64,000 bases of DNA from Paraphysomonas bandaiensis (GCA_965644295.1 CBFFRP010000192.1:3723-67722); one strand, 5' to 3'. Shown: positions 1 through 64,000, counted from the stretch's first letter. Program-made: numbers and translations. Notes: generated from the letters alone by a model not told the origin.

Positions 1-280
1 GATCCTCTGTCACCGACTCACACCCCCGAATCAAAATCCCACCCTCCACATCCCGGTCCACAAGTGGCTCCGGACCGGCAGAGACATTACCCAAAGGAAG
101 ACCACCGGACTAAGCCCAACACAAGGGATGGTTGCACCAAGGTGCTTGCAGCAATGCACAAGCAGTCCCGAGACAACCCAGTTTTTAGCAACTTTGATAC
201 CACTAGTCTAAAGTCGTAGATAGCTAAAAACAAAGTAGTTCTCTCATGTAATAATCAGATCTTTATATATATAGCAATTC
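1..280 (-). mobile_element. LTR retrotransposon LTR end with primer-binding site (fragment)
   Basis: Minus strand reads ...tttagacta-g-TGGTATCAAAG (192..202), close to the canonical tRNA-iMet PBS TGGTATCAGAGC. The internal region runs off the window start. Confidence 0.45.
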
Positions 281-2019
281 CTCATAAATGAAAAACGATT
301 AGATGGTCATAAGTCGATGTAACCGCCAAACCTGTTGAAATTTTGAAAAAGTCGATTTAAGTTGAATTTATGATACGTATTGCAATAATTAGTGTAGTAG
401 ATGTGAAGAGAACATGTTTGCAATGAAAAATAATAAAAATTATATCACTTGCAGACCAAAAAATGTTAAATGAAACGGTTACATTATACATAATATGTGT
501 TCTATATATAGTGCTATATAATACAAATGTTATTGATTAATTAAATGTACTTACAATCGACAAACAACCAAACTTCTGCCACGTTTTCCAGTAAGAATAG
601 ATGCAGAATATGCTGCACCAATGTCTGTCAACTCCTGATTGTATAGAAATAAATGAGGAATAACAATACGTATTATTATGTATATATTATACCACCTTCA
701 TATCGCAACAGGTACTGCAGGATTGCTCGAATATTGCCGTCGTTATCGACCTGAACCTCATACATCCCTCTGCCGTTGTATGAGTGAACTGTACAACCTA
801 GCTGATATTAGGGTCCTCCACCAAAGCACCAATCTCACTCCTGCGGTACAATTTCATTAGCACTTGTACCGTCGCTGCTACAGAGCAAATATACCTTTAT
901 CACCGCTATCATTTTATATAGAGGTAAAACTTCAGTGTCATATCAAAAAATAGAGGTGAACGGTGCGACGTTCTTTGCTGTGTGAGCAGCAGCCCACTCT
1001 GATACAGCTCAACGAATTGACAGACTGACAGCACTGAGCCTTTATACTTACTACAATGTGTCGGGGTCTCACACCTCCCACTCTTTGGATATGGTGCCTA
1101 TGAGTGTCAATAACTTCACTGTTGAGGCAAAAGCGGACAATACAAGACCAAGATATTGACTCCGGGACCAACTGGTTAGCTTGCTGTCACTCATTGACAA
1201 GTACTGTGGTCTCTGTTGTCACAGACCCAGAGCGAAGGCATGAGATGCGCAGTTCCTACCACTTCCATTAATCCTGGAGGTAACTTGTTCTCCCTCGCCT
1301 TGAGAGCTTATTCAGTATACCAACTTCCACCCACCCCTCCACAGTTCGTTTTCATGTGGTTGACACAATGGTTCTTGAAACAGGAGTGATATTACGTCTG
1401 TATTCAACGTATATTACAAGGCATAGTCAAAATCTATGCAACGCCGTTACCTCGACAGAACACCTCCGATGATATCAAACTCACGCCAAAACGCAATTAG
1501 AGGGATACCCAATAAATGAATAGACAGATATCTGATGGAAGAACTCATTCGCAGTCATATCAGCTGCGTGTGTGTGCTGCTCTGTGCTGATGTGAACAGA
1601 GACCGTCGAAGCAGTCTGAATATGCTGACTGCACAGAGCCTTTCGGCCCCTCTCCAGATCGAATAAAATACTCTGATCGCTGTTCCTCAGTCCCCGAGGG
1701 TTCAGACAGGAGTCTCGTCTCTCCTTCCTCTTGCTGTGTGCTCATCTCTGTGATTCTCATCTGATGGATATGAGTGCTCTCTCTTCCCTCTTGTTAGGCC
1801 TAATATAGGGTTATGAGATATGCATATGGTCACATGAACTTACTCTGATCTCATGTGTTGTTATTGTGGGGGTGAGAGCATCGTATGAGGGGTGTGGATG
1901 ATGTGTGTGTGATGCTTGTCTTAAGAGGGAGGCATCATGATCACTTCACTATCAAAATCATAAAACGCACTAATTATTATGATGAAAAAAGTCAAAAAAA
2001 AGTATTTTTGAAAAAAAAA

Positions 2020-2790
2020 CTGAAATCTGTGTTTATTTCGAATCCCCCCTGTAACCAAATCTCCATGCCGATCCCACACTCAAATATACTCTCAACCTCA
2101 ACACAGCAGCAACTTCTGTTTGCTCCTGAATCCACAAGGGCCATCATGCATGCATCCTCCCATTGATTCTGACCCTTATTCACCCCAACAAACCGCTGCA
2201 TACACTCTGTCGATACTCCACTGGATCTCTAACTCATATTCTTCACTAATTATAACATCGCCCTCTTGATCGTTCTCTATGTTTGACGATCACAGACAAC
2301 AACCGGACATTCGCAAAATTCATGATACGTAAGATCCTGTTTCGAAGATCACCACTTTCCACGCATTCCAATCTCTGTCATTGACTTCTCAACGCCCAAT
2401 GAAGGTGAGGCTAATGTTTCAGGAAAAGCCGGGCAGGAGGAATATTGATGCCACCTTGGTACATTATAAACCAATCAACCCAGAAGAAACCATAAAAGTC
2501 AATCAAATCCCCAACAAAGAATTACTTGCACTAGTTACACTCCTCTATTACGCCGTTGAACCACTCGAATAGTCATTATTTTGTACACAAGGGCCTCCTT
2601 ATTTGATAAACACTCCAAGAGGCCACAACAGGAGCAAACAGCTGGTGATCTGTGTTCTCCAATACCCGTGAAATTAGCCTTTTTCAATTCCTCTTCCACA
2701 GTCTCCTCAAATCTCTCTGCTCTTCCGGTCATCGTATCCACACTGCTGGAGCGACATGCTTCAGATAACATACTCTCGAGAACAAGTTAA
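2020..2790 (-). pseudogene. Degenerate retrotransposon gag/aspartic protease remnant
   Basis: ORF 1992..2201 contains ALVDSGANRS, a retropepsin D-S-G motif. Surrounding frames are broken by stops. Confidence 0.45.
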
Positions 2791-3179
2791 TGTTGTAAGG
2801 CAATAACAAGCCACAAGTTGATAGTAAACGATAGTGTTATTAACTTGTTTTATCAGAGGTTATCTGTGATAATAATGACTAGCATTCTAATCTATCTTCT
2901 ATCACAGACTACACCTACAGCTCACCGCTTGGGCATATATATATGTATATGCCCTTACTCTATACCAATCCACTGTACATATTGGACTGTACATATCCTA
3001 CACCGTATTGTCATCATACACCGTATAATGGTATACCGTTACCCTACTGTAGCTGGCTGTCTACACTGCATATATCCTGTATACTATACATCCACAGTAT
3101 AGAGTGCAATATACAGCAGTATACTATCAAACCAAGCTTTCACTCCAATGACAGCCAACCTCCTATACGGGGATGACAA

Positions 3180-3697
3180 CATGACCAATTCTTCTACGAA
3201 TTTCTCATTTGGTTATTGGATACAATACAAGGCAAAGGTTAATCCAAATATCCGTATTTGAGAATTCAGTATCGTTTACTTTTACTGCGGTATTCTATTT
3301 GAATGAGTGAAATCTGTTATCGATACGAGGATGTTGTTACTGCTACCATGGCTAAAGCTGAACGTACTCGTATGAAACGTATTCCTATTGAGGGACGGAG
3401 TGTAACCTGGTCAAACTATTTATGTAGATTTGCGTGCTTGGGGTGCCGATTTTTATGATACACTAGACTTACCGAATTGTTATACGACTATTTATGTTGT
3501 GGAGTGTAACTATGTACAGTGGGCGGGTCGTCGTAAATTGCGTATTGATCTATATTGCCCTTTGTTTCAGTCTACATATGAATGGAGTGCCTATGACGTT
3601 CATTGCTACGGTCGAGTTACTACATTTATTTGACTATTCTATTATGGTGTTGGTCGATGCGGAGTTTTGCAAGAGATTTCCTGATATACTCTTGTAA
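3180..3697 (+). pseudogene. C-terminal end of a Gypsy-like pol (frameshifted)
   Basis: Broken frames give PGQTIYVDLRAWGADFYDTLDLP...VHCYG and then MVLVDAEFCKRFPDILL*. A PPT and LTR start follow ~215 bp downstream. Confidence 0.45.
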
Positions 3698-3912
3698 ACA
3701 GGTTTTATTCTTCTATTTTGAAATCATATTTATAATATTCTTTTATTTCTATTACAATACTACCTTGTCTATCTATAGTTTATTCTCAATCTAATATGTT
3801 TGAATCTGATTTTGTTTGCTTATACTCAGAATGACGCTATCTAGTATGGCCGATTTAGGTATTTGCATACATGAATCACAGTCTCTGTATTCACAATCTA
3901 ATTTCTTCAGCT

Positions 3913-4292
3913 GGGGGGAAAAGAGGGTAGTGTCACGCAGTACTGGTTACTTACTGCGTTATTAGTAGTATGATATGTTACTCTTCTGTTGTACTCTCTA
4001 ACACGTACAGAGTGTTTTAGTATTTTCAGTTTCCAGTTTTATTTTCAGTTTCTACTCTCAGAGTGTTGAAGCTGTACATACATACCGGATAAAATTCTTC
4101 TAATCGGGTGTGCTGTGTGTTGAAGTGAAATGCTGAACATGATGTATGTATGTGTATGTGTGTGTTACACTGTAGAGATGTATAGCTGTGTTACTCATTC
4201 TTCTTCTATATAACGTTTTAATAACGATTCAATTAAGCTCATTCGCGGTTTGCGTTTGTGTGGAGGAGTTCTACCCGCTGGTAGGCTTAACA
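3913..4292 (+). mobile_element. Polypurine tract plus 3' LTR
   Basis: GGGGGGAAAAGAGGGTAG (3913..3930) is immediately followed by TGTCACG at 3931. The LTR end is uncertain (TTAACA at 4292). Confidence 0.55.
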
Positions 4293-4544
4293 GTGTAGCA
4301 GCCCGCTGGCGTACACTTTAAATCTGTTAAAACGTTTTTAGAGAGAGCTTTCTGTCATTCACGTGTTTCTAGTTCTCAGAAACATCACACATGACCCGCA
4401 CATGGGAGGAACTATCGCAGTGGTCAGCGAGGCATGGAAGGGAAGCATTCGCCGCACGAGCACCGACTGCACAGGGCTCGGGCTAATATCTAGAATTGAG
4501 TTCCACACCAGCAGACCCAACAGAGACGAAAGGCTCACCATACA

Positions 4545-5351
4545 TACCTCGGTTGGCGGTTGTCCCAACTTAGTCAATTTCTGTATTATCCCATTCAACC
4601 TATCAATGCCAATAGCGACCTTTTCATTGGCTCTAATTTTAAAGCTATGGTATTCCGCTGTAGTCTTCTCGAGTACATTTCCCAACTCCCCCCTAAACCT
4701 ATCCACCAGCGTCTGAAGCATTTCATTGGACAAAACTTCCTTATTGGGATCATCATCTGGAAGTAACGCCTTCGCCTCCATGTACTGATTGGCAACCTCT
4801 AATACATCAGCGTCATGTTCACAAGCCTCCCAAATCGTTGCAACACACGTGTCATTTCGCTCATGCCATAATTCTCGTGCTCTGCCTCCTCCAGCAGGTT
4901 TCGGATGAATCTTTATTTTCTGAGAAGACGCCTCAGCCTGGTACTTGTCGAACTTCAGCACCTTGCTGTCCTCCTTCGTCTCTTCAGTGCTACCACTCGC
5001 TACCATGTTAACATAGGACATTTCACCGAAGTTAACTTTGCTCTACACGTAAACCGTAACCTTGCTATTGAACACAATGCACTTTCAAGTAAGAAATTAT
5101 GATTATTATTCTGGACACTTCACTACATATTCGTGTAACATATGTTGAAACATCTGTTCTTATAGCAACATCTGTTTATCATATGTTCATCAGTCAGTTC
5201 TATATCTTGTATAGTCACACATCAGTAACTGAATTTAATTCCTTTGTAACTATAATCACCCGTTACACCTATGAGTTGACATTACCTATTGCACACTGTT
5301 AACTCACTTCAATTGCACAATATATATCACATCATATTGTGAAACTCAACA
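4545..5351 (-). mobile_element. Copia 5' LTR plus truncated gag
   Basis: ORF from 5021 contains FKIRANEKVAIGIDRLNGIIQKLTKLGQPPTE, homologous to the gag at 43809 (FKIRPGEKVSVGVDRLNGIIQKLIKLGQPQTE). An LTR-like segment TGTTGAG...TTCAATA spans 5351..~5075. Confidence 0.7.
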
Positions 5352-5678
5352 GTAGGATAAAAGAGTTTGTATTGATTAGTTACGGGTAGAGGTCTAAATA
5401 GTTTGTCTAGTATTCTTGTAGCCACTAATTGGTGCAGGCTTTTTACGCCTATTGCTAAATAACTAGACATTCAATATAAGATATAGGATAGACTGGTGAA
5501 CATATGATAACCCACTATTAAGATAAATGAGGATGAGTAAATAAATAGATTCCGAATTATCGAATTCTGGCATGTCATTGCTTTCCAACGTACCGTTTGC
5601 CTGGCAATAGATCACAAAACAGTAGAAAATAAAATTTGATTAATTATGATGTTTTGAATCCAATAATACATATACAGA

Positions 5679-8600
5679 CTACAGAATAGCAACATCATCT
5701 GAACTACTCCCTTCGCATTCAGAACTCAAGTAAAACTTTGTTCTCGTATTTATATTTGCCCGGCAAAAAGGGCATCTAATAAATCAATATTAGACTCAAT
5801 AGAGTCATAGTGCATCACCAATAGGTACTTACTTGTTCCGTTGCATTTTTCCCAAGCAGATCCCGCATATTGTGTGACCACACGGAGACATCACGTGCGA
5901 TACTCGGTTACAGAGGCATATCTGACACATACCGGCAGTTTTCATCGAATCTACCGTGCTTAGCGCTTCCACCAACTGTGATCTTTCACTGCGCAATTCC
6001 TCTTGCGTCTCTCTGTTACTGGCCTCTAGTTCCATGATTCGCTTTACGAGATCCTACGGATACGAATGACGTAAGTTACTGATACATCGTTACCATATAT
6101 ACATTACAGTACCTGCTTTTCGAAGCTAATTGGTACACCTGCCCTTTGAAGAAGAGTACTAAGCGCGCCCAGCACCTCACTTTGGGATACAGGAGAGTAA
6201 GAATTAGCGACAACGCATGCTTCCTCACACTCCCCCAATGCGGCTCTATCTTCCGATGTGGTATCCCTGCGCAAGAGTTCCAGGTGTGTTTTCCCTCTTG
6301 AGTCAGGTTTCATATGAAGTGTATTCCTGATTGTCACAGCTGATGTCGATTGCAAAGCCTTATCTCGCGCAGGCCTGAACGAATACACCTCAGATGACAA
6401 AAGCGGCACCACAGACGACCCAGTTCGAATCGATATCCTTCTGAGTCCAGCTTTTCCCTCTTCAGAGATAGCTACTACCTTACCATAGCATAAGCTAATA
6501 CCCGCTTCAACACGAGTAAGGGAAGTAGAAACAGGTCTCTCCTCGTGCTTGATATCGTAAGCGACTATTTCTCCTAGTCTATAACTACGATAGGGTTTCA
6601 ATTCTATCAGATCGTAATCGACAGAGTTTACAGGTATACCAGGAGTTCCTCTATTGTGCTCACGAAGAGTGGCAACGTCGCCCGAAATGCGCAGATCCGC
6701 AAGGATTCGGACACACATGTCTGAAGACGGTGCAGACAATAACAACGACATAGATGCTGCAAGTGAAGGATCCAACCCGATGAGTCTGCAGAGCCCAATG
6801 CTGACTGCAACACTCATCGATATTGGAGGTGAAAGCATGGTTGAGCTAATCCATATCACTGGACCACCGATGCATTTGTCATCAACGTAACATATAGATT
6901 CCATGGAACCAACACCTATCGTGCTACTCACCGAGCCATGACTGACGCATACATTTATATCTGTGAGGAGACGTTTAGTGCACCTGATAATAAAGTTAAC
7001 CATACACCTAAGAATATTGATTACAACCTTATATCTACACTGCAGATAAGCCTTTCGACACCCAGAGTGGTTTCTGGTGCCCAGGTGATTGATTTGCAAG
7101 TCTGAGCAGCAGCCACTCCGTTGACAGTACCGCCTTTACGGAGGCATATCGATTCTAGCCCTTCAATAAACTCTTTGCGCCTGATGGCCTGTGAAGAGTA
7201 TTTCATCCAATAGAAATACCCAGAGAATATGAAATCTCACCGATGCAATCTCCTGTAGCTCGTCGTCACACTATAAACACATATTAATATCGTCAAGCTG
7301 GAAATGAATATCAAAACCTGTTCACAGCCATCTTGACATATCCAATTTTCTACAAGAGTTTCTACAACTACGGAGCTGGCCAAAAAATAACAAAACTATA
7401 AAAAAAGGGTTTCATGCAATCTGCATGACCAACCTAAGAAACGATATACCCAATTGAGTTGCAAGCGGCTTGCTGATGTACGGGTGAAGAATAAATAAAT
7501 TCCCTGCGACTTCACCACCTTTTCCCAGCCGCTCTCTGAGCCATCCGTCGTCATTGTACTGTACAAGCATGGTGAAAAACACAGTGATAAAAGGGAACAT
7601 AAGCCTAAAAATACCAGAGATGATACAGCTGGCCTCAGTACTGAGTCTTCGTCCGGAAGGTAGAGCCCCATCAATTGCATCTGTCTGTTGACAGAGGCAT
7701 CATCTTCCGCTTCCCTCTCATTGGCGATCGCCTATAAACATTCCGATGAAATACCGTCACATTGAGTTTAAAGGTCTCGGTATTAAGACCTGAACAATTG
7801 CGATAACGGCCCGCAATTCATTTGGGTTCAGACCGTTCCCTCGACACTCGGACTCCAGTTCATATAAGAACTTGCAATAGTCTGTAGGCGACGGTCTTTC
7901 TCGAACACCCAACTACAACGATGACAATTTATTAATCATAGCACCTGTCATATGACACAAAACCAAGCACACCATTTTTAAAAACTGTTCTTGTGTGCCA
8001 AAATAGCGCGGAACCTCATGCATAAAAGGACTCAAATCTTCTGATAGTCTGAAAAACAACCTTCCCGGCTTAATCAATGTCTGTCCAACCGGAACAAGGT
8101 TGGCTGTCTTGAGAGCTTCCTTTACGCTAGGAGAAACTGATTTCCAATTGTCGAATAAATAGTGGAATATTCGTCCGAATGATTCTCGCACTGGATACTG
8201 TGTTGTATTCCATCTGTCAAGTGCATCACCATAGGAAGTCAAGTTCCTGAGATGCCGCAGCACAATTTCTACGGACGGAACAGTTGTGATTCCAAGGGAT
8301 GAAGAAAACGTCTTTATACGAGACGGTCAGGATGCCATCATAATAAAGATATTGTGATACCTGGGGTGGAGACAAATCCTCAGCAAGTATTGGGAGCACC
8401 GTGAAACCGAGAAATCCTTTACTCGCAGACAACGTCTGTTCAAATCTGCATACATCAGCCTTGTACACTACATGCCCCCCAGCTTCAACCCCGATGGGTA
8501 TAGACACTGGAACAAACGATATTTTGCTCAATCTAGAGAACAATCAATAAAATGCAACTGAAACAAAGGAGAATAACCTTCTTGCCACATTGACATCAAA

Positions 8601-11600
8601 AAGGGTAGTCGCACGATTACTGTTTCGTAAATAACGCAAAAGTCGCTTCCCTCTCTCAATAGGCCCGCCGCACTGCAAACCTATAGTTATTTCATTTCAG
8701 TTTTCTATGTGGAACGAACCATTGTAAATTCACTTTCATTTTGTCCGACACGCAAACTGTTCGCACTTTTTTCAATGTCGGTTGCTAACCTACATAGCTT
8801 TCAGTTCATATAGTCCAAACCGTACGAATAAACCTGATAAGAGCATCTTTATCTAGCTCAGATGACATGCCGAGATCAAGCATTACAACATGCCAGTGTG
8901 CAGTCCTACACGACTGAGTGAGCTGTCATCTATATAAATTTTATATGTGAAATATACCTCATCGATGGCGGAGCAAAGTATTCACTTTGGTGTGGCCCTG
9001 CCAATGCCATCAAGAGGTCGCTATTTGTCCAAGAGAATAGTTGATCTGGCCTCCTGTACACTTGGTAAGTATCGATTTCCTCTTCCACGAAAATGTGCTC
9101 ATCAAATGCATTGTCACTGCCGTTATTCGGGAGAGCTCTCCACGATGGAACAAATGCTACATTTTTGAGAAGCTGCAAGAGTTCCGTATCTTCGCGATAC
9201 TCATCCCACTGAGCTGCTAAACTACTCATAATCCGCAATCTATCCACCCCGTACATATGACCAAGCGAGGGGAGTGTGAATCTTCGAACTACAGCAGAAG
9301 GTGTGAGCTCATCTGCACCAATGATATAGTAGAGCTCTAGTAAATCTGAATCCGCAATAAGAACTACCGGACTATGGCCCTTCAAAGAATCATCTGTATT
9401 AATTGAGAAACCATCCCGCTTCATAGTGGAAGTCTCAGACAAACTCGCGAGTGCCGTTTCAGAATCGCACCAATACACACCATTGCAGTTAGCGACGGCT
9501 ACAGAAGCCCCATCCCGAGACGTAAAGAGCGGCAGTATTTTCAAGTTCGCAATCTCCTCTTCAGACAGAGCCCGCTGTCTGTGCGCATTTAGTATTTCTA
9601 ATAAAATATACTTCCGTTGGGTGACTGTGAGTGAATCAAAATCCAAAAGTGGTCCAGCATCAACTAAGTCATCTCTTTCGGAAAGACTAGGAGTCGACTG
9701 TGAAAGTGGCATTAACTCATGAATAGTTATGTGTTGGTCATGAAGGTAACTCAAACACGCAAGAATTTTATGCCCCACATGACACAATTCATGATTCCGC
9801 GTGTTTAGATGAACCCCAGAAGTTCTAATGACTGCAGGCAGCTCTTCGAATATTCCAACGTCAATAACAGGCATACGAAGTGTTTTCAAGGCTTCTCCTA
9901 AAATGCTGGATGAAAAGGTATCAAATGTTTCTTCGACAGCACCCATCGTGTCTTGAGTACCTACAGGTGGCTGTTCTAGACTGACCCCTTCTTGAGAAAA
10001 TGTTTGTGGCGACTCTCCTCGCCCAACATTATCTGGGAAAAATTCCTGATCTGCAGGTACTCTTTGGGTAAAACTTCGGCATATAGAGAGCTCCTCCAGC
10101 ATATCAGTCGTTGTATAGCGCTGTATCTTCTCAAAAATCGCTTTTCCATCTCTATGTATCAAAGACGTCAGCCTTCCTGCTTCTCGGCGCAAATTTTCTC
10201 TGTTCGCTTCTTGTTCACGAGTCGTTCCTCTTGTGCACAGAAGGAGTGGTGTGATCGTGGTGCAAATCAGTAGGCGTTTGCTTCCAGCAAGCACTGGTAA
10301 AAGAGGTAGGTTTTCAAGGACGAACAACTGTTGTCGATCACAGATTCCAAGAACATCTCGCCACAGTATATACAACAACAAATCGGAAGGCTTGGATGAA
10401 GTCACACAGACATCTACTCCACGGCCTGAACGTCCACATGCCGAATCGACAGTGGAATTTCCGCAACTTGATAACACAGGTGACCAGTCTATCGCTCGAC
10501 AACGGTGCCACGTCACGGGTAAAAAGTAAGTTGCGTTGTCCTAACCAATCAGTAACAACAACGCGAAGGGTGCTATACAACCCTACCTTTATAAATTGAG
10601 TGGACATGTCTTTAATATGTAGAGTGTCTCTGAACATACTATTACCAGCAAGTATACCAATGTCTTCAACAACAAACGGGTGAACATACAAGCCGCGGAG
10701 TAGTGGGGCAATTTCATGCATTGCATGCGGAGCAATTATAGCTTGATCGCGGGGACTAGTTGGAAATCTTTGCGTCCGTTCATCTGCCATAATCAACAGA
10801 GGAACTCCAGCTATTTCTCTGTACATCCTCCGTCTAGCAAACTCGCCGTCACTGGGATTCCTGTCCATGTCCGACACACAATAGCGAAGCAAGGGTAGAA
10901 TGACCTGCATGGGAATCAAAACTGCTTAGAGTGTAGCAGGATCAACACAAATTTAAAACCTCAAATCTTCCATTTAACCGACTGCAGTGTGTACGTGCAT
11001 CACTTCTCAAAATATCGCGAAATTTTGACGGGGTCAGAGCATCCACTTGAACCCCTGCCAGCATGAAATCCTTCGTGACCTGAAGCAAGGATGCTGTATT
11101 ACACTTAATTATGTTGCACTGTTAGAAATTACCTGTACTGGAATATCTGCAAATGCCATGAATGATTGCAAATAAGAATTAACCTATGCAACATATTTTA
11201 TTTTAAGATATGTTAAATTTTATTGTAGTATTGACTCACAACGGCAGGAAAAGGACTCGTTGGGAATACCAAAGATTGCTGACATTCGAAGCCATTTCTT
11301 CCGAGAAAGAGCTCCTATTACATATTAGCACCTACTCGAACAAGAGTCATACAACAACCTTCGTCGCCAAAATGTTGAGGAGCTGGGTGCGGCATATATG
11401 GAAGGAAAGTTGAGGCTGAAGACGTGTGAGGTACGGCCAATAGCAATAGAAATATTTTAGCTCCCTCTGCCGACTAGGATCCTTTGTAGCCAAACGTATA
11501 ATATCATCTCGAATCTAGAATCCATTAGATCTCGCTTGCAACCTAGACAGAGAACTCACCTCCAAGAGGAAAGGGGCGAACATGCATTCCACACAAGATG

Positions 11601-14600
11601 TTAAAAGAGTCAAGTTCCATTGATTCAACTGATCTAATGGCATGATTTGAGTACAGGCGATTGATTCATGATTCCTTGTTCCCGGAAATGCACCCGAGTC
11701 AGGCAAACTTAATCCTCGCCTATCCATGTGCTATTCGAAAATTATACGCAAAACATGACGAGTATATCATTTACCATTATAAAAGATCCTTCTATATGAA
11801 ACGGCAGACCTGTTGGGTCACTTCCAACTTGTCCTCCACTGCAATAAACGTATCTGTTAAATATTCCCCAGTTACGTTCTCTGACATTCTTTTGTAAATA
11901 AGACGGCGCTGATATCGGTGCAGCAATTGAAACAAATGGCATGAGGCCCAGACGACGGTACGGGTCTCTCAAAGCTAAACCACGACTTTTCTCTAAACCC
12001 TGTAAACAGTGGACTAACCACTCGACATTATGGTCATGCGTGCTTTGTTCGGACTGCTTAACCTCAGCTCGTGATATACTTTCACCAGAACAACCCTCCA
12101 ATACAGAGAACTGGTCACTGAAGAGAGGTGTTTCGATTTGCCCTAGCAATCCATGTTTGTGATTTACAATCGCACGATATGAAGACTCTGCCAATGGGCT
12201 TTGTTGCTTGAAAAACGAAGTTAGAATATTCCCAGACTTTTTCCACGATCTATCACTGATAGTTTTCTTTCTGATATAATGAACCTGGGAACCATTGACA
12301 AGATTCAAGGCATAGGATTCTCGACAAGGAAAACGATCAGAGGGTGTGAAGGCCGAGTTATTATCATATATAGAACTGTCTTCAAGCCAATGCTGAATCG
12401 TGCATGTAAGAAGTGACACACCAAACAGTAAAGAACCCTCAAAACGCCCCACACAATCCCGCAAACAAATCTTGACCTCCTCTTGAGAAAGTATGTAACT
12501 TGAAATAGGTGATGGTGACCGCCGCAACGACATCCTTATCAGAGTACCTGGAATGCTTCCACTATCCTGCAGTGATCCCGAATATATTCCATTAAAAGAG
12601 AGTGATAGCAATGGCGAAAATTGGTCAGGAAACTGTGATAAGACACTTTGGTTATCTTTTCCAACTAGTGAATACTGTTGTGCCCGAGAATGCAGTCGCC
12701 CACTGTCGGATGTCCCCAGCTTGTCGAACTTGGCGTCCATTTCATTGCAAGGTCCCATGAGGTACTGTCCACATGGATCAAAAACGAAGAACTGTTTTCC
12801 ACTCAAAACTTGAAGGCAGTCCGTAACCACAAATGCAGAGTTCAACCTTTTCCCGACATGACTATACTTTGCATCAACATCCTCAAGACTTGTGTTGTCA
12901 CTGTTGCTCCTTGCGACTGTCACTGTAGAAGGTAGCTTGTGCAAGACAGCAGGAGACATTAGAATCTGTGTCAACTCCTCGCCGCCCAAAACAACCCCTT
13001 CCATAAATATAGATATTGCTTGCCCTTGAGCATCAGCAAGCCCCGGATGAATAAGAGACTCGCACGGGTGGGTGCGCTCATCATAAATCACATGCACAGC
13101 TGAAGCACCCAGATAATCGGCCAATCCAACCAAATCACCCAGAGAGTCATGCAAGCGATCGTTTCCCACAACTTCACGCACAGCAACGGCACTTGGACAA
13201 ACCATATCATTACCAGAGAATAACTGCTCGCGAAGCGATTTAGCTCCTAGCAGCAGAGCAGCTTCGACGTCGACAAATTTGTGTATGAACCTCACGCCTC
13301 CACCTCCCCTGTTAGAAAGTTGCGTCGAAATCCATGGGGCATCGTCGAATGATAATGCTTTCGCAGAGCACATAATACTCTGCCTATCTGGTAAAAATAT
13401 TTCACCCATTTCATATCGGACCTGTTTCAGTCGGTGCGCCTCATCATACTGTTGTGATATCGCAACAGCTGCATTTTCATCACCTGCTTCGTTGGTGCAC
13501 CCAGTTTCGAAAACTTCTTCTCTCTCATCGATGTTATCGTATTGTGAGGTTGAAATTAGTCTATCGCCGCTTCGACCTCCCTGCATCAGCCTGGCAGTTA
13601 TCTTTATTATTCCCAGGCACATATCAAGTTTCTCCGGTGGAAGAGGTCGATTCCTATATGTCGAATGAAGATCTCTAAGCAGAGCCGAAAGGTCACTTGG
13701 ACCAAAAGCTTCTTTTACCCCTAGCTTCAATAAGAGTAGCCGATAGGACAACAACTCTCCCTTGACAACGTAGAGAAATGGCTCAGTATTGATACTAGAC
13801 AATGGTTCAAATGCTACCCTGTTGGACTCTACGAATTCTCCACCCACCCAAATAGCAGCTTTCATACGTAGTGATCGGCACCATATCTCAACCTCCACCT
13901 CACTCTCATTTTCCATTGCCACCGCCAGTGCAGCATACATCCGTGGAACAACTGTGTAACACACTTTCGTAAGACTGTCCATATAATTTCTTTGTATCGC
14001 CGATGTAGATTCCAGGGAAGCGGCAACACTCATATTCAAGAGTGCTAGAAGCTGTTGTGTGACAGATCTACCAGAAATTGCCTTGTCCCACCCTAGCACA
14101 GAACGGAGCCGTTGACTCTTAACATCTACATTTGACAGACGACATGATGATGAGCACATCCAAATATTCTCTTGAGAACAACACTGGGATGGCTTGGCTA
14201 TCTCAGAAGAGTGTATCGCTTGCGGCCACGGTGGTATACAACCATTCAAACGTGCGACTGAAGGAGGACTAACATACACAGGCATCCACGATAAGTCCCG
14301 CAGAGTAGCACACCAGGCCGATAACTCTGAGGACTCGTGTTCACCTTCACTTCCGCTTTCAAAATCAACAATTAGTTCATCGATATTCATGTCCAAGTAC
14401 CGGACAAGATTGACAGCCCGCTGAATTGTGTCACTAATTTTCACGCGCACATCAGAATTATGTTCATTAAGTTCAAGTCCACTCTTACTGGTTTCAAATT
14501 CAGAATGAATGGCTTCCGCAGCCCGCAAAATGCCACTTGAGCTCAACGATGTACCCAGCCCTAACAATCGAAGTGCAGCCAACAGTGCACTATCTGATTG

Positions 14601-17600
14601 ATAAAGGGCCTGGTCAGGGAAGGCGCTTTGTGGCAAAAGAGATGATAAATACGGAGCGTGTGGGTCGAATAAGCTATCTGGTCTGCATGGCGTCCCTCCA
14701 GCACTTTTGATAAATGGGACTGTACGCAGCTGGTGTATAACTCCAGGATTATCTTTCTCCAGCATCGCAAGCGATCGAAGTAACTCTATAGATAGGGAAC
14801 TTATCAGTTCGTCCGAGTACATTCCCGCTTCGATACGTGGAATAACAAAATTCGAATAAAAACTCCCCCCAGAAGGTTCAACAAGACCAAGCATTGAATA
14901 AAGTGATCTGTCCCGATGATCCCGAATACGCACAAACCTATTATCCAAAAGAGACTCATTGTTCACACTCCGAGGTGGGATTTGGAGAGCAGGTGTACTA
15001 TCACTATCAGACAAAAGCGGCGCATAGCTAGTAGCTGAAGAAATATACTCTGGCAAATATCTTTCATATACTGGAAGTGCACAGAGGACACGGCATTCTG
15101 CAGCAGATACTGATTCTAGTTTCGCCAGTATGTTATCAAGAATGAGAATTCTAACAGCATCTCTTGTTTTAACATTCCATTTTTCCGACACAGATGCAAT
15201 GCGCTTCTCAACAGAGCAGAGTGCACTCAATAGCCCGCGTGGAGATGGGTCACATAAAATACTGGTGACCTCTTGCGAGTATGCAGAGTTCCCTAATACT
15301 GAATAATATCAAGTTACAATAATCATTTAGACTAAACCAAACTCACTCATTGGATCAAAAATATATAAACCTAAGTCATACAAAGCGACAAGAGAATCAT
15401 CCGAACAAATGCTGTCCTTCAACGCCATATGCAATATTGGGGTTGACTGATATATTTTAGACAAGTAAGATCCCTCTATTAAAACATAAATCGTGATTAG
15501 AATATGGTTCCATGAATGTACTATTAAGGAAACCTGGCTTATTGGGAGGCTGAATAACAGGAACTATTGGAAATATGTCTTCAAATAAACTCAAACATTC
15601 TCTCTCGATGATATATCCCCACAAGGCTTGTAACCACTCCACAGATACAAGTTCCTTTTGCTGACCATCATTGCATGCTGAATTCTCGTGCGCGACAAGT
15701 CTATTCACTATTGTGACGTCTTCGGAAAACCAGAAGCTATAATCAGCATATTACACACACATCGCTCAGAGTTCAATAGAAAAACCTCGGAACAATTTGT
15801 CGAAGTAATTTCAACGTATCCAGAGGTGTTAACTCACGAATATTGCACTCCTCCCCAAAGTTAGAGCTTCTAATTACATTGTAAGTATGTGTGCCAACCA
15901 CTCTCTCGCTGGCAACAATATACTACATAGAGATGAATGTGATAAGCGCGAGAAAATCAACACCAAAACACCTGTCCCACACTTTTCAAAAGCTTCCTCT
16001 CTGCATCTGTCGCGATGAACAGCGGGAAATCTGTTGAGTTTCCCACAGTTCCAAGTTCTCCTAATTTCTCCATTGGAACAATAGATAATCCATGCAATGC
16101 AGAATACGATGTCGGCGGCATATCCCTCATCGAATAATCCAGCAAAAAAGATGCATTCTTTTCTCTCTCGTGATCAGAGAGCGATTTGTCATCAAGTGCA
16201 GGGTGACCCATCGGAGGCCTTGTCATCATATGTGCCCGAACAAAACTAGGAGTTATGGCTCCAGCAACACATCTCGAATCCAATAGAGTACTTATATTAA
16301 AATATCAAACAAATAAACACAAACGATGTACATCTACCTGTAAACCTGAGGCGGTACAACAGCGACACTAACGTTCTCAGCAATTAAAAGTTTTTCAAGC
16401 ATATGTACATCGTCTGCTCCATAGCTCCAATTTCCATCATTTAGTGGAGACTGGTAATCATTGTTTCTATGGTCTCGCAGTAACAGAGCAGATCCAACAG
16501 AAATGTACATGCCTCCATTGCAATTACACCACAGTAACTTCATTGCACACATCAATATGTATACCAGCATAAAATAGGCTCATCATACCTTGGCGTCACG
16601 AATAAGAGGGAGTACTGCAGCACTGACAGCGTCCCAAGGACTTGGAGGAGGTGGACAAGGCAGGAGAGATAGAATTGAGGAATAGCTCTGGTCAATAGAG
16701 TGGAATTCATTCTGGATGAGGGGGGAGCTTGTTGATGGAATATGTCCATTGATCTCTGCTGCCAGCTTTTGGAGAAGCATTGCGTAGAGAGGTGCAATGA
16801 TATCTTCCATCAATCGGGTATTCCAATGCCCCCGCAATTTACTTTCACCAGTTGTATCATCTCCGCGCCATATATCTCTTCTATTAGAGCTCAACTCGAA
16901 ATAGGCATTTATATGTACTGGAAGGTTAGTACGAATAGGAAGCGGCAAAAAACAAAATGCAAGCCCGTCTATAAACGGAAAGTTCAAAGAAGTTGAAGGT
17001 GTGAAACTGTCTGATACGCAGGCTGCAACTGCGCCCATCTAATGAATAAATATTACAAATTGCATACATAAATAATTACGATACCGGCACAAGTTTAAGG
17101 TGTCTCGTCCTCGGGTCACAGGCCAAGGCCTTAGCCCCGCCCCCGCGTAACCCAGATGCAACAAAGTATTCCACGGAAGAGTGAATAAAACCATCATCCT
17201 GCTTCACGTCATCTGATTTAACGAATGCATGTCCATTGACAAGAACATCAATAGATACATGCACTCTGTAAGTGATACTCGGCAGTTTACTATCTGGAGT
17301 GGATGACAACAGTGTGTAAAAGGCATCTCTTGTTGGTGGTACATCAGAAGAGCCCGACAAGTTCGCTTCTTTACTGAATTTTTTCTCAAAATATCGTAGT
17401 AAAGACTGATCGTTGTATGCTGTTATGTTAGACATCGAAGACAGAGCTCTCTGGCATAAAACAGGAGATGCGCTACCTTCCTTAAGGCGATACACTTCAA
17501 TAGATGTCACTGACCGCAAAAATATCAAATGATGAGCCAATTGTGCAGTCAGCTGATCGAGTAGCTGGTTAGCATCTGCAACAGAATACGAACGCTTGCT

Positions 17601-20600
17601 AATTTCACTTTTTCTAGCCAGTTCAGGCGTTCTTAACGGGAAACGAAACAATGTTCCAGGGTATGGGTCCTCAAAATTACATCCAAAAAACTCATATGGC
17701 TTGAATTGATCTGGAAATGTATTCCTCAACGAATTGGAACAGAACTTCATCCTCAGTCCAGGTTGCGCTGCAGTTGTACCCGGAATAAAAGTAGTGTGAG
17801 GGTCAAATACAACTAGATACTCTCCTGAAACAAAAGATGGTGTATCAGTCAAATGATACACACTGTTGAAGCCTAGTCCAAATCTTCCAGTTGCAGATAG
17901 TTTTTCTAATTTAGACCCTTGCCCTATACGAGCAAGACTTCGAAAGTCAGACTCTGAGAAACGAGAGTCATTAGATACCAGCAGTGACGGGCCTTGCAAG
18001 GGCGCCACACTGGCATCCATAAGAGACTCGGTAGGATATGAATTCTCGTCAACCATAATTCGAACAACAGAAGCACCAGCATCATCAGCGTTCTGGATAA
18101 GTTCAGATAGTATCGGGTTGCCATCTGTCGATGTAAATACTAAATTATATGGTATAGTCTGGAATATAACTCACCTGGGTACATATCCAAGATAGTACGA
18201 AGTCTTCCAGTGAGAGACTCCGCCTGTCCAAATGCTTCAATGTGTGCATCTGCGTCATTAAAAAACGACTCCACACTCCGATCAACAAGCATGAGCCGCA
18301 TCGATTTCACACCTACGCGCTGTGCAACTTTAGTCGATATGTGAGAGTGGCACAATCGTAATCCCGATCGTGCTGAGGCGTATTCAGCACCGTTCAGCCA
18401 TGGAACGTCATCACAAACCAGTGTTGTAGCAACAGCAAACTTCCCCATGTGGTCTGGGACGTATATTGTATGATCAAGTGGGCGAAAACTATAGCTACTA
18501 CGATCGCCACCACCCTCGGCGCTCAGCATTGTTACCAACGATACGGCAAGGTCGATTTCATAATCATGCAATGCTGCTACAGTAGAGTTGACATCTTCCG
18601 TTGCACCTGACTCCACCGCCATCTGACGGAGAACCGCAACATAATCGCGAGCGTAAAATGTATCCTTGACATTAAATAAATCTAGCAACTTCCTATACAC
18701 AGCTAGATCCTGAGGAATTACATATAAATACGGCACTAGACTAAGCGCGGAAGAGTATGCTACGCGATTAGGATGTACAAAAGTGTCCCCAACCCATATC
18801 CATGGGTGGGCACTCAGAATAGAAACAACAGTATTTAATTCATCTGGAGCACAGCTGTTAAGTCGTTGATAAAGTAGAGGTATAAGTGCTGTTATTGTCT
18901 CCCGAGCATTTTGAAGAGACTCTTCAGACTTTCCAACATCACTACCTGAAGAATCAGAACAATCAACTTTTTGAATATACTTCACCGCCAGCTCCTTCAA
19001 CTGTTCAGCTATGACACTGATAGGCAGAGGGTCGCCCCACTTCAATGCTCGTACAAGAGAGTCGGAGTAAATGGGATGAGTCGTGAGACAGAGCGAGGCA
19101 GAACACAGCCACGCGTCATTAGAAGGGCGACATAAACGAGGCGGTGCCACATCCACTGAAGTGAGAATCTGACACCAAGGGATAAATTCATGTGGTGGTT
19201 GCTGGCATATTGGTACCCAAGCAATATCAATTAGCTGGTTAATATTAGCTGCTACCGAGGAGGTGTCAGTGGTTTGCTTTTCAGATCCAAAAAGCCCTCG
19301 AAGACTAAAAATCGACGATCGGCGATTTTCAGATTTCTTTTCCTCGCCCATTAAACGACTAATATTTTTCGTCAAATATTGCAGAAAACAGGCTCCTCTC
19401 TTCTGCCTCTCCGACAGTTGTAAAGAAACGTCTTCGGTATTCACACATCTGTCGGCTACGTCCACATGTTGTGGCATACTTTCGATCGATCTTGCACATG
19501 CTAACACTCCTGTCCAATCCAGAGAAGATTGAAGCCCTGCAATGCGGAGATGGGCCAGAACATCCTCCCTTTGAAACTCAGGGCACGGAAAAAATGATGC
19601 ATCGAGCAGTGCAGTAAGCTCGTCATCGTCGGGGTCAAACAAATCTGATGGTCGATGGAGCGTTCGAGTTCCCATCTCGTTTGCGTCAGAAGCGTCGTTT
19701 CCTATGCTGCCATTGGGAATGTATTTCGCATTCTTTAGTAGCGTACAAAAACCCCGGTCCTCCTCCATTAGACTCACTACTTCCTGTACCATTTCAAAAA
19801 TATCATGTTCAACGGCTATAGGTTCACTTCTATGAAGGGATTCGACACGAGGCAAAAACTCCGTAGCAAAATACTTACTGCGGTTAATTACTTCAACACC
19901 AAGCAAAGATAGGAGCTCAAGCTCCTGAGATGTGTCATAATGAAGGAAATTTTCAGGAAGCAATACTGGCGACAACCTGGCCATATTTTTCAACGCCACA
20001 TACTGAACTCTTCTCGAGGAAAGCTGAGAAAGATCAATATACTGGGAGTTGTGACACAGAGTATATATAGGAAGGCTACGAACAATTTGAGCTTCCTTGC
20101 CTGTAAAAATGTTAGAATAAAGCTCAAGTACGTAGTACATCACCTGAGAGAGCGCTCACAGGCTCACTACGTGCAATAAACAGAAACAAACTCTTTCTCT
20201 GATCTGGAGATAGCGATTCAAATATAGTAGCGGAGTTACCACTTTCTTGGGTATCCACAAGAGCAGTGACATTTTGACGTTGCAGTGAGTCGAGGACACA
20301 TAGTACACCGCTCCGAGAAGAGGAGTACACATATTCCCAAAGTACTGAAGGCACGGAAGAAAATGACGAAATCATTGATTCATCGACAATATGTCCCCCA
20401 AGAGCGTCGAGTGCATCCACAACTAATTCAGGTAGATCAATGTCTGATCTTTGCTTCACGATCATGTTGGACAGACGAGAAAGTGGAAGTAATATTCCTT
20501 GGCGGGTAGGAACTATTGCAGCACCCTCTACGACTGCAGTCACTATGTCTGGATGGAGTGATACATATGACCAAAAGTCTTTTAGGAAGTCTACAAGACC

Positions 20601-23136
20601 AGCGGCGGCATCACCAAGCGACAGAAGTTGCACCGGAAGCCCCTCGAAACACTCCAACGGCATAATTCGGCGAAGTATATCAGGAACAACGGAAGGAGAG
20701 AAACGCAATACGTTTGACATTACTTCCATTTCTTTATTCGTCAGGAACTCAACCTCAGATGCACCTATAATTGACGTATTTACAAGAATACTCGCTGCGG
20801 CACTAAAAACTATTCTGGCATCATCGTCACATACTATGTATACTGTACTGGAGGGGTCAGTGATGATGTCATCCGTAGAATCGAATGACATTAGCAAGTC
20901 ACATGCACGCGCAACGTCATTATTCGTACGTGATAGCGCGAATCTGGCCTGTGTTAAAGAAAACCCCATTGCAGTCAGCTCCAAAGCATTTTTCCGAACC
21001 TCGCCGGAAAATATCCGTAGAACACCAACTTCACCACTTTCAAGGGGTATAATGGGAAGGAAGTCCATCTCGTGGAATGGATGCGTAGGGTCTATATCAG
21101 ACAAACAGTATTTTAGCAAGAGTTTGCAAGCCTCAGGAGTGGGTACATACGATTCTGCTTGCTTGCCAGTTTGGTTATTGGCACATTTACATCTGAGTGA
21201 ATCTCTTATGAACCGGGGTGTTGCCAATAACTGACAAGCACCAGATTTTATCACACTCTCCCGCAAATTTGGTGAACATGTTACCACAGGCTGTCCTGCT
21301 GCCAAAAGTACATTTGTCAGTGCGATCATATCATCATCGGACAGGCCTTGCTTGTGGTCCGGCAACATCACTGCGTGCCGTGTCTCAATCCAAAACGAGT
21401 TTTCTTCTCCAATCATACCGCCTGTTCCCAAAATAACGGGGTCGCGATGCTTACTAGATGAAAATATGCTCGATCGAGGCTTTTTCCGAGCTAATTCTGC
21501 GCTCTGTGTGGCAAGATTATTTATGACAACGTTAGAGTTTCTTCTGAGAAGACGCTCTGAGGCGGAGAGCGAAAGGGTTGCGAGTGCAACGTGTTTCCAC
21601 GGTGCAGATAGAGAGGCTGATGGCCACAACGACTGATATGCATCAGAGAATCCCAGCACATCCCTGACTCGTAAGAGCAATCTGACGTACGAGGGACTCA
21701 CAATATCACGCATCAATGATTCGTTCCAAAGCGCTCTGGTACGCCCATCTCCCTCCATATCAGACCCACCCTGCCACTGTGCCAACGGAAGTCAAGCATA
21801 AAAGGAATAGGCAAGTTTATAATCACAACACCCACCACATCTCTTCTATTAGAACTTAGTTCAAAGAAGCCGTTGACCATGACAGGTAGGCCGGTCTGCA
21901 CAGGCAAAGGAAGAAAACAGTACGCTAGGCCTGACGCATATTCTGTGGAAGAACAGGAAGCGGTGGAAGAGATACGAGCAGCTACCCCACCCCAAGGTAC
22001 CAAGCGGAGGAATGCGTTGACCGGATCACATGCAATGCGCGCGCATTGCCCCCCCCCGCCCAGTTGATTACAAACCTCCCATGTCTCCTCGTACTTTTCC
22101 CCGCCGGAGCCGGAACACCTGATTACGAGAGAATAGTCCACTATGGCTTCTCTCATTGACGCTGCAGCAGGCATTCCAGCAGTAGAAATAAAATTTCCAC
22201 TAGCAGCTGCACTAGATACACGAACAGCATCTCCAACATATGACCGCAATTCCCTCAACGAGGCTGTGGTGTTACTAACTGCGGCTGAAAACAAGGGTAC
22301 TGGCCGGACCTCCTCTTGCCCCCATATCTGGATATCGATACGTTCCACACTTTTGAGAAATAGAAGCATTGCAGAGGCTTCTATGCGCAGAGATCTAAGA
22401 AGAGATTCTACGTCGTATGTACTCATGACTCTCTTCGATAACAAGGAATCTTCAGCCTGCTTTGGGGTTCGCAATGGAATACGGAAGAGAGTACCAGCAT
22501 ATGGCTCTGACCAATCCACCCCGTACGTCTGATAGGGAATAAACTGGTCCCGATAGCGACTCAAAACCTCCTTATTTGCTAAGAAATTAACCATCTTTCC
22601 AGGGTTCGAAGGGTTGACGTCCGGCAGGTATCTGGCCTGTACACTGTTACATACTATCGTTGCGTTACTCGGCAGCTTACCTGTGGATCCAGCATTACCA
22701 AGTACGTGGAGCTAACAAAGCTAGGAAGTTCCGTCATATGGTAAACACTATTAAAACCAATACCAAATCTACCGATTTTAGACTTGGTGTCATTGCTTTT
22801 CTTCAGGGAATCACCTATTCGTTGTATTGATTGGAAATCCGTTTCGGTGAAAACAGCATCATTGTGTACAAGTAGTGATGGTCCTTGAAATTCAACAAGA
22901 GATTGACTTGCAAGATAAGAGGACGGGTGTGTTCTTTTATCTAAACAAAAGGTTATTGTCTTTGCACCAGCATCATCAGCATTTTGAACAAGTTCCTAAT
23001 TCAACACATGAGGAAAATCTAATTATAACTAATAAACCTTTAATATTGAGGTCCCTTCCGGGTAGTTGCGAAGAATATTTCGAATAGATGCAGTCAGATC
23101 TACTTTCTGTCCAAAGTCGACCCCAAAAGCGGACAT
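5679..23136 (-). CDS. Sacsin-like giant protein (three sacsin repeat regions with GHKL/Hsp90-like ATPase modules, internal UBA, C-terminal RING finger); multi-exon
   Basis: Starts MSAFGVDFGQKVDLTASIRNILRNYPEG. ELVQNADDAGA/ELIQNADDAGA and GRFGxGFNSVYH occur twice, as does FCFLPLP-x-TxLPVxxNxxFELSSNRRD. The third repeat is degenerate (ORF 11742..15230). The terminal RING CQICLC..PCGHTICGIC..|CPFCR is split by an intron; stop at 5679..5681. Many short GT-AG introns join the long ORFs. Confidence 0.92.
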
Positions 23137-24565
23137 ATTGCAACGTAAATCAAGCTGTCGTGTGCTCGTTGATTTCCACAAACAAGTTCCGGTTCTTCAC
23201 TTCTGTATGTCCGCAAGCATAAATAAACAATGCATTACTTCCTTTATATTCCTTCACAGATATGAATACATTGAACTGAGAACATGGTCATGTCTGACTG
23301 CTGTAATAAGTGGCATACTAAAAATAAGAACTGAATAATAGCAGTGTATAGACTTTTTCAACGAAGGAGCGCTGATGTTTTTTTGCACTGCACTTTTTTT
23401 TTCGAAAGTTGTAATAATTTTGCTTTCGTCCTTCTCACAGCACTCAACGTCACTCCATTAACAGGCTACCACAGGTGTCATATATGAGTCAATGGTAGAA
23501 TAATGCCACCAATGCATTATCATGAGTAGTGTAATGACACTAGAACAGAGAAAAGGAAAGAGAAAGAGCCCTAGACTTCCAGAGAAGCAGCAATCTGTCC
23601 AGGTACAACATAACCCATATCTTTCATATTCATGACCAATTTACATAAAGAGCTAGTTGCAACCACTAAACAAAAAAATAATGATGAAGGGACAAAATAT
23701 TCCATTGCCAATTGTTAAGTTATTGATGCATCACTGCCTTGATTTGGGAAGCACGCCTGACTTCGCTCATGAAAATCTTACTATAGATGACAATATCACC
23801 CTCAAACATATTAAAAAGTTGTGGACAGAATATAAAGCATGAGTTATGAAGAGAGAATGCATGTTGGTACGAATCACCCAAGAAAACGCCCCAGACACAC
23901 GTTTGAACAGAATGAAGACGCTAAAGATTACCTTGATGAAATGTTGGAGATGATCGTAGCGTCAGCCCTAATCGGAAACCATTCACAATAACATACATTT
24001 TGTTGAAATATTTTACGGATTATGACACAATTACGATTTATCAAAAATCTCGCGATTGACAGTAAGAGTTATGCGTGATTGACAATTCAGCTAGATTTGT
24101 AAATAGCATATTTTTTATTTCGTAGAAGAGAACGCTACCGAATTGGTGTCATATATACTTCAAGTTATTACATTAATTTCTTAATTCAAATCACTTCACG
24201 TAAGTAGTGTTAATTCTTAATGCATACTACATAATGAAAACAATTTCCTAACAATCAATTAATTCTGCATGCAGGCAGCAACGTCAAAATTGTCTCTGCA
24301 TAAGTCAAAATGATGATATGCCTGTAAACCCCCCGGCTGCCTAATGCTGTAGTGTCTAAATGCAAAATTTATTAGTGTTGAGTGGTATAGTCGAGTGCTT
24401 ACTCGGTCACAGGTTGAATTATAGCTGCCATCATAAGCACTTATTCAGGCCCTCTTCCAATAAATGCCATCAGCTCTTTCGAGACGACGCAATCTCACAG
24501 GTATAGTCGGATCCACTGATAGATGTCTGTATTCGTTCCTGTACTATATATGTATGTATATATGG

Positions 24566-24991
24566 ATTCATGGTGATTGAGCGCGGAGTTATTTCTCCTC
24601 ACTTATGTGAGTTGATGGATTAATGAGGTGAAACTCCTCAGCGTGCTCCCTCCCAGGGTTAATGGCAGGTAGATGATTGGCAGCGTAGCTTCTGCTTAGA
24701 TCGTCCCAGTCCCTGGCTTGGTTGAACCTGTGCTCTCATCATTGAAACTGTATATATAATTGTTCTCATACAATTGTTTATTGATGTTGTCTATGTATGT
24801 ATAAATATTCGTGGTGATTGAGCGCGGAGTTATTTCTCCTCACTTATGTGAGTTGATGAATTAATGAGGTGCAACTCCTCAGCGTGCTCCCTCCCAGGGT
24901 TAATGGCAGGTAGATGATTGGCAGCGTAGCTTCTGCTTAGATCGTTCCAGTCCCTGGCTTGGTTGAACCTGTGCTCTCATCATTGAAACTG
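24566..24991. repeat. Two tandem ~185-nt units (period 241 bp), strongly self-complementary, flanked by TA-rich tracts
   Basis: 24566..24750 and 24807..24991 differ at about 4 positions. Several hairpins are visible by eye. Confidence 0.9.
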
Positions 24992-25095
24992 ATATAGATA
25001 TATATATATATTGAAGCATTTTCCTTATATATTTTGCTTCTACTGTATTTTACAATTTATGACGTCGACGTTATAGCTAATCCTGCTCTCCGTAG

Positions 25096-26720
25096 ATACT
25101 GTAGCCTTGGAGGGCCACGCAGATGCAATTACGAGATCAGCATGTTGCCAGAATATGTGTCTACTCCGAACCCTCGGTTATGAACAAGGAAAGATGTTGG
25201 TGTTTGAGTCCCTTAAAGGTCGAGATTCAATGAATCGTGCAGGACGAAGGGATCACATCCGTCAGATACTAGATACCTGTATATAGTGTCTCGACACTCA
25301 GATTCCGGTTATTGCAAAATGGAATGGAAGATTGGAGACAACTTAAGATGAAGGCACGGGTATCTGGCGTATGCAAGGATTGTTTTTGTAATGTGTATGG
25401 TGTGTCACCATCACATGTTGATATGGTTGTTCGTGAACTCAAAACTGGCACGACAAACTCGTCACAAGTATTCTCAGACCACAGTACTTCTCCTCTTGCT
25501 GTACTTGCCGGATTGAGAAGAGTTGCGAAGCCTTTTGGTATTCATTTGACCAAGCGTGGCTGCTGCGAAACTACCCAACAGCCCCGTGGTGAGTAGATTT
25601 TTAAAATTATATTGGACGTGTTGTCTGCATTTGTAATTATATTATGTATAATGTAGTTTATGTCACAGTAATAATGTACTACGTTTAGGTTCTATCTGCA
25701 TACGGATGGATGCTAGATCATTTCAAGCTGGTGGGTGATTATCAACCTAACCTAGGAGGAGAAATCCATTTAGAGCCCCGACATATTGTTGAAATTACAG
25801 AGAGTACACGCTGGACCTGCAGCACGCTGAGATACCTGCAGTTTCTGTTGATCAATTTGCATCGATTTGGACCAACTGCCTGCCATATGTGAAAATCCGA
25901 GAGTTCAAAGCAGTTACTGGTAAATGTCAATGCTGTGCTGACCTAAGCACACTGCGACGTACTCACAAGTCACAAATGGACAGGGAGTATGTCACCACGA
26001 TGCATGCACTGCACCGCAGTGCATACATGGGGGAACGGGCGGCCTATGCGGAGCGTCGGCACAAAGCGATTATGCAAAAGTCGAGTTTTATGTCGTGCAT
26101 ATCAGATGGAATGGCCCAGAATCATTGCATTCTTCCACATTTTGGGAATCAAAACAGTTGGGGGGCAGATAGTCTGCCGCAGCATCTTCAAGGAGTACTT
26201 AATCATAATCGAGGAATTATCATCTACCGTACGTTTCATACAGTGTTAACAACTGTTCAAATGTGGCGATGCATTGTTTTCTAGATACTTTACAGAAAAC
26301 TATCAACGCGGAGGGTAAATTGCCGGATACTGTTTTCTATCAAATTGATGGAGGTCCAGAAAACACAGCGTATTGTTGGTTTGCACTCTGTGAATTGATT
26401 GTAGCACGACGTCTGTGTAAGCGTTTAGTGTTGACTCGACTAATGGTGGGGCATACGCACGAAGATATTGATTCTAAGTATGGTACTTTGTGGAAGAAAA
26501 TAAGGTACGACGCAATATGAACTCTTACTTTACGTTGTCTTTGTGTTAATATGTATGTCCAGATCCAAATACGTGTACACCCCCCACAACAGTACAAAGA
26601 TCACATTGAATCTGCACTGTCGACAAAGAAATCACGCTGCATTGTGGAAGATCTTTTCGCGATTCCAGACTACAAGAAACTATTGGACGCTCACACAGAC
26701 AGACGGTTAAACGCCCAAAT
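25096..26720 (+). pseudogene. DUF7869-type (Sola-like DDE) transposase remnant, frameshifted, with introns
   Basis: Motifs across several broken frames: VCKDCFCNVYGVS, GKCQCC, SCISDGMAQ, LPDTVFYQIDGGPEN, LMVGHTHEDIDSKYG. Confidence 0.75.
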
Positions 26721-26904
26721 TAAGGGTAAGAAGACAAGCCAAAAAATAGAGGCTGAGTGGAAGAAGGTTCAAAAACAGTGGAAGCGGATTGGTTTGAGAC
26801 ATGAATCGTTTCATTTGCCAGATTCAGACCTTTTCAGTCAATATCCAACATTAGAGCTGCGACGGCTAACGCTCCTGAGCATATTTCTTTGTCGTGACAA
26901 GTGT

Positions 26905-27063
26905 TCAATGATGGTAAAACTAGAGTCCCACTCATTATATCACCACTCTTTTGAATATATCCCGTTAAATCTATATCAACTACACTATCTTTTATATTTG
27001 TATTATATAGTCTAATGCATTAAAAACTGTATTTGATCTTTTCGGTTTAGGGTAAACACTCAT
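26905..27063 (-). pseudogene. Truncated, frameshifted virus-like fibre/structural gene start
   Basis: ATG at 27063 gives MSVYPKPKRSNTVFNALDY; after a frameshift in an AT run it continues NTNIKDSVVDIDLTGYIQKSGDIMSGTLVLP, a YxxKxGDxMxGxL fibre-type motif. Confidence 0.5.
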
Positions 27064-27114
27064 GATAATATATATTTATACTATATAATTATTTATAACA
27101 TATATATATATACA

Positions 27115-27909
27115 ATGTCATTAACTTCTATTATCAACATTGCTAATCACATTAATAAATATAATGTCGTTCAAGGTAATACAAACACACAATACCAAAC
27201 AAATGTTACTTTTCCTACATCATTTACAGGGCTTCCAACTGCTTTTAATGGTCAAGATGTTTTTGATACTCATATTACTAAGTCTTATTCTGGTGGAAGT
27301 GGTTCAACTGCTTACGCTAATGGAGATTATAACTTAATTTGTTCTTCATATGGTAAATCTGGAGCCGATCCTTTGAATTCATGCAATTTATTATTTGATG
27401 ATAGTAATGAGACGTTCTGGGGAAATAACAGAAACAATACCGGACCAAATGGTATTGACAATTACAGAGATGGCGTTTTTCATGCTATGCCTTCTGGTGA
27501 AGCTTATGATGATACAACAGGTAATTACATTGGTAGCAATGGAACAGATTATTATTTTTCAACTACATATGATACATCACAATCAATAGCTGGCGAATGG
27601 GTTCAAGTTCAATTACCTTATAAAATTCGTTTAACATCTATATCAACTCAAGAAAGAAGCACACCACAAGAGAGAACAATGAAAGCATGTTATATATTAG
27701 GTTCTGATGATGGCACAACTTGGAATTATATTGATGATGTAGCATTTCCAGCCACTCAAGATTCAACTTTGTTCACTGAAGCAGTTACAACAACTAAAAG
27801 ATATTCAATTATAAGAATTGTTATTGCCTCAGCAGGTTATATTATGTTCAATACTATCAATTTTAGATTAACAGGTGATACATGGAGTTTAGATTCAACA
27901 ACTGAATGA
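27115..27909 (+). CDS. Intronless AT-rich protein with a discoidin/F5-8 type C-like carbohydrate-binding domain, probably of viral (PLV/virophage/NCLDV) origin
   Basis: 264-aa intact ORF with GEWVQVQLPYKIRLTSI, YILGSDDGTTWNYI and YSIIRIVI. Strongly A/T-ending codons, unlike the neighbouring host genes. Confidence 0.65.
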   Translation: MSLTSIINIANHINKYNVVQGNTNTQYQTNVTFPTSFTGLPTAFNGQDVFDTHITKSYSGGSGSTAYANGDYNLICSSYGKSGADPLNSCNLLFDDSNETFWGNNRNNTGPNGIDNYRDGVFHAMPSGEAYDDTTGNYIGSNGTDYYFSTTYDTSQSIAGEWVQVQLPYKIRLTSISTQERSTPQERTMKACYILGSDDGTTWNYIDDVAFPATQDSTLFTEAVTTTKRYSIIRIVIASAGYIMFNTINFRLTGDTWSLDSTTE

Positions 27910-28020
27910 TAAGTTCAAGCATTTCTTTATCATACTTTAAAGAAAGGAGCCGATTTTTTAAAACTATTTTATATATTGTTTGTTGCGTGTAGTTTGTTTA
28001 ATCTTCTTTTCATTTCCTTT

Positions 28021-28212
28021 ACAACACCAACATCAACACCACACCATCATCAACACCATCACCATCATCAACACCATTGCCACTTGTGTTACTACACCAT
28101 TGCCACTTGTGTTACTACACCATCACCATTACTACACCATTACCACTTGTGTTACTACACCATTATCACTTGTGTTACTACACCATTACCACATGTGTTA
28201 CTACACCATTAC
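28021..28212. repeat. CAC/CAT-rich tract plus 23-bp minisatellite (CACCATTRCCACTTGTGTTACTA, about 5 copies)
   Basis: Visible tandem units with no unique spacers. Confidence 0.85.
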
Positions 28213-29566
28213 AACTCTGCAATGGAACTCAGGTTGGGACCTGAGAGCCAAACTCTAAATAAGCTAAAACTCGCTTTAAGAGAGAGAATGTTGCTTATTA
28301 TTAACCTATACTACTTCTGCAGTACTAAATGCTTCTCGGCACCCCAAGAAACTAAAGCACAACTCACCAGCTATGCAGTTCAGTACTAAACAGAAAAGTG
28401 ACGAGCTACAACAACCAACAAAGAGAGAACAAGCTTAACTAAAAAGAATGACGATGCGCTTGGGCGTTGACAGCCACACAGTGACTAAATCCAAATTTTC
28501 TGCGAAGGAGTGACGATATTTATGAATGTTCTTGGAGAATTCTTCTTCTTCATACTCTACACATTAATGTATGGACTCTGCCGTATACACTCTCAACTGC
28601 TGCTCATCTAAACGATAATGGACACTCGACCAATCAGCATTGAGAATAGGGAAAGCATTGGTTCAGTATTCGCTTCCTGTATTTATACAGTGTAGGGTAC
28701 AGTATACTGATACTGTATACCTGCGAGTGATATAGACGCATACATACGATAGAGGAATACTGCAAATACATCATATACAGTGTATACGGTATACAGTGCG
28801 GTTGCTGAGAGGAGATGCAGCTCGCTCAACTGCCATCTTAATATGATTGCAGCACACATACCGAACATACTTATTAGCGAGCAGATTATCGTGAAAATTG
28901 AACAATATGTCCAGAGATGCATTACCATTGTACTCGCTAAAGACCACTGCTTCTTCAATTGCCGATATAGAGTACGAGGCGATATAGTATATTGACTGTG
29001 CAGCATCAGTACGAGGGTCCACACAGTGTGATGATCAAATGGAAGGTTCCGTAAAATCATGTAATCAGTACGTACAGTCATGGCAGGTGATATATAGGTC
29101 CTTCTTCCAGACAGAGGTGGTCTATGGCAACCCTTAGTCACCATTAATTGGAAATGGATATATGCACCACACAGAGGCACATAATAACGGTAAAGTAGCC
29201 GCAGACACATCCACTGACTGCAGGAAAAGCACGTATACACTGTTTACGTACTATAGGTGATTGTAGAAGCTACATATGTGCATTTACAGGCTACTGGTTG
29301 AATATAGAGCCATGTACACATATATACCATATATTAGGGTAAGGATACAACATATATATATATTCTGTAGAAGGGTCACAACCTATACATATATGTGTGG
29401 GTGAAAGAGAGAAACTAGGTTAGTATGTACGCATATATATATGTATACATCCAAACTGTAATAATAATAACTCTTCAAAAGAATTATATATCACAGCCCA
29501 GCATATAGAATAGAAGATAGTGCTGATGATTATAAACCTGCTTTAAACCTGCACAGGTTTACAACT

Positions 29567-29790
29567 CTGTCATTTTGGCATTGGCTTTTTATAACATAAA
29601 CTAGTATAATAAATTTTATTTTATAACTTTTTCTAATTTTCATAAAAGCCAAAATGCCAGAAAGCCAAAATCATATTTTAATTTTATTATAAGATAATTA
29701 TTTAATATTATATAAAGTAATTAATTTTTATATAAAGTATAGTATTATTAATATTATTATATAAGATAATTATTATAGAGTAAAAAGGAA
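29567..29790. repeat. Extremely AT-rich tract with imperfect inverted repeats of GCCAAAA motifs
   Basis: CTGTCATTTTGGCATTGGCTTTTT (29567..29590) is inverted relative to AAAAGCCAAAATGCCAGAAAGCCAAAAT (29644..29671). Confidence 0.6.
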
Positions 29791-29899
29791 GAGTAAGAAA
29801 ACGAATGTTTTATTACGATAGGAGAGCCTTTCCGGCTCAGGAGGAATGCCTAAGCGGCTTAGAGCGCTCCCTCTGCCCTCTTCCTCGCTGTGTGTCTAC

Positions 29900-31400
29900 T
29901 CCTCCAATTGTTGCTGCGGTGTTGAAAATGAAAGTATATAAGTGGGATGTTCCAATTTCAGTGACGTTTGGAAATAAGACTTCGACAATGTCAAAGTTTT
30001 ATGTGATATTTAAAGGAATTCTTGGCAAAGTGGCAATTGTAGAATCCTGCAGTAATACTATTTTAAGTGTTCCAGCGTTGAATTTGAAGGGTTTTGATGT
30101 ACTATTGAGTAAGAGTTTGGAATGCTTCTGCTGGGATCAGGATGGTAATTTAGTTGTTCGACAACCATTGCATAAGGTGCATCAGCTATATTATGTTGAT
30201 ATTAGGACGTTAATTGAGGGTGAATGGGACATTCCGGAAGGCCGGATAGGTGATGATGGAAATGTATGAGGGGCTGGCAAAGGAAATTTTTCTGTGGATT
30301 TCCTGGAGCCTCTTTCAGATATAGTGGATATAGGCGTGATTACAGCTGTTCATCGTCGTGGTGTGCGACGAGGTGAAATTGATGAAGTTGTTCAACTACA
30401 CACTCGACTTCATCATGCGGCCCCGTCAGCAGTGATGGTAAAGGCAATCAAGAATGGAGCGTGGCCGGGTGTAAAGGTAAATCCTTCGGTGATAGAACAG
30501 GTGTATTTGCATCAGGATTGTTTGGCGTGTTTAATGGGGAAAACTAATCGTTTATCTCGCCGGTTTGGTTCGGGAATTCATCCTGTGGCAGTGGGTCATA
30601 CAATTGCTATGGATTTCAAACCTGTGAATCCTGTGGGTATTGGTGGTTGGATTGGTTTTTATATGTGTGTTGAAACGACGAAAGGATATAAATGGGCATC
30701 CTTGGTCAAGGAACATACTTCAGGATCTTTGCTGGCAGCAGTGGTGTCAATACGTGCATTTTTAAAGGGTTATGGTCATGAAGTTAGAGTACTTCGTCTA
30801 GATGCGGGTATTGTGGAAAAGGCAGAGACTTTGAGATTGAATTTAAATGAACTAGGAATTGTAGTAGAGCCGGCAGCCCCGGAAGCACAGTTTCAAGATC
30901 CAGCGGAGAGATCAATGCAGACAGTAGAAAAAGGAGTGGCGGCGGTTCTTGTACATCAGTTTCATTTGGGAAATAAGATGTGGCCGACTGCACTTCTTGC
31001 GTTTCTCATGGCGTCAAATTGTTGTCCTAATAAGTTGAGTGGAGAATATTCTCCGTATTATTGGGTAACTGGTAAGCATCCGGATATTATGAGGTGGTTT
31101 AAGTTTTATTGGGGACAGCCAGTGGTGTCAGTGGTATTACGTCAACAGCAGTCTAAATTTACTTTTGCACCGCATGCTGAGTATGGATTCGCCGTAGGAT
31201 CAACATGTTGTGCGAATGGAGCAACATTGGTGTATATATACCAGCTCGGGGGAGTAGAAAATTTTATGTGCGTAGAGATGTGCGAGCGGTAAAGTTGGGA
31301 TTAGAGGATAGAGTGAGATCCATGAAGGAGATCCAAGAAATGAATCCTACGATTTCTGAGGATGGTTATTGCGTGACCCGGGGTTTGTACCGGGTGCAGC
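29900..31400 (+). pseudogene. Copia-type GAG-pre-integrase plus integrase core fragment
   Basis: HHCC-like LHTRLHHA...CLACLMGK; DDE residues IAMDF, LRLDAG, PAERSMQT. Frameshifted at both ends, no RT. Confidence 0.8.
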
Positions 31401-32499
31401 CACTATATATGAATAATAAGGAAATGTAAGAGAGAAGAAAAGAAAAGAAGAAGAAGAATGTGCTTGTTAATAGCCTTACAATAGCTCAGGCATTCCCAAG
31501 CTCTTATAACTGGACACCTCCAACTACGTGTTAAGGTGTAAGGCACTCTAACAAAATACTGAACAGCAAGCAGAACACAAAATAACTCACAAAGAACCAC
31601 TCATGTTCTAGAAGCTATCTAGAAGCACACAATAACATCTAGAACAATATTCTACAAAAGATTGTACAAGATTTGGTTGATTATGTGGACATATCAGTTT
31701 TCTGGAACACTCCCGTAGAATGCTATGAAGACCCACTCCAACCAACAGAGTCTCCAGCACACCAAAATGAGAATATTGTCCAATCATATGCTTGTACTCG
31801 ACAATATACCATCACTGTACTATAGACCATATACAGATATACAACAGCACAATACTGTATACTCAGAATCATATACAGCATTATACAGCCGTATTTACAG
31901 AGGAGTACAAGGTCTCATACATCCCGCATACCAGAGTAGCATCCAGGAGTATACAGCAAATACAGTAAATACGGTAAATACAGCATACGACAGAAACAAC
32001 AGTTGAGAAGAGACTGAAGATGATGATGCTCTTAACGCTCATTGTAGATACATGCCAACGCTCCATAATCAGTAAGAGATAGACGATGACACTTGGCACC
32101 CTAGTCAAGTCCATAATGACAGACGTCCGACGCAAGTCACGGCTCCAAACATCATGAACACGAGAAGTTAGAGTCCACTGCGCTCCACAGGAATATGAAG
32201 ACCACACAGAGCGTACTAATGGCCTCATGGCAAGATGAATGGACCCTCAGGTGATACAATGTGTACATATACCATACATACGTCATATTCATGTCATGTA
32301 TACATGCAGATCGTGCTTATGACAAGACTTGGATCTTATACAAGCACGTGTACACTATACCATATAGTATGCAAGGTGATAAGAGTGTTATGATGGATAT
32401 GGATGGTAGTACACATACATATAGAGATATCGGAAGGTATATATGAATATGTACACACTACATTGATGTTTAATTCCTCCTATCTGCAGCTAGAGAAGA

Positions 32500-34040
32500 A
32501 TTAATACCAGCGCAGCATACAGTGTTCTAAGTGTGAAGTGTAGTATGTATGCAATGATATAAGATGTATAATGTATGTGATATATGTGTTGTGGTGTGAT
32601 GTATTGTGAATGTAATGTGTATGAGGTGTGAGTGTATGGTATAGATGATACATGCATAGCACTACTTCAATACACATGCCATGATAATAATAATCAGTGC
32701 AATCACATAGTGTAGTGTACATACAAGCATAGATGTAACATAGTATGCATAAAATACAACATATCACCGCTAGTGTGAGTCACACTCATTCTCGACATCC
32801 GTAGTCCATTATATGCCCGCTAGAGAATAGAGAGTACGATGGAATAATAGTTGAACGCCACAGCGTTACACTACCCTTGCTTTCCTCTTTTACAATTGGA
32901 TGCCGCTGATTAGTTGTTGCAGCGCCGCTGTACACTGCCCTCTCTCCTCTCTCATTCTCACCATGTCAATCATACTATGAAATCAGTCATTATCTCGTGT
33001 TGCCCCTGTAGATTCTCATATCGTAAGAAGTCATAGGCTGAAAGTCATTTTGATGACGCCAAGCAAAGTCTGCTTATCCAACTGAAAATCACTGAATAGC
33101 AAATCCTGAAAATCTTCTGACTGAACAATACTCTAGATGAAATTCTTCTGCTCTCCTCATCATATTAACGCTTGAATTACTGAACTATTTCCCATAAAAC
33201 TGAACCATTCACTTCGGATATAGGCTGAGCAATATACGTGATCAAGGTCTTCCGGAGAATATGAGTGAGAACCCGATACACATGTGCATGAACAGGACAT
33301 GTCTGCCGAAATGCATTCAGAAGCCCTGTATAAGCCGAAATCCTGAATTAACATTGGATTGTGACCAGATAAGGCGGTCCAGGGCCATGTTCCTCAAAAA
33401 TTGCAACCCCCCAAGTAAAAGGCAGGTCGCCCATTGTGGAATATCTGGGCTTCCTTCTCTCCAGTTTAGAAGGTTGCTTGTGTTTTGCGCCTGCTGACGC
33501 ATCAGGGCTACTTGAATGTTGTGATTGGACTTGGTCGGTGTCTTCCAATCCATGCACCTTCTCCTCCAGTCTCTGCATCCTATCATTCAAAGTTGAAACC
33601 GCTGAGACAACGTCAGTGAAAGTGGTTGACATTGTCCTGAGCGTGTCCAAAATCTCCTGATTGGAGCTTGCACCCGCCATGGCTTCACTCTTTCCTGCGG
33701 CCGCGCTTGGAGGTCTTGGGTCAGCTTCAGTTTTCTCTTCCTGAGGAACGTCAGACTTCTTGGGTGAGGTCTTCTTTCCTTGCTTTCCACGCTTACCCTC
33801 AGTAGGTGTATGCATGATTAAGTTTTAGTGACTGGGTTTGTGCCTTTTATTAGTCCTTTTGCAGGGTTTTCAGCAACCACCTGTGCACTTGTAGCTCGAA
33901 TTCTAGTAGCTAGCGGACTTGCCAACTATACTGGATATTCTCACTCCAAAAGCACACCACTGAGTACAACAAATGCTTGAGAAGCAGTTATGTTGTTCAC
34001 AGCTTGTCACTGCACAGAACACCACTGTAAACAATAGCAA
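32500..34040 (-). mobile_element. Internally deleted Gypsy-like LTR element: PBS, gag-like ORF remnant, PPT and 3' LTR start
   Basis: LTR end ...TTTACA followed by G-TGGTGTTCTGTGCAGTGAC (PBS-like, 34024..34006). Gag-like coiled-coil ORF 33815..33348. PPT AAAAGAGGAAAGCAAGGGTAG (32891..32871) then TGTAACG. Identity between the two LTRs was not confirmed. Confidence 0.5.
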
Positions 34041-34587
34041 GGACTTTCTCGCAGTTGATTTACGGGGTTCAGGCAGCTAGGCTACGTTGCGTACTATGTC
34101 CTAACAGAGACTTTTAATCGGCTTTACCCTATAGTCAGGTAACGAATATGAGGAGACGGAAAAGTCTAGCTCAGTATTCTAAGTGAAAAATCAAGCAATA
34201 TAATTCAATTACAGGTGTGTAGTATGAGTGCAAAAGACAGTGTGAAATGTTTGTCTATTGACTATAATAACACAATAACAGAATGCAAAATATTTTGCAC
34301 GAGCAATTTAGTAATTAATTACTATGACGCAGCCTCGTTTGACAACTCAACTGTCACCTCACAGTTTGGTTTGATAACCAAGACTATGGCTCGTGATAAC
34401 GCTAACTACTATCACTGTATAGGAATCAAGACAATGAGACCAAAGAAGTGATATTATTACAGGTAAACTTATGTTTCAATCAACTATACTCGAGTGACTG
34501 ACTCCCGCGAAGAATCAGCACGCAAACACCACCGCTAGTGATGTCAGGTCGCTAGTACCCAAGTATGGTTTGTAAAGCCGGCGTAGG

Positions 34588-36306
34588 TTGGCGAACGCAT
34601 CGGTGTTAGGAGAAATAAATATGGTTGAGGTGCCAGATGCATGCACTGTTAACTTTAAACATGCAGAGTTTCAACATGATGATTTTAAGACACCAGACTC
34701 CTATGCTGAAGCAGAGAGATCTCCACAGTACATGAAGTGGAGAGAAGCTCGGAAGGTGGAGAAGACCTCACTACTGAAGAGACGTGTCTTAAAGATTGTG
34801 CGGACTCCACGAGGAGTGAAGTTGGTGCGAGCAAAGTATGTTCACACGGTGAAGAGAGACCTTCTGGGGAACGTAGTCAAGTATAAGGCGCGGCTGGTTG
34901 CATTAGGGAATCTACAAGAAAAAACGGAGGAGGAGCAGTCCACGTTTGCTCCAGTGGTCAAAGGAATAACCATTCGACTGGTTCTTGCAATTGCCTTTAT
35001 GTTTCATATGCATGTACATCAGTTGGACGTATCATCAGCGTTTTGTTATGCCGATCTTGAAGAGGATGTGTATATGGCACCTCCACCTGATGAAGAGTTG
35101 CCAGCGGGGTGGTGTTTTCAATTGATCAAGGCCTTATATGGTTTGCGGTCATCACCGAGGCAGTGGAACAAGCATATTGACAAGTTTATCAAATCGTTAC
35201 ATTTTACTGCTTGCATTTTAGATACATGCTTGTATATGCGATGGAGTAATGGTCAATTGCACTTATTGCTGATATATGTTGATGATATTATCATTGCATC
35301 TGCTGATCTCACCTACTTAGAAAGTGTTAAATGTAGGTTCTGCGAAACGTTTGAAATGCATGATCTGGGTGTGTGCAAACGGTTTCTGAATATCAGAATC
35401 ACGAGAGGCGAGGACTGGTACATGTTAGATCAATCGGAATATGCCAAGAATATTGTCAAGAAATTCAGTTCGTTTATGGGAAAGAGCAGTAAGAATAAGG
35501 AGACTCCACTACCTACCAATGTTCAGGACTTGTTGGCAGAGCAACGTGAGCTGACGGAGAAGCAGAAGCAGTGGGTCGAATCATTTCCGTATAGAGGAAT
35601 TATTGGAGCGGTGTTGCATTTGGCGATTCACACTAGACCTGATCTGGCTTACGCTGTGGGGTTATTGGCTCGATTTAGTACTTCTCCAACATATGCGACT
35701 TGCAGATTAGCTATTCATTTGTTGAAATATTTACGTGGTACAGTTGATAAGGGAATCAGATTCAGTGGGAGTGAGTTTGATTTACATGTATTCAGTGATT
35801 CAGACTGGGCTGGGGATAGGATGACTCGGCGATCCACAACGGGATACATCGTGTTTTTATGTGCGGGCGCATTGGCCTGGCAGTCCAAGCTTCAGACCAC
35901 AGTTGCGACTTCGAGCATGGAATCTGAGTATATGGCGGAGTATGCGGCTTTGCAAGAACTGGTGTGGCTTCGGGGGGTGTTCAAGGAGCTCGGACTCTTG
36001 GTAACGAAGCCAACTCCATTCTTTATGGATAGTAAGAGTGCAAAGGATCTTTCAGAGAATCCAGTGTATCATAAGAGGTCGAAGCATATTGACATCAAGT
36101 ATCACTGGATAAGAGAACATGTTAATGGCAAATTTCCTACAGCAAAATTGATTCATGTATCTACGGATGATATGGCGGCTGATATTTTTACAAAGGCGTT
36201 GTCCACGAAGATCTTCAGTCGTCATGAGAAAACGATTACCGGGGTTAAGAGGAGTGTGTCTAACAGTGTGGAGGAGCAGCAGAAGAAACGACCCCGAAGA
36301 GGTTAA
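34588..36306 (+). CDS. Copia (family A) reverse transcriptase plus RNase H, 5'-truncated
   Basis: YKARLVA, HQLDVSSAF, LYGLRSSPRQW, IYVDDII, FSDSDWAGD, RSKHIDIKYH, ADIFTKAL. Non-ATG start; gag and integrase absent. Confidence 0.93.
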   Translation: MANASVLGEINMVEVPDACTVNFKHAEFQHDDFKTPDSYAEAERSPQYMKWREARKVEKTSLLKRRVLKIVRTPRGVKLVRAKYVHTVKRDLLGNVVKYKARLVALGNLQEKTEEEQSTFAPVVKGITIRLVLAIAFMFHMHVHQLDVSSAFCYADLEEDVYMAPPPDEELPAGWCFQLIKALYGLRSSPRQWNKHIDKFIKSLHFTACILDTCLYMRWSNGQLHLLLIYVDDIIIASADLTYLESVKCRFCETFEMHDLGVCKRFLNIRITRGEDWYMLDQSEYAKNIVKKFSSFMGKSSKNKETPLPTNVQDLLAEQRELTEKQKQWVESFPYRGIIGAVLHLAIHTRPDLAYAVGLLARFSTSPTYATCRLAIHLLKYLRGTVDKGIRFSGSEFDLHVFSDSDWAGDRMTRRSTTGYIVFLCAGALAWQSKLQTTVATSSMESEYMAEYAALQELVWLRGVFKELGLLVTKPTPFFMDSKSAKDLSENPVYHKRSKHIDIKYHWIREHVNGKFPTAKLIHVSTDDMAADIFTKALSTKIFSRHEKTITGVKRSVSNSVEEQQKKRPRRG

Positions 36307-36475
36307 AGGTGTGTTTTAGTGGGTGAAAATCCCACATAACTGTATATCTAGTTGACTGCTAGGTATATATGTATCTTTAAAAGATTTCACATCTGTTTTT
36401 ACCTATGGGACTAGATAGTCATAGCATTATCAGATTATTGTGATCACTGTTGTTTTGTCTCACTGCATTCTACAT

Positions 36476-36779
36476 TGAGTGGGAGTATTAGAATATGGAT
36501 CTTATTCTAGTATATTCAGTATGTCACTTGAAGACAATGTACGAGAATACAGTGAAATATAGTGATGTACAAATGCTGTGATGATATTGAGAAACTGAAA
36601 TAGGTTGACCTTTCAAGATATGTTCAGTAACGAGAGGTTCGCATATGTAGGATATTATGCAGGGATTATAATGAGTTAGTGTTGGTTATCACAACTTCGT
36701 GTAAACGATACTAATAAATCTATCTAGTCTTACGACAAATTCTCTCTGTGATCTAGTGTAAAATTAACATTTCTCAACA
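36476..36779 (+). mobile_element. PPT plus 3' LTR of Copia A
   Basis: TGAGTGGGAG (36476..36485) then TATTAG...CTCAACA (36486..36779). Confidence 0.75.
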
Positions 36780-37311
36780 TTGAAGTATGCAAGCTATTAA
36801 CACACGTATGGCAATATATTCGTGGTTCTATTGACAAAGGGATTCAATATGGGAGTAGACGGTTCGACTTCCATATGTTTACTGACGCGGATTGAGCGGT
36901 ACTGAGTTTTTTTAGACAGAGGTTTAGACTTAGAGATGAGTCTATTTTACTGTCAAGAATTTTATCTCAGGCATTCAATAGCTAGGAGGCGTCATGGTAC
37001 AACACTCAATTGAGGGGGAGTGTAGAGATCTGAAGATTCTATATACTTGCAATTGAGTGCAGTATTATGTGAGATGCAAGGATCGAAAGATATATATGTA
37101 ATTAGTACATTATATTGTGTAGTATGAAACTGAAGTAGAAGTGGGTGACTATACAGGATACGATCACTGAATGTGTGGTTTGTACACTATAGTAGTAAAT
37201 GAATGGTGTTGAACACATCGAACACAACTTAGGTTCTTTATCATGTAATGTTTATAATTTCATCTTATCATTTTGAGAATAGTAAACCTTAGCAAATAAT
37301 GTCAACTTCTG
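36779..37311 (+). mobile_element. Internally deleted 3' fragment of Copia B with PPT and LTR
   Basis: 36779..36899 matches 47407..47527, then jumps to 48027 onward. The LTR from 37021 is near-identical to 48152..48442. Confidence 0.92.
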
Positions 37312-37338
37312 ATACTCGGACTGAACTTTCACTGCGCA

Positions 37339-40300
37339 TTACAAATGCTTTACTCCACGTTTCCCTCCAATATTAACACGCGTAGTGCTTGCGTCATCTT
37401 CAATAACCTCGAGACACACATCACAAATTGGTGCACTTCCATCCACACTCTCCGCATTCCTACAGGTCACGTGAATACGTTGTTAATGAACTTAAGTTTA
37501 TAGCACAGTGAATCGTTCATATTGTAGCAGGCATCAATCACCTCCGTGACCTTTGTTTATGGCTCTACCTTTATACTTCCCACTCACTCAATTTAGAATA
37601 GAGCAACCGGCACATGAAGTATTAGTCGACCAGATGTGCTGTTCAATCACAGTTTATAGTTATGACTGACAAGGAGTTGTCAATCATTGAGTTGCACAAA
37701 TATTTCGTAAACACTTCTTAATGCTTAATCATTATATTATTTCTATGATTACAAGATTTCGTGGAGATGTTTTCAACAGTATTTCGCATGTCTAGCCCAT
37801 TCTATCGATCAAACGACGTTGACCACACATTAACATCTCATAACAGATGGTGGCTCAATCGCTCTAACGATTGGGAAATTAAAAACATATGGACACAGGT
37901 CAATCATTTCCTTTAATTCAGCATCGTTTCGTTTCAGATTAGATCCTTTGTTCTTTGGCTGTTTGCGCTTGCAAGAAGTCAGTGATACAAGAGTATTCAT
38001 TATATCATCTGAGTTCACAAAAGGAACACTGAGAACCTCTTCTAGATCACCAATACAACTAAGCAAAGCAAAATGGTGGTCTTCTGGAAGACCATGCCTG
38101 AAAACAATATATTATGGTCAATACATTGCAAATGGGTCTGAGTACCGTAATATAGCAGAGCTGTACTTCTCTATAATATGCCACGCACTACTCGTCGATG
38201 CCACACGACACACAACATCCAGGGAAAACAAATTCCGTAAAAACTCTCTTCCTCTTTCAGCCGCTAAGACAAGCTGGAAAATATATATTTAAACGAGTAA
38301 TAGCATTAACAAGCATCACACCTGTGCACATCGCAGGATCTCTTTATCATTTTTGACTCCAATTAAACTAAGATGTCGTTCCGCCCACCTCTCCATTTCA
38401 CCCGCATTTTGCTTAAGTTGTTCGTAAAAATTGTTGATATTGTAGTTAATAATGCTGGTACACCGACTATTCGTGTGTTGTATGCTTTTATGACACTCAA
38501 ACAAACCAACAAATACTTGCTGTAAAGCTAATGTGACCATACTAGATAGAGGCATATCCATTACATTGCCCACTGCACTAGCTGTAGGAGGGGATGTTAC
38601 CCGTGAAGCAGAAAACTGTAAATGGTTGAAAACAGCGCTTCTGCAACTTAGAGATGGTAACTCGCCAATAAGTGGAACAGTTGCTGCTCGAAACGGCGGT
38701 TCATCCAGAAACCATCGAAGATAGTATCTACACCAACCACTATTATATTAGAAATATTAAGCTTGAATTTGCCTACCTCACAACTGATGTTACAACCCAT
38801 GTAACTCTATGTCGTAAAGCCGTGCGTTTGTGCTGTACGTTATATAAGAGTGCAATGCTGAACTCAGCACCTTCCCTAGGCGGCAAAGAATCCTTAGCAA
38901 CAGAAGAATAACTCATATACTTTAATCCAAACTCGGCACAAATAGTCTTAGCCATCTTTATAACATCAGTCGTAGTAACACGTATCGCTATACCGTCCGT
39001 TATCTGGACATCTTCTTTGCATGCATCCAGAACGCGTGCCGCCAGTAAATGGTCATTGGCAATAGAAGCCATAGATCCCCGCATATATGATATCAAAACC
39101 GCTGAGTTGCTCTTCTCACCTGACTCCATCTGTTGTGCTTCATGACGAACTATATTTTCAATACTTTCAATCAATGCAATAAGTTGATTAGCTAGTAACT
39201 CAAAACGCCTGGACGAACCCGGTCTCCTATCATTCGGCGGAGAAACACACTCCCCGACTAGCCCGACAAATCGCAGTTTCTTACTTTCATTGGAAGGGTC
39301 ATTCTCTATGGTTTTGCATGCATCATGTGTCAGCGCGAGTAGAGAATCTTGAAGATCATCAAATATATACATCGACATAGCCATGTCGCTTTCAGTCATT
39401 GATGACCTTGCAAGCACATCCGAGAGGGCGGCAACAAGTGTTGTGTATCCAATCGAATTCATAATGGAACCATTGCTCAGTACTTCCATAGTATCGTTAG
39501 ATTCAACTTTCTTTGCCGCACGACGGAGATGTAGCATGGTGCGCACACGCCTCACATCACTTGATTTCGCAATGGACATATCAGATAAATTGCATGACTG
39601 CGACAGCACCATCGATACAATGTCTTGATCGATACAAGAGGGTCCAACAGAATTATCTTCATCGCAATATGTAGCCGCTTCAGTTCCCTTTATAGGTGTC
39701 GCAAAATGCGACCTCTCAGCTACTTCGACTGCAGTTTCAGTAGAAGAACAACGCTCTAAACGAAGAATATCAACCTTTGCTCCGTCTTCAGTAGAAAAAG
39801 AAGTCTCTGGCAATGTTGTCGTCGTCACTCTATTAGTTTCTCCTGCTCTCAGACTAACAGTTGCAGATACTGACGCCCTTCTCTGTCTTCTACGAGTTTT
39901 GGGAGCATCCGCAGATAGCACATCCGTACCATTGTTACTGCCTTTCTCAGGTATGTCTGATGTTAAAGGTACTTTTACAATTTGGCCTAAAGTATCTTGG
40001 GCTTTAGATGACTTACGAGGACTCTTTCGCAACGTCATAGGCGTCATTTCATTCACATACTTCACTGTGCTGTCGCCATAGCCTGTAGTAGCTTCAAGGG
40101 TCTCAACATTACTGCCCTCGACCAATTTAAACGGCACTGCCACGGGATCCCAGTGAATGAAACCGGCATCTTTCTCTTCTGAATCAGAATCCGGTTCGAC
40201 ATCAGCACATACAGTATCGCCATCCTTAACTACCCCACCATTACTATCGCTACAGGATATCCCACTTTCTGCTACATCACATGACACAGAAGAACCGTCG

Positions 40301-42049
40301 GCTCCATTTATAGCCATACTTACTTCTGCCACAGAAGGTACCATGGTAGAGTCGTCACGGGATCTGCCTCTACGTGTCGTCCGCCTAACTTTACTTGGAG
40401 ACCCATCTGATTTCTGACTAACAGTTGTAGATACTGACGCCCTTCTCTGTCTTCTACGAGTTTTGGGAGCATCCGCAGATAGCACATCCGTACCATTGTT
40501 ACTCTCTTTCTCGGGTATGTCTGATGCTAAAGGTTCTTTTACAACTTGGCCTAAAGCATCTTGGGCTTTAGATGACTTACAAAGGCTGTCACTACTGCCT
40601 GCAGTAGCTTCAAGGGTCTCAACATTACTGCCCTCGACCAATTTAAATGGCACTGCCATGGGATCCCAGTGAATGAAACCGGCATCTTTCTCTTCTGAAT
40701 CAGAATCCGGTTCGACATCAGCACATACAGTATCGCCATCCTTAACTACCCCACCATTACTACCACTACAGGATATCCCACTTTCTGCTACATCACATGA
40801 CACAGAAGAACCGTCGGCTCCACTTATAGCCATACTTTCTTCTGCCACAGAAGGTACCATGGTAGAGTCGTCACGGGATCTGCCTCTACGTGTCGTCCGC
40901 CTAACTTTACTTGGAGACCCATCTGATTTCTGACTAACAGTTGCAGATACTGATGCCCTTCTCTGTCTTCTACGAGTTTTGGGAGCATCCGCAGATAGCA
41001 CATCCGTACCATTGTTACTCTCTTTCTCGGGTATATCTGATGCTAAAGGTTCTTTTACAACTTGGCCTAAAGCATCTTGGGCTTTAGATGACTTACAAAG
41101 GCTGTCACTACTGCCTGCAGTAGCTTCAAGGGTCTCAACATTACTGCCCTCGACCAATTTAAACGGCACTGCCACGGGATCCCAGTGAATGAAACCGGCA
41201 TCTTTCTCTTCTGAATCAGAATCCGGTTCGACATCAGCACATACAGTATCGCCATCCTTAACTACCCCACCATTACTACCGCTACAGGATATCCCACTTT
41301 CTGCTACATCACATGACACAGAAGAACCGTCGGCTCCATTTATAGCCACACTTTCTTCTGCCACAGAAGGTACCATGGTAGAGTCGTCACGGGATCTGCC
41401 TCTACGTGTCGTCCGCCTAACTTTACTTGGAGACCCATCTGATTTCTGACTAACAGTTGTAGATACTGACGCCCTTCTCTGTCTTCTACGAGTTTTGGGA
41501 GCATCCGCAGATAGCACATCCGTACCATTGTTACTCTCTTTCTCGGGTATGTCTGATGCTAAAGGTTCTTTTACAACTTGGCCTAAAGTATCTTGAACTG
41601 TAGTGAACTTTAAATAGCTTTTATGTGGTGTTGCAGCTGCATTACGCGCATTGTTTTGCACGTTATGATCACTGGTTCCTGCAGGAGACTTTTTCAGTTC
41701 CTCGTGGTCGTAGGCTTGTAAAGGGGTAGAGCCTTGTTTACAGACAGGACCACATTTACTTGAAATCGGATCTATATTCTCATCTTTACTCACTGGACAC
41801 CCCTGAAGCTCTGCCACCAAATACAATGATCGCTTCTTTGAAGAATCATCAGACATATGTGTTTCAATCAGATCTTTGAGCTCTCTCCACATCAAATCAC
41901 TTCTATTGCTCCTCTGGAAGATCACATTCTGTGATAACTTGGGAATATGAAACATATCGGTGTTGTTCGAAGGAGTTCTGGCGGATATATCAGACAATAT
42001 TCGGGTTGAATGTGGCATGCAGTGCTTACAGTGTCTGTGCACAAAACGC
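37339..42049 (-). CDS. Hypothetical multi-exon protein with 172-aa Ser/Asp/Arg-rich tandem repeats
   Basis: 1089-codon open exon 38773..42042 plus downstream exons (38316..38573, 37830..38066 and others). Probable last exon ...APICDVCLEVIEDD...KHL*. The true start is unresolved (AG acceptor near 42050). Confidence 0.65.
39852..41596. repeat. 516-bp coding tandem repeat, about 3.3 copies
   Basis: Near-identical shadow ORFs start at 40157, 40673 and 41189 (period 516). In-frame 172-aa repeats in the minus-strand ORF. Confidence 0.95.
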
Positions 42050-42442
42050 TACAATCTGATTAAGAGCTAACGATTAACTCGCAGCACATACACAGAATGA
42101 TATATACAAAGCACTAATGAGTGCATACTCATGTCCACTCGGCTAATGGTAAGAAATGTATGAGTAAAGCTACAGCATTTGTATACGAATACCAGGAGAA
42201 TACGAATAAAACAGTACGAAAAAATAACACAACCTGCATACGTATATGTCTTGCAGGCATACAATACAATACGGCTATCGGCGATCAACGACTACTTTAT
42301 TTTGATTAAACGAATTAAGTCGCCTCTGTTGAAATACAATAGCGATGATTGGATGGCTGATTTATCGCTGCAGTTGGATTAAAACCCGAAGAAGTATGAA
42401 AATTAAAACCTCAATTTTTTGGAGTTGGAGTTGTGTAAATTA

Positions 42443-42538
42443 TTTGGCACGCGGTTGTGAAAAACAGTCATTTTAGTGCCTCTCATCGACATGACAAGTA
42501 GACTTTTTTGGCACGCGGTTGTGAAAAACAGTCATTTT
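42443..42538. repeat. Perfect 32-bp direct repeat pair separated by 32 bp
   Basis: TTTGGCACGCGGTTGTGAAAAACAGTCATTTT at 42443..42474 and 42507..42538. Confidence 0.9.
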
Positions 42539-43296
42539 TCATCCCCCAAAAACCTCCCGGTTCCACTTGACCTCTCGCACCCCATATGCTATCCAGATAT
42601 ACAGTATTACCTCTCTTTGGTGCTTTTAAACTCTACATATCGCTATTTATGGAAATGTTAATGGAGCAATCAGCTAATATTGAAATGGAGCAAGACACAA
42701 CAGTTGGAGAATTAGGGTTGCAAACAGAGTTGGAGGGCAAGGTCTTTCACACCCATACTTGTCCACGACTAAGGGAACAATATGTATTCTAGGCTGCTTA
42801 ATCCAAGCTAGGAATGCAAGTTAACCGCGGCGAGAGAAATATTGTTGGAAAGGCGCTATAGCATATCATTGAAGTGAGTGGCGTGCTGGTGAGTGTAAGA
42901 CCAACCCAGTGTGAACACAACTCTCAGAGAATATCCAGAACAATCCGACTCCAGTCGAACGCACTGGCCACTCTGCCCAACCCAGGGAAAGGAAGGTCAG
43001 AAATGTTTTGTGTGTCTCTAGCTATCCCAAAACTTGTGCTCACCAGGCTTGAACAATACCTTAGAATTATCTTAGCTCAGTGTCAAGACACTTGTCAGTC
43101 GAAGTAGATCGTAAAGAGTGTATCGTACACTGCAATACAGGTAGTAGCATAGCGGTACGACGTATAAGGATGTAGAGATAATAATGACAATGTTAGTATA
43201 CAGTGTAGTATGTAGTACAAGTATAGTCATCTTATAGGATAAAATGGATGTGAAAATCTTCATAAAGATACTGTGTACATTACACTTCGTTGCAAC

Positions 43297-43463
43297 ACAG
43301 TTATGTGGGATTCTTACCCACTAAAACACACCCTTAACCTTTCTTGAACCGCTTCTTCTGATTCTTCTCAACTTCATTTGAAATGCTCCTCTTTTCCCCT
43401 GTGATAGTTTCTTCTTGGAGTTTAAAGAGCATTGTAGATAACGCTTTTGTAAATATGTCGGCC
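43297..43463 (-). mobile_element. Copia A-related RNase H C-terminus plus 3' UTR fragment
   Basis: ADIFTKALSTMLFKLQEETITGEKRSISNEVEKNQKKRFKKG* versus Copia A ADIFTKALSTKIFSRHEKTITGVKRSVSNSVEEQQKKRPRRG*. The UTR matches 36301..36343. Confidence 0.85.
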
Positions 43464-43808
43464 GTACGTATAACAGTAGCTGAGTATGCGTGTACATATG
43501 TACTAATGTAGGAGGTATGATGAGTAGTAGGCAGGTACGATTACAGGGATAGTATTACGATAACTGTAGAGGTTCGACGGTGATAAGTATGACATGGGTG
43601 CTTAAGTGTAGAGCCAGCTTGTAAGTGCAAGATTGCTATGTTGAGTCACCCTTTTAAGGTTATGAAGTGATAATAATCATTATTTAAGTAATTATCAGGG
43701 CCTAGGGATCTGTTTAATAGTATCTAACAGGCACTCTATAAGATAAGACGTCTTAGCACGTAGTAAGAAGTTATCCGCGGGTATGAACACAAGGTACTAA
43801 CCTGAGCG

Positions 43809-45071
43809 ATGTTGAGATCTGAAGATTCTATATACTTCAAAATAAGGCCGGGGGAAAAGGTGTCTGTTGGGGTAGATCGACTGAACGGTATAATCCAGAA
43901 GCTCATAAAATTGGGACAACCGCAGACAGAGGCAAGTAAATTAGCAAAGATAAAAGCAGCGCTGCAGATAGAGGAATTACATGATTTATGGATGTCGGTA
44001 GCGATGATGCCTAAAGCAACAACTACATTTGATTCGGTGAAAGAAGCTTGTGAAGAGTATGACGAGGCTATGACGCAGCTGAAGAAACTAAAGGGAGACA
44101 AGTCTGAAGAGATCAATTTTACAGCGTCGAAGGAGCCAGTGGTTTGTTCATTTTGTCGGAAGAAGGGACATGTAGCAGCGAATTGTTATGCTAAGGAACG
44201 ACAAAGAAAAATGGATAAGTTCAAAAGAAAAGGGAAGACAAAGGAAAAGGCTTCGAAGAGTGTGCAGCAGCCAGGATCAAAGGATTATACTGGTTGTCAT
44301 ATCTGTGGAGATTTTAGTCACAAAGCCCGACAGTGCAAGTCGAGAAAACGGAAGAACATAAAAAACCCGGATAATGAGAATCCTCGAAAATCGAACAGGA
44401 AATTCGAGACAGAATGGAAGAAATACGTCAACGACGGAGAGTCGTCGGATGATGAAGCGAATATGTTTGGAGAAGAGGTTTTGCTATCGGTGGATACGTC
44501 GGAAGAACCTCGTGTATATCTGGACAGTTGTGCAAGTAAAAGACTGTTTATAGTAAAGGATAAAGTTGCACTGGAGTCATTTACTCCTGAGTTTGGGGCA
44601 ATCCAACTAACTAGAAAGGGTTCTCAATTGGAGACACAGGGAACTGGTACATTCGGGGAATGGAGAGACATCAGAGTTAGTGAAGAAGCGGTGAAGAACA
44701 TTGTGTCAGGAGGAATGCTGAGATCAATGGGATACGGATTACAACTGCTCCGAAAGCCTAAAATCGTGGAATTGGACTCTGGAAACGAGGTGTTGACTGG
44801 AGAGTACGATGAGCATGGAGGAATGCCGTATGTGGACTTGATGGAGGTGTTAAATCTGCCAAATGTGTCTATGAGCAATCAGATGGAGGAGGTAAATTTG
44901 TCGGATAATACAGGACAAGATGCGTTGGATCGCTTACATGAGCGTACTGGACATGTCTCGAAATCGAAGTTAAATAGAAGCTCACCGACACATGTTATTC
45001 AGAGGATCAGGACTACAACGACATCACCTTTCGAATGCAAAGGAGAAGAGTTGCAAGAAACCCCTGTGTAA
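43809..45071 (+). CDS. Copia B truncated gag-protease
   Basis: CSFCRKKGHVAANC, CHICGDFSHKARQC, YLDSCASK, LHERTGH. Confidence 0.85.
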   Translation: MLRSEDSIYFKIRPGEKVSVGVDRLNGIIQKLIKLGQPQTEASKLAKIKAALQIEELHDLWMSVAMMPKATTTFDSVKEACEEYDEAMTQLKKLKGDKSEEINFTASKEPVVCSFCRKKGHVAANCYAKERQRKMDKFKRKGKTKEKASKSVQQPGSKDYTGCHICGDFSHKARQCKSRKRKNIKNPDNENPRKSNRKFETEWKKYVNDGESSDDEANMFGEEVLLSVDTSEEPRVYLDSCASKRLFIVKDKVALESFTPEFGAIQLTRKGSQLETQGTGTFGEWRDIRVSEEAVKNIVSGGMLRSMGYGLQLLRKPKIVELDSGNEVLTGEYDEHGGMPYVDLMEVLNLPNVSMSNQMEEVNLSDNTGQDALDRLHERTGHVSKSKLNRSSPTHVIQRIRTTTTSPFECKGEELQETPV

Positions 45072-48000
45072 ATGGTGTGCCAAGGCGAAGATAACCAGGC
45101 ATTCGTCCAAATCACGGGACAACGAAGAGCTAAGCGCAGTCAGGTTTCTGGAAAGAGTGACAGCGGACATCTCAGTCTATCTCAATTGTGAATCCCGACA
45201 AGGGTATAAGTACGTGCTCCTATTTACGGACTTGGCAACGAAGATGATATAGGAATATGGTTTGAGGACTCGAAGCGGAGAGGAGGTGTTCAAATGTCTA
45301 CGACACTTGTGCGAGGTCCACTTAGTGAAGTACGAGGGGTGGAACCGTATAGTGGAGTATCATGCCGATGGAGGATCCGAACTTATTAGTCAGCAGATAA
45401 GAGAGTATCTGTTGCAGCGATATGGGACTCGGGTGTCACATACAACACGAGACACGCCAGAGCTCAACGCGGTGTCTGAGAGGAAATTCCGAACAATTGG
45501 GGAGATGACACTGACGATGTTGACGGCATCTGGACTTCCAAAGTCGTTCTGGTTTGATGCTTATCAAACTGCATGTTACATTGTGCGACGAATGCCAACT
45601 CGGACGTGGCAAGGATGGATGTCTCCATATGAGTGTGTCCCAGGGGGGAGCGTTCCCAGCCTATCGTGGCTACGGAAATGGGGGTGCAAAGCATATGTGC
45701 TAACACCCAAGGCCGACAGGAGGAAGGACTGGGAGGACAAAGCAATGACAGGTTATTTCATAGGGTATCCAGCTGATCGAAAAGGATACAAGGTGCTAGT
45801 GGGGGACACCGTAGTACACTCTGTACATGTATTATTTGATGAATCGGTACCTGAGAGGTCACAGGATTATTATAGAGAGCTGGAGGAGGCTCAAGTGGCT
45901 ATAGATCCCGAGGCTCATCAACCGGGTGAGTTTGAGTATCTTATCGGAAAGCACCATGAGGATGGTGGTCTGCTATACAAGACTAACAGAGTGGTGATAA
46001 GGAAGGGACTTATTGTGGGATACCGGTCGTTGGTTACTGGTAACCAAGTTCAAGTGGAGGATAAAACTCCTATTCATATTGCTGACATCAAGAAGATGAC
46101 AGAGGATCTTGCGCAGAGGGTGGTTAGGGCCAGAGTTACTGACAACCGTGACGGCGGTATCAGCGGAGTGGTGCCACAGCAGTCGGAAAGTGGGCAGGTG
46201 CAGCCCCAGGCTGACTCAGCATTACCTTCGGGGGAAGGGACCCCTGCCGAGAATCATCCGCACGGCAAACGCGCAAGAACTCCAAGGACGGTAACGAATG
46301 TATCGGTGTTAGGACAAATCCATCATTTGAGTGATGAGAGTGATGTGAATGACCTTTTACAGGAGGCAGACTCAGTGTGGATGTCAACGGAAGAGTCGAC
46401 AGTGCCTCAGACACATCGTGAGTCCTTGGAGAGTGCCGAGCACAGGGAGTGGAGACGAGCTCGCCGTGTAGAGCGAGAGGGTTTGGCGAAGCGAGATACC
46501 ATGGAGGTGACTCGTATACCGGACGGAGTCATCCCACTGCACTCCAAGTACGTCTATGGAAAGAAGTACGATAAGGAGGGAGAGGTCCGCCGATATAAGG
46601 CTCGTCTTGTAGCAATCGGTTGTGGACAGCAGTCGAGTGGTTGGGCGAACCATTTCGCACCCATTGTTAAGGGGGTAACAGTGCGACTGTTAATCGCCAT
46701 AGCCTTCGTGATGAACATGGTAATTCATCAACTGGATGTGTCTAACGCATTTCTATATGCAGATATAGAGGGGGACGTATATATGAAGGCAACTCCGGAC
46801 TTTCAGCTGCCTGAGGGGTACTGCTTTAAGTTGAAGAAGTCGTTATACGGGCTTCGGAGTTCCCCGCGGTCGTGGTGGAAAACATTGGATAAATTCATAC
46901 GATCTATGCATTTTAAACCATGTGTATTAGACCCGTGTTTGTATTATCAGTATAAGGGCGATGAATTGATATTATTAACGATATATGTAGATGATATCCT
47001 AGTGTTAGGTCGTGATGTCAACAGAGTGAAGGATATTAAAGCTCAACTGTGTGCCCGGTTTGATATGAAGGATATGGGCGAGATGGAACATTTTCTGAAT
47101 GTTCGAGTCACAAGAACGCCAGAGTATATTCGTCTTGACCAATCAGTCTATGCGGCTAAGATCTTAGAAAAGTTTGAAAAGTATCTTGGGCCACCGCGAA
47201 AGGTACGGAAGAGTCCTCTACCGACGGAAGCAATGGATTTAGTGGCAAAAGGGGCGCGGCATGAGCATACCGAGGAGGAACAGCTTATAGTAGATAACTT
47301 TCCATATCGGCCGCTGATAGGTGCATTACTATATCTATCGATGAACACGAGGCCGGATATTGCCTATGCAGTGGGAGTACTGTCTCGGTTCAGTAATAAG
47401 GTGAATATTGAAGTATGCAAGCTATTAACACACGTATGGCAATATATTCGTGGTTCTATTGACAAAGGGATTCAATATGGGAGTAGACGGTTCGACTTCC
47501 ATATGTTTACTGACGCGGATTGGGCGGGAGACCAGATCTCCAGGAAGTCCACGTCGGGGTACGTTGGGTTTGCAGCGGGAGGGCCTATAGTCTGGCAGTC
47601 CAAACTGCAGACGACAGTGGCAACGTCAAGCATGCAGTCTGAGTATCAATGTATTTACTCGGGTCTCCAAGAAGTGCTATGGGTTCGGGGGGTGACGGGT
47701 GAGATTAAGTTGAGGCTCATCAAACCCACACCATTCTTCATCGACAGTCAGAGTGCCCAGGATTTGGCCGAAAACCCAGTATTTCACAAGAAGTCGAAGC
47801 ACATTGAGATTAAGTATCACATGGTGAGAGAGCACGTGGATCCCAATCAGTTCAATACGATTAAGTTAGTGCATGTGCATACATCGCAACAAGCAGCAGA
47901 TATTTATACAAAGTCATTGGTTGGTTTATCATATATGGAGCAGAGAAAGAGAAATCTTGGAGAGAAAATTAAGAGTTCCACTGAAGTGATTAATGAGGGA

Positions 48001-48450
48001 CCAAGGGATAAAAGAAGACGCAAGTAGGTACTGAGTTTTTTAGACAGAGGTTTAGACTTAGAGATGAGTCTATTTTACTGTCAAGAATTTTTTTATCTCA
48101 GGCATTCAATAGCTGGGAGGCGTCATAGTACAACACTCAATTGAGGGGGAGTGTTGAGATCTGAAGATTCTATATACTTGCAATTGAGTGCAGTATTATG
48201 TGAGATGCAAGGATCGAAAGATATGTATGTAATTAGTACATTATATTGTGTAGTATGAAACTGAAGTAGAAGTGGGTGACTATACAGGATACGATCACTG
48301 AGTGTGTGGTTTGTACACTATAGTAGTAAATGAATGGTGTTGAACACATCGAACACAACTTAGGTTCTTTATCATGTAATGTTTATAATTTTCATCTTAT
48401 CATTTGAGAATAGTAAACCTTAGCAAATAATGTCAACTTCTGTTAAAACA
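43810..48450 (+). mobile_element. Near-complete Copia B LTR retrotransposon (5' deletion, one frameshift, one nonsense codon)
   Basis: 28 nt of 5' LTR; gag with two CCHC knuckles; protease YLDSCAS; HHCC; integrase (TADIS, HADGG, VSERK); RT (IYVDDIL); RNase H (FTDADWAGD); PPT TGAGGGGGAG; LTR from 48152. Frameshift near 44970 and TAG at 45250..45252. Confidence 0.95.
45262..48027 (+). CDS. Copia B integrase, extra ~60-aa domain, RT and RNase H
   Basis: 921-codon ORF in Copia IN-RT-RH order with all catalytic motifs downstream of the first integrase Asp. Confidence 0.93.
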   Translation: MRTRSGEEVFKCLRHLCEVHLVKYEGWNRIVEYHADGGSELISQQIREYLLQRYGTRVSHTTRDTPELNAVSERKFRTIGEMTLTMLTASGLPKSFWFDAYQTACYIVRRMPTRTWQGWMSPYECVPGGSVPSLSWLRKWGCKAYVLTPKADRRKDWEDKAMTGYFIGYPADRKGYKVLVGDTVVHSVHVLFDESVPERSQDYYRELEEAQVAIDPEAHQPGEFEYLIGKHHEDGGLLYKTNRVVIRKGLIVGYRSLVTGNQVQVEDKTPIHIADIKKMTEDLAQRVVRARVTDNRDGGISGVVPQQSESGQVQPQADSALPSGEGTPAENHPHGKRARTPRTVTNVSVLGQIHHLSDESDVNDLLQEADSVWMSTEESTVPQTHRESLESAEHREWRRARRVEREGLAKRDTMEVTRIPDGVIPLHSKYVYGKKYDKEGEVRRYKARLVAIGCGQQSSGWANHFAPIVKGVTVRLLIAIAFVMNMVIHQLDVSNAFLYADIEGDVYMKATPDFQLPEGYCFKLKKSLYGLRSSPRSWWKTLDKFIRSMHFKPCVLDPCLYYQYKGDELILLTIYVDDILVLGRDVNRVKDIKAQLCARFDMKDMGEMEHFLNVRVTRTPEYIRLDQSVYAAKILEKFEKYLGPPRKVRKSPLPTEAMDLVAKGARHEHTEEEQLIVDNFPYRPLIGALLYLSMNTRPDIAYAVGVLSRFSNKVNIEVCKLLTHVWQYIRGSIDKGIQYGSRRFDFHMFTDADWAGDQISRKSTSGYVGFAAGGPIVWQSKLQTTVATSSMQSEYQCIYSGLQEVLWVRGVTGEIKLRLIKPTPFFIDSQSAQDLAENPVFHKKSKHIEIKYHMVREHVDPNQFNTIKLVHVHTSQQAADIYTKSLVGLSYMEQRKRNLGEKIKSSTEVINEGPRDKRRRK

Positions 48451-48536
48451 CACATAAGTGAACACGCTAATGTACATTAGAAATACTTTTATATATATTC
48501 AAGCACCATTTAAAAACATGAAATAACAACTATTAC

Positions 48537-51500
48537 TTAAGTTATGTGTTTAGTTGACTTAATTGGAGGCATAGTTTGCGATAGCTTTGGTTTCGAAATT
48601 GCGCCCCAACCTGGATTAACAGCCAAATGTTTTCGGTACGTCTTTTTCTGTGTTTGTACAAATGTGAAATCATCACGAACAATAATAGAATTCGCTACTG
48701 CATTTGGAATCTTATCCTCGGCACGAACGCGCTGAGTTACATCCCTTTTTCCTAGGGAGGGTGTCACAAGATCCTCCCTGGCACTAGTAGATGCTTTACT
48801 TGACCTCAGTAGTTCATCATTGTCATCAACTACATTCAAAAGTGTATCCATTTCAGAAGCTACAACGGCATTGCGTTGTTTCGCCAATCGTATCCTTTCC
48901 TGGTCAGCATCAGATAGCTTGAACACCTCGCTACTCGATGATTTGCCCCCGAGGTGCTCCTTCAATGACTCCAGCGACATTTTTTCTAATAAATTTGACT
49001 TATACCTTGCAGCACCAATTTTTTGTCGAAAATTCTTGCAAACAGTTGCACTCAATTGGAAACGCGGTAGTTTTCTGTCAGCTGCTTCATCTAGCTTTTC
49101 TATTCGGGCTTCAAGCTGTAGCCGCTTCTGTTCCATCTCGATAAGCGCATCTTTCTGGTCCTTTATATTGTCATGGAACTCCTTCTTCAATTGTCGGAGT
49201 TGGGGGCCAAGTAGCGCTTTTCCGTACCAAGGTTTCAAGCGCTCAGAAGCCTCAGTGGCTGCTAAAGTACCTTCTGCACCAGCGAGGCGTGCATCTAATA
49301 TTTCCAGCTCAACTTGAGCAACATGACATAAATCATACAATTTCGCGACCAGATTAGCATCATCAGGGGCAGCAACTAATGATTTACACAAACTTTCCAA
49401 AAACCATCGCGTAAGACCGGTCAATATATTAATGCTAGTAAACCAATGATATACTGGATCTCTCCGGTGTTTCATTGAACTCCATACCCTCCTTGCAAAC
49501 CCCAAAGCCCGAACTTGTGCAGCTTTTATTTCCACTGATCTCATTCGTACAACATCAAAAAATTGCTCCTCAGAAGGGCTTAGTGTAATATCTGGCTCCG
49601 CACCATCATCATCTAACTCTACAGAGCATTCTGACTGTAGATCACTTAAGTGTCTCTCCAACTCTTCTTTCTTATTAAAAGATACACTTGTTGGCTGTGA
49701 TGACACAATAGGAGGAAATACCGTTGCGCCCGGCTCTTCATCGTTCTCATTTTCTGGTACAGTTTCAGCTCTATTGCGTTTCGTTGAACATGACAGCTCG
49801 CCCACCCAATTGTAACTGAATATATGTTGTAGAGTTACTTTCCTTGTAACAATACTCATACAAGTAGCTCTGACAGATGTTTCAGTTCCACCAAACCCTA
49901 TGATATAGTCCCACGGCATACCAGGATAGAGAGATTCCTTCCAACCTCCAGGCTTATAGCGTCCATCTTTCGCATCCAACTCCGCCATACTAGAAGACAA
50001 ACGGTATTTCTTCGACAGCTGATTAGCCCTGTTTCCTAACCATCGAGACCAACCATTATAAAAAGTCTTGAATCGAATTCCAGTCATAACGTTTCCTTCA
50101 GCTATATACTCAACTTCAACTAGAAAGTCGTTAGGTTTCATAACAAACTCAAGCTGTGTTATACCAGAACCACTGATTTTACCTCGCACAGGAGATTCCA
50201 TTGGAATGCAACAATCAGCCCCCCAAAACAATTGCCAACCAACAATTCCCAATCCATGCTGCACAGCAACCTTAATTTTGATTAGGTTATAGCCTGCTGG
50301 AACGCTGACTTTATCAGGAGTGGATATTTTCGGATCGGAGAATCTTTCACCAGGAATGGTATTCATTTTGGACTTTACTTTCACATCTTTGTACACAAAG
50401 GTGCCTCTTTTTTCAAAGGCACTTAAAAGCAGCTTCTGCTCAGTCATTAATCGTGTCGCAACATCAGCACTTATGACATTAACAAACTTCCTGAAAGTCA
50501 GCGACTTTTTCGCAACTTTTTTCAATAATACTTGGCATTTGGTCTGATGCTTTGTCACTATTACAGACAAGCTGCGTCGTCTTAAGGCAAAAAATCGTTT
50601 GGATATCTGCTCTAAGTCTGCAAGGGCTCTCACATATGCGTAGCAGTGAATCTTTTTACGAACATCATATGAAACTTTGAGCGAAATATTCGTGCGAATA
50701 CACCAAAAGCACTTCTCGAGCACTCGTAATCTGTGAAACACTTTAACTTTCTGGGTTATTAAGTTAAATACCTTCATATCCTATATCACAATTACTCAGT
50801 TGTAAATAGAGTACCACAAAAGTATGATATTACCTGAGTCCATTCTTTCCATCGCAAAAATATAGCTATAGAGTCGTGAGTTGATTCTTTCAATCTGCCA
50901 TTTCGAGGATAAACGGTTGGAATAAACTGGCGCTTGACGAGGAGATTGTTAAATGACGATCGCTTTTCCCATCTACTCTTCAACAAAGATATCAAACCAC
51001 TAGAGCAATCCAAATTCTCCTTTTCAAAAAACTAATGACACCATAAAAAAAGTATAGCAAATTTACACATGAAAACCTTCAACCAGCGATTAAAAACCAT
51101 CCACTTTAATTTCATGCTTCGAAAAAGAGGCACCTTACTGTAGAGCACATTGAGTCTACAAGCAACACGAATATCATAAAAGTAAGAAATGCTTATACAG
51201 ACCATACCGTTTGCAAATACGAATCCAGTTAACCAGTCGCTTTCTATTTAGCATGTGAATGCTTCTTAAAAGCAGCAAAGGCATACGAAGGCGACGGAAA
51301 TACTGTCTCTTTTGTGCTACAATCATTGTGTGTACAACTTCACCATGAATCTATGTACAAGTTGGGATAAGATATAGCTAGCAGCGTAGTAGTGATGACG
51401 TTTACACCTTATACAATACGTCAACCATATTAGATGCCATTCGAACTTTGAATCCAGACACATAGTCCAGCTCTCGCAGAATACTCTTTTCCGTTCTCAA

Positions 51501-54500
51501 TTCCTCCTTTTTGAATATACTGAGCAGTATTTCTTCTCGATTATCCTGAAAACGCCGAAATAAAAGCGCATATGAAAATTTCTGTAAATATATACATTAA
51601 CAGCCGTATGCTTCGCTGACTCCTTCGCCATTTGGCGAACCGTCTTCCTTGTTTGCGACGCTACTTCTCTTCCATACTTCATCATTTGTTGCATCAAGTC
51701 CAGTTCTTGATCTCTTTCATGTCTATCCCATGCCAGCATATCCACGGGCTCCATTACATGCTGGCTAGCATCATATGTGCTGATATCACTAGCTGTACGC
51801 TTGATGCTGCGCTTATCTGACACAGTTTCGTCGCTTTGGGCATGTGAAATTACTGTAGATGACCCCTTTCCAGAAAATGGAACAAAATCCGCAGTCGGAG
51901 TGCAAGTTGGACTTTGTGAAATTGACGAAGAGTCGTAGCTATATGAGTGAGAAAGCTTTGCGTCAATCCTTAAATCGTTTGGACACTTCAAGTCAGGTGA
52001 AGTGTTGGGCGATTTTGGTTTCATGATTCTCTTGAAAGCCAATGAGAGTCGTCTCTGACGCGCACGTGGGCCAGCATCCACCAAAAACTCATCGTTACCA
52101 TCATCAAAAGGAACGCTTCCATAACATCCGGTTTGTTGTTCTTTCTCGCGTAGCATCGATTCTCTTTCCTTGAAAGCTTTTGCAGCATCACGCCGTTTCT
52201 TTAGCTTTTCCATTCGTGTCGTACGTGCAATAAAAGCCAGCTCCTCTAATAAAAATCGTTATCAGATTATAAAATACAATATTTCAATTTACCGGCACGA
52301 GAATGTTCAATTTGGATGGTATCTCGACCACCGCCATCTTCCAAACTGTCATCCATACCACTACGATAGCAATTATCGGATCGTCCGTACAAGTTTTATG
52401 CTTACCGAGTAGCCCAACGCAGAAAGGCGTACAAAACTTTCCGCAAGAGGTTGTTGCGATATTGATATTTTGTGTTCCTGGAATTCTTATTCACTCTAGC
52501 ATGCACTCTCAAATTTTTGAAAACTCTATGCGCTACCCTGTAGATTCATACTTTAAACAAGTCATATAGAAACACAACCAATGATACCTGTGATATCTAA
52601 ATGCTGAATCAAACAGTGTCCACACTTCAACTTCGTAAAATCTATCTCTCAATTCATCAATGAGTGCTAATGAGCACTTCGTTAAAAGCAATATTATATA
52701 TACCTCGAGACTTACATTTCGTCGATCGTTTTATGGTATGGAACTTCAGGCCGTAGTCCGCAGCATCGTATTCTTTGATTCCAACCCCAGGAAACATTTC
52801 GTAATAACGATTATGTATTGAATGAAAGATTGATGAACAGTGAAGAGTTTCATCTGCTGACCTGAAGTGATGCAAGTTATATATCGACTGACGAAAAAGG
52901 GACTTACAGTCCAATGTCAAATCGGTCTAAATCATCTTTCCATCTAAATGGTGTGCCCAGTTGGCGACTAAATGCCTGCAGCTCCACAGTAGACAACGAC
53001 CTGTCTGTGGGTTCAACATCACTTGTGGTTTGAACACGTCGAAGGGCCTTTAATTTCGCTTTCGCAAGCTGCCGCGACCTATATACCGTCATATAATAAA
53101 ATTCACAACAGAATATTTTGCGCACTTTTTGGAGTCTAATGAATCAGATGTTGAGGCTGATCCTTCAGCGAGAGTTACTTCTTCAATGAGTTTTTTCTTA
53201 TCTTCATCACTCAGCTTTATCTTAACCGGAGGAAGGTGTATCGCAATATTAGGAAATAAAAATTGTCGGAATTGCCTCGTATTTCGCTTTACAAAATCCC
53301 GTGTTCGGACCTAAATTTGATATAGGTAATTTACCTAGTGGATTAGTAAGTTCAACGTCCAACCTTAAATACCGTCGCAGCTCGCCAAATCTGAAACGGC
53401 AACCGTATACTGTCCTCAATTTTCAAACATCTCTACACGAACAGATTATTTTGATATGACAATACCGTAAAGTACCATAATGTAGCCTTTCTCAACCCAA
53501 CTTCTTCGCAAGCCCTTTCGACGACGTGTCCAGTAAAGCCACCAATGAATAAACACCTTCCTTTGCTTGTCTAAATGCTTCGCATAAAATCTATCAGCCG
53601 GTTTATTAAAGTTTGCTTCAAAAATGTAGTATCTATACGCACGACATTAAATCATTCAAAACACGAGGTATTGGCGAAAGAACCTCTTCCAGCCTCTGAA
53701 AGTTGACAATAGCGCATACGTAGGCATCACTCGAGTAACTAAAAACTTCGTTTTCTCTTTGGCCCGTCCAGTTTCGGTTGCGTGCCGCCTGTGAACATAT
53801 CAACTGTACAGCGATTACAACAGGTTACACTGACCTCCACACAAAAAACGGCCAGTAACAGACTCTAAAGTGGTGTTTCCTACGTAAATTCTGTTTTGTG
53901 TAATATCTCCAAGCTTTCACCTTCCGAAAGCAATAGTGTCGGAGAGTTCGAATTTGCTTGGTGTCAGTAGCCCACGCAACAAAAACTCTTGCTTTCATGA
54001 AGTTATACAAATGCTTCCAGGCCCTCCTCGCAACTCTGTAACGCCATCTTCTCGTAAAACCTCGATAATTAGTCTGAAGCCTCGTCGCGGCATACGCCTG
54101 CACCAACTCAACAACATCATTATTACTGGTTCCGTACAGCCCTTTTCCATGCATAATTGCTCGTCGGAAAATGGTAAAAAGACTAGGTGGGCCCGCTAAA
54201 TCCACTCTACTGGATCCCGGGGGAAACACTTTCTTCGATATTCCTGCTTTTAACAGTGCAGCTTTCTTCGTCACAGACTTAACACCCTCAGATGAGTCAT
54301 GCAGGCCCATCACCGAGGCTCCTGAGGTTGTATTGGGAAACATATCAGCGCCTAACAAGTCAACTACAAATGGATCAACGGCCACAGTTTTCTCATAATA
54401 CTCCTCCAACAAAATGTCATGAGCATAATCAATTATCGCACGCAGATGACTCAAACGAGTCTGAGAAAGTGGCCCACGTGGGTACTGAATTCCCAAAACG

Positions 54501-55777
54501 CTATTCTCGAAGTCATTAATTGCCTTTCGTTTGCGGGCTTCAGCTTTTGCAAGATTTTCCTTCTTTTTTCTCTTCTCTTCAAACATATTATTGACTCGTT
54601 CGGTCCGAAATTTCTCTAGTTGCTCCATTTCTTTTTTCCGTTCCTCAGGATCGGCAGAAAATACACTTTCACGCAATATATCTATACGAATCTTAGGCTC
54701 TGGAGTAGTAGTGAGCTCTTCTATTTCCGTAGAACATTGCTTTTGAACATCGACGTTGCTAGACGCCATCATTACAAGTTTCCTGGCCGCGATTTTACAG
54801 GACCTATCCACATCAGCTTGACTAAACTTCATCAGTTCATAAAGAGCACTTAGTTCTTTATGTTTTAATTGAACTTGTGCTGAGCAAAGTAGCAGCGTCA
54901 TAGAACTTAGGGCCATCGTTTTCAATTTCATTGGATTGCCTATGCCGTCCGCACCTTTCACAATTACAATCTCATGTGTATTGGATGCTTGGAATTTGTT
55001 TTCGACAAGATCCCAGTTGCTAGTTATCTTCCTGCTTGTATGTCCCAGAACAAATCTATTCAGATTTTTCAGTTTACTTTTCGCTTTGCTACCTCCAATT
55101 TTCCGCGCCTTTGGTTTTGATTCCTCGATAACTTCGTCTGGCTTCGGTGGATTAGGAACTTTTTCTTCTGCAGCAGGTTCCGCTTCAGGTGGAGGGATAC
55201 TCTCCTCAAGCGAAGCGGGTTCGTTTATTTCTATTGATGGTGCTCTAGATACAACAGGTGTTGCTCTATTACTGAGAATAGCTTCTTGCTCGACTTCAGG
55301 TGAACCTCGAAGGGATTGCACAAGCTGTTGTGCCTCCTCTTGAATATACTTCTCTTCAAGAGAATACATGTCCTCATTTTCAGCAGACGACCATAGCGAG
55401 CTCTCAGGTGGATCTATAATGATGCGTTTACCCTTTCTTGGAATAATTCGGCGTTTTATTCTGGAGGTGGCATGAGATGATTTCATCGGCGGAAATATAT
55501 GAGATAAATTAGGTTCAGACAGTACGCTGGTAGCCGCATAGGACGCATTATCCGACACATAGCCCGATTGTGGAATGGGTACAGGTACAACCTGTGGCTT
55601 TCGAACAGCGACACTGATTGCAGCTGAAGGCTCAGCGCTTCTTCTATACTGGCTTTTATCTAGTAACTTGCCCTTCATACAATCGGTATAAGGAAAACAA
55701 TATAGTATGAAGTCCCATACCTGGTAGGGGGAAGTAATACTGCTATTAAGGGAGAGATCATCGTTGTAGTCAGCCAT
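48537..55777 (-). CDS. Large multi-exon protein with IQ motif, Sfi1-like Trp/Arg repeats, jacalin-like beta-prism domain and coiled coil
   Basis: Starts MADYNDD at 55777. IQ-like AATRLQTNYRGFTRRWRY; repeated F..W motifs (VFVAWA, KVKAWR, IFLRWK). Last exon has ERFSD..IVGWQLFW..SPVRG..DFLVEVE..TGIRFKT..IIGFGG (jacalin-like). Short introns between the ORFs. Confidence 0.65.
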
Positions 55778-56528
55778 TAGAAATATCACTACGAAGTAAA
55801 TACAACGGTAATGCAATATATATCTCTAAGCCCAGAACTCGCCATATAAAAACAAAGAAATATACATGTCGAAAAATATACCAACAGCTGCGCTATATTC
55901 AAGTCAGGAGAAAATATGATTGTTAAAGTAATACAGAGCCATGCATTCCGTTGATGATATAAAGTAGGCCAATTAATGAACGAGAGAATAATGTACCACA
56001 ATGGCGATATAATTCAATAACATCATGATCATATATTGTATAAATCTGTTACACACTCTTGCACTGATGTATTCTCTCTCCTCCATGAATATGAAATACG
56101 GTCATATAAAATACATGATGAATGAGAGAATAAAGAATAAGTAGGAATTCCTAAAAAGTGGGGAAATCGTACAAACTTCGTAATATGGATATCTGGAAAT
56201 GCCAAAATCAACTCAACTTTCGAAAATAGATGTTTTTCTGGACAATATCTGGATATCTACACTATGTGCGTCGTACTACTGTATACTTCGTAGTCGCAAG
56301 TGTCACAAATTTGAACTGCATTGTATTTTCTGATTGTTGATTATTGATGGTTACGGCCTATTCACAACTCTCTTACCTCCGCAGCATCATATTTGTGTAA
56401 TCTGGTTGTGTTATAAGAATTCCCTCTCGTTGTTTATTATCAATAGCTCGAGCTGTCTGTTACTCTAGTAGTAACTCTAAAAGACTGTGAATAGTCTTGT
56501 ATATTTATCGAGCTGCTCGATCGAGTTG

Positions 56529-57218
56529 ATGATTTATAAAATCAGAGATCTCACTAAAGACCTCCACTTTGAGGCAGGTGATCACTATGCTTTTCTCGCG
56601 AATTGCATTGCTATCACTCTACTGTTTTTCACTATCCAGCAATACTGGAAAGATTCAAGAAAGAAACAAGCGTGGTTTATTATGTTGCTATCGTCTTCTG
56701 TTCTGTCAGTAGTCGGGCTTATATATGCAATTTGTGCAGAGTTTAATGAGTTGCACTGGACCGATGAATACATATACGGTGACGATGTTTACTCCAGGAA
56801 TATTATGATATTTTTCCTTTCATGTAACGTTATGGATCTGACTCTGGGTTGGGTCTACTACCGAGAATTTCTGTATCCATTGACAACAATTTTCCATCAC
56901 ATGTTTTTCATAACTATTTCACTGTTGTACCTGGCTAACCACACTACACGTGGTTTTCTCTTAATTTTTGTTATTGAGGTACCAACTTTTCTTCTGTCGG
57001 TTGGAACCATATGGCCATCACTTCGCAGTGATCTTGCATTCGGCATCACATTTTTATTGACTCGCATCTCATATCATGCGTATATGCTTTATCGACTAGC
57101 ATCAATGCACTTTGATGGCCTTGCGTGGAAATCATGTTTCATGCCATTTTTATTGCATATGTTCTGGTTCTACAGTTGGTGCAACACTTACTTTTTCAAG
57201 AAAAAGAAAACAAAATAG
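56529..57218 (+). CDS. TLC (TRAM/LAG1/CLN8)-domain membrane protein, TMEM56-like
   Basis: Multiple hydrophobic helices; MDLTLG..Y, IFHH, E.PTFLL, FGITFLLTRI; C-terminal KKKKTK dilysine-type ER signal. Probable ATG at 56529. Confidence 0.8.
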   Translation: MIYKIRDLTKDLHFEAGDHYAFLANCIAITLLFFTIQQYWKDSRKKQAWFIMLLSSSVLSVVGLIYAICAEFNELHWTDEYIYGDDVYSRNIMIFFLSCNVMDLTLGWVYYREFLYPLTTIFHHMFFITISLLYLANHTTRGFLLIFVIEVPTFLLSVGTIWPSLRSDLAFGITFLLTRISYHAYMLYRLASMHFDGLAWKSCFMPFLLHMFWFYSWCNTYFFKKKKTK

Positions 57219-57572
57219 CGAACCTAGAATTTCTGGGAACTTTAATGAATTGCAAAATGTGTTGATTGTTGGAATTGGACATTTAACTGAACTTAATCTC
57301 TTATTACATTGTCTTTAATCGTGCGCTATAGTCCAGTTAAGCAAGGCACAGGTGTGAACTTTCATCACAATGCAGTATGGCATTTGTTCATATCGGCATT
57401 TGCCACATATCAAGTATTGGCATTGGAAATCTTAGAAATAAGTAATTGGACTTTAAATACAACACTCTCTCAATTGATTGAAATTGTTTTTTCATCATTT
57501 ACGATATTGATACTATTCAAACTGGAAGTTACATTGAAGTTAACCTTAACCTTGCACTACATGTAAAATAGT

Positions 57573-57745
57573 AAAGAATTGATCTTAGCAATAGTAAAAC
57601 AATGCTGTGATTATTAGAATGTAAGTGGTAAACACAGTAAAGTGAGAAATATGAATAACAATATAAAGTATAGCTGTCACGCACAACGGAATAGTTAGAA
57701 GTGTAACTGATAATGACGATCATGTATCTTCAACAGATACTCTCT
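57573..57745 (-). mobile_element. Diverged solo-LTR fragment related to the Copia C LTR
   Basis: Direct similarity to ~62113..62297, e.g. GCACAACGGAATAGTTAGAAGTGTAACTGATAATGACGA. Confidence 0.8.
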
Positions 57746-58009
57746 GTAACGACTACGGGTGATTGTGTAATAACCAGCTATCAGGTTATTCTATTCTACA
57801 AGCTCTCTATTGTATATGCTTAAGTTTGTACATACTATCTGTGCAAACATAGATTGAATATTATTATTGCCATAACTCACACTAAGATATATGATATATT
57901 ATGATTATAACAATTCATGTTTATCATTGATATTTACATAATCATTCAAAAGACAAAAGAAAGACATGATTATCAATAATGAGACATAATGATGATAATG
58001 ATGATGGAT

Positions 58010-58053
58010 GATATATATATATGTTCTTATTATATATATATATATATATATAT
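58010..58053. repeat. (TA)n microsatellites
   Basis: Visible TA runs. Confidence 0.9.
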
Positions 58054-58425
58054 TGACTTTAAGGCTGGAGAAGTTTACTGGAGAATTCCGGGTTTGATAT
58101 CCACGCTGATAGGGAAAAATTTAATTTTGGCCCTTTTTGGCCCTCGGCCCGCTAGGGCCCTCGGCCCGCATTTGGCCCTCTACTACAACTAACAATAATA
58201 ACAATAATTCTTAATTAAAAACACACACAACACACACTACAACCACAAGCAACAATAACGCACAAAGCAAAGGGCAGTATTACGCACAAAGCAAAGGGTC
58301 AAATTTAGCAAGAGTTATTAATATCTTAAGCAAGAGCAACTTTATACCAAAACATTTTTCGGAGCTGGGGGCTCCCCACGCTTCGACTCTACGAGCCGGC
58401 GTCCACTGCCCCCAGGCCCCCGCCC

Positions 58426-59828
58426 CTAAACAACGCCGGGGCCGGCCCCACCGGCCCTATTCCGGCGTTTGGCGCCGGTCTGAGCCCTGCCGGCGGCAAC
58501 ACAGCATGTCTCAATCTCCTCGGTGAAAGCACAGTCTTCGGCTGTCACTGTAGACTCCTTGCCACATCCAGTGTATTTCACTATCTCCTCAATTGAAATA
58601 CAATCATCAGTGGGTACATCGACAACATATCCATTCTGCAGTCGGCACTGCTCGCGATAGCCAACGATGGACCCCTCGTAAAATCCAACTCTCACCACCT
58701 CGTACATGCACCCATCCTCAGGATCATAGTGGCTCTTCCCAATCAAAAACTTGTATTGGTTGAGCTGCGCAAACTTAGTCCTTTGGACTGACCTGTCCAT
58801 TTCAAATGCAGCGTAGTCCTCTGGCAATGTGAATTGCTGGAATGGCAGATGTTTCGGCCGGGATGCATGACCCCTGAGAATTTTGTTTCGAAGTTCGACG
58901 TATTCTTGACTTAGCTTCCGAATAGTACTCACATATAACACCACGGAAGGATGCGCAGTGGGAAAAGCCTCGTTCAGCTTTCTGTTAAACCTTTCCAGTG
59001 GATTGTTGGTTCTATTAATCAAGCGGGATGTTGATGACTCGTCTGTTACAATGCCATGCACATTCCAATCATTAGGATCGTACGAGAGCATCCAGGTCTT
59101 CACGAAGTATTTCCAGAATATGTCAAACTTGGCTCGGTGAACACCTTCGTCAAAATGTTGGCGCACATATGGTATCCCTTTAGGCTCAATATCTTCAATA
59201 GGAATTGTTAATAGAATGTTGATGAGACCAGTTTTATTCATCAATGGCGTAATCACCTCATCGGGAATACCCAGGCTGAACAATTTCCTACGGATTGCTT
59301 GCTTCCAGTGAAACGCGCATCCAGTTACAGGCTTGCCCTCAAAGTTCCGTTTGATAGCATTCATCAGACCCTTCTCGAAATCCACTGAGCCATTGATGAT
59401 CTCCATCATGAAATCTGTTGAGGCCTTACTCAAATAAAGAGCCATGGAATACACTTCTTCAAACTTCGATTGCAGCAATATATAAAATACAGGAATGTAT
59501 AGGGACGAGGCGTAGTCATATATCATAATTACTAGACACTGAGAAAATCCCTTTGGCACACATTTAAAAGTACAGTCTATAAACAGATGGACCGGACCAC
59601 CCTTACAATATTGATTAAATCAGGATGTGCAAAGCCAATTATCTTCTGCATCTGATTGCTAACATTGATTGAAGTATTGAACTGTAAAAATAGTCTCTCG
59701 TCGTCATCAGCACAGTTCACAAGCGGATACGACGATATAATTCCTTCCCAATCATTGAACTCTAAACGTCTACACTGATACACCAAAGCTTTGAGTTTCG
59801 ACGTTTCGAGATATCTATATGGCATTCC
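58426..59828 (-). pseudogene. MULE transposase 3' exon, left arm (one frameshift near 59604; 5' exons missing)
   Basis: LFIDCTFKCVP, SVDFEKGL, GCAFHWKQAI and RTNNPLERFN give the MULE D-D-CxxH-E signature. Confidence 0.88.
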
Positions 59829-59965
59829 TACCGAAATAAGCAAAAGAAAATGAAGTGAAAACAGCAAAAAGAAAAAAAATATCAATTTTCTCACCGAGCT
59901 GCTTATATTGATATTTTTTTTCTTTTTGCTGTTTTCACTTCATTTTCTTTTGCTTATTTCGGTAG

Positions 59966-61358
59966 GAATGCCATATAGATATCTCGAAACGTCGAAACTC
60001 AAAGCTTTGGTGTATCAGTGTAGACGTTTAGAGTTCAATGATTGGGAAGGAATTATATCGTCGTATCCGCTTGTGAACTGTGCTGATGACGACGAGAGAC
60101 TATTTTTACAGTTCAATACTTCAATCAATGTTAGCAATCAGATGCAGAAGATAATTGGCTTTGCACATCCTGATTTAATCAATATTGTAAAGGGTGGTCC
60201 GGTCCATCTGTTTATAGACTGTACTTTTAAATGTGTGCCAAAGAGTTTTCTCAGTGTCTAGTAATTATGATATATGACTACACCTCGTCCCTATACATTG
60301 CTGTATTTTATATATTGCTGCAATCGAAGTTTGAAGAAGTGTATTCCATGGCTCTTTATTTGAGTAAGGCATCAACAGATTTCATGATGGAGATCATCAA
60401 TGGCTCAGTGGATTTCGAGAAGGGCTCTGATGAATGCTATCAAACGGAACTTTGAGGGCAAGCCTGTAACTGGATGCGCGTTTCTACTGAAGCAAGCAAT
60501 CCGTAGGAAATTGTTCAGCCTGGGTATTCCGATGAGGTGATTACGCCATTGATAATAAAACTGGTCTCATCAACATTCTATTAACAATTCCTATTGAAGA
60601 TATTGAGCCTAAAGGGCTACCATATGTGCGCCAACATTTTGACGAAGGTGTTCACCGAGCCAAGTTTGACATATTCTGGAAATACTTCGTGAAGACCTGG
60701 ATGCTCTCGTACGATCCTAATGATTGGAATGTGCATGGCATTGTAACAGACGAGTCATCAACATCCCGCTTGATTAATAGAACCAACAATCCACTGGAAA
60801 GGTTTAACAGAAAGCTGAACGAGGCTTTTCCCACTGCGCATCCTTCCGTGGTGTTATATGTGAGTACTATTTTCGGAAGCTAAGTCAAGAATACGTCGAA
60901 CTTCGAAACAAAGATTCTCAGGGGTCATGCATCCGGCCGAGCCATTCCAGCAATTCACATTGCCAGAGGACTACGCTGCATTTGAAATGGACAGGTCAGT
61001 CCAAGGACTAAGTTTGCGCGGCTCAACCAATACAAGTTTTTGATTGGGAAGAGCCACTATGATCCTGAGGATGGGTGCATGTACGAGGTGGTGAGAGTTG
61101 GACTCAGCGAGGGGTCCATCGTTAGCTATCGCGAGCAGTGCCGACTGCAGAATGGATATGTTGTCGATGTACCCACTGATGATTGTATTTCAATTGAGGA
61201 GATAGTGAAATACTACTGGATGTGGCAAGGAGTCTACAGTGACAGCCGAAGACTGTGCTTTCACCGAGGAGATTGAGCATGTGTGTTGCCGCCGGCAGGG
61301 CTAGACCGGCGCCAAACGCCGGAATAGAGCCAGTGGAGCCGGCCCCGGCGTTGTTTAG
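59966..61358 (+). pseudogene. MULE transposase 3' exon, right arm (several small indels)
   Basis: Reverse complement of the left arm, fragmented into ORFs at 59908, 60231, 60626 and 61040. Confidence 0.88.
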
Positions 61359-62048
61359 GGGCGGGGGCCTGGGAGCAGTGGACGCCGGCTCGTAGAGTCG
61401 AAGCGTGGGGAGCCCCCAGCTCCGAAAAATGTTTTGGTATAAAGTTGCTCTTGCTTAAGATATTAATAACTCTTGCTAAATTTGACCCTTTGCTTTGTGC
61501 GTAATACTGCCCTTTGCTTTGTGCGTTATTGTTGCTTGTGGTTGTAGTGTGTGTTGTGTGTGTTTTTAATTAAGAATTATTGTTATTATTGTTAGTTGTA
61601 GTAGAGGGCCAAATGCGGGCCGAGGGCCCTAGCGGGCCGAGGGCCAAAAAGGGCCAAAATTAAATTTTTCCGCTGATAGATGTGTATTGCCAGATTATCC
61701 AGTAATACAGTTATACATTACGTATTTCCTTCAGTGCTTATTGGGGATTGATTGTACTGAGGAGTACGAATACCAGGCTTCAACTACAATGAGAATACTG
61801 AATGTATCTTCCCTTATACAGTTGTGATGAGTTATTATGATCAACTGTGTTAGACTGATGTGTTTGGTATTGAATATGAATTTTGTTCATTCCATTGATC
61901 ACGGAATCGTAGGTAGACATATTTATATTATTGATAATAAGATGCAATTTCCTTACTCTTGAAATTGCTGGTAGATAGCATTGTAGTGGTAGACATATAT
62001 TTGTTCATTGTGATTTGATTATATTGTTATTATTATGGAAGAGGAAAC

Positions 62049-64000
62049 TCTTGATAGCGCACAAGAGTCTACTAAATTCGAGTCAGTGAGAAGAACTCTC
62101 AGACTTATGAATAAAGAATTGATCTTTATAATAGTAAAACAATGTTGTGATTATTAGAGTGTAAGTAATGAACACGATAGAGTGAAAATTATGAATAACA
62201 ATATAGAACGTACTATCATGCACAACGGAATAGTTAGAAGTGTAACTGATAATGACGACGTTATGATGACGATCACGTATCTTCGACAGATACTCTCTCT
62301 AATTCAGTTCATGGTATATTTCATTGAACATTATAACTCACAGATACAATCATGTGTTAAGCTGAATCCTAATACGCCCCCTCGATGAAATAATCAGTGA
62401 ACCGTAGATAATAGAGAGAATATGAACTTATGCACACTGAGAGTAAAAACCAGAGTAGCAGTCACTAGTCAATAATAAGCGAACTGCAGAGATGCCATAT
62501 TGTGAGACCATCCTTCTAGTCCAGCATCATGTATTGAATAAAAGTAAAAAAAAATGGTAAAAACTCCGTGTAACTCAAACTAGCCACCTAGGTCGCTTGT
62601 GGCTTGGTAATTGTGATTTAGGTGTCTCTGAGGTTGTTGATCGCTTTCTGTTGCTGCTGGATGGGATGTCGAACCCAGCTCCCCCCATCAATGTAGTTCG
62701 CAATGTGCGGAAGTTATTTGCTCCTAGTGGTTTCGTAAGGAGGTCGGCTAACATTGACTTTGTGGATATATGATCAACAGTCAAAATGTTCTCGGCAATA
62801 TGCTCACGGATGAAGTGGTATCGAATCGCGATATGTTTTGTACGTCGATGATGAGTAGGATTGTAACATAATTGAACTGCACCTTTATTATCGCACCAAA
62901 TAGTTGTTGAGAATGGAAGTTTGAAACCAATTTCTGATAATAAAGAGCGTAGCCATAATGCTTCCTGAGCTGCTGACGATAGAGCCATATACTCAGCTTC
63001 AGTAGATGACAATGCCACAGTTGTCTGTAATCGAGATTGCCATGATATAAGACAATTACCTATGAAGAATGTAAAAGCTGTAGTGGACCGTCGAGTGAGG
63101 TGACATCGTGCCCAATCGCTATCGCAGTATCCTGACAATGTTATGTGGGATCCAGAATATATCAATCCTTGCTTAGCAGTGCCTTTGAGATACCTAAGAA
63201 CATGTAACGCAGCATTACAGGTAGTTAGATTAGGCATATCAGAAAATCTGGCAAGAGTATTGACTGCGTAGGCGATATCCGGTCGAGTGCATACAGCTAG
63301 ATACATTAGGGAACCTATGAGCTCCTTGTAGGGGAAATTCTGAACATAACTTTGATTTGACTCTGAAAGATGATTGTATTCGTGTAAATCATAGTTGAAA
63401 GACAGTAACATAGGTGTTGACATGGGTTTACAGTTGGACATATTGAATTTGTCCAGTAGTTTTCTGACATATTGCTCCTGACTGAGAGTCGTGATATTTT
63501 TGTCAAAATCTTGATGAATGGAGATGCCCAAGTAATAATCTAGGAGTCCGAGATCCGTAATTTCGAACTTTTTGGATAAATGGTCTTGAATTGTTGGATA
63601 TCAGTGTCGGATGTAGATGCTATAATAATATCATCCACATACATGGCTATTAGCATAATCCTGCCATTAATCTGCTTTTTTGAATATACACGGGTCAGAT
63701 ATTAGTCTGGTGAAACCCATATCTAGCATAAAATTTGTACAGCACTTATACCAGTTAAGACCTGCTTGCTTTAGACCATAGATGCTTTTCATCAGTTTGA
63801 GGACTTTTCCGTCAGGGACGTCCATGCCAGGAGGGGGATGCATGTATATGTCCTCTTCGAGGTCAGCATTGATGTACGCAGTTGTGAAATCGATTTGGTG
63901 CAATTTGAGTTTCATAATAGTCGAAAGGGCAATAATTGTACGTAGTGATGTAGCCTTCGCGACGGGGCTGTATGTATCATTATAATCGATGCCTTGGATT
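62049..64000 (-). mobile_element. Copia (family C) RT-RNase H, PPT and 3' LTR; continues beyond the window
   Basis: HQIDFTTAYIN, SIYGLKQAG, MYVDDII, YCDSDWA, RTKHIAIRYH, ADLLTKPL; frameshifts at ~63590-63680. PPT GAGGGGGCG, then LTR TATTAGG from 62374 to ~62049. Confidence 0.92.

What the first reader, a model, noticed from the sequence alone, without database searches (positions are those of the whole stretch)
45925..46101. Unnamed ~60-aa domain shared by a Copia integrase and an unrelated Mutator transposase: candidate common targeting module
Seen: between integrase and RT, Copia B encodes GEFEYLIGKHHED--GGLLYKTNRVVIRKGLIVGYRSLVTGNQVQVEDKTPIHIADIKKMT. The MULE transposase ends (58570..58761 minus; mirrored at ~61025..61213) with NQYKFLIGKSHYDPEDGCMYEVVRVGFYEGSIVGYREQCRLQNGYVVDVPTDDCISIEEIVKYT. 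By eye there are 16 identities in the first ~34 aligned positions, plus a terminal I.I..I.K.T motif. In both proteins it lies C-terminal to the DDE catalytic core, and the DNA is not obviously similar, so this is not a recent paste. Known: C-terminal integrase appendages such as the chromovirus chromodomain and the Ty5 targeting domain direct insertion, and I know no such domain in standard Copia or MULE proteins. Inference: a small beta-rich (SH3/Tudor/chromo-like) reader exchanged between class I and class II elements that steers both into the same chromatin, which could explain the TE islands between genes here.
Basis: partly seen in the sequence, partly recalled or inferred. Interest (0 to 1): 0.9.

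Follow-up and report, generated by a model that had tools for sequence, protein, structure and literature searches.

The report
Barrel domain shared by Copia and MULE
Two unrelated kinds of jumping gene in a marine protist, a Copia retrotransposon and a MULE cut-and-paste transposon, carry the same small, undescribed folded domain just after their DNA-inserting enzyme; it probably tethers the enzyme to chromatin or a host factor, but that role is untested.

Summary
The DNA is not alike.

- **Not a one-off scrap.** The domain sits about 20 residues after the integrase SH3-like domain in hundreds of Copia copies of many diverged families in this genome. It also occurs in 281 protein clusters from public marine data.
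- **MULE side.** It is in every copy of the MULE family here and in the 22 closest MULE relatives elsewhere (41-53% identical cores).
- **One old exchange.** On a domain tree the MULE and Copia versions fall on opposite sides of a single branch. The direction is unresolved.
- **Fold.** No Pfam family or solved structure matches by sequence. Two independent AlphaFold models (pLDDT 92 and 95) give the same helix, four-to-five-strand barrel, helix. This resembles SH3-like barrels (Tudor, chromo-barrel, KOW, CAP-Gly) only weakly (Z at most 6.9).
- **Function.** A targeting or tethering role is plausible but unproven. A conserved aromatic cage is not evident.
- **Prior work.** A "putative chromodomain" on diatom CoDi-A Copia integrases (2009) may be the same module; I could not check.
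- **Earlier scan reports.** The scan reported this domain before on other DNA of this genome (s1-442371, s1-440755).

The parts
45907..46110 (+). The shared ~65-aa domain in Copia B (core 45925-46101), in the integrase C-terminal tail
   Evidence: significant match to MULE. AF2 model pLDDT 91.9, H6-12, E16-19, E22-32, E35-44, E47-51, H58-67; 281 related clusters.
45646..45852 (+). Integrase SH3-like C-terminal domain (PF25597) just upstream of the new domain
   Evidence: E 1.5e-17, residues 129-197 of the ORF. hhalign against the new domain gives probability 1.5%, so no detectable duplication.
45262..48027 (+). Copia B pol ORF remnant (integrase C-part, new domain, disordered linker, RT, RNase H). 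This copy is broken upstream; intact copies have a 1534-aa frame.
46498..47178 (+). Copia reverse transcriptase (RVT_2)
   Evidence: E 1.8e-57, residues 413-639.
58564..58770 (-). The shared domain at the C-terminal end of the MULE transposase (core 58570-58761)
   Evidence: AF2 model from MULE-lineage rows only, pLDDT 95.2, same order of elements.
58426..59559 (-). 5'-truncated MULE transposase ORF (377 aa). Intact copies elsewhere have a 612-aa frame with a WRKY/FLYWCH-like finger, the MULE core and the domain.
61016..61213 (+). Mirrored, slightly decayed second copy of the MULE domain
   Evidence: 94% identity; inverted arms.
58113..61671 (.). Palindromic rearranged MULE copy made of two 3' halves
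   Evidence: inverted repeats I1-I10, 95-100% complementary.

Best explanation
This is a previously unnamed, independently folding domain of about 65 residues: a short helix, a four-to-five-stranded small beta-barrel of SH3-like topology, and a C-terminal helix. It is an accessory module on two unrelated DDE-type DNA-inserting enzymes. One is the integrase of a large Ty1/Copia clade, where it sits about 20 residues after the SH3-like C-terminal domain and before a disordered linker and RT. The other is one clade of MULE transposases, where it sits right after the catalytic core. One lineage acquired it from the other, or both from a third source, once and long ago. It has since been kept under purifying selection in both.

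The most likely role (inferred, not shown) is tethering. The acidic barrel would bind a basic host chromatin component, a histone tail or a chromatin protein. That would bring the integrase or transposase complex to permitted target chromatin, as chromodomains do for chromoviruses and as the Ty1 and Ty5 integrase tails do in yeast.
For: Shown:
- Significant similarity between the two peptides.
- At least 574 candidate places in this 62.6-Mb genome, in Copia frames of 1475-1688 aa at 31-99% identity.
- 281 public clusters at E<=1e-3. Eighteen of the 20 long ones have the order rve / SH3_retrovirus / domain / RVT_2.
- Every MULE-core place in the genome also has the domain, including six 100%-identical full-length copies.
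- The 22 closest foreign MULE relatives carry it. More distant ones stop at the core or have other tails.
- On the domain tree, the 9 MULE rows fall on one side of a branch from all 46 Copia rows, support 82.
- Two confident, independently built models have the same architecture and the same top structural neighbours.

Inferred for tethering:
- The position equals that of known integrase targeting modules (established knowledge: chromovirus chromodomain, Ty1 and Ty5 integrase tails).
- A related MULE (P0245) carries the histone reader zf-CW at its C-terminus, downstream of the transposase core (PF07496, E 4.6e-13).
- The domain is acidic (median pI 5.5, mean net charge -2.6), which suits a basic ligand rather than DNA.
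- Structural neighbours include Tudor, chromo-barrel, Agenet, PWWP and BAH readers.
Against: - No binding partner is known.
- No Chromo, Tudor, Agenet, PWWP or MBT HMM matches any of 92 members.
- Structural matches are weak (best Z 5.6 and 6.9; Foldseek E at least 0.18). They mix readers with KOW, CAP-Gly, VapX and Sm folds, which is the level the tool calls a common arrangement.
- The polar residues conserved in both lineages are H, D and R, not an aromatic cage. The aromatic before the invariant R is H, D or N in MULEs.
- There is no evidence here that Copia and MULE copies share insertion neighbourhoods.
Confidence: 0.45

Rival explanations
1. It is the already reported 'putative chromodomain' of diatom CoDi-A (CoDi-I) Ty1/Copia integrases. 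It would then be a very divergent chromodomain that is known on the Copia side, with only the MULE side new.
For: PMC2774666 and PMC5348765 report a chromodomain-like C-terminal module on CoDi-A/CoDi-I integrases of a stramenopile, in the same position. Chromo-barrel structures (MRG15, RBBP1, Tip60, MRG2) are among the neighbours at Z 4.2-5.1.
Against: The Pfam Chromo HMM matches none of 92 members even at E<=1. In this genome it hits other places only, including a Gypsy with RVT_1 in the same frame. The published alignment is held only as an image, so identity could not be checked. The model has more strands than a canonical chromodomain plus an N-terminal helix.
Confidence: 0.3
2. It is a nucleic-acid-handling accessory of the insertion machinery rather than a chromatin tether. 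It would be a second SH3/KOW-like barrel that binds the element's DNA ends, target DNA or RNA, like the C-terminal domain of retroviral integrase.
For: KOW domains of Spt5/NusG, EF-P/eIF5A and Sm folds are among the best structural neighbours. An invariant Arg and a mostly basic residue at the position after the conserved T/V pair are shared by both lineages. Both hosts are DNA-inserting enzymes.
Against: The domain is acidic overall, with a conserved D-x-ED loop. There is no profile similarity to the integrase's own SH3-like domain. MULE relatives work without it.
Confidence: 0.15
3. It mediates self-association or regulation, such as multimerisation of the enzyme, nuclear import or escape from silencing. 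It would have no influence on target choice.
For: Small barrels often dimerise (VapX and Sm neighbours). Basic NLS-like runs lie next to the domain in both proteins and in the third-context proteins (read from the sequences). Tandem copies occur (P0169).
Against: Nothing specific. No test was run.
Confidence: 0.08
4. The similarity is chance, or the MULE merely trapped a scrap of Copia coding sequence in this one family.
For: Only one MULE family in this genome has it, and its copies are nearly identical.
Against: Shuffle p is about 2e-9. Twenty-two foreign MULE relatives with 41-53% identical cores carry a full, diverged copy at the same place. It folds confidently from MULE-only rows.
Confidence: 0.02

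Closest known systems
Chromodomain of chromoviral (Ty3/Gypsy) integrases, and the 'putative chromodomain' of diatom CoDi-A/CoDi-I Ty1/Copia integrases (PMC2774666, PMC5348765)
   Same: A small beta-rich module fused to the C-terminus of an LTR-retrotransposon integrase. For CoDi-A it is even the same superfamily and the same position, in a stramenopile.
   Different: No match to the Pfam Chromo HMM. More strands and an extra N-terminal helix. Also present on a DNA transposase. Identity with the CoDi-A module could not be tested.
Tudor-domain Gypsy of Ectocarpus (Gypsy-10_Ec32) and the Chronos chromodomain Gypsy of oomycetes (PMC12477816, PMC5348765)
   Same: Independent captures of Royal-family-type barrels by stramenopile retrotransposon integrases. 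The fold class is similar (Tudor neighbours at Z 4.3-4.9).
   Different: Those domains are recognisable by sequence as Tudor or Chromo, and this one is not. Those are Gypsy elements only; this one spans Copia and MULE.
MULE transposases with C-terminal zinc modules (SWIM in MuDR-type elements and the P. tricornutum MULE, bioRxiv 10.1101/2023.01.02.522487; PHD-bearing Rehavkus elements, from my own knowledge; zf-CW in relative P0245)
   Same: An accessory module appended after the MULE catalytic core. zf-CW and PHD are histone readers.
   Different: Here the appendage is a metal-free barrel with no SWIM, and it is shared with a retrotransposon.
Ty1 and Ty5 integrase C-terminal targeting motifs of yeast (established knowledge)
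   Same: Located in the integrase tail after the SH3-like domain of a Ty1/Copia element. They tether to a host protein.
   Different: Those are short linear motifs, not a folded domain, and there is no sequence relation.

Membership tests
Chromodomain (Pfam PF00385) | Sequence match to the Chromo profile | tested here: not met
   No hit for either window peptide at E<=10 or for any of 92 members at E<=1. In the own genome, Chromo hits lie at other places.
Chromodomain (Pfam PF00385) | Three-stranded sheet packed against one C-terminal helix; canonical HP1/Polycomb-type structures as close neighbours | tested here: inconclusive
   The models have an N-terminal helix, 4-5 strands and a C-terminal helix. 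Only chromo-barrel entries appear, at Z 4.2-5.1.
Chromodomain / Tudor (Royal superfamily) | Conserved aromatic cage for methyl-lysine or methyl-arginine | tested here: inconclusive
   Aromatics conserved in both lineages are those of the N-terminal [YF]x[YFW]L motif and the Tyr of the second strand. The aromatic before the invariant Arg is H, D or N in MULEs. Three-dimensional positions could not be inspected.
Tudor / Agenet / PWWP / MBT | Sequence match to any of these profiles | tested here: not met
   The only such hit is Tudor_RapA, in 1 of 92 members at E 0.096. There is no PDB sequence hit with profiles A1 or A2.
Tudor / Agenet / PWWP / MBT | SH3-like five-stranded barrel | tested here: inconclusive
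   53BP1, SMN, ERCC6L2, RDM15, UHRF1, AGDP and SAWADEE appear at Z 4.3-4.9, or Foldseek E 0.4-1.6. They are tied with KOW, CAP-Gly, Sm and VapX.
CAP-Gly | CAP-Gly profile match and clear structural superiority over other folds | tested here: not met
   The best structural row for the MULE model is Bik1 CAP-Gly at Z 6.9, below the Z 8 level the tool advises. No Pfam CAP_GLY hit.
CoDi-A 'putative chromodomain' of diatom Copia (Llorens 2009) | Module at the C-terminus of a Ty1/Copia integrase of a stramenopile | tested here: met
The domain lies about 20 residues after PF25597 in 18 of 20 long hits.
CoDi-A 'putative chromodomain' of diatom Copia (Llorens 2009) | Sequence equivalence with the published CoDi-A module | not testable with these tools
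   The alignment in Additional file 2 is an image and no sequence text is held.
Ty1/Copia polyprotein (host protein 1) | rve integrase core, SH3_retrovirus and RVT_2, in the order IN before RT | tested here: met
   (RVT_2 E 6e-58, SH3_retrovirus E 2e-17, rve E 2e-7).
MULE transposase (host protein 2) | PF10551 MULE domain and homology to MULE transposases; N-terminal WRKY/FLYWCH-type finger | tested here: met
   The protein's own PF10551 score is under the cut-off (18.9 bits). Sixty-four homologues were found, many with PF10551 over the cut-off and some with FLYWCH or WRKY. The finger matches are weak (E 0.05-0.15).

The most novel reading that the evidence does not exclude
An unnamed family of small barrel domains acts as a portable tether to chromatin or a host factor. 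It has moved between Ty1/Copia integrases, a MULE transposase clade and at least one further protein type (basic/acidic proteins with one or two copies, some with a Cys-rich tail or an AT-hook-like motif) in marine protists. It would decide where both classes of element insert.
Probability: 0.35. Interest if true: 0.7.

Novelty: new variant of a known kind. Interest (0 to 1): 0.55.

Why it matters
Fusions of integrases with chromatin readers are the best-understood way in which mobile elements choose safe landing sites. So far they are known almost only from retrotransposons and Mavericks.

A single folded module kept for a long time on both a retrotransposon integrase and a cut-and-paste transposase would show that such modules are traded across the class I / class II divide. 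It would also give a compact, testable handle on target choice in poorly studied marine protists: 65 residues and confident models.

If it is the CoDi-A 'chromodomain', the finding corrects its classification and extends it to DNA transposons.

Tried and rejected
- **Pfam on the peptides and on 92 members:** nothing.
- **PDB by sequence with two profiles:** nothing.
- **ESM Atlas by features and by shape:** nothing usable.
- **Foldseek against PDB and BFVD:** no match at E<=0.001.
- **Word-indexed protein search on the domain regions:** 2 hits for Copia and none for MULE.
- **Duplication of the integrase's own SH3-like domain:** rejected, hhalign probability 1.5%.
- **Equivalence with Pfam Chromo hits in this genome:** rejected. 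Those lie in 349-352-aa frames and in a Gypsy frame with RVT_1.
- **Fetching diverged own-genome copies:** Diverged copies came from public protein sets instead.
- **Reading the CoDi-A alignment from supplements:** images only.
could not be verified. None of the 20 long public hits scanned with Pfam carries RVT_1, and RVT_1 places in the genome do not coincide with the listed domain places.
- **LTRs of the window's Copia copy:** not found, apart from a 37-nt repeat.

Full report
**Observation**

The MULE peptide recurs in mirror image at 61016-61213.

BLASTP of the whole Copia ORF (45262-48027, 921 aa) against the whole MULE ORF (58426-59559 minus, 377 aa) finds one significant alignment. It covers precisely these segments: 26/66 identical, E 1e-6. 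A Smith-Waterman score of 86 compares with 22.7 +/- 4.3 for 20,000 shuffles, with a maximum of 54 and a Gumbel p of about 2e-9. The underlying DNA shows no alignment beyond 29 nt, so this is not a recent paste.

**Where it sits**

In the Copia ORF, Pfam finds SH3_retrovirus at residues 129-197 and RVT_2 at 413-639. The domain occupies about 215-282, and a low-complexity linker follows. An intact copy of the same family adds the rve core upstream.

The window's MULE copy is a palindrome of two 3' halves. Intact copies elsewhere have a 612-aa open frame. It carries weak WRKY/FLYWCH-type finger matches at the N-terminus, a MULE-domain match at 227-321, and the domain at about 497-566. About 45 further residues follow, and there is no SWIM finger.

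**How widespread in this genome**

The genome has 62.6 Mb in 669 contigs. The Copia peptide finds the domain in at least 150 scored places of 512 candidates, at 99, 71, 59, 56 and 53% identity, in open frames of up to 1596 aa. The MULE peptide additionally reaches families at 31-34% identity in frames of 1651-1688 aa. A 92-row profile finds 574 candidates, including further families with frames of 1475-1587 aa. The domain is therefore standard equipment of the main Copia clade here.

The MULE family has about 30 places, essentially 100% identical:
- six are full length;
- twelve share one in-frame internal deletion;
- six are 5'-truncated.

Every place that has the MULE core also has the domain.

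**Outside this genome**

A three-row profile searched against 1.84 billion representative proteins finds 281 proteins at E<=1e-3 and 60 at E<=1e-10. Most are short fragments from marine metagenomes and transcriptomes; cluster members carry TARA and MMETSP labels. Of 20 long hits, 18 show the Copia order, with the domain about 20 residues after SH3_retrovirus and before RVT_2. The other two look like decayed Copia pieces.

The 612-aa MULE protein has 64 relatives. The 22 closest, with cores 41-53% identical, all carry a full, diverged copy of the domain right after the core. More distant relatives end within a few residues of the core. Others have different tails, and one of these (P0245) ends in a zf-CW finger at E 4.6e-13.

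**History**

A maximum-likelihood tree of 113 domain sequences used 67 columns, so many forks are unresolved. It puts eight of nine MULE-linked domains in one group (SH-aLRT 87) with the ninth beside it. All 46 Copia-linked domains are on the other side, and the split has support 82. This fits one old exchange followed by vertical descent in each lineage. Without a root the direction is open. The far greater diversity on the Copia side hints at transfer from Copia to MULE, but a third source is possible.

**A third context**

Several hits are neither Copia nor MULE:
- Proteins with a basic NLS-like start, an acidic and serine-rich run, the domain, and in some a Cys-rich tail (P0140, P0143, P0173, P0167, P0128, P0095). 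These group near the MULE clade.
- A protein with two tandem copies (P0169).
- A protein with an RGRPRG motif that looks like an AT-hook by eye (P0178).

Two AT-rich contigs carry a second domain-bearing ORF just downstream (L066, L067). None has a Pfam family, and their nature is unresolved.

**What the domain is**

No Pfam family matches either peptide at E<=10, or any of 92 members at E<=1. No solved structure matches by sequence.

AlphaFold2 on the 92-row alignment gives pLDDT 91.9: helix 6-12, strands 16-19, 22-32, 35-44 and 47-51, helix 58-67. A second model, built only from MULE-lineage and neighbouring rows, gives pLDDT 95.2 with the same order of elements.

Structure searches give no strong match:
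- **Foldseek:** best E 0.58 and 0.18.
- **VIA-align:** best Z 5.6 and 6.9.
- **BFVD and the ESM Atlas:** nothing informative.

The neighbours are all small SH3-like barrels. They include VapX, CAP-Gly, KOW, Sm and EF-P. They also include the readers 53BP1, SMN, ERCC6L2, RDM15, UHRF1, Agenet, SAWADEE, PWWP and BAH, and the chromo-barrels of MRG15, RBBP1, Tip60 and MRG2. Both models share the same neighbours, so they have one fold. At these scores the tool warns that only a common arrangement may be shared.

It is not a detectable duplicate of the integrase's own SH3-like domain (hhalign probability 1.5%).

The Pfam Chromo profile hits other places in the genome. These are frames of 349-352 aa and, weakly, a 1614-aa frame that also holds RVT_1, which is a chromovirus-like Gypsy.

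**Residues**

The following are shared by both lineages:
- an N-terminal [YF]x[YFW]L motif;
- an invariant or near-invariant His;
- an acidic [ED]-D loop;
- a Tyr on the second strand;
- a T/V-T/V-R/K-V/I stretch;
- I-V-[AG]-x-R with an invariant Arg;
- a closing I-[HS]-[IV]-x-[DE]-[IV]..[MY]-T.

The aromatic before the invariant Arg is Tyr in Copia but His, Asp or Asn in MULEs. A classic aromatic cage is therefore not evident. The domain is acidic, with median pI 5.5 and mean net charge about -2.6.

**Mechanism**

Shown: a conserved, autonomously folding module is kept on two unrelated DNA-inserting enzymes, in active copies.

Inferred: it tethers the enzyme to a basic chromatin component or host protein. 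Four things support this:
- its position matches that of known integrase targeting modules;
- a related MULE has zf-CW at its C-terminus, downstream of the core;
- it is acidic;
- its fold class includes many histone readers.

I put this at about 0.45. Nucleic-acid handling is at about 0.15 and self-association or regulation at about 0.08.

It has no support here:
- The 3' flanks of 26 MULE copies are unique sequence, with GC of about 0.36 over 500 nt. They are not Copia.
- By eye, I compared MULE places with the listed Copia places on the same contigs. Nearest distances run from 13 to 140 kb, and many contigs have none. That is roughly what about 574 copies in 62.6 Mb would give at random.

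This is a crude look, not a test.

**Comparison with what is known**

- Chromodomains on chromoviral integrases direct integration (cited in PMC5348765).
- Diatom CoDi-A/CoDi-I Copia integrases were reported in 2009 to end in a 'putative chromodomain' (PMC2774666; repeated in PMC5348765).
- Oomycete Chronos elements have chromodomains on Gypsy integrases.
- Ectocarpus Gypsy elements have chromodomains, and in one case a Tudor domain (PMC12477816).
- The described P. tricornutum MULE has a SWIM finger.

The kind, an integrase plus a small reader-like barrel, is therefore known. It may already be known for this very Copia clade, but I could not compare sequences because the published alignment is an image. 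What I found in none of the papers searched is the same module on a MULE transposase clade, or a module of this sequence family under any name.

**Earlier notes of this scan**

Notes on other DNA of this genome describe the same Copia/MULE domain (s1-442371). My results agree with that note independently. Another note reports a similar domain shared by a Gypsy and Copia elements in what it calls a chrysophyte (s1-440755). I could not verify the Gypsy claim or the taxon.

**Verdict**

The domain is real, old, selectively kept and unnamed in Pfam. Exchange between classes is supported. The chromatin-reader and common-targeting functions remain hypotheses. I rate it a new variant of a known kind, of moderate interest.

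Noticed in passing
G000 loci L031-L060 (e.g. L036:1-2158; L034): The MULE family is essentially 100% identical across about 30 copies. Six are full length. Twelve share the same in-frame internal deletion (reference positions 953-1190, giving a 533-aa frame). Six start at reference position 1054. A deletion derivative has therefore itself amplified, which suggests very recent activity.
   Followed up: partly
P0245 (public relative of the MULE transposase): A related MULE transposase ends in a zf-CW finger (PF07496, E 4.6e-13) instead of the barrel domain. Other relatives have 90-190-residue tails with no family.
   Followed up: partly
L066:667-1578 and about 1700-2100; L067:341-1087 and 1440-1595; P0169; P0178 (L061:1535-2416): The domain also occurs outside Copia and MULE. 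One type has a basic NLS-like start, an acidic and serine-rich run and the domain, sometimes with a Cys-rich tail. Two AT-rich contigs have a second domain-bearing ORF just downstream. One protein has two tandem copies, and one has an RGRPRG motif. Whether these are host genes or another element is unknown.
   Followed up: partly
G000:C150:172978-175449 and C218:169484-171955: A 1614-aa frame holds RVT_1 and, 2.3 kb downstream, a weak Pfam Chromo match (20.6 bits). This looks like a chromovirus-like Gypsy family, separate from the domain studied here.
   Followed up: no
G000:C288:644039-644197, C297:1061367-1061525, C510:14256-14414 and five more: At least eight places have a strong Chromo match (47-53 bits) in near-identical open frames of 349-352 aa. 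A multi-copy chromodomain ORF may itself belong to a repeat.
   Followed up: no
window 43809-48188: The window's Copia B copy is broken between gag-protease (43809-45071) and pol (45262-48027), whereas intact copies have one 1534-aa frame. No LTR pair was found, only a 37-nt direct repeat starting TG at 43810 and 48152.
   Followed up: partly
window 58113-61671: The MULE copy in the window is a near-perfect palindrome of two 3' halves, with ten inverted-repeat blocks at 95-100%. Other notes of the scan describe the same thing.
   Followed up: partly
window 34588-36306 (+), 38773-42042 (-), 48537-50777 (-), 53825-55816 (-): There is a further Copia RT fragment (RVT_2, E 3e-55) with no copy of the domain nearby. 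Three long ORFs (1089, 746 and 663 aa) have no Pfam family.
   Followed up: no
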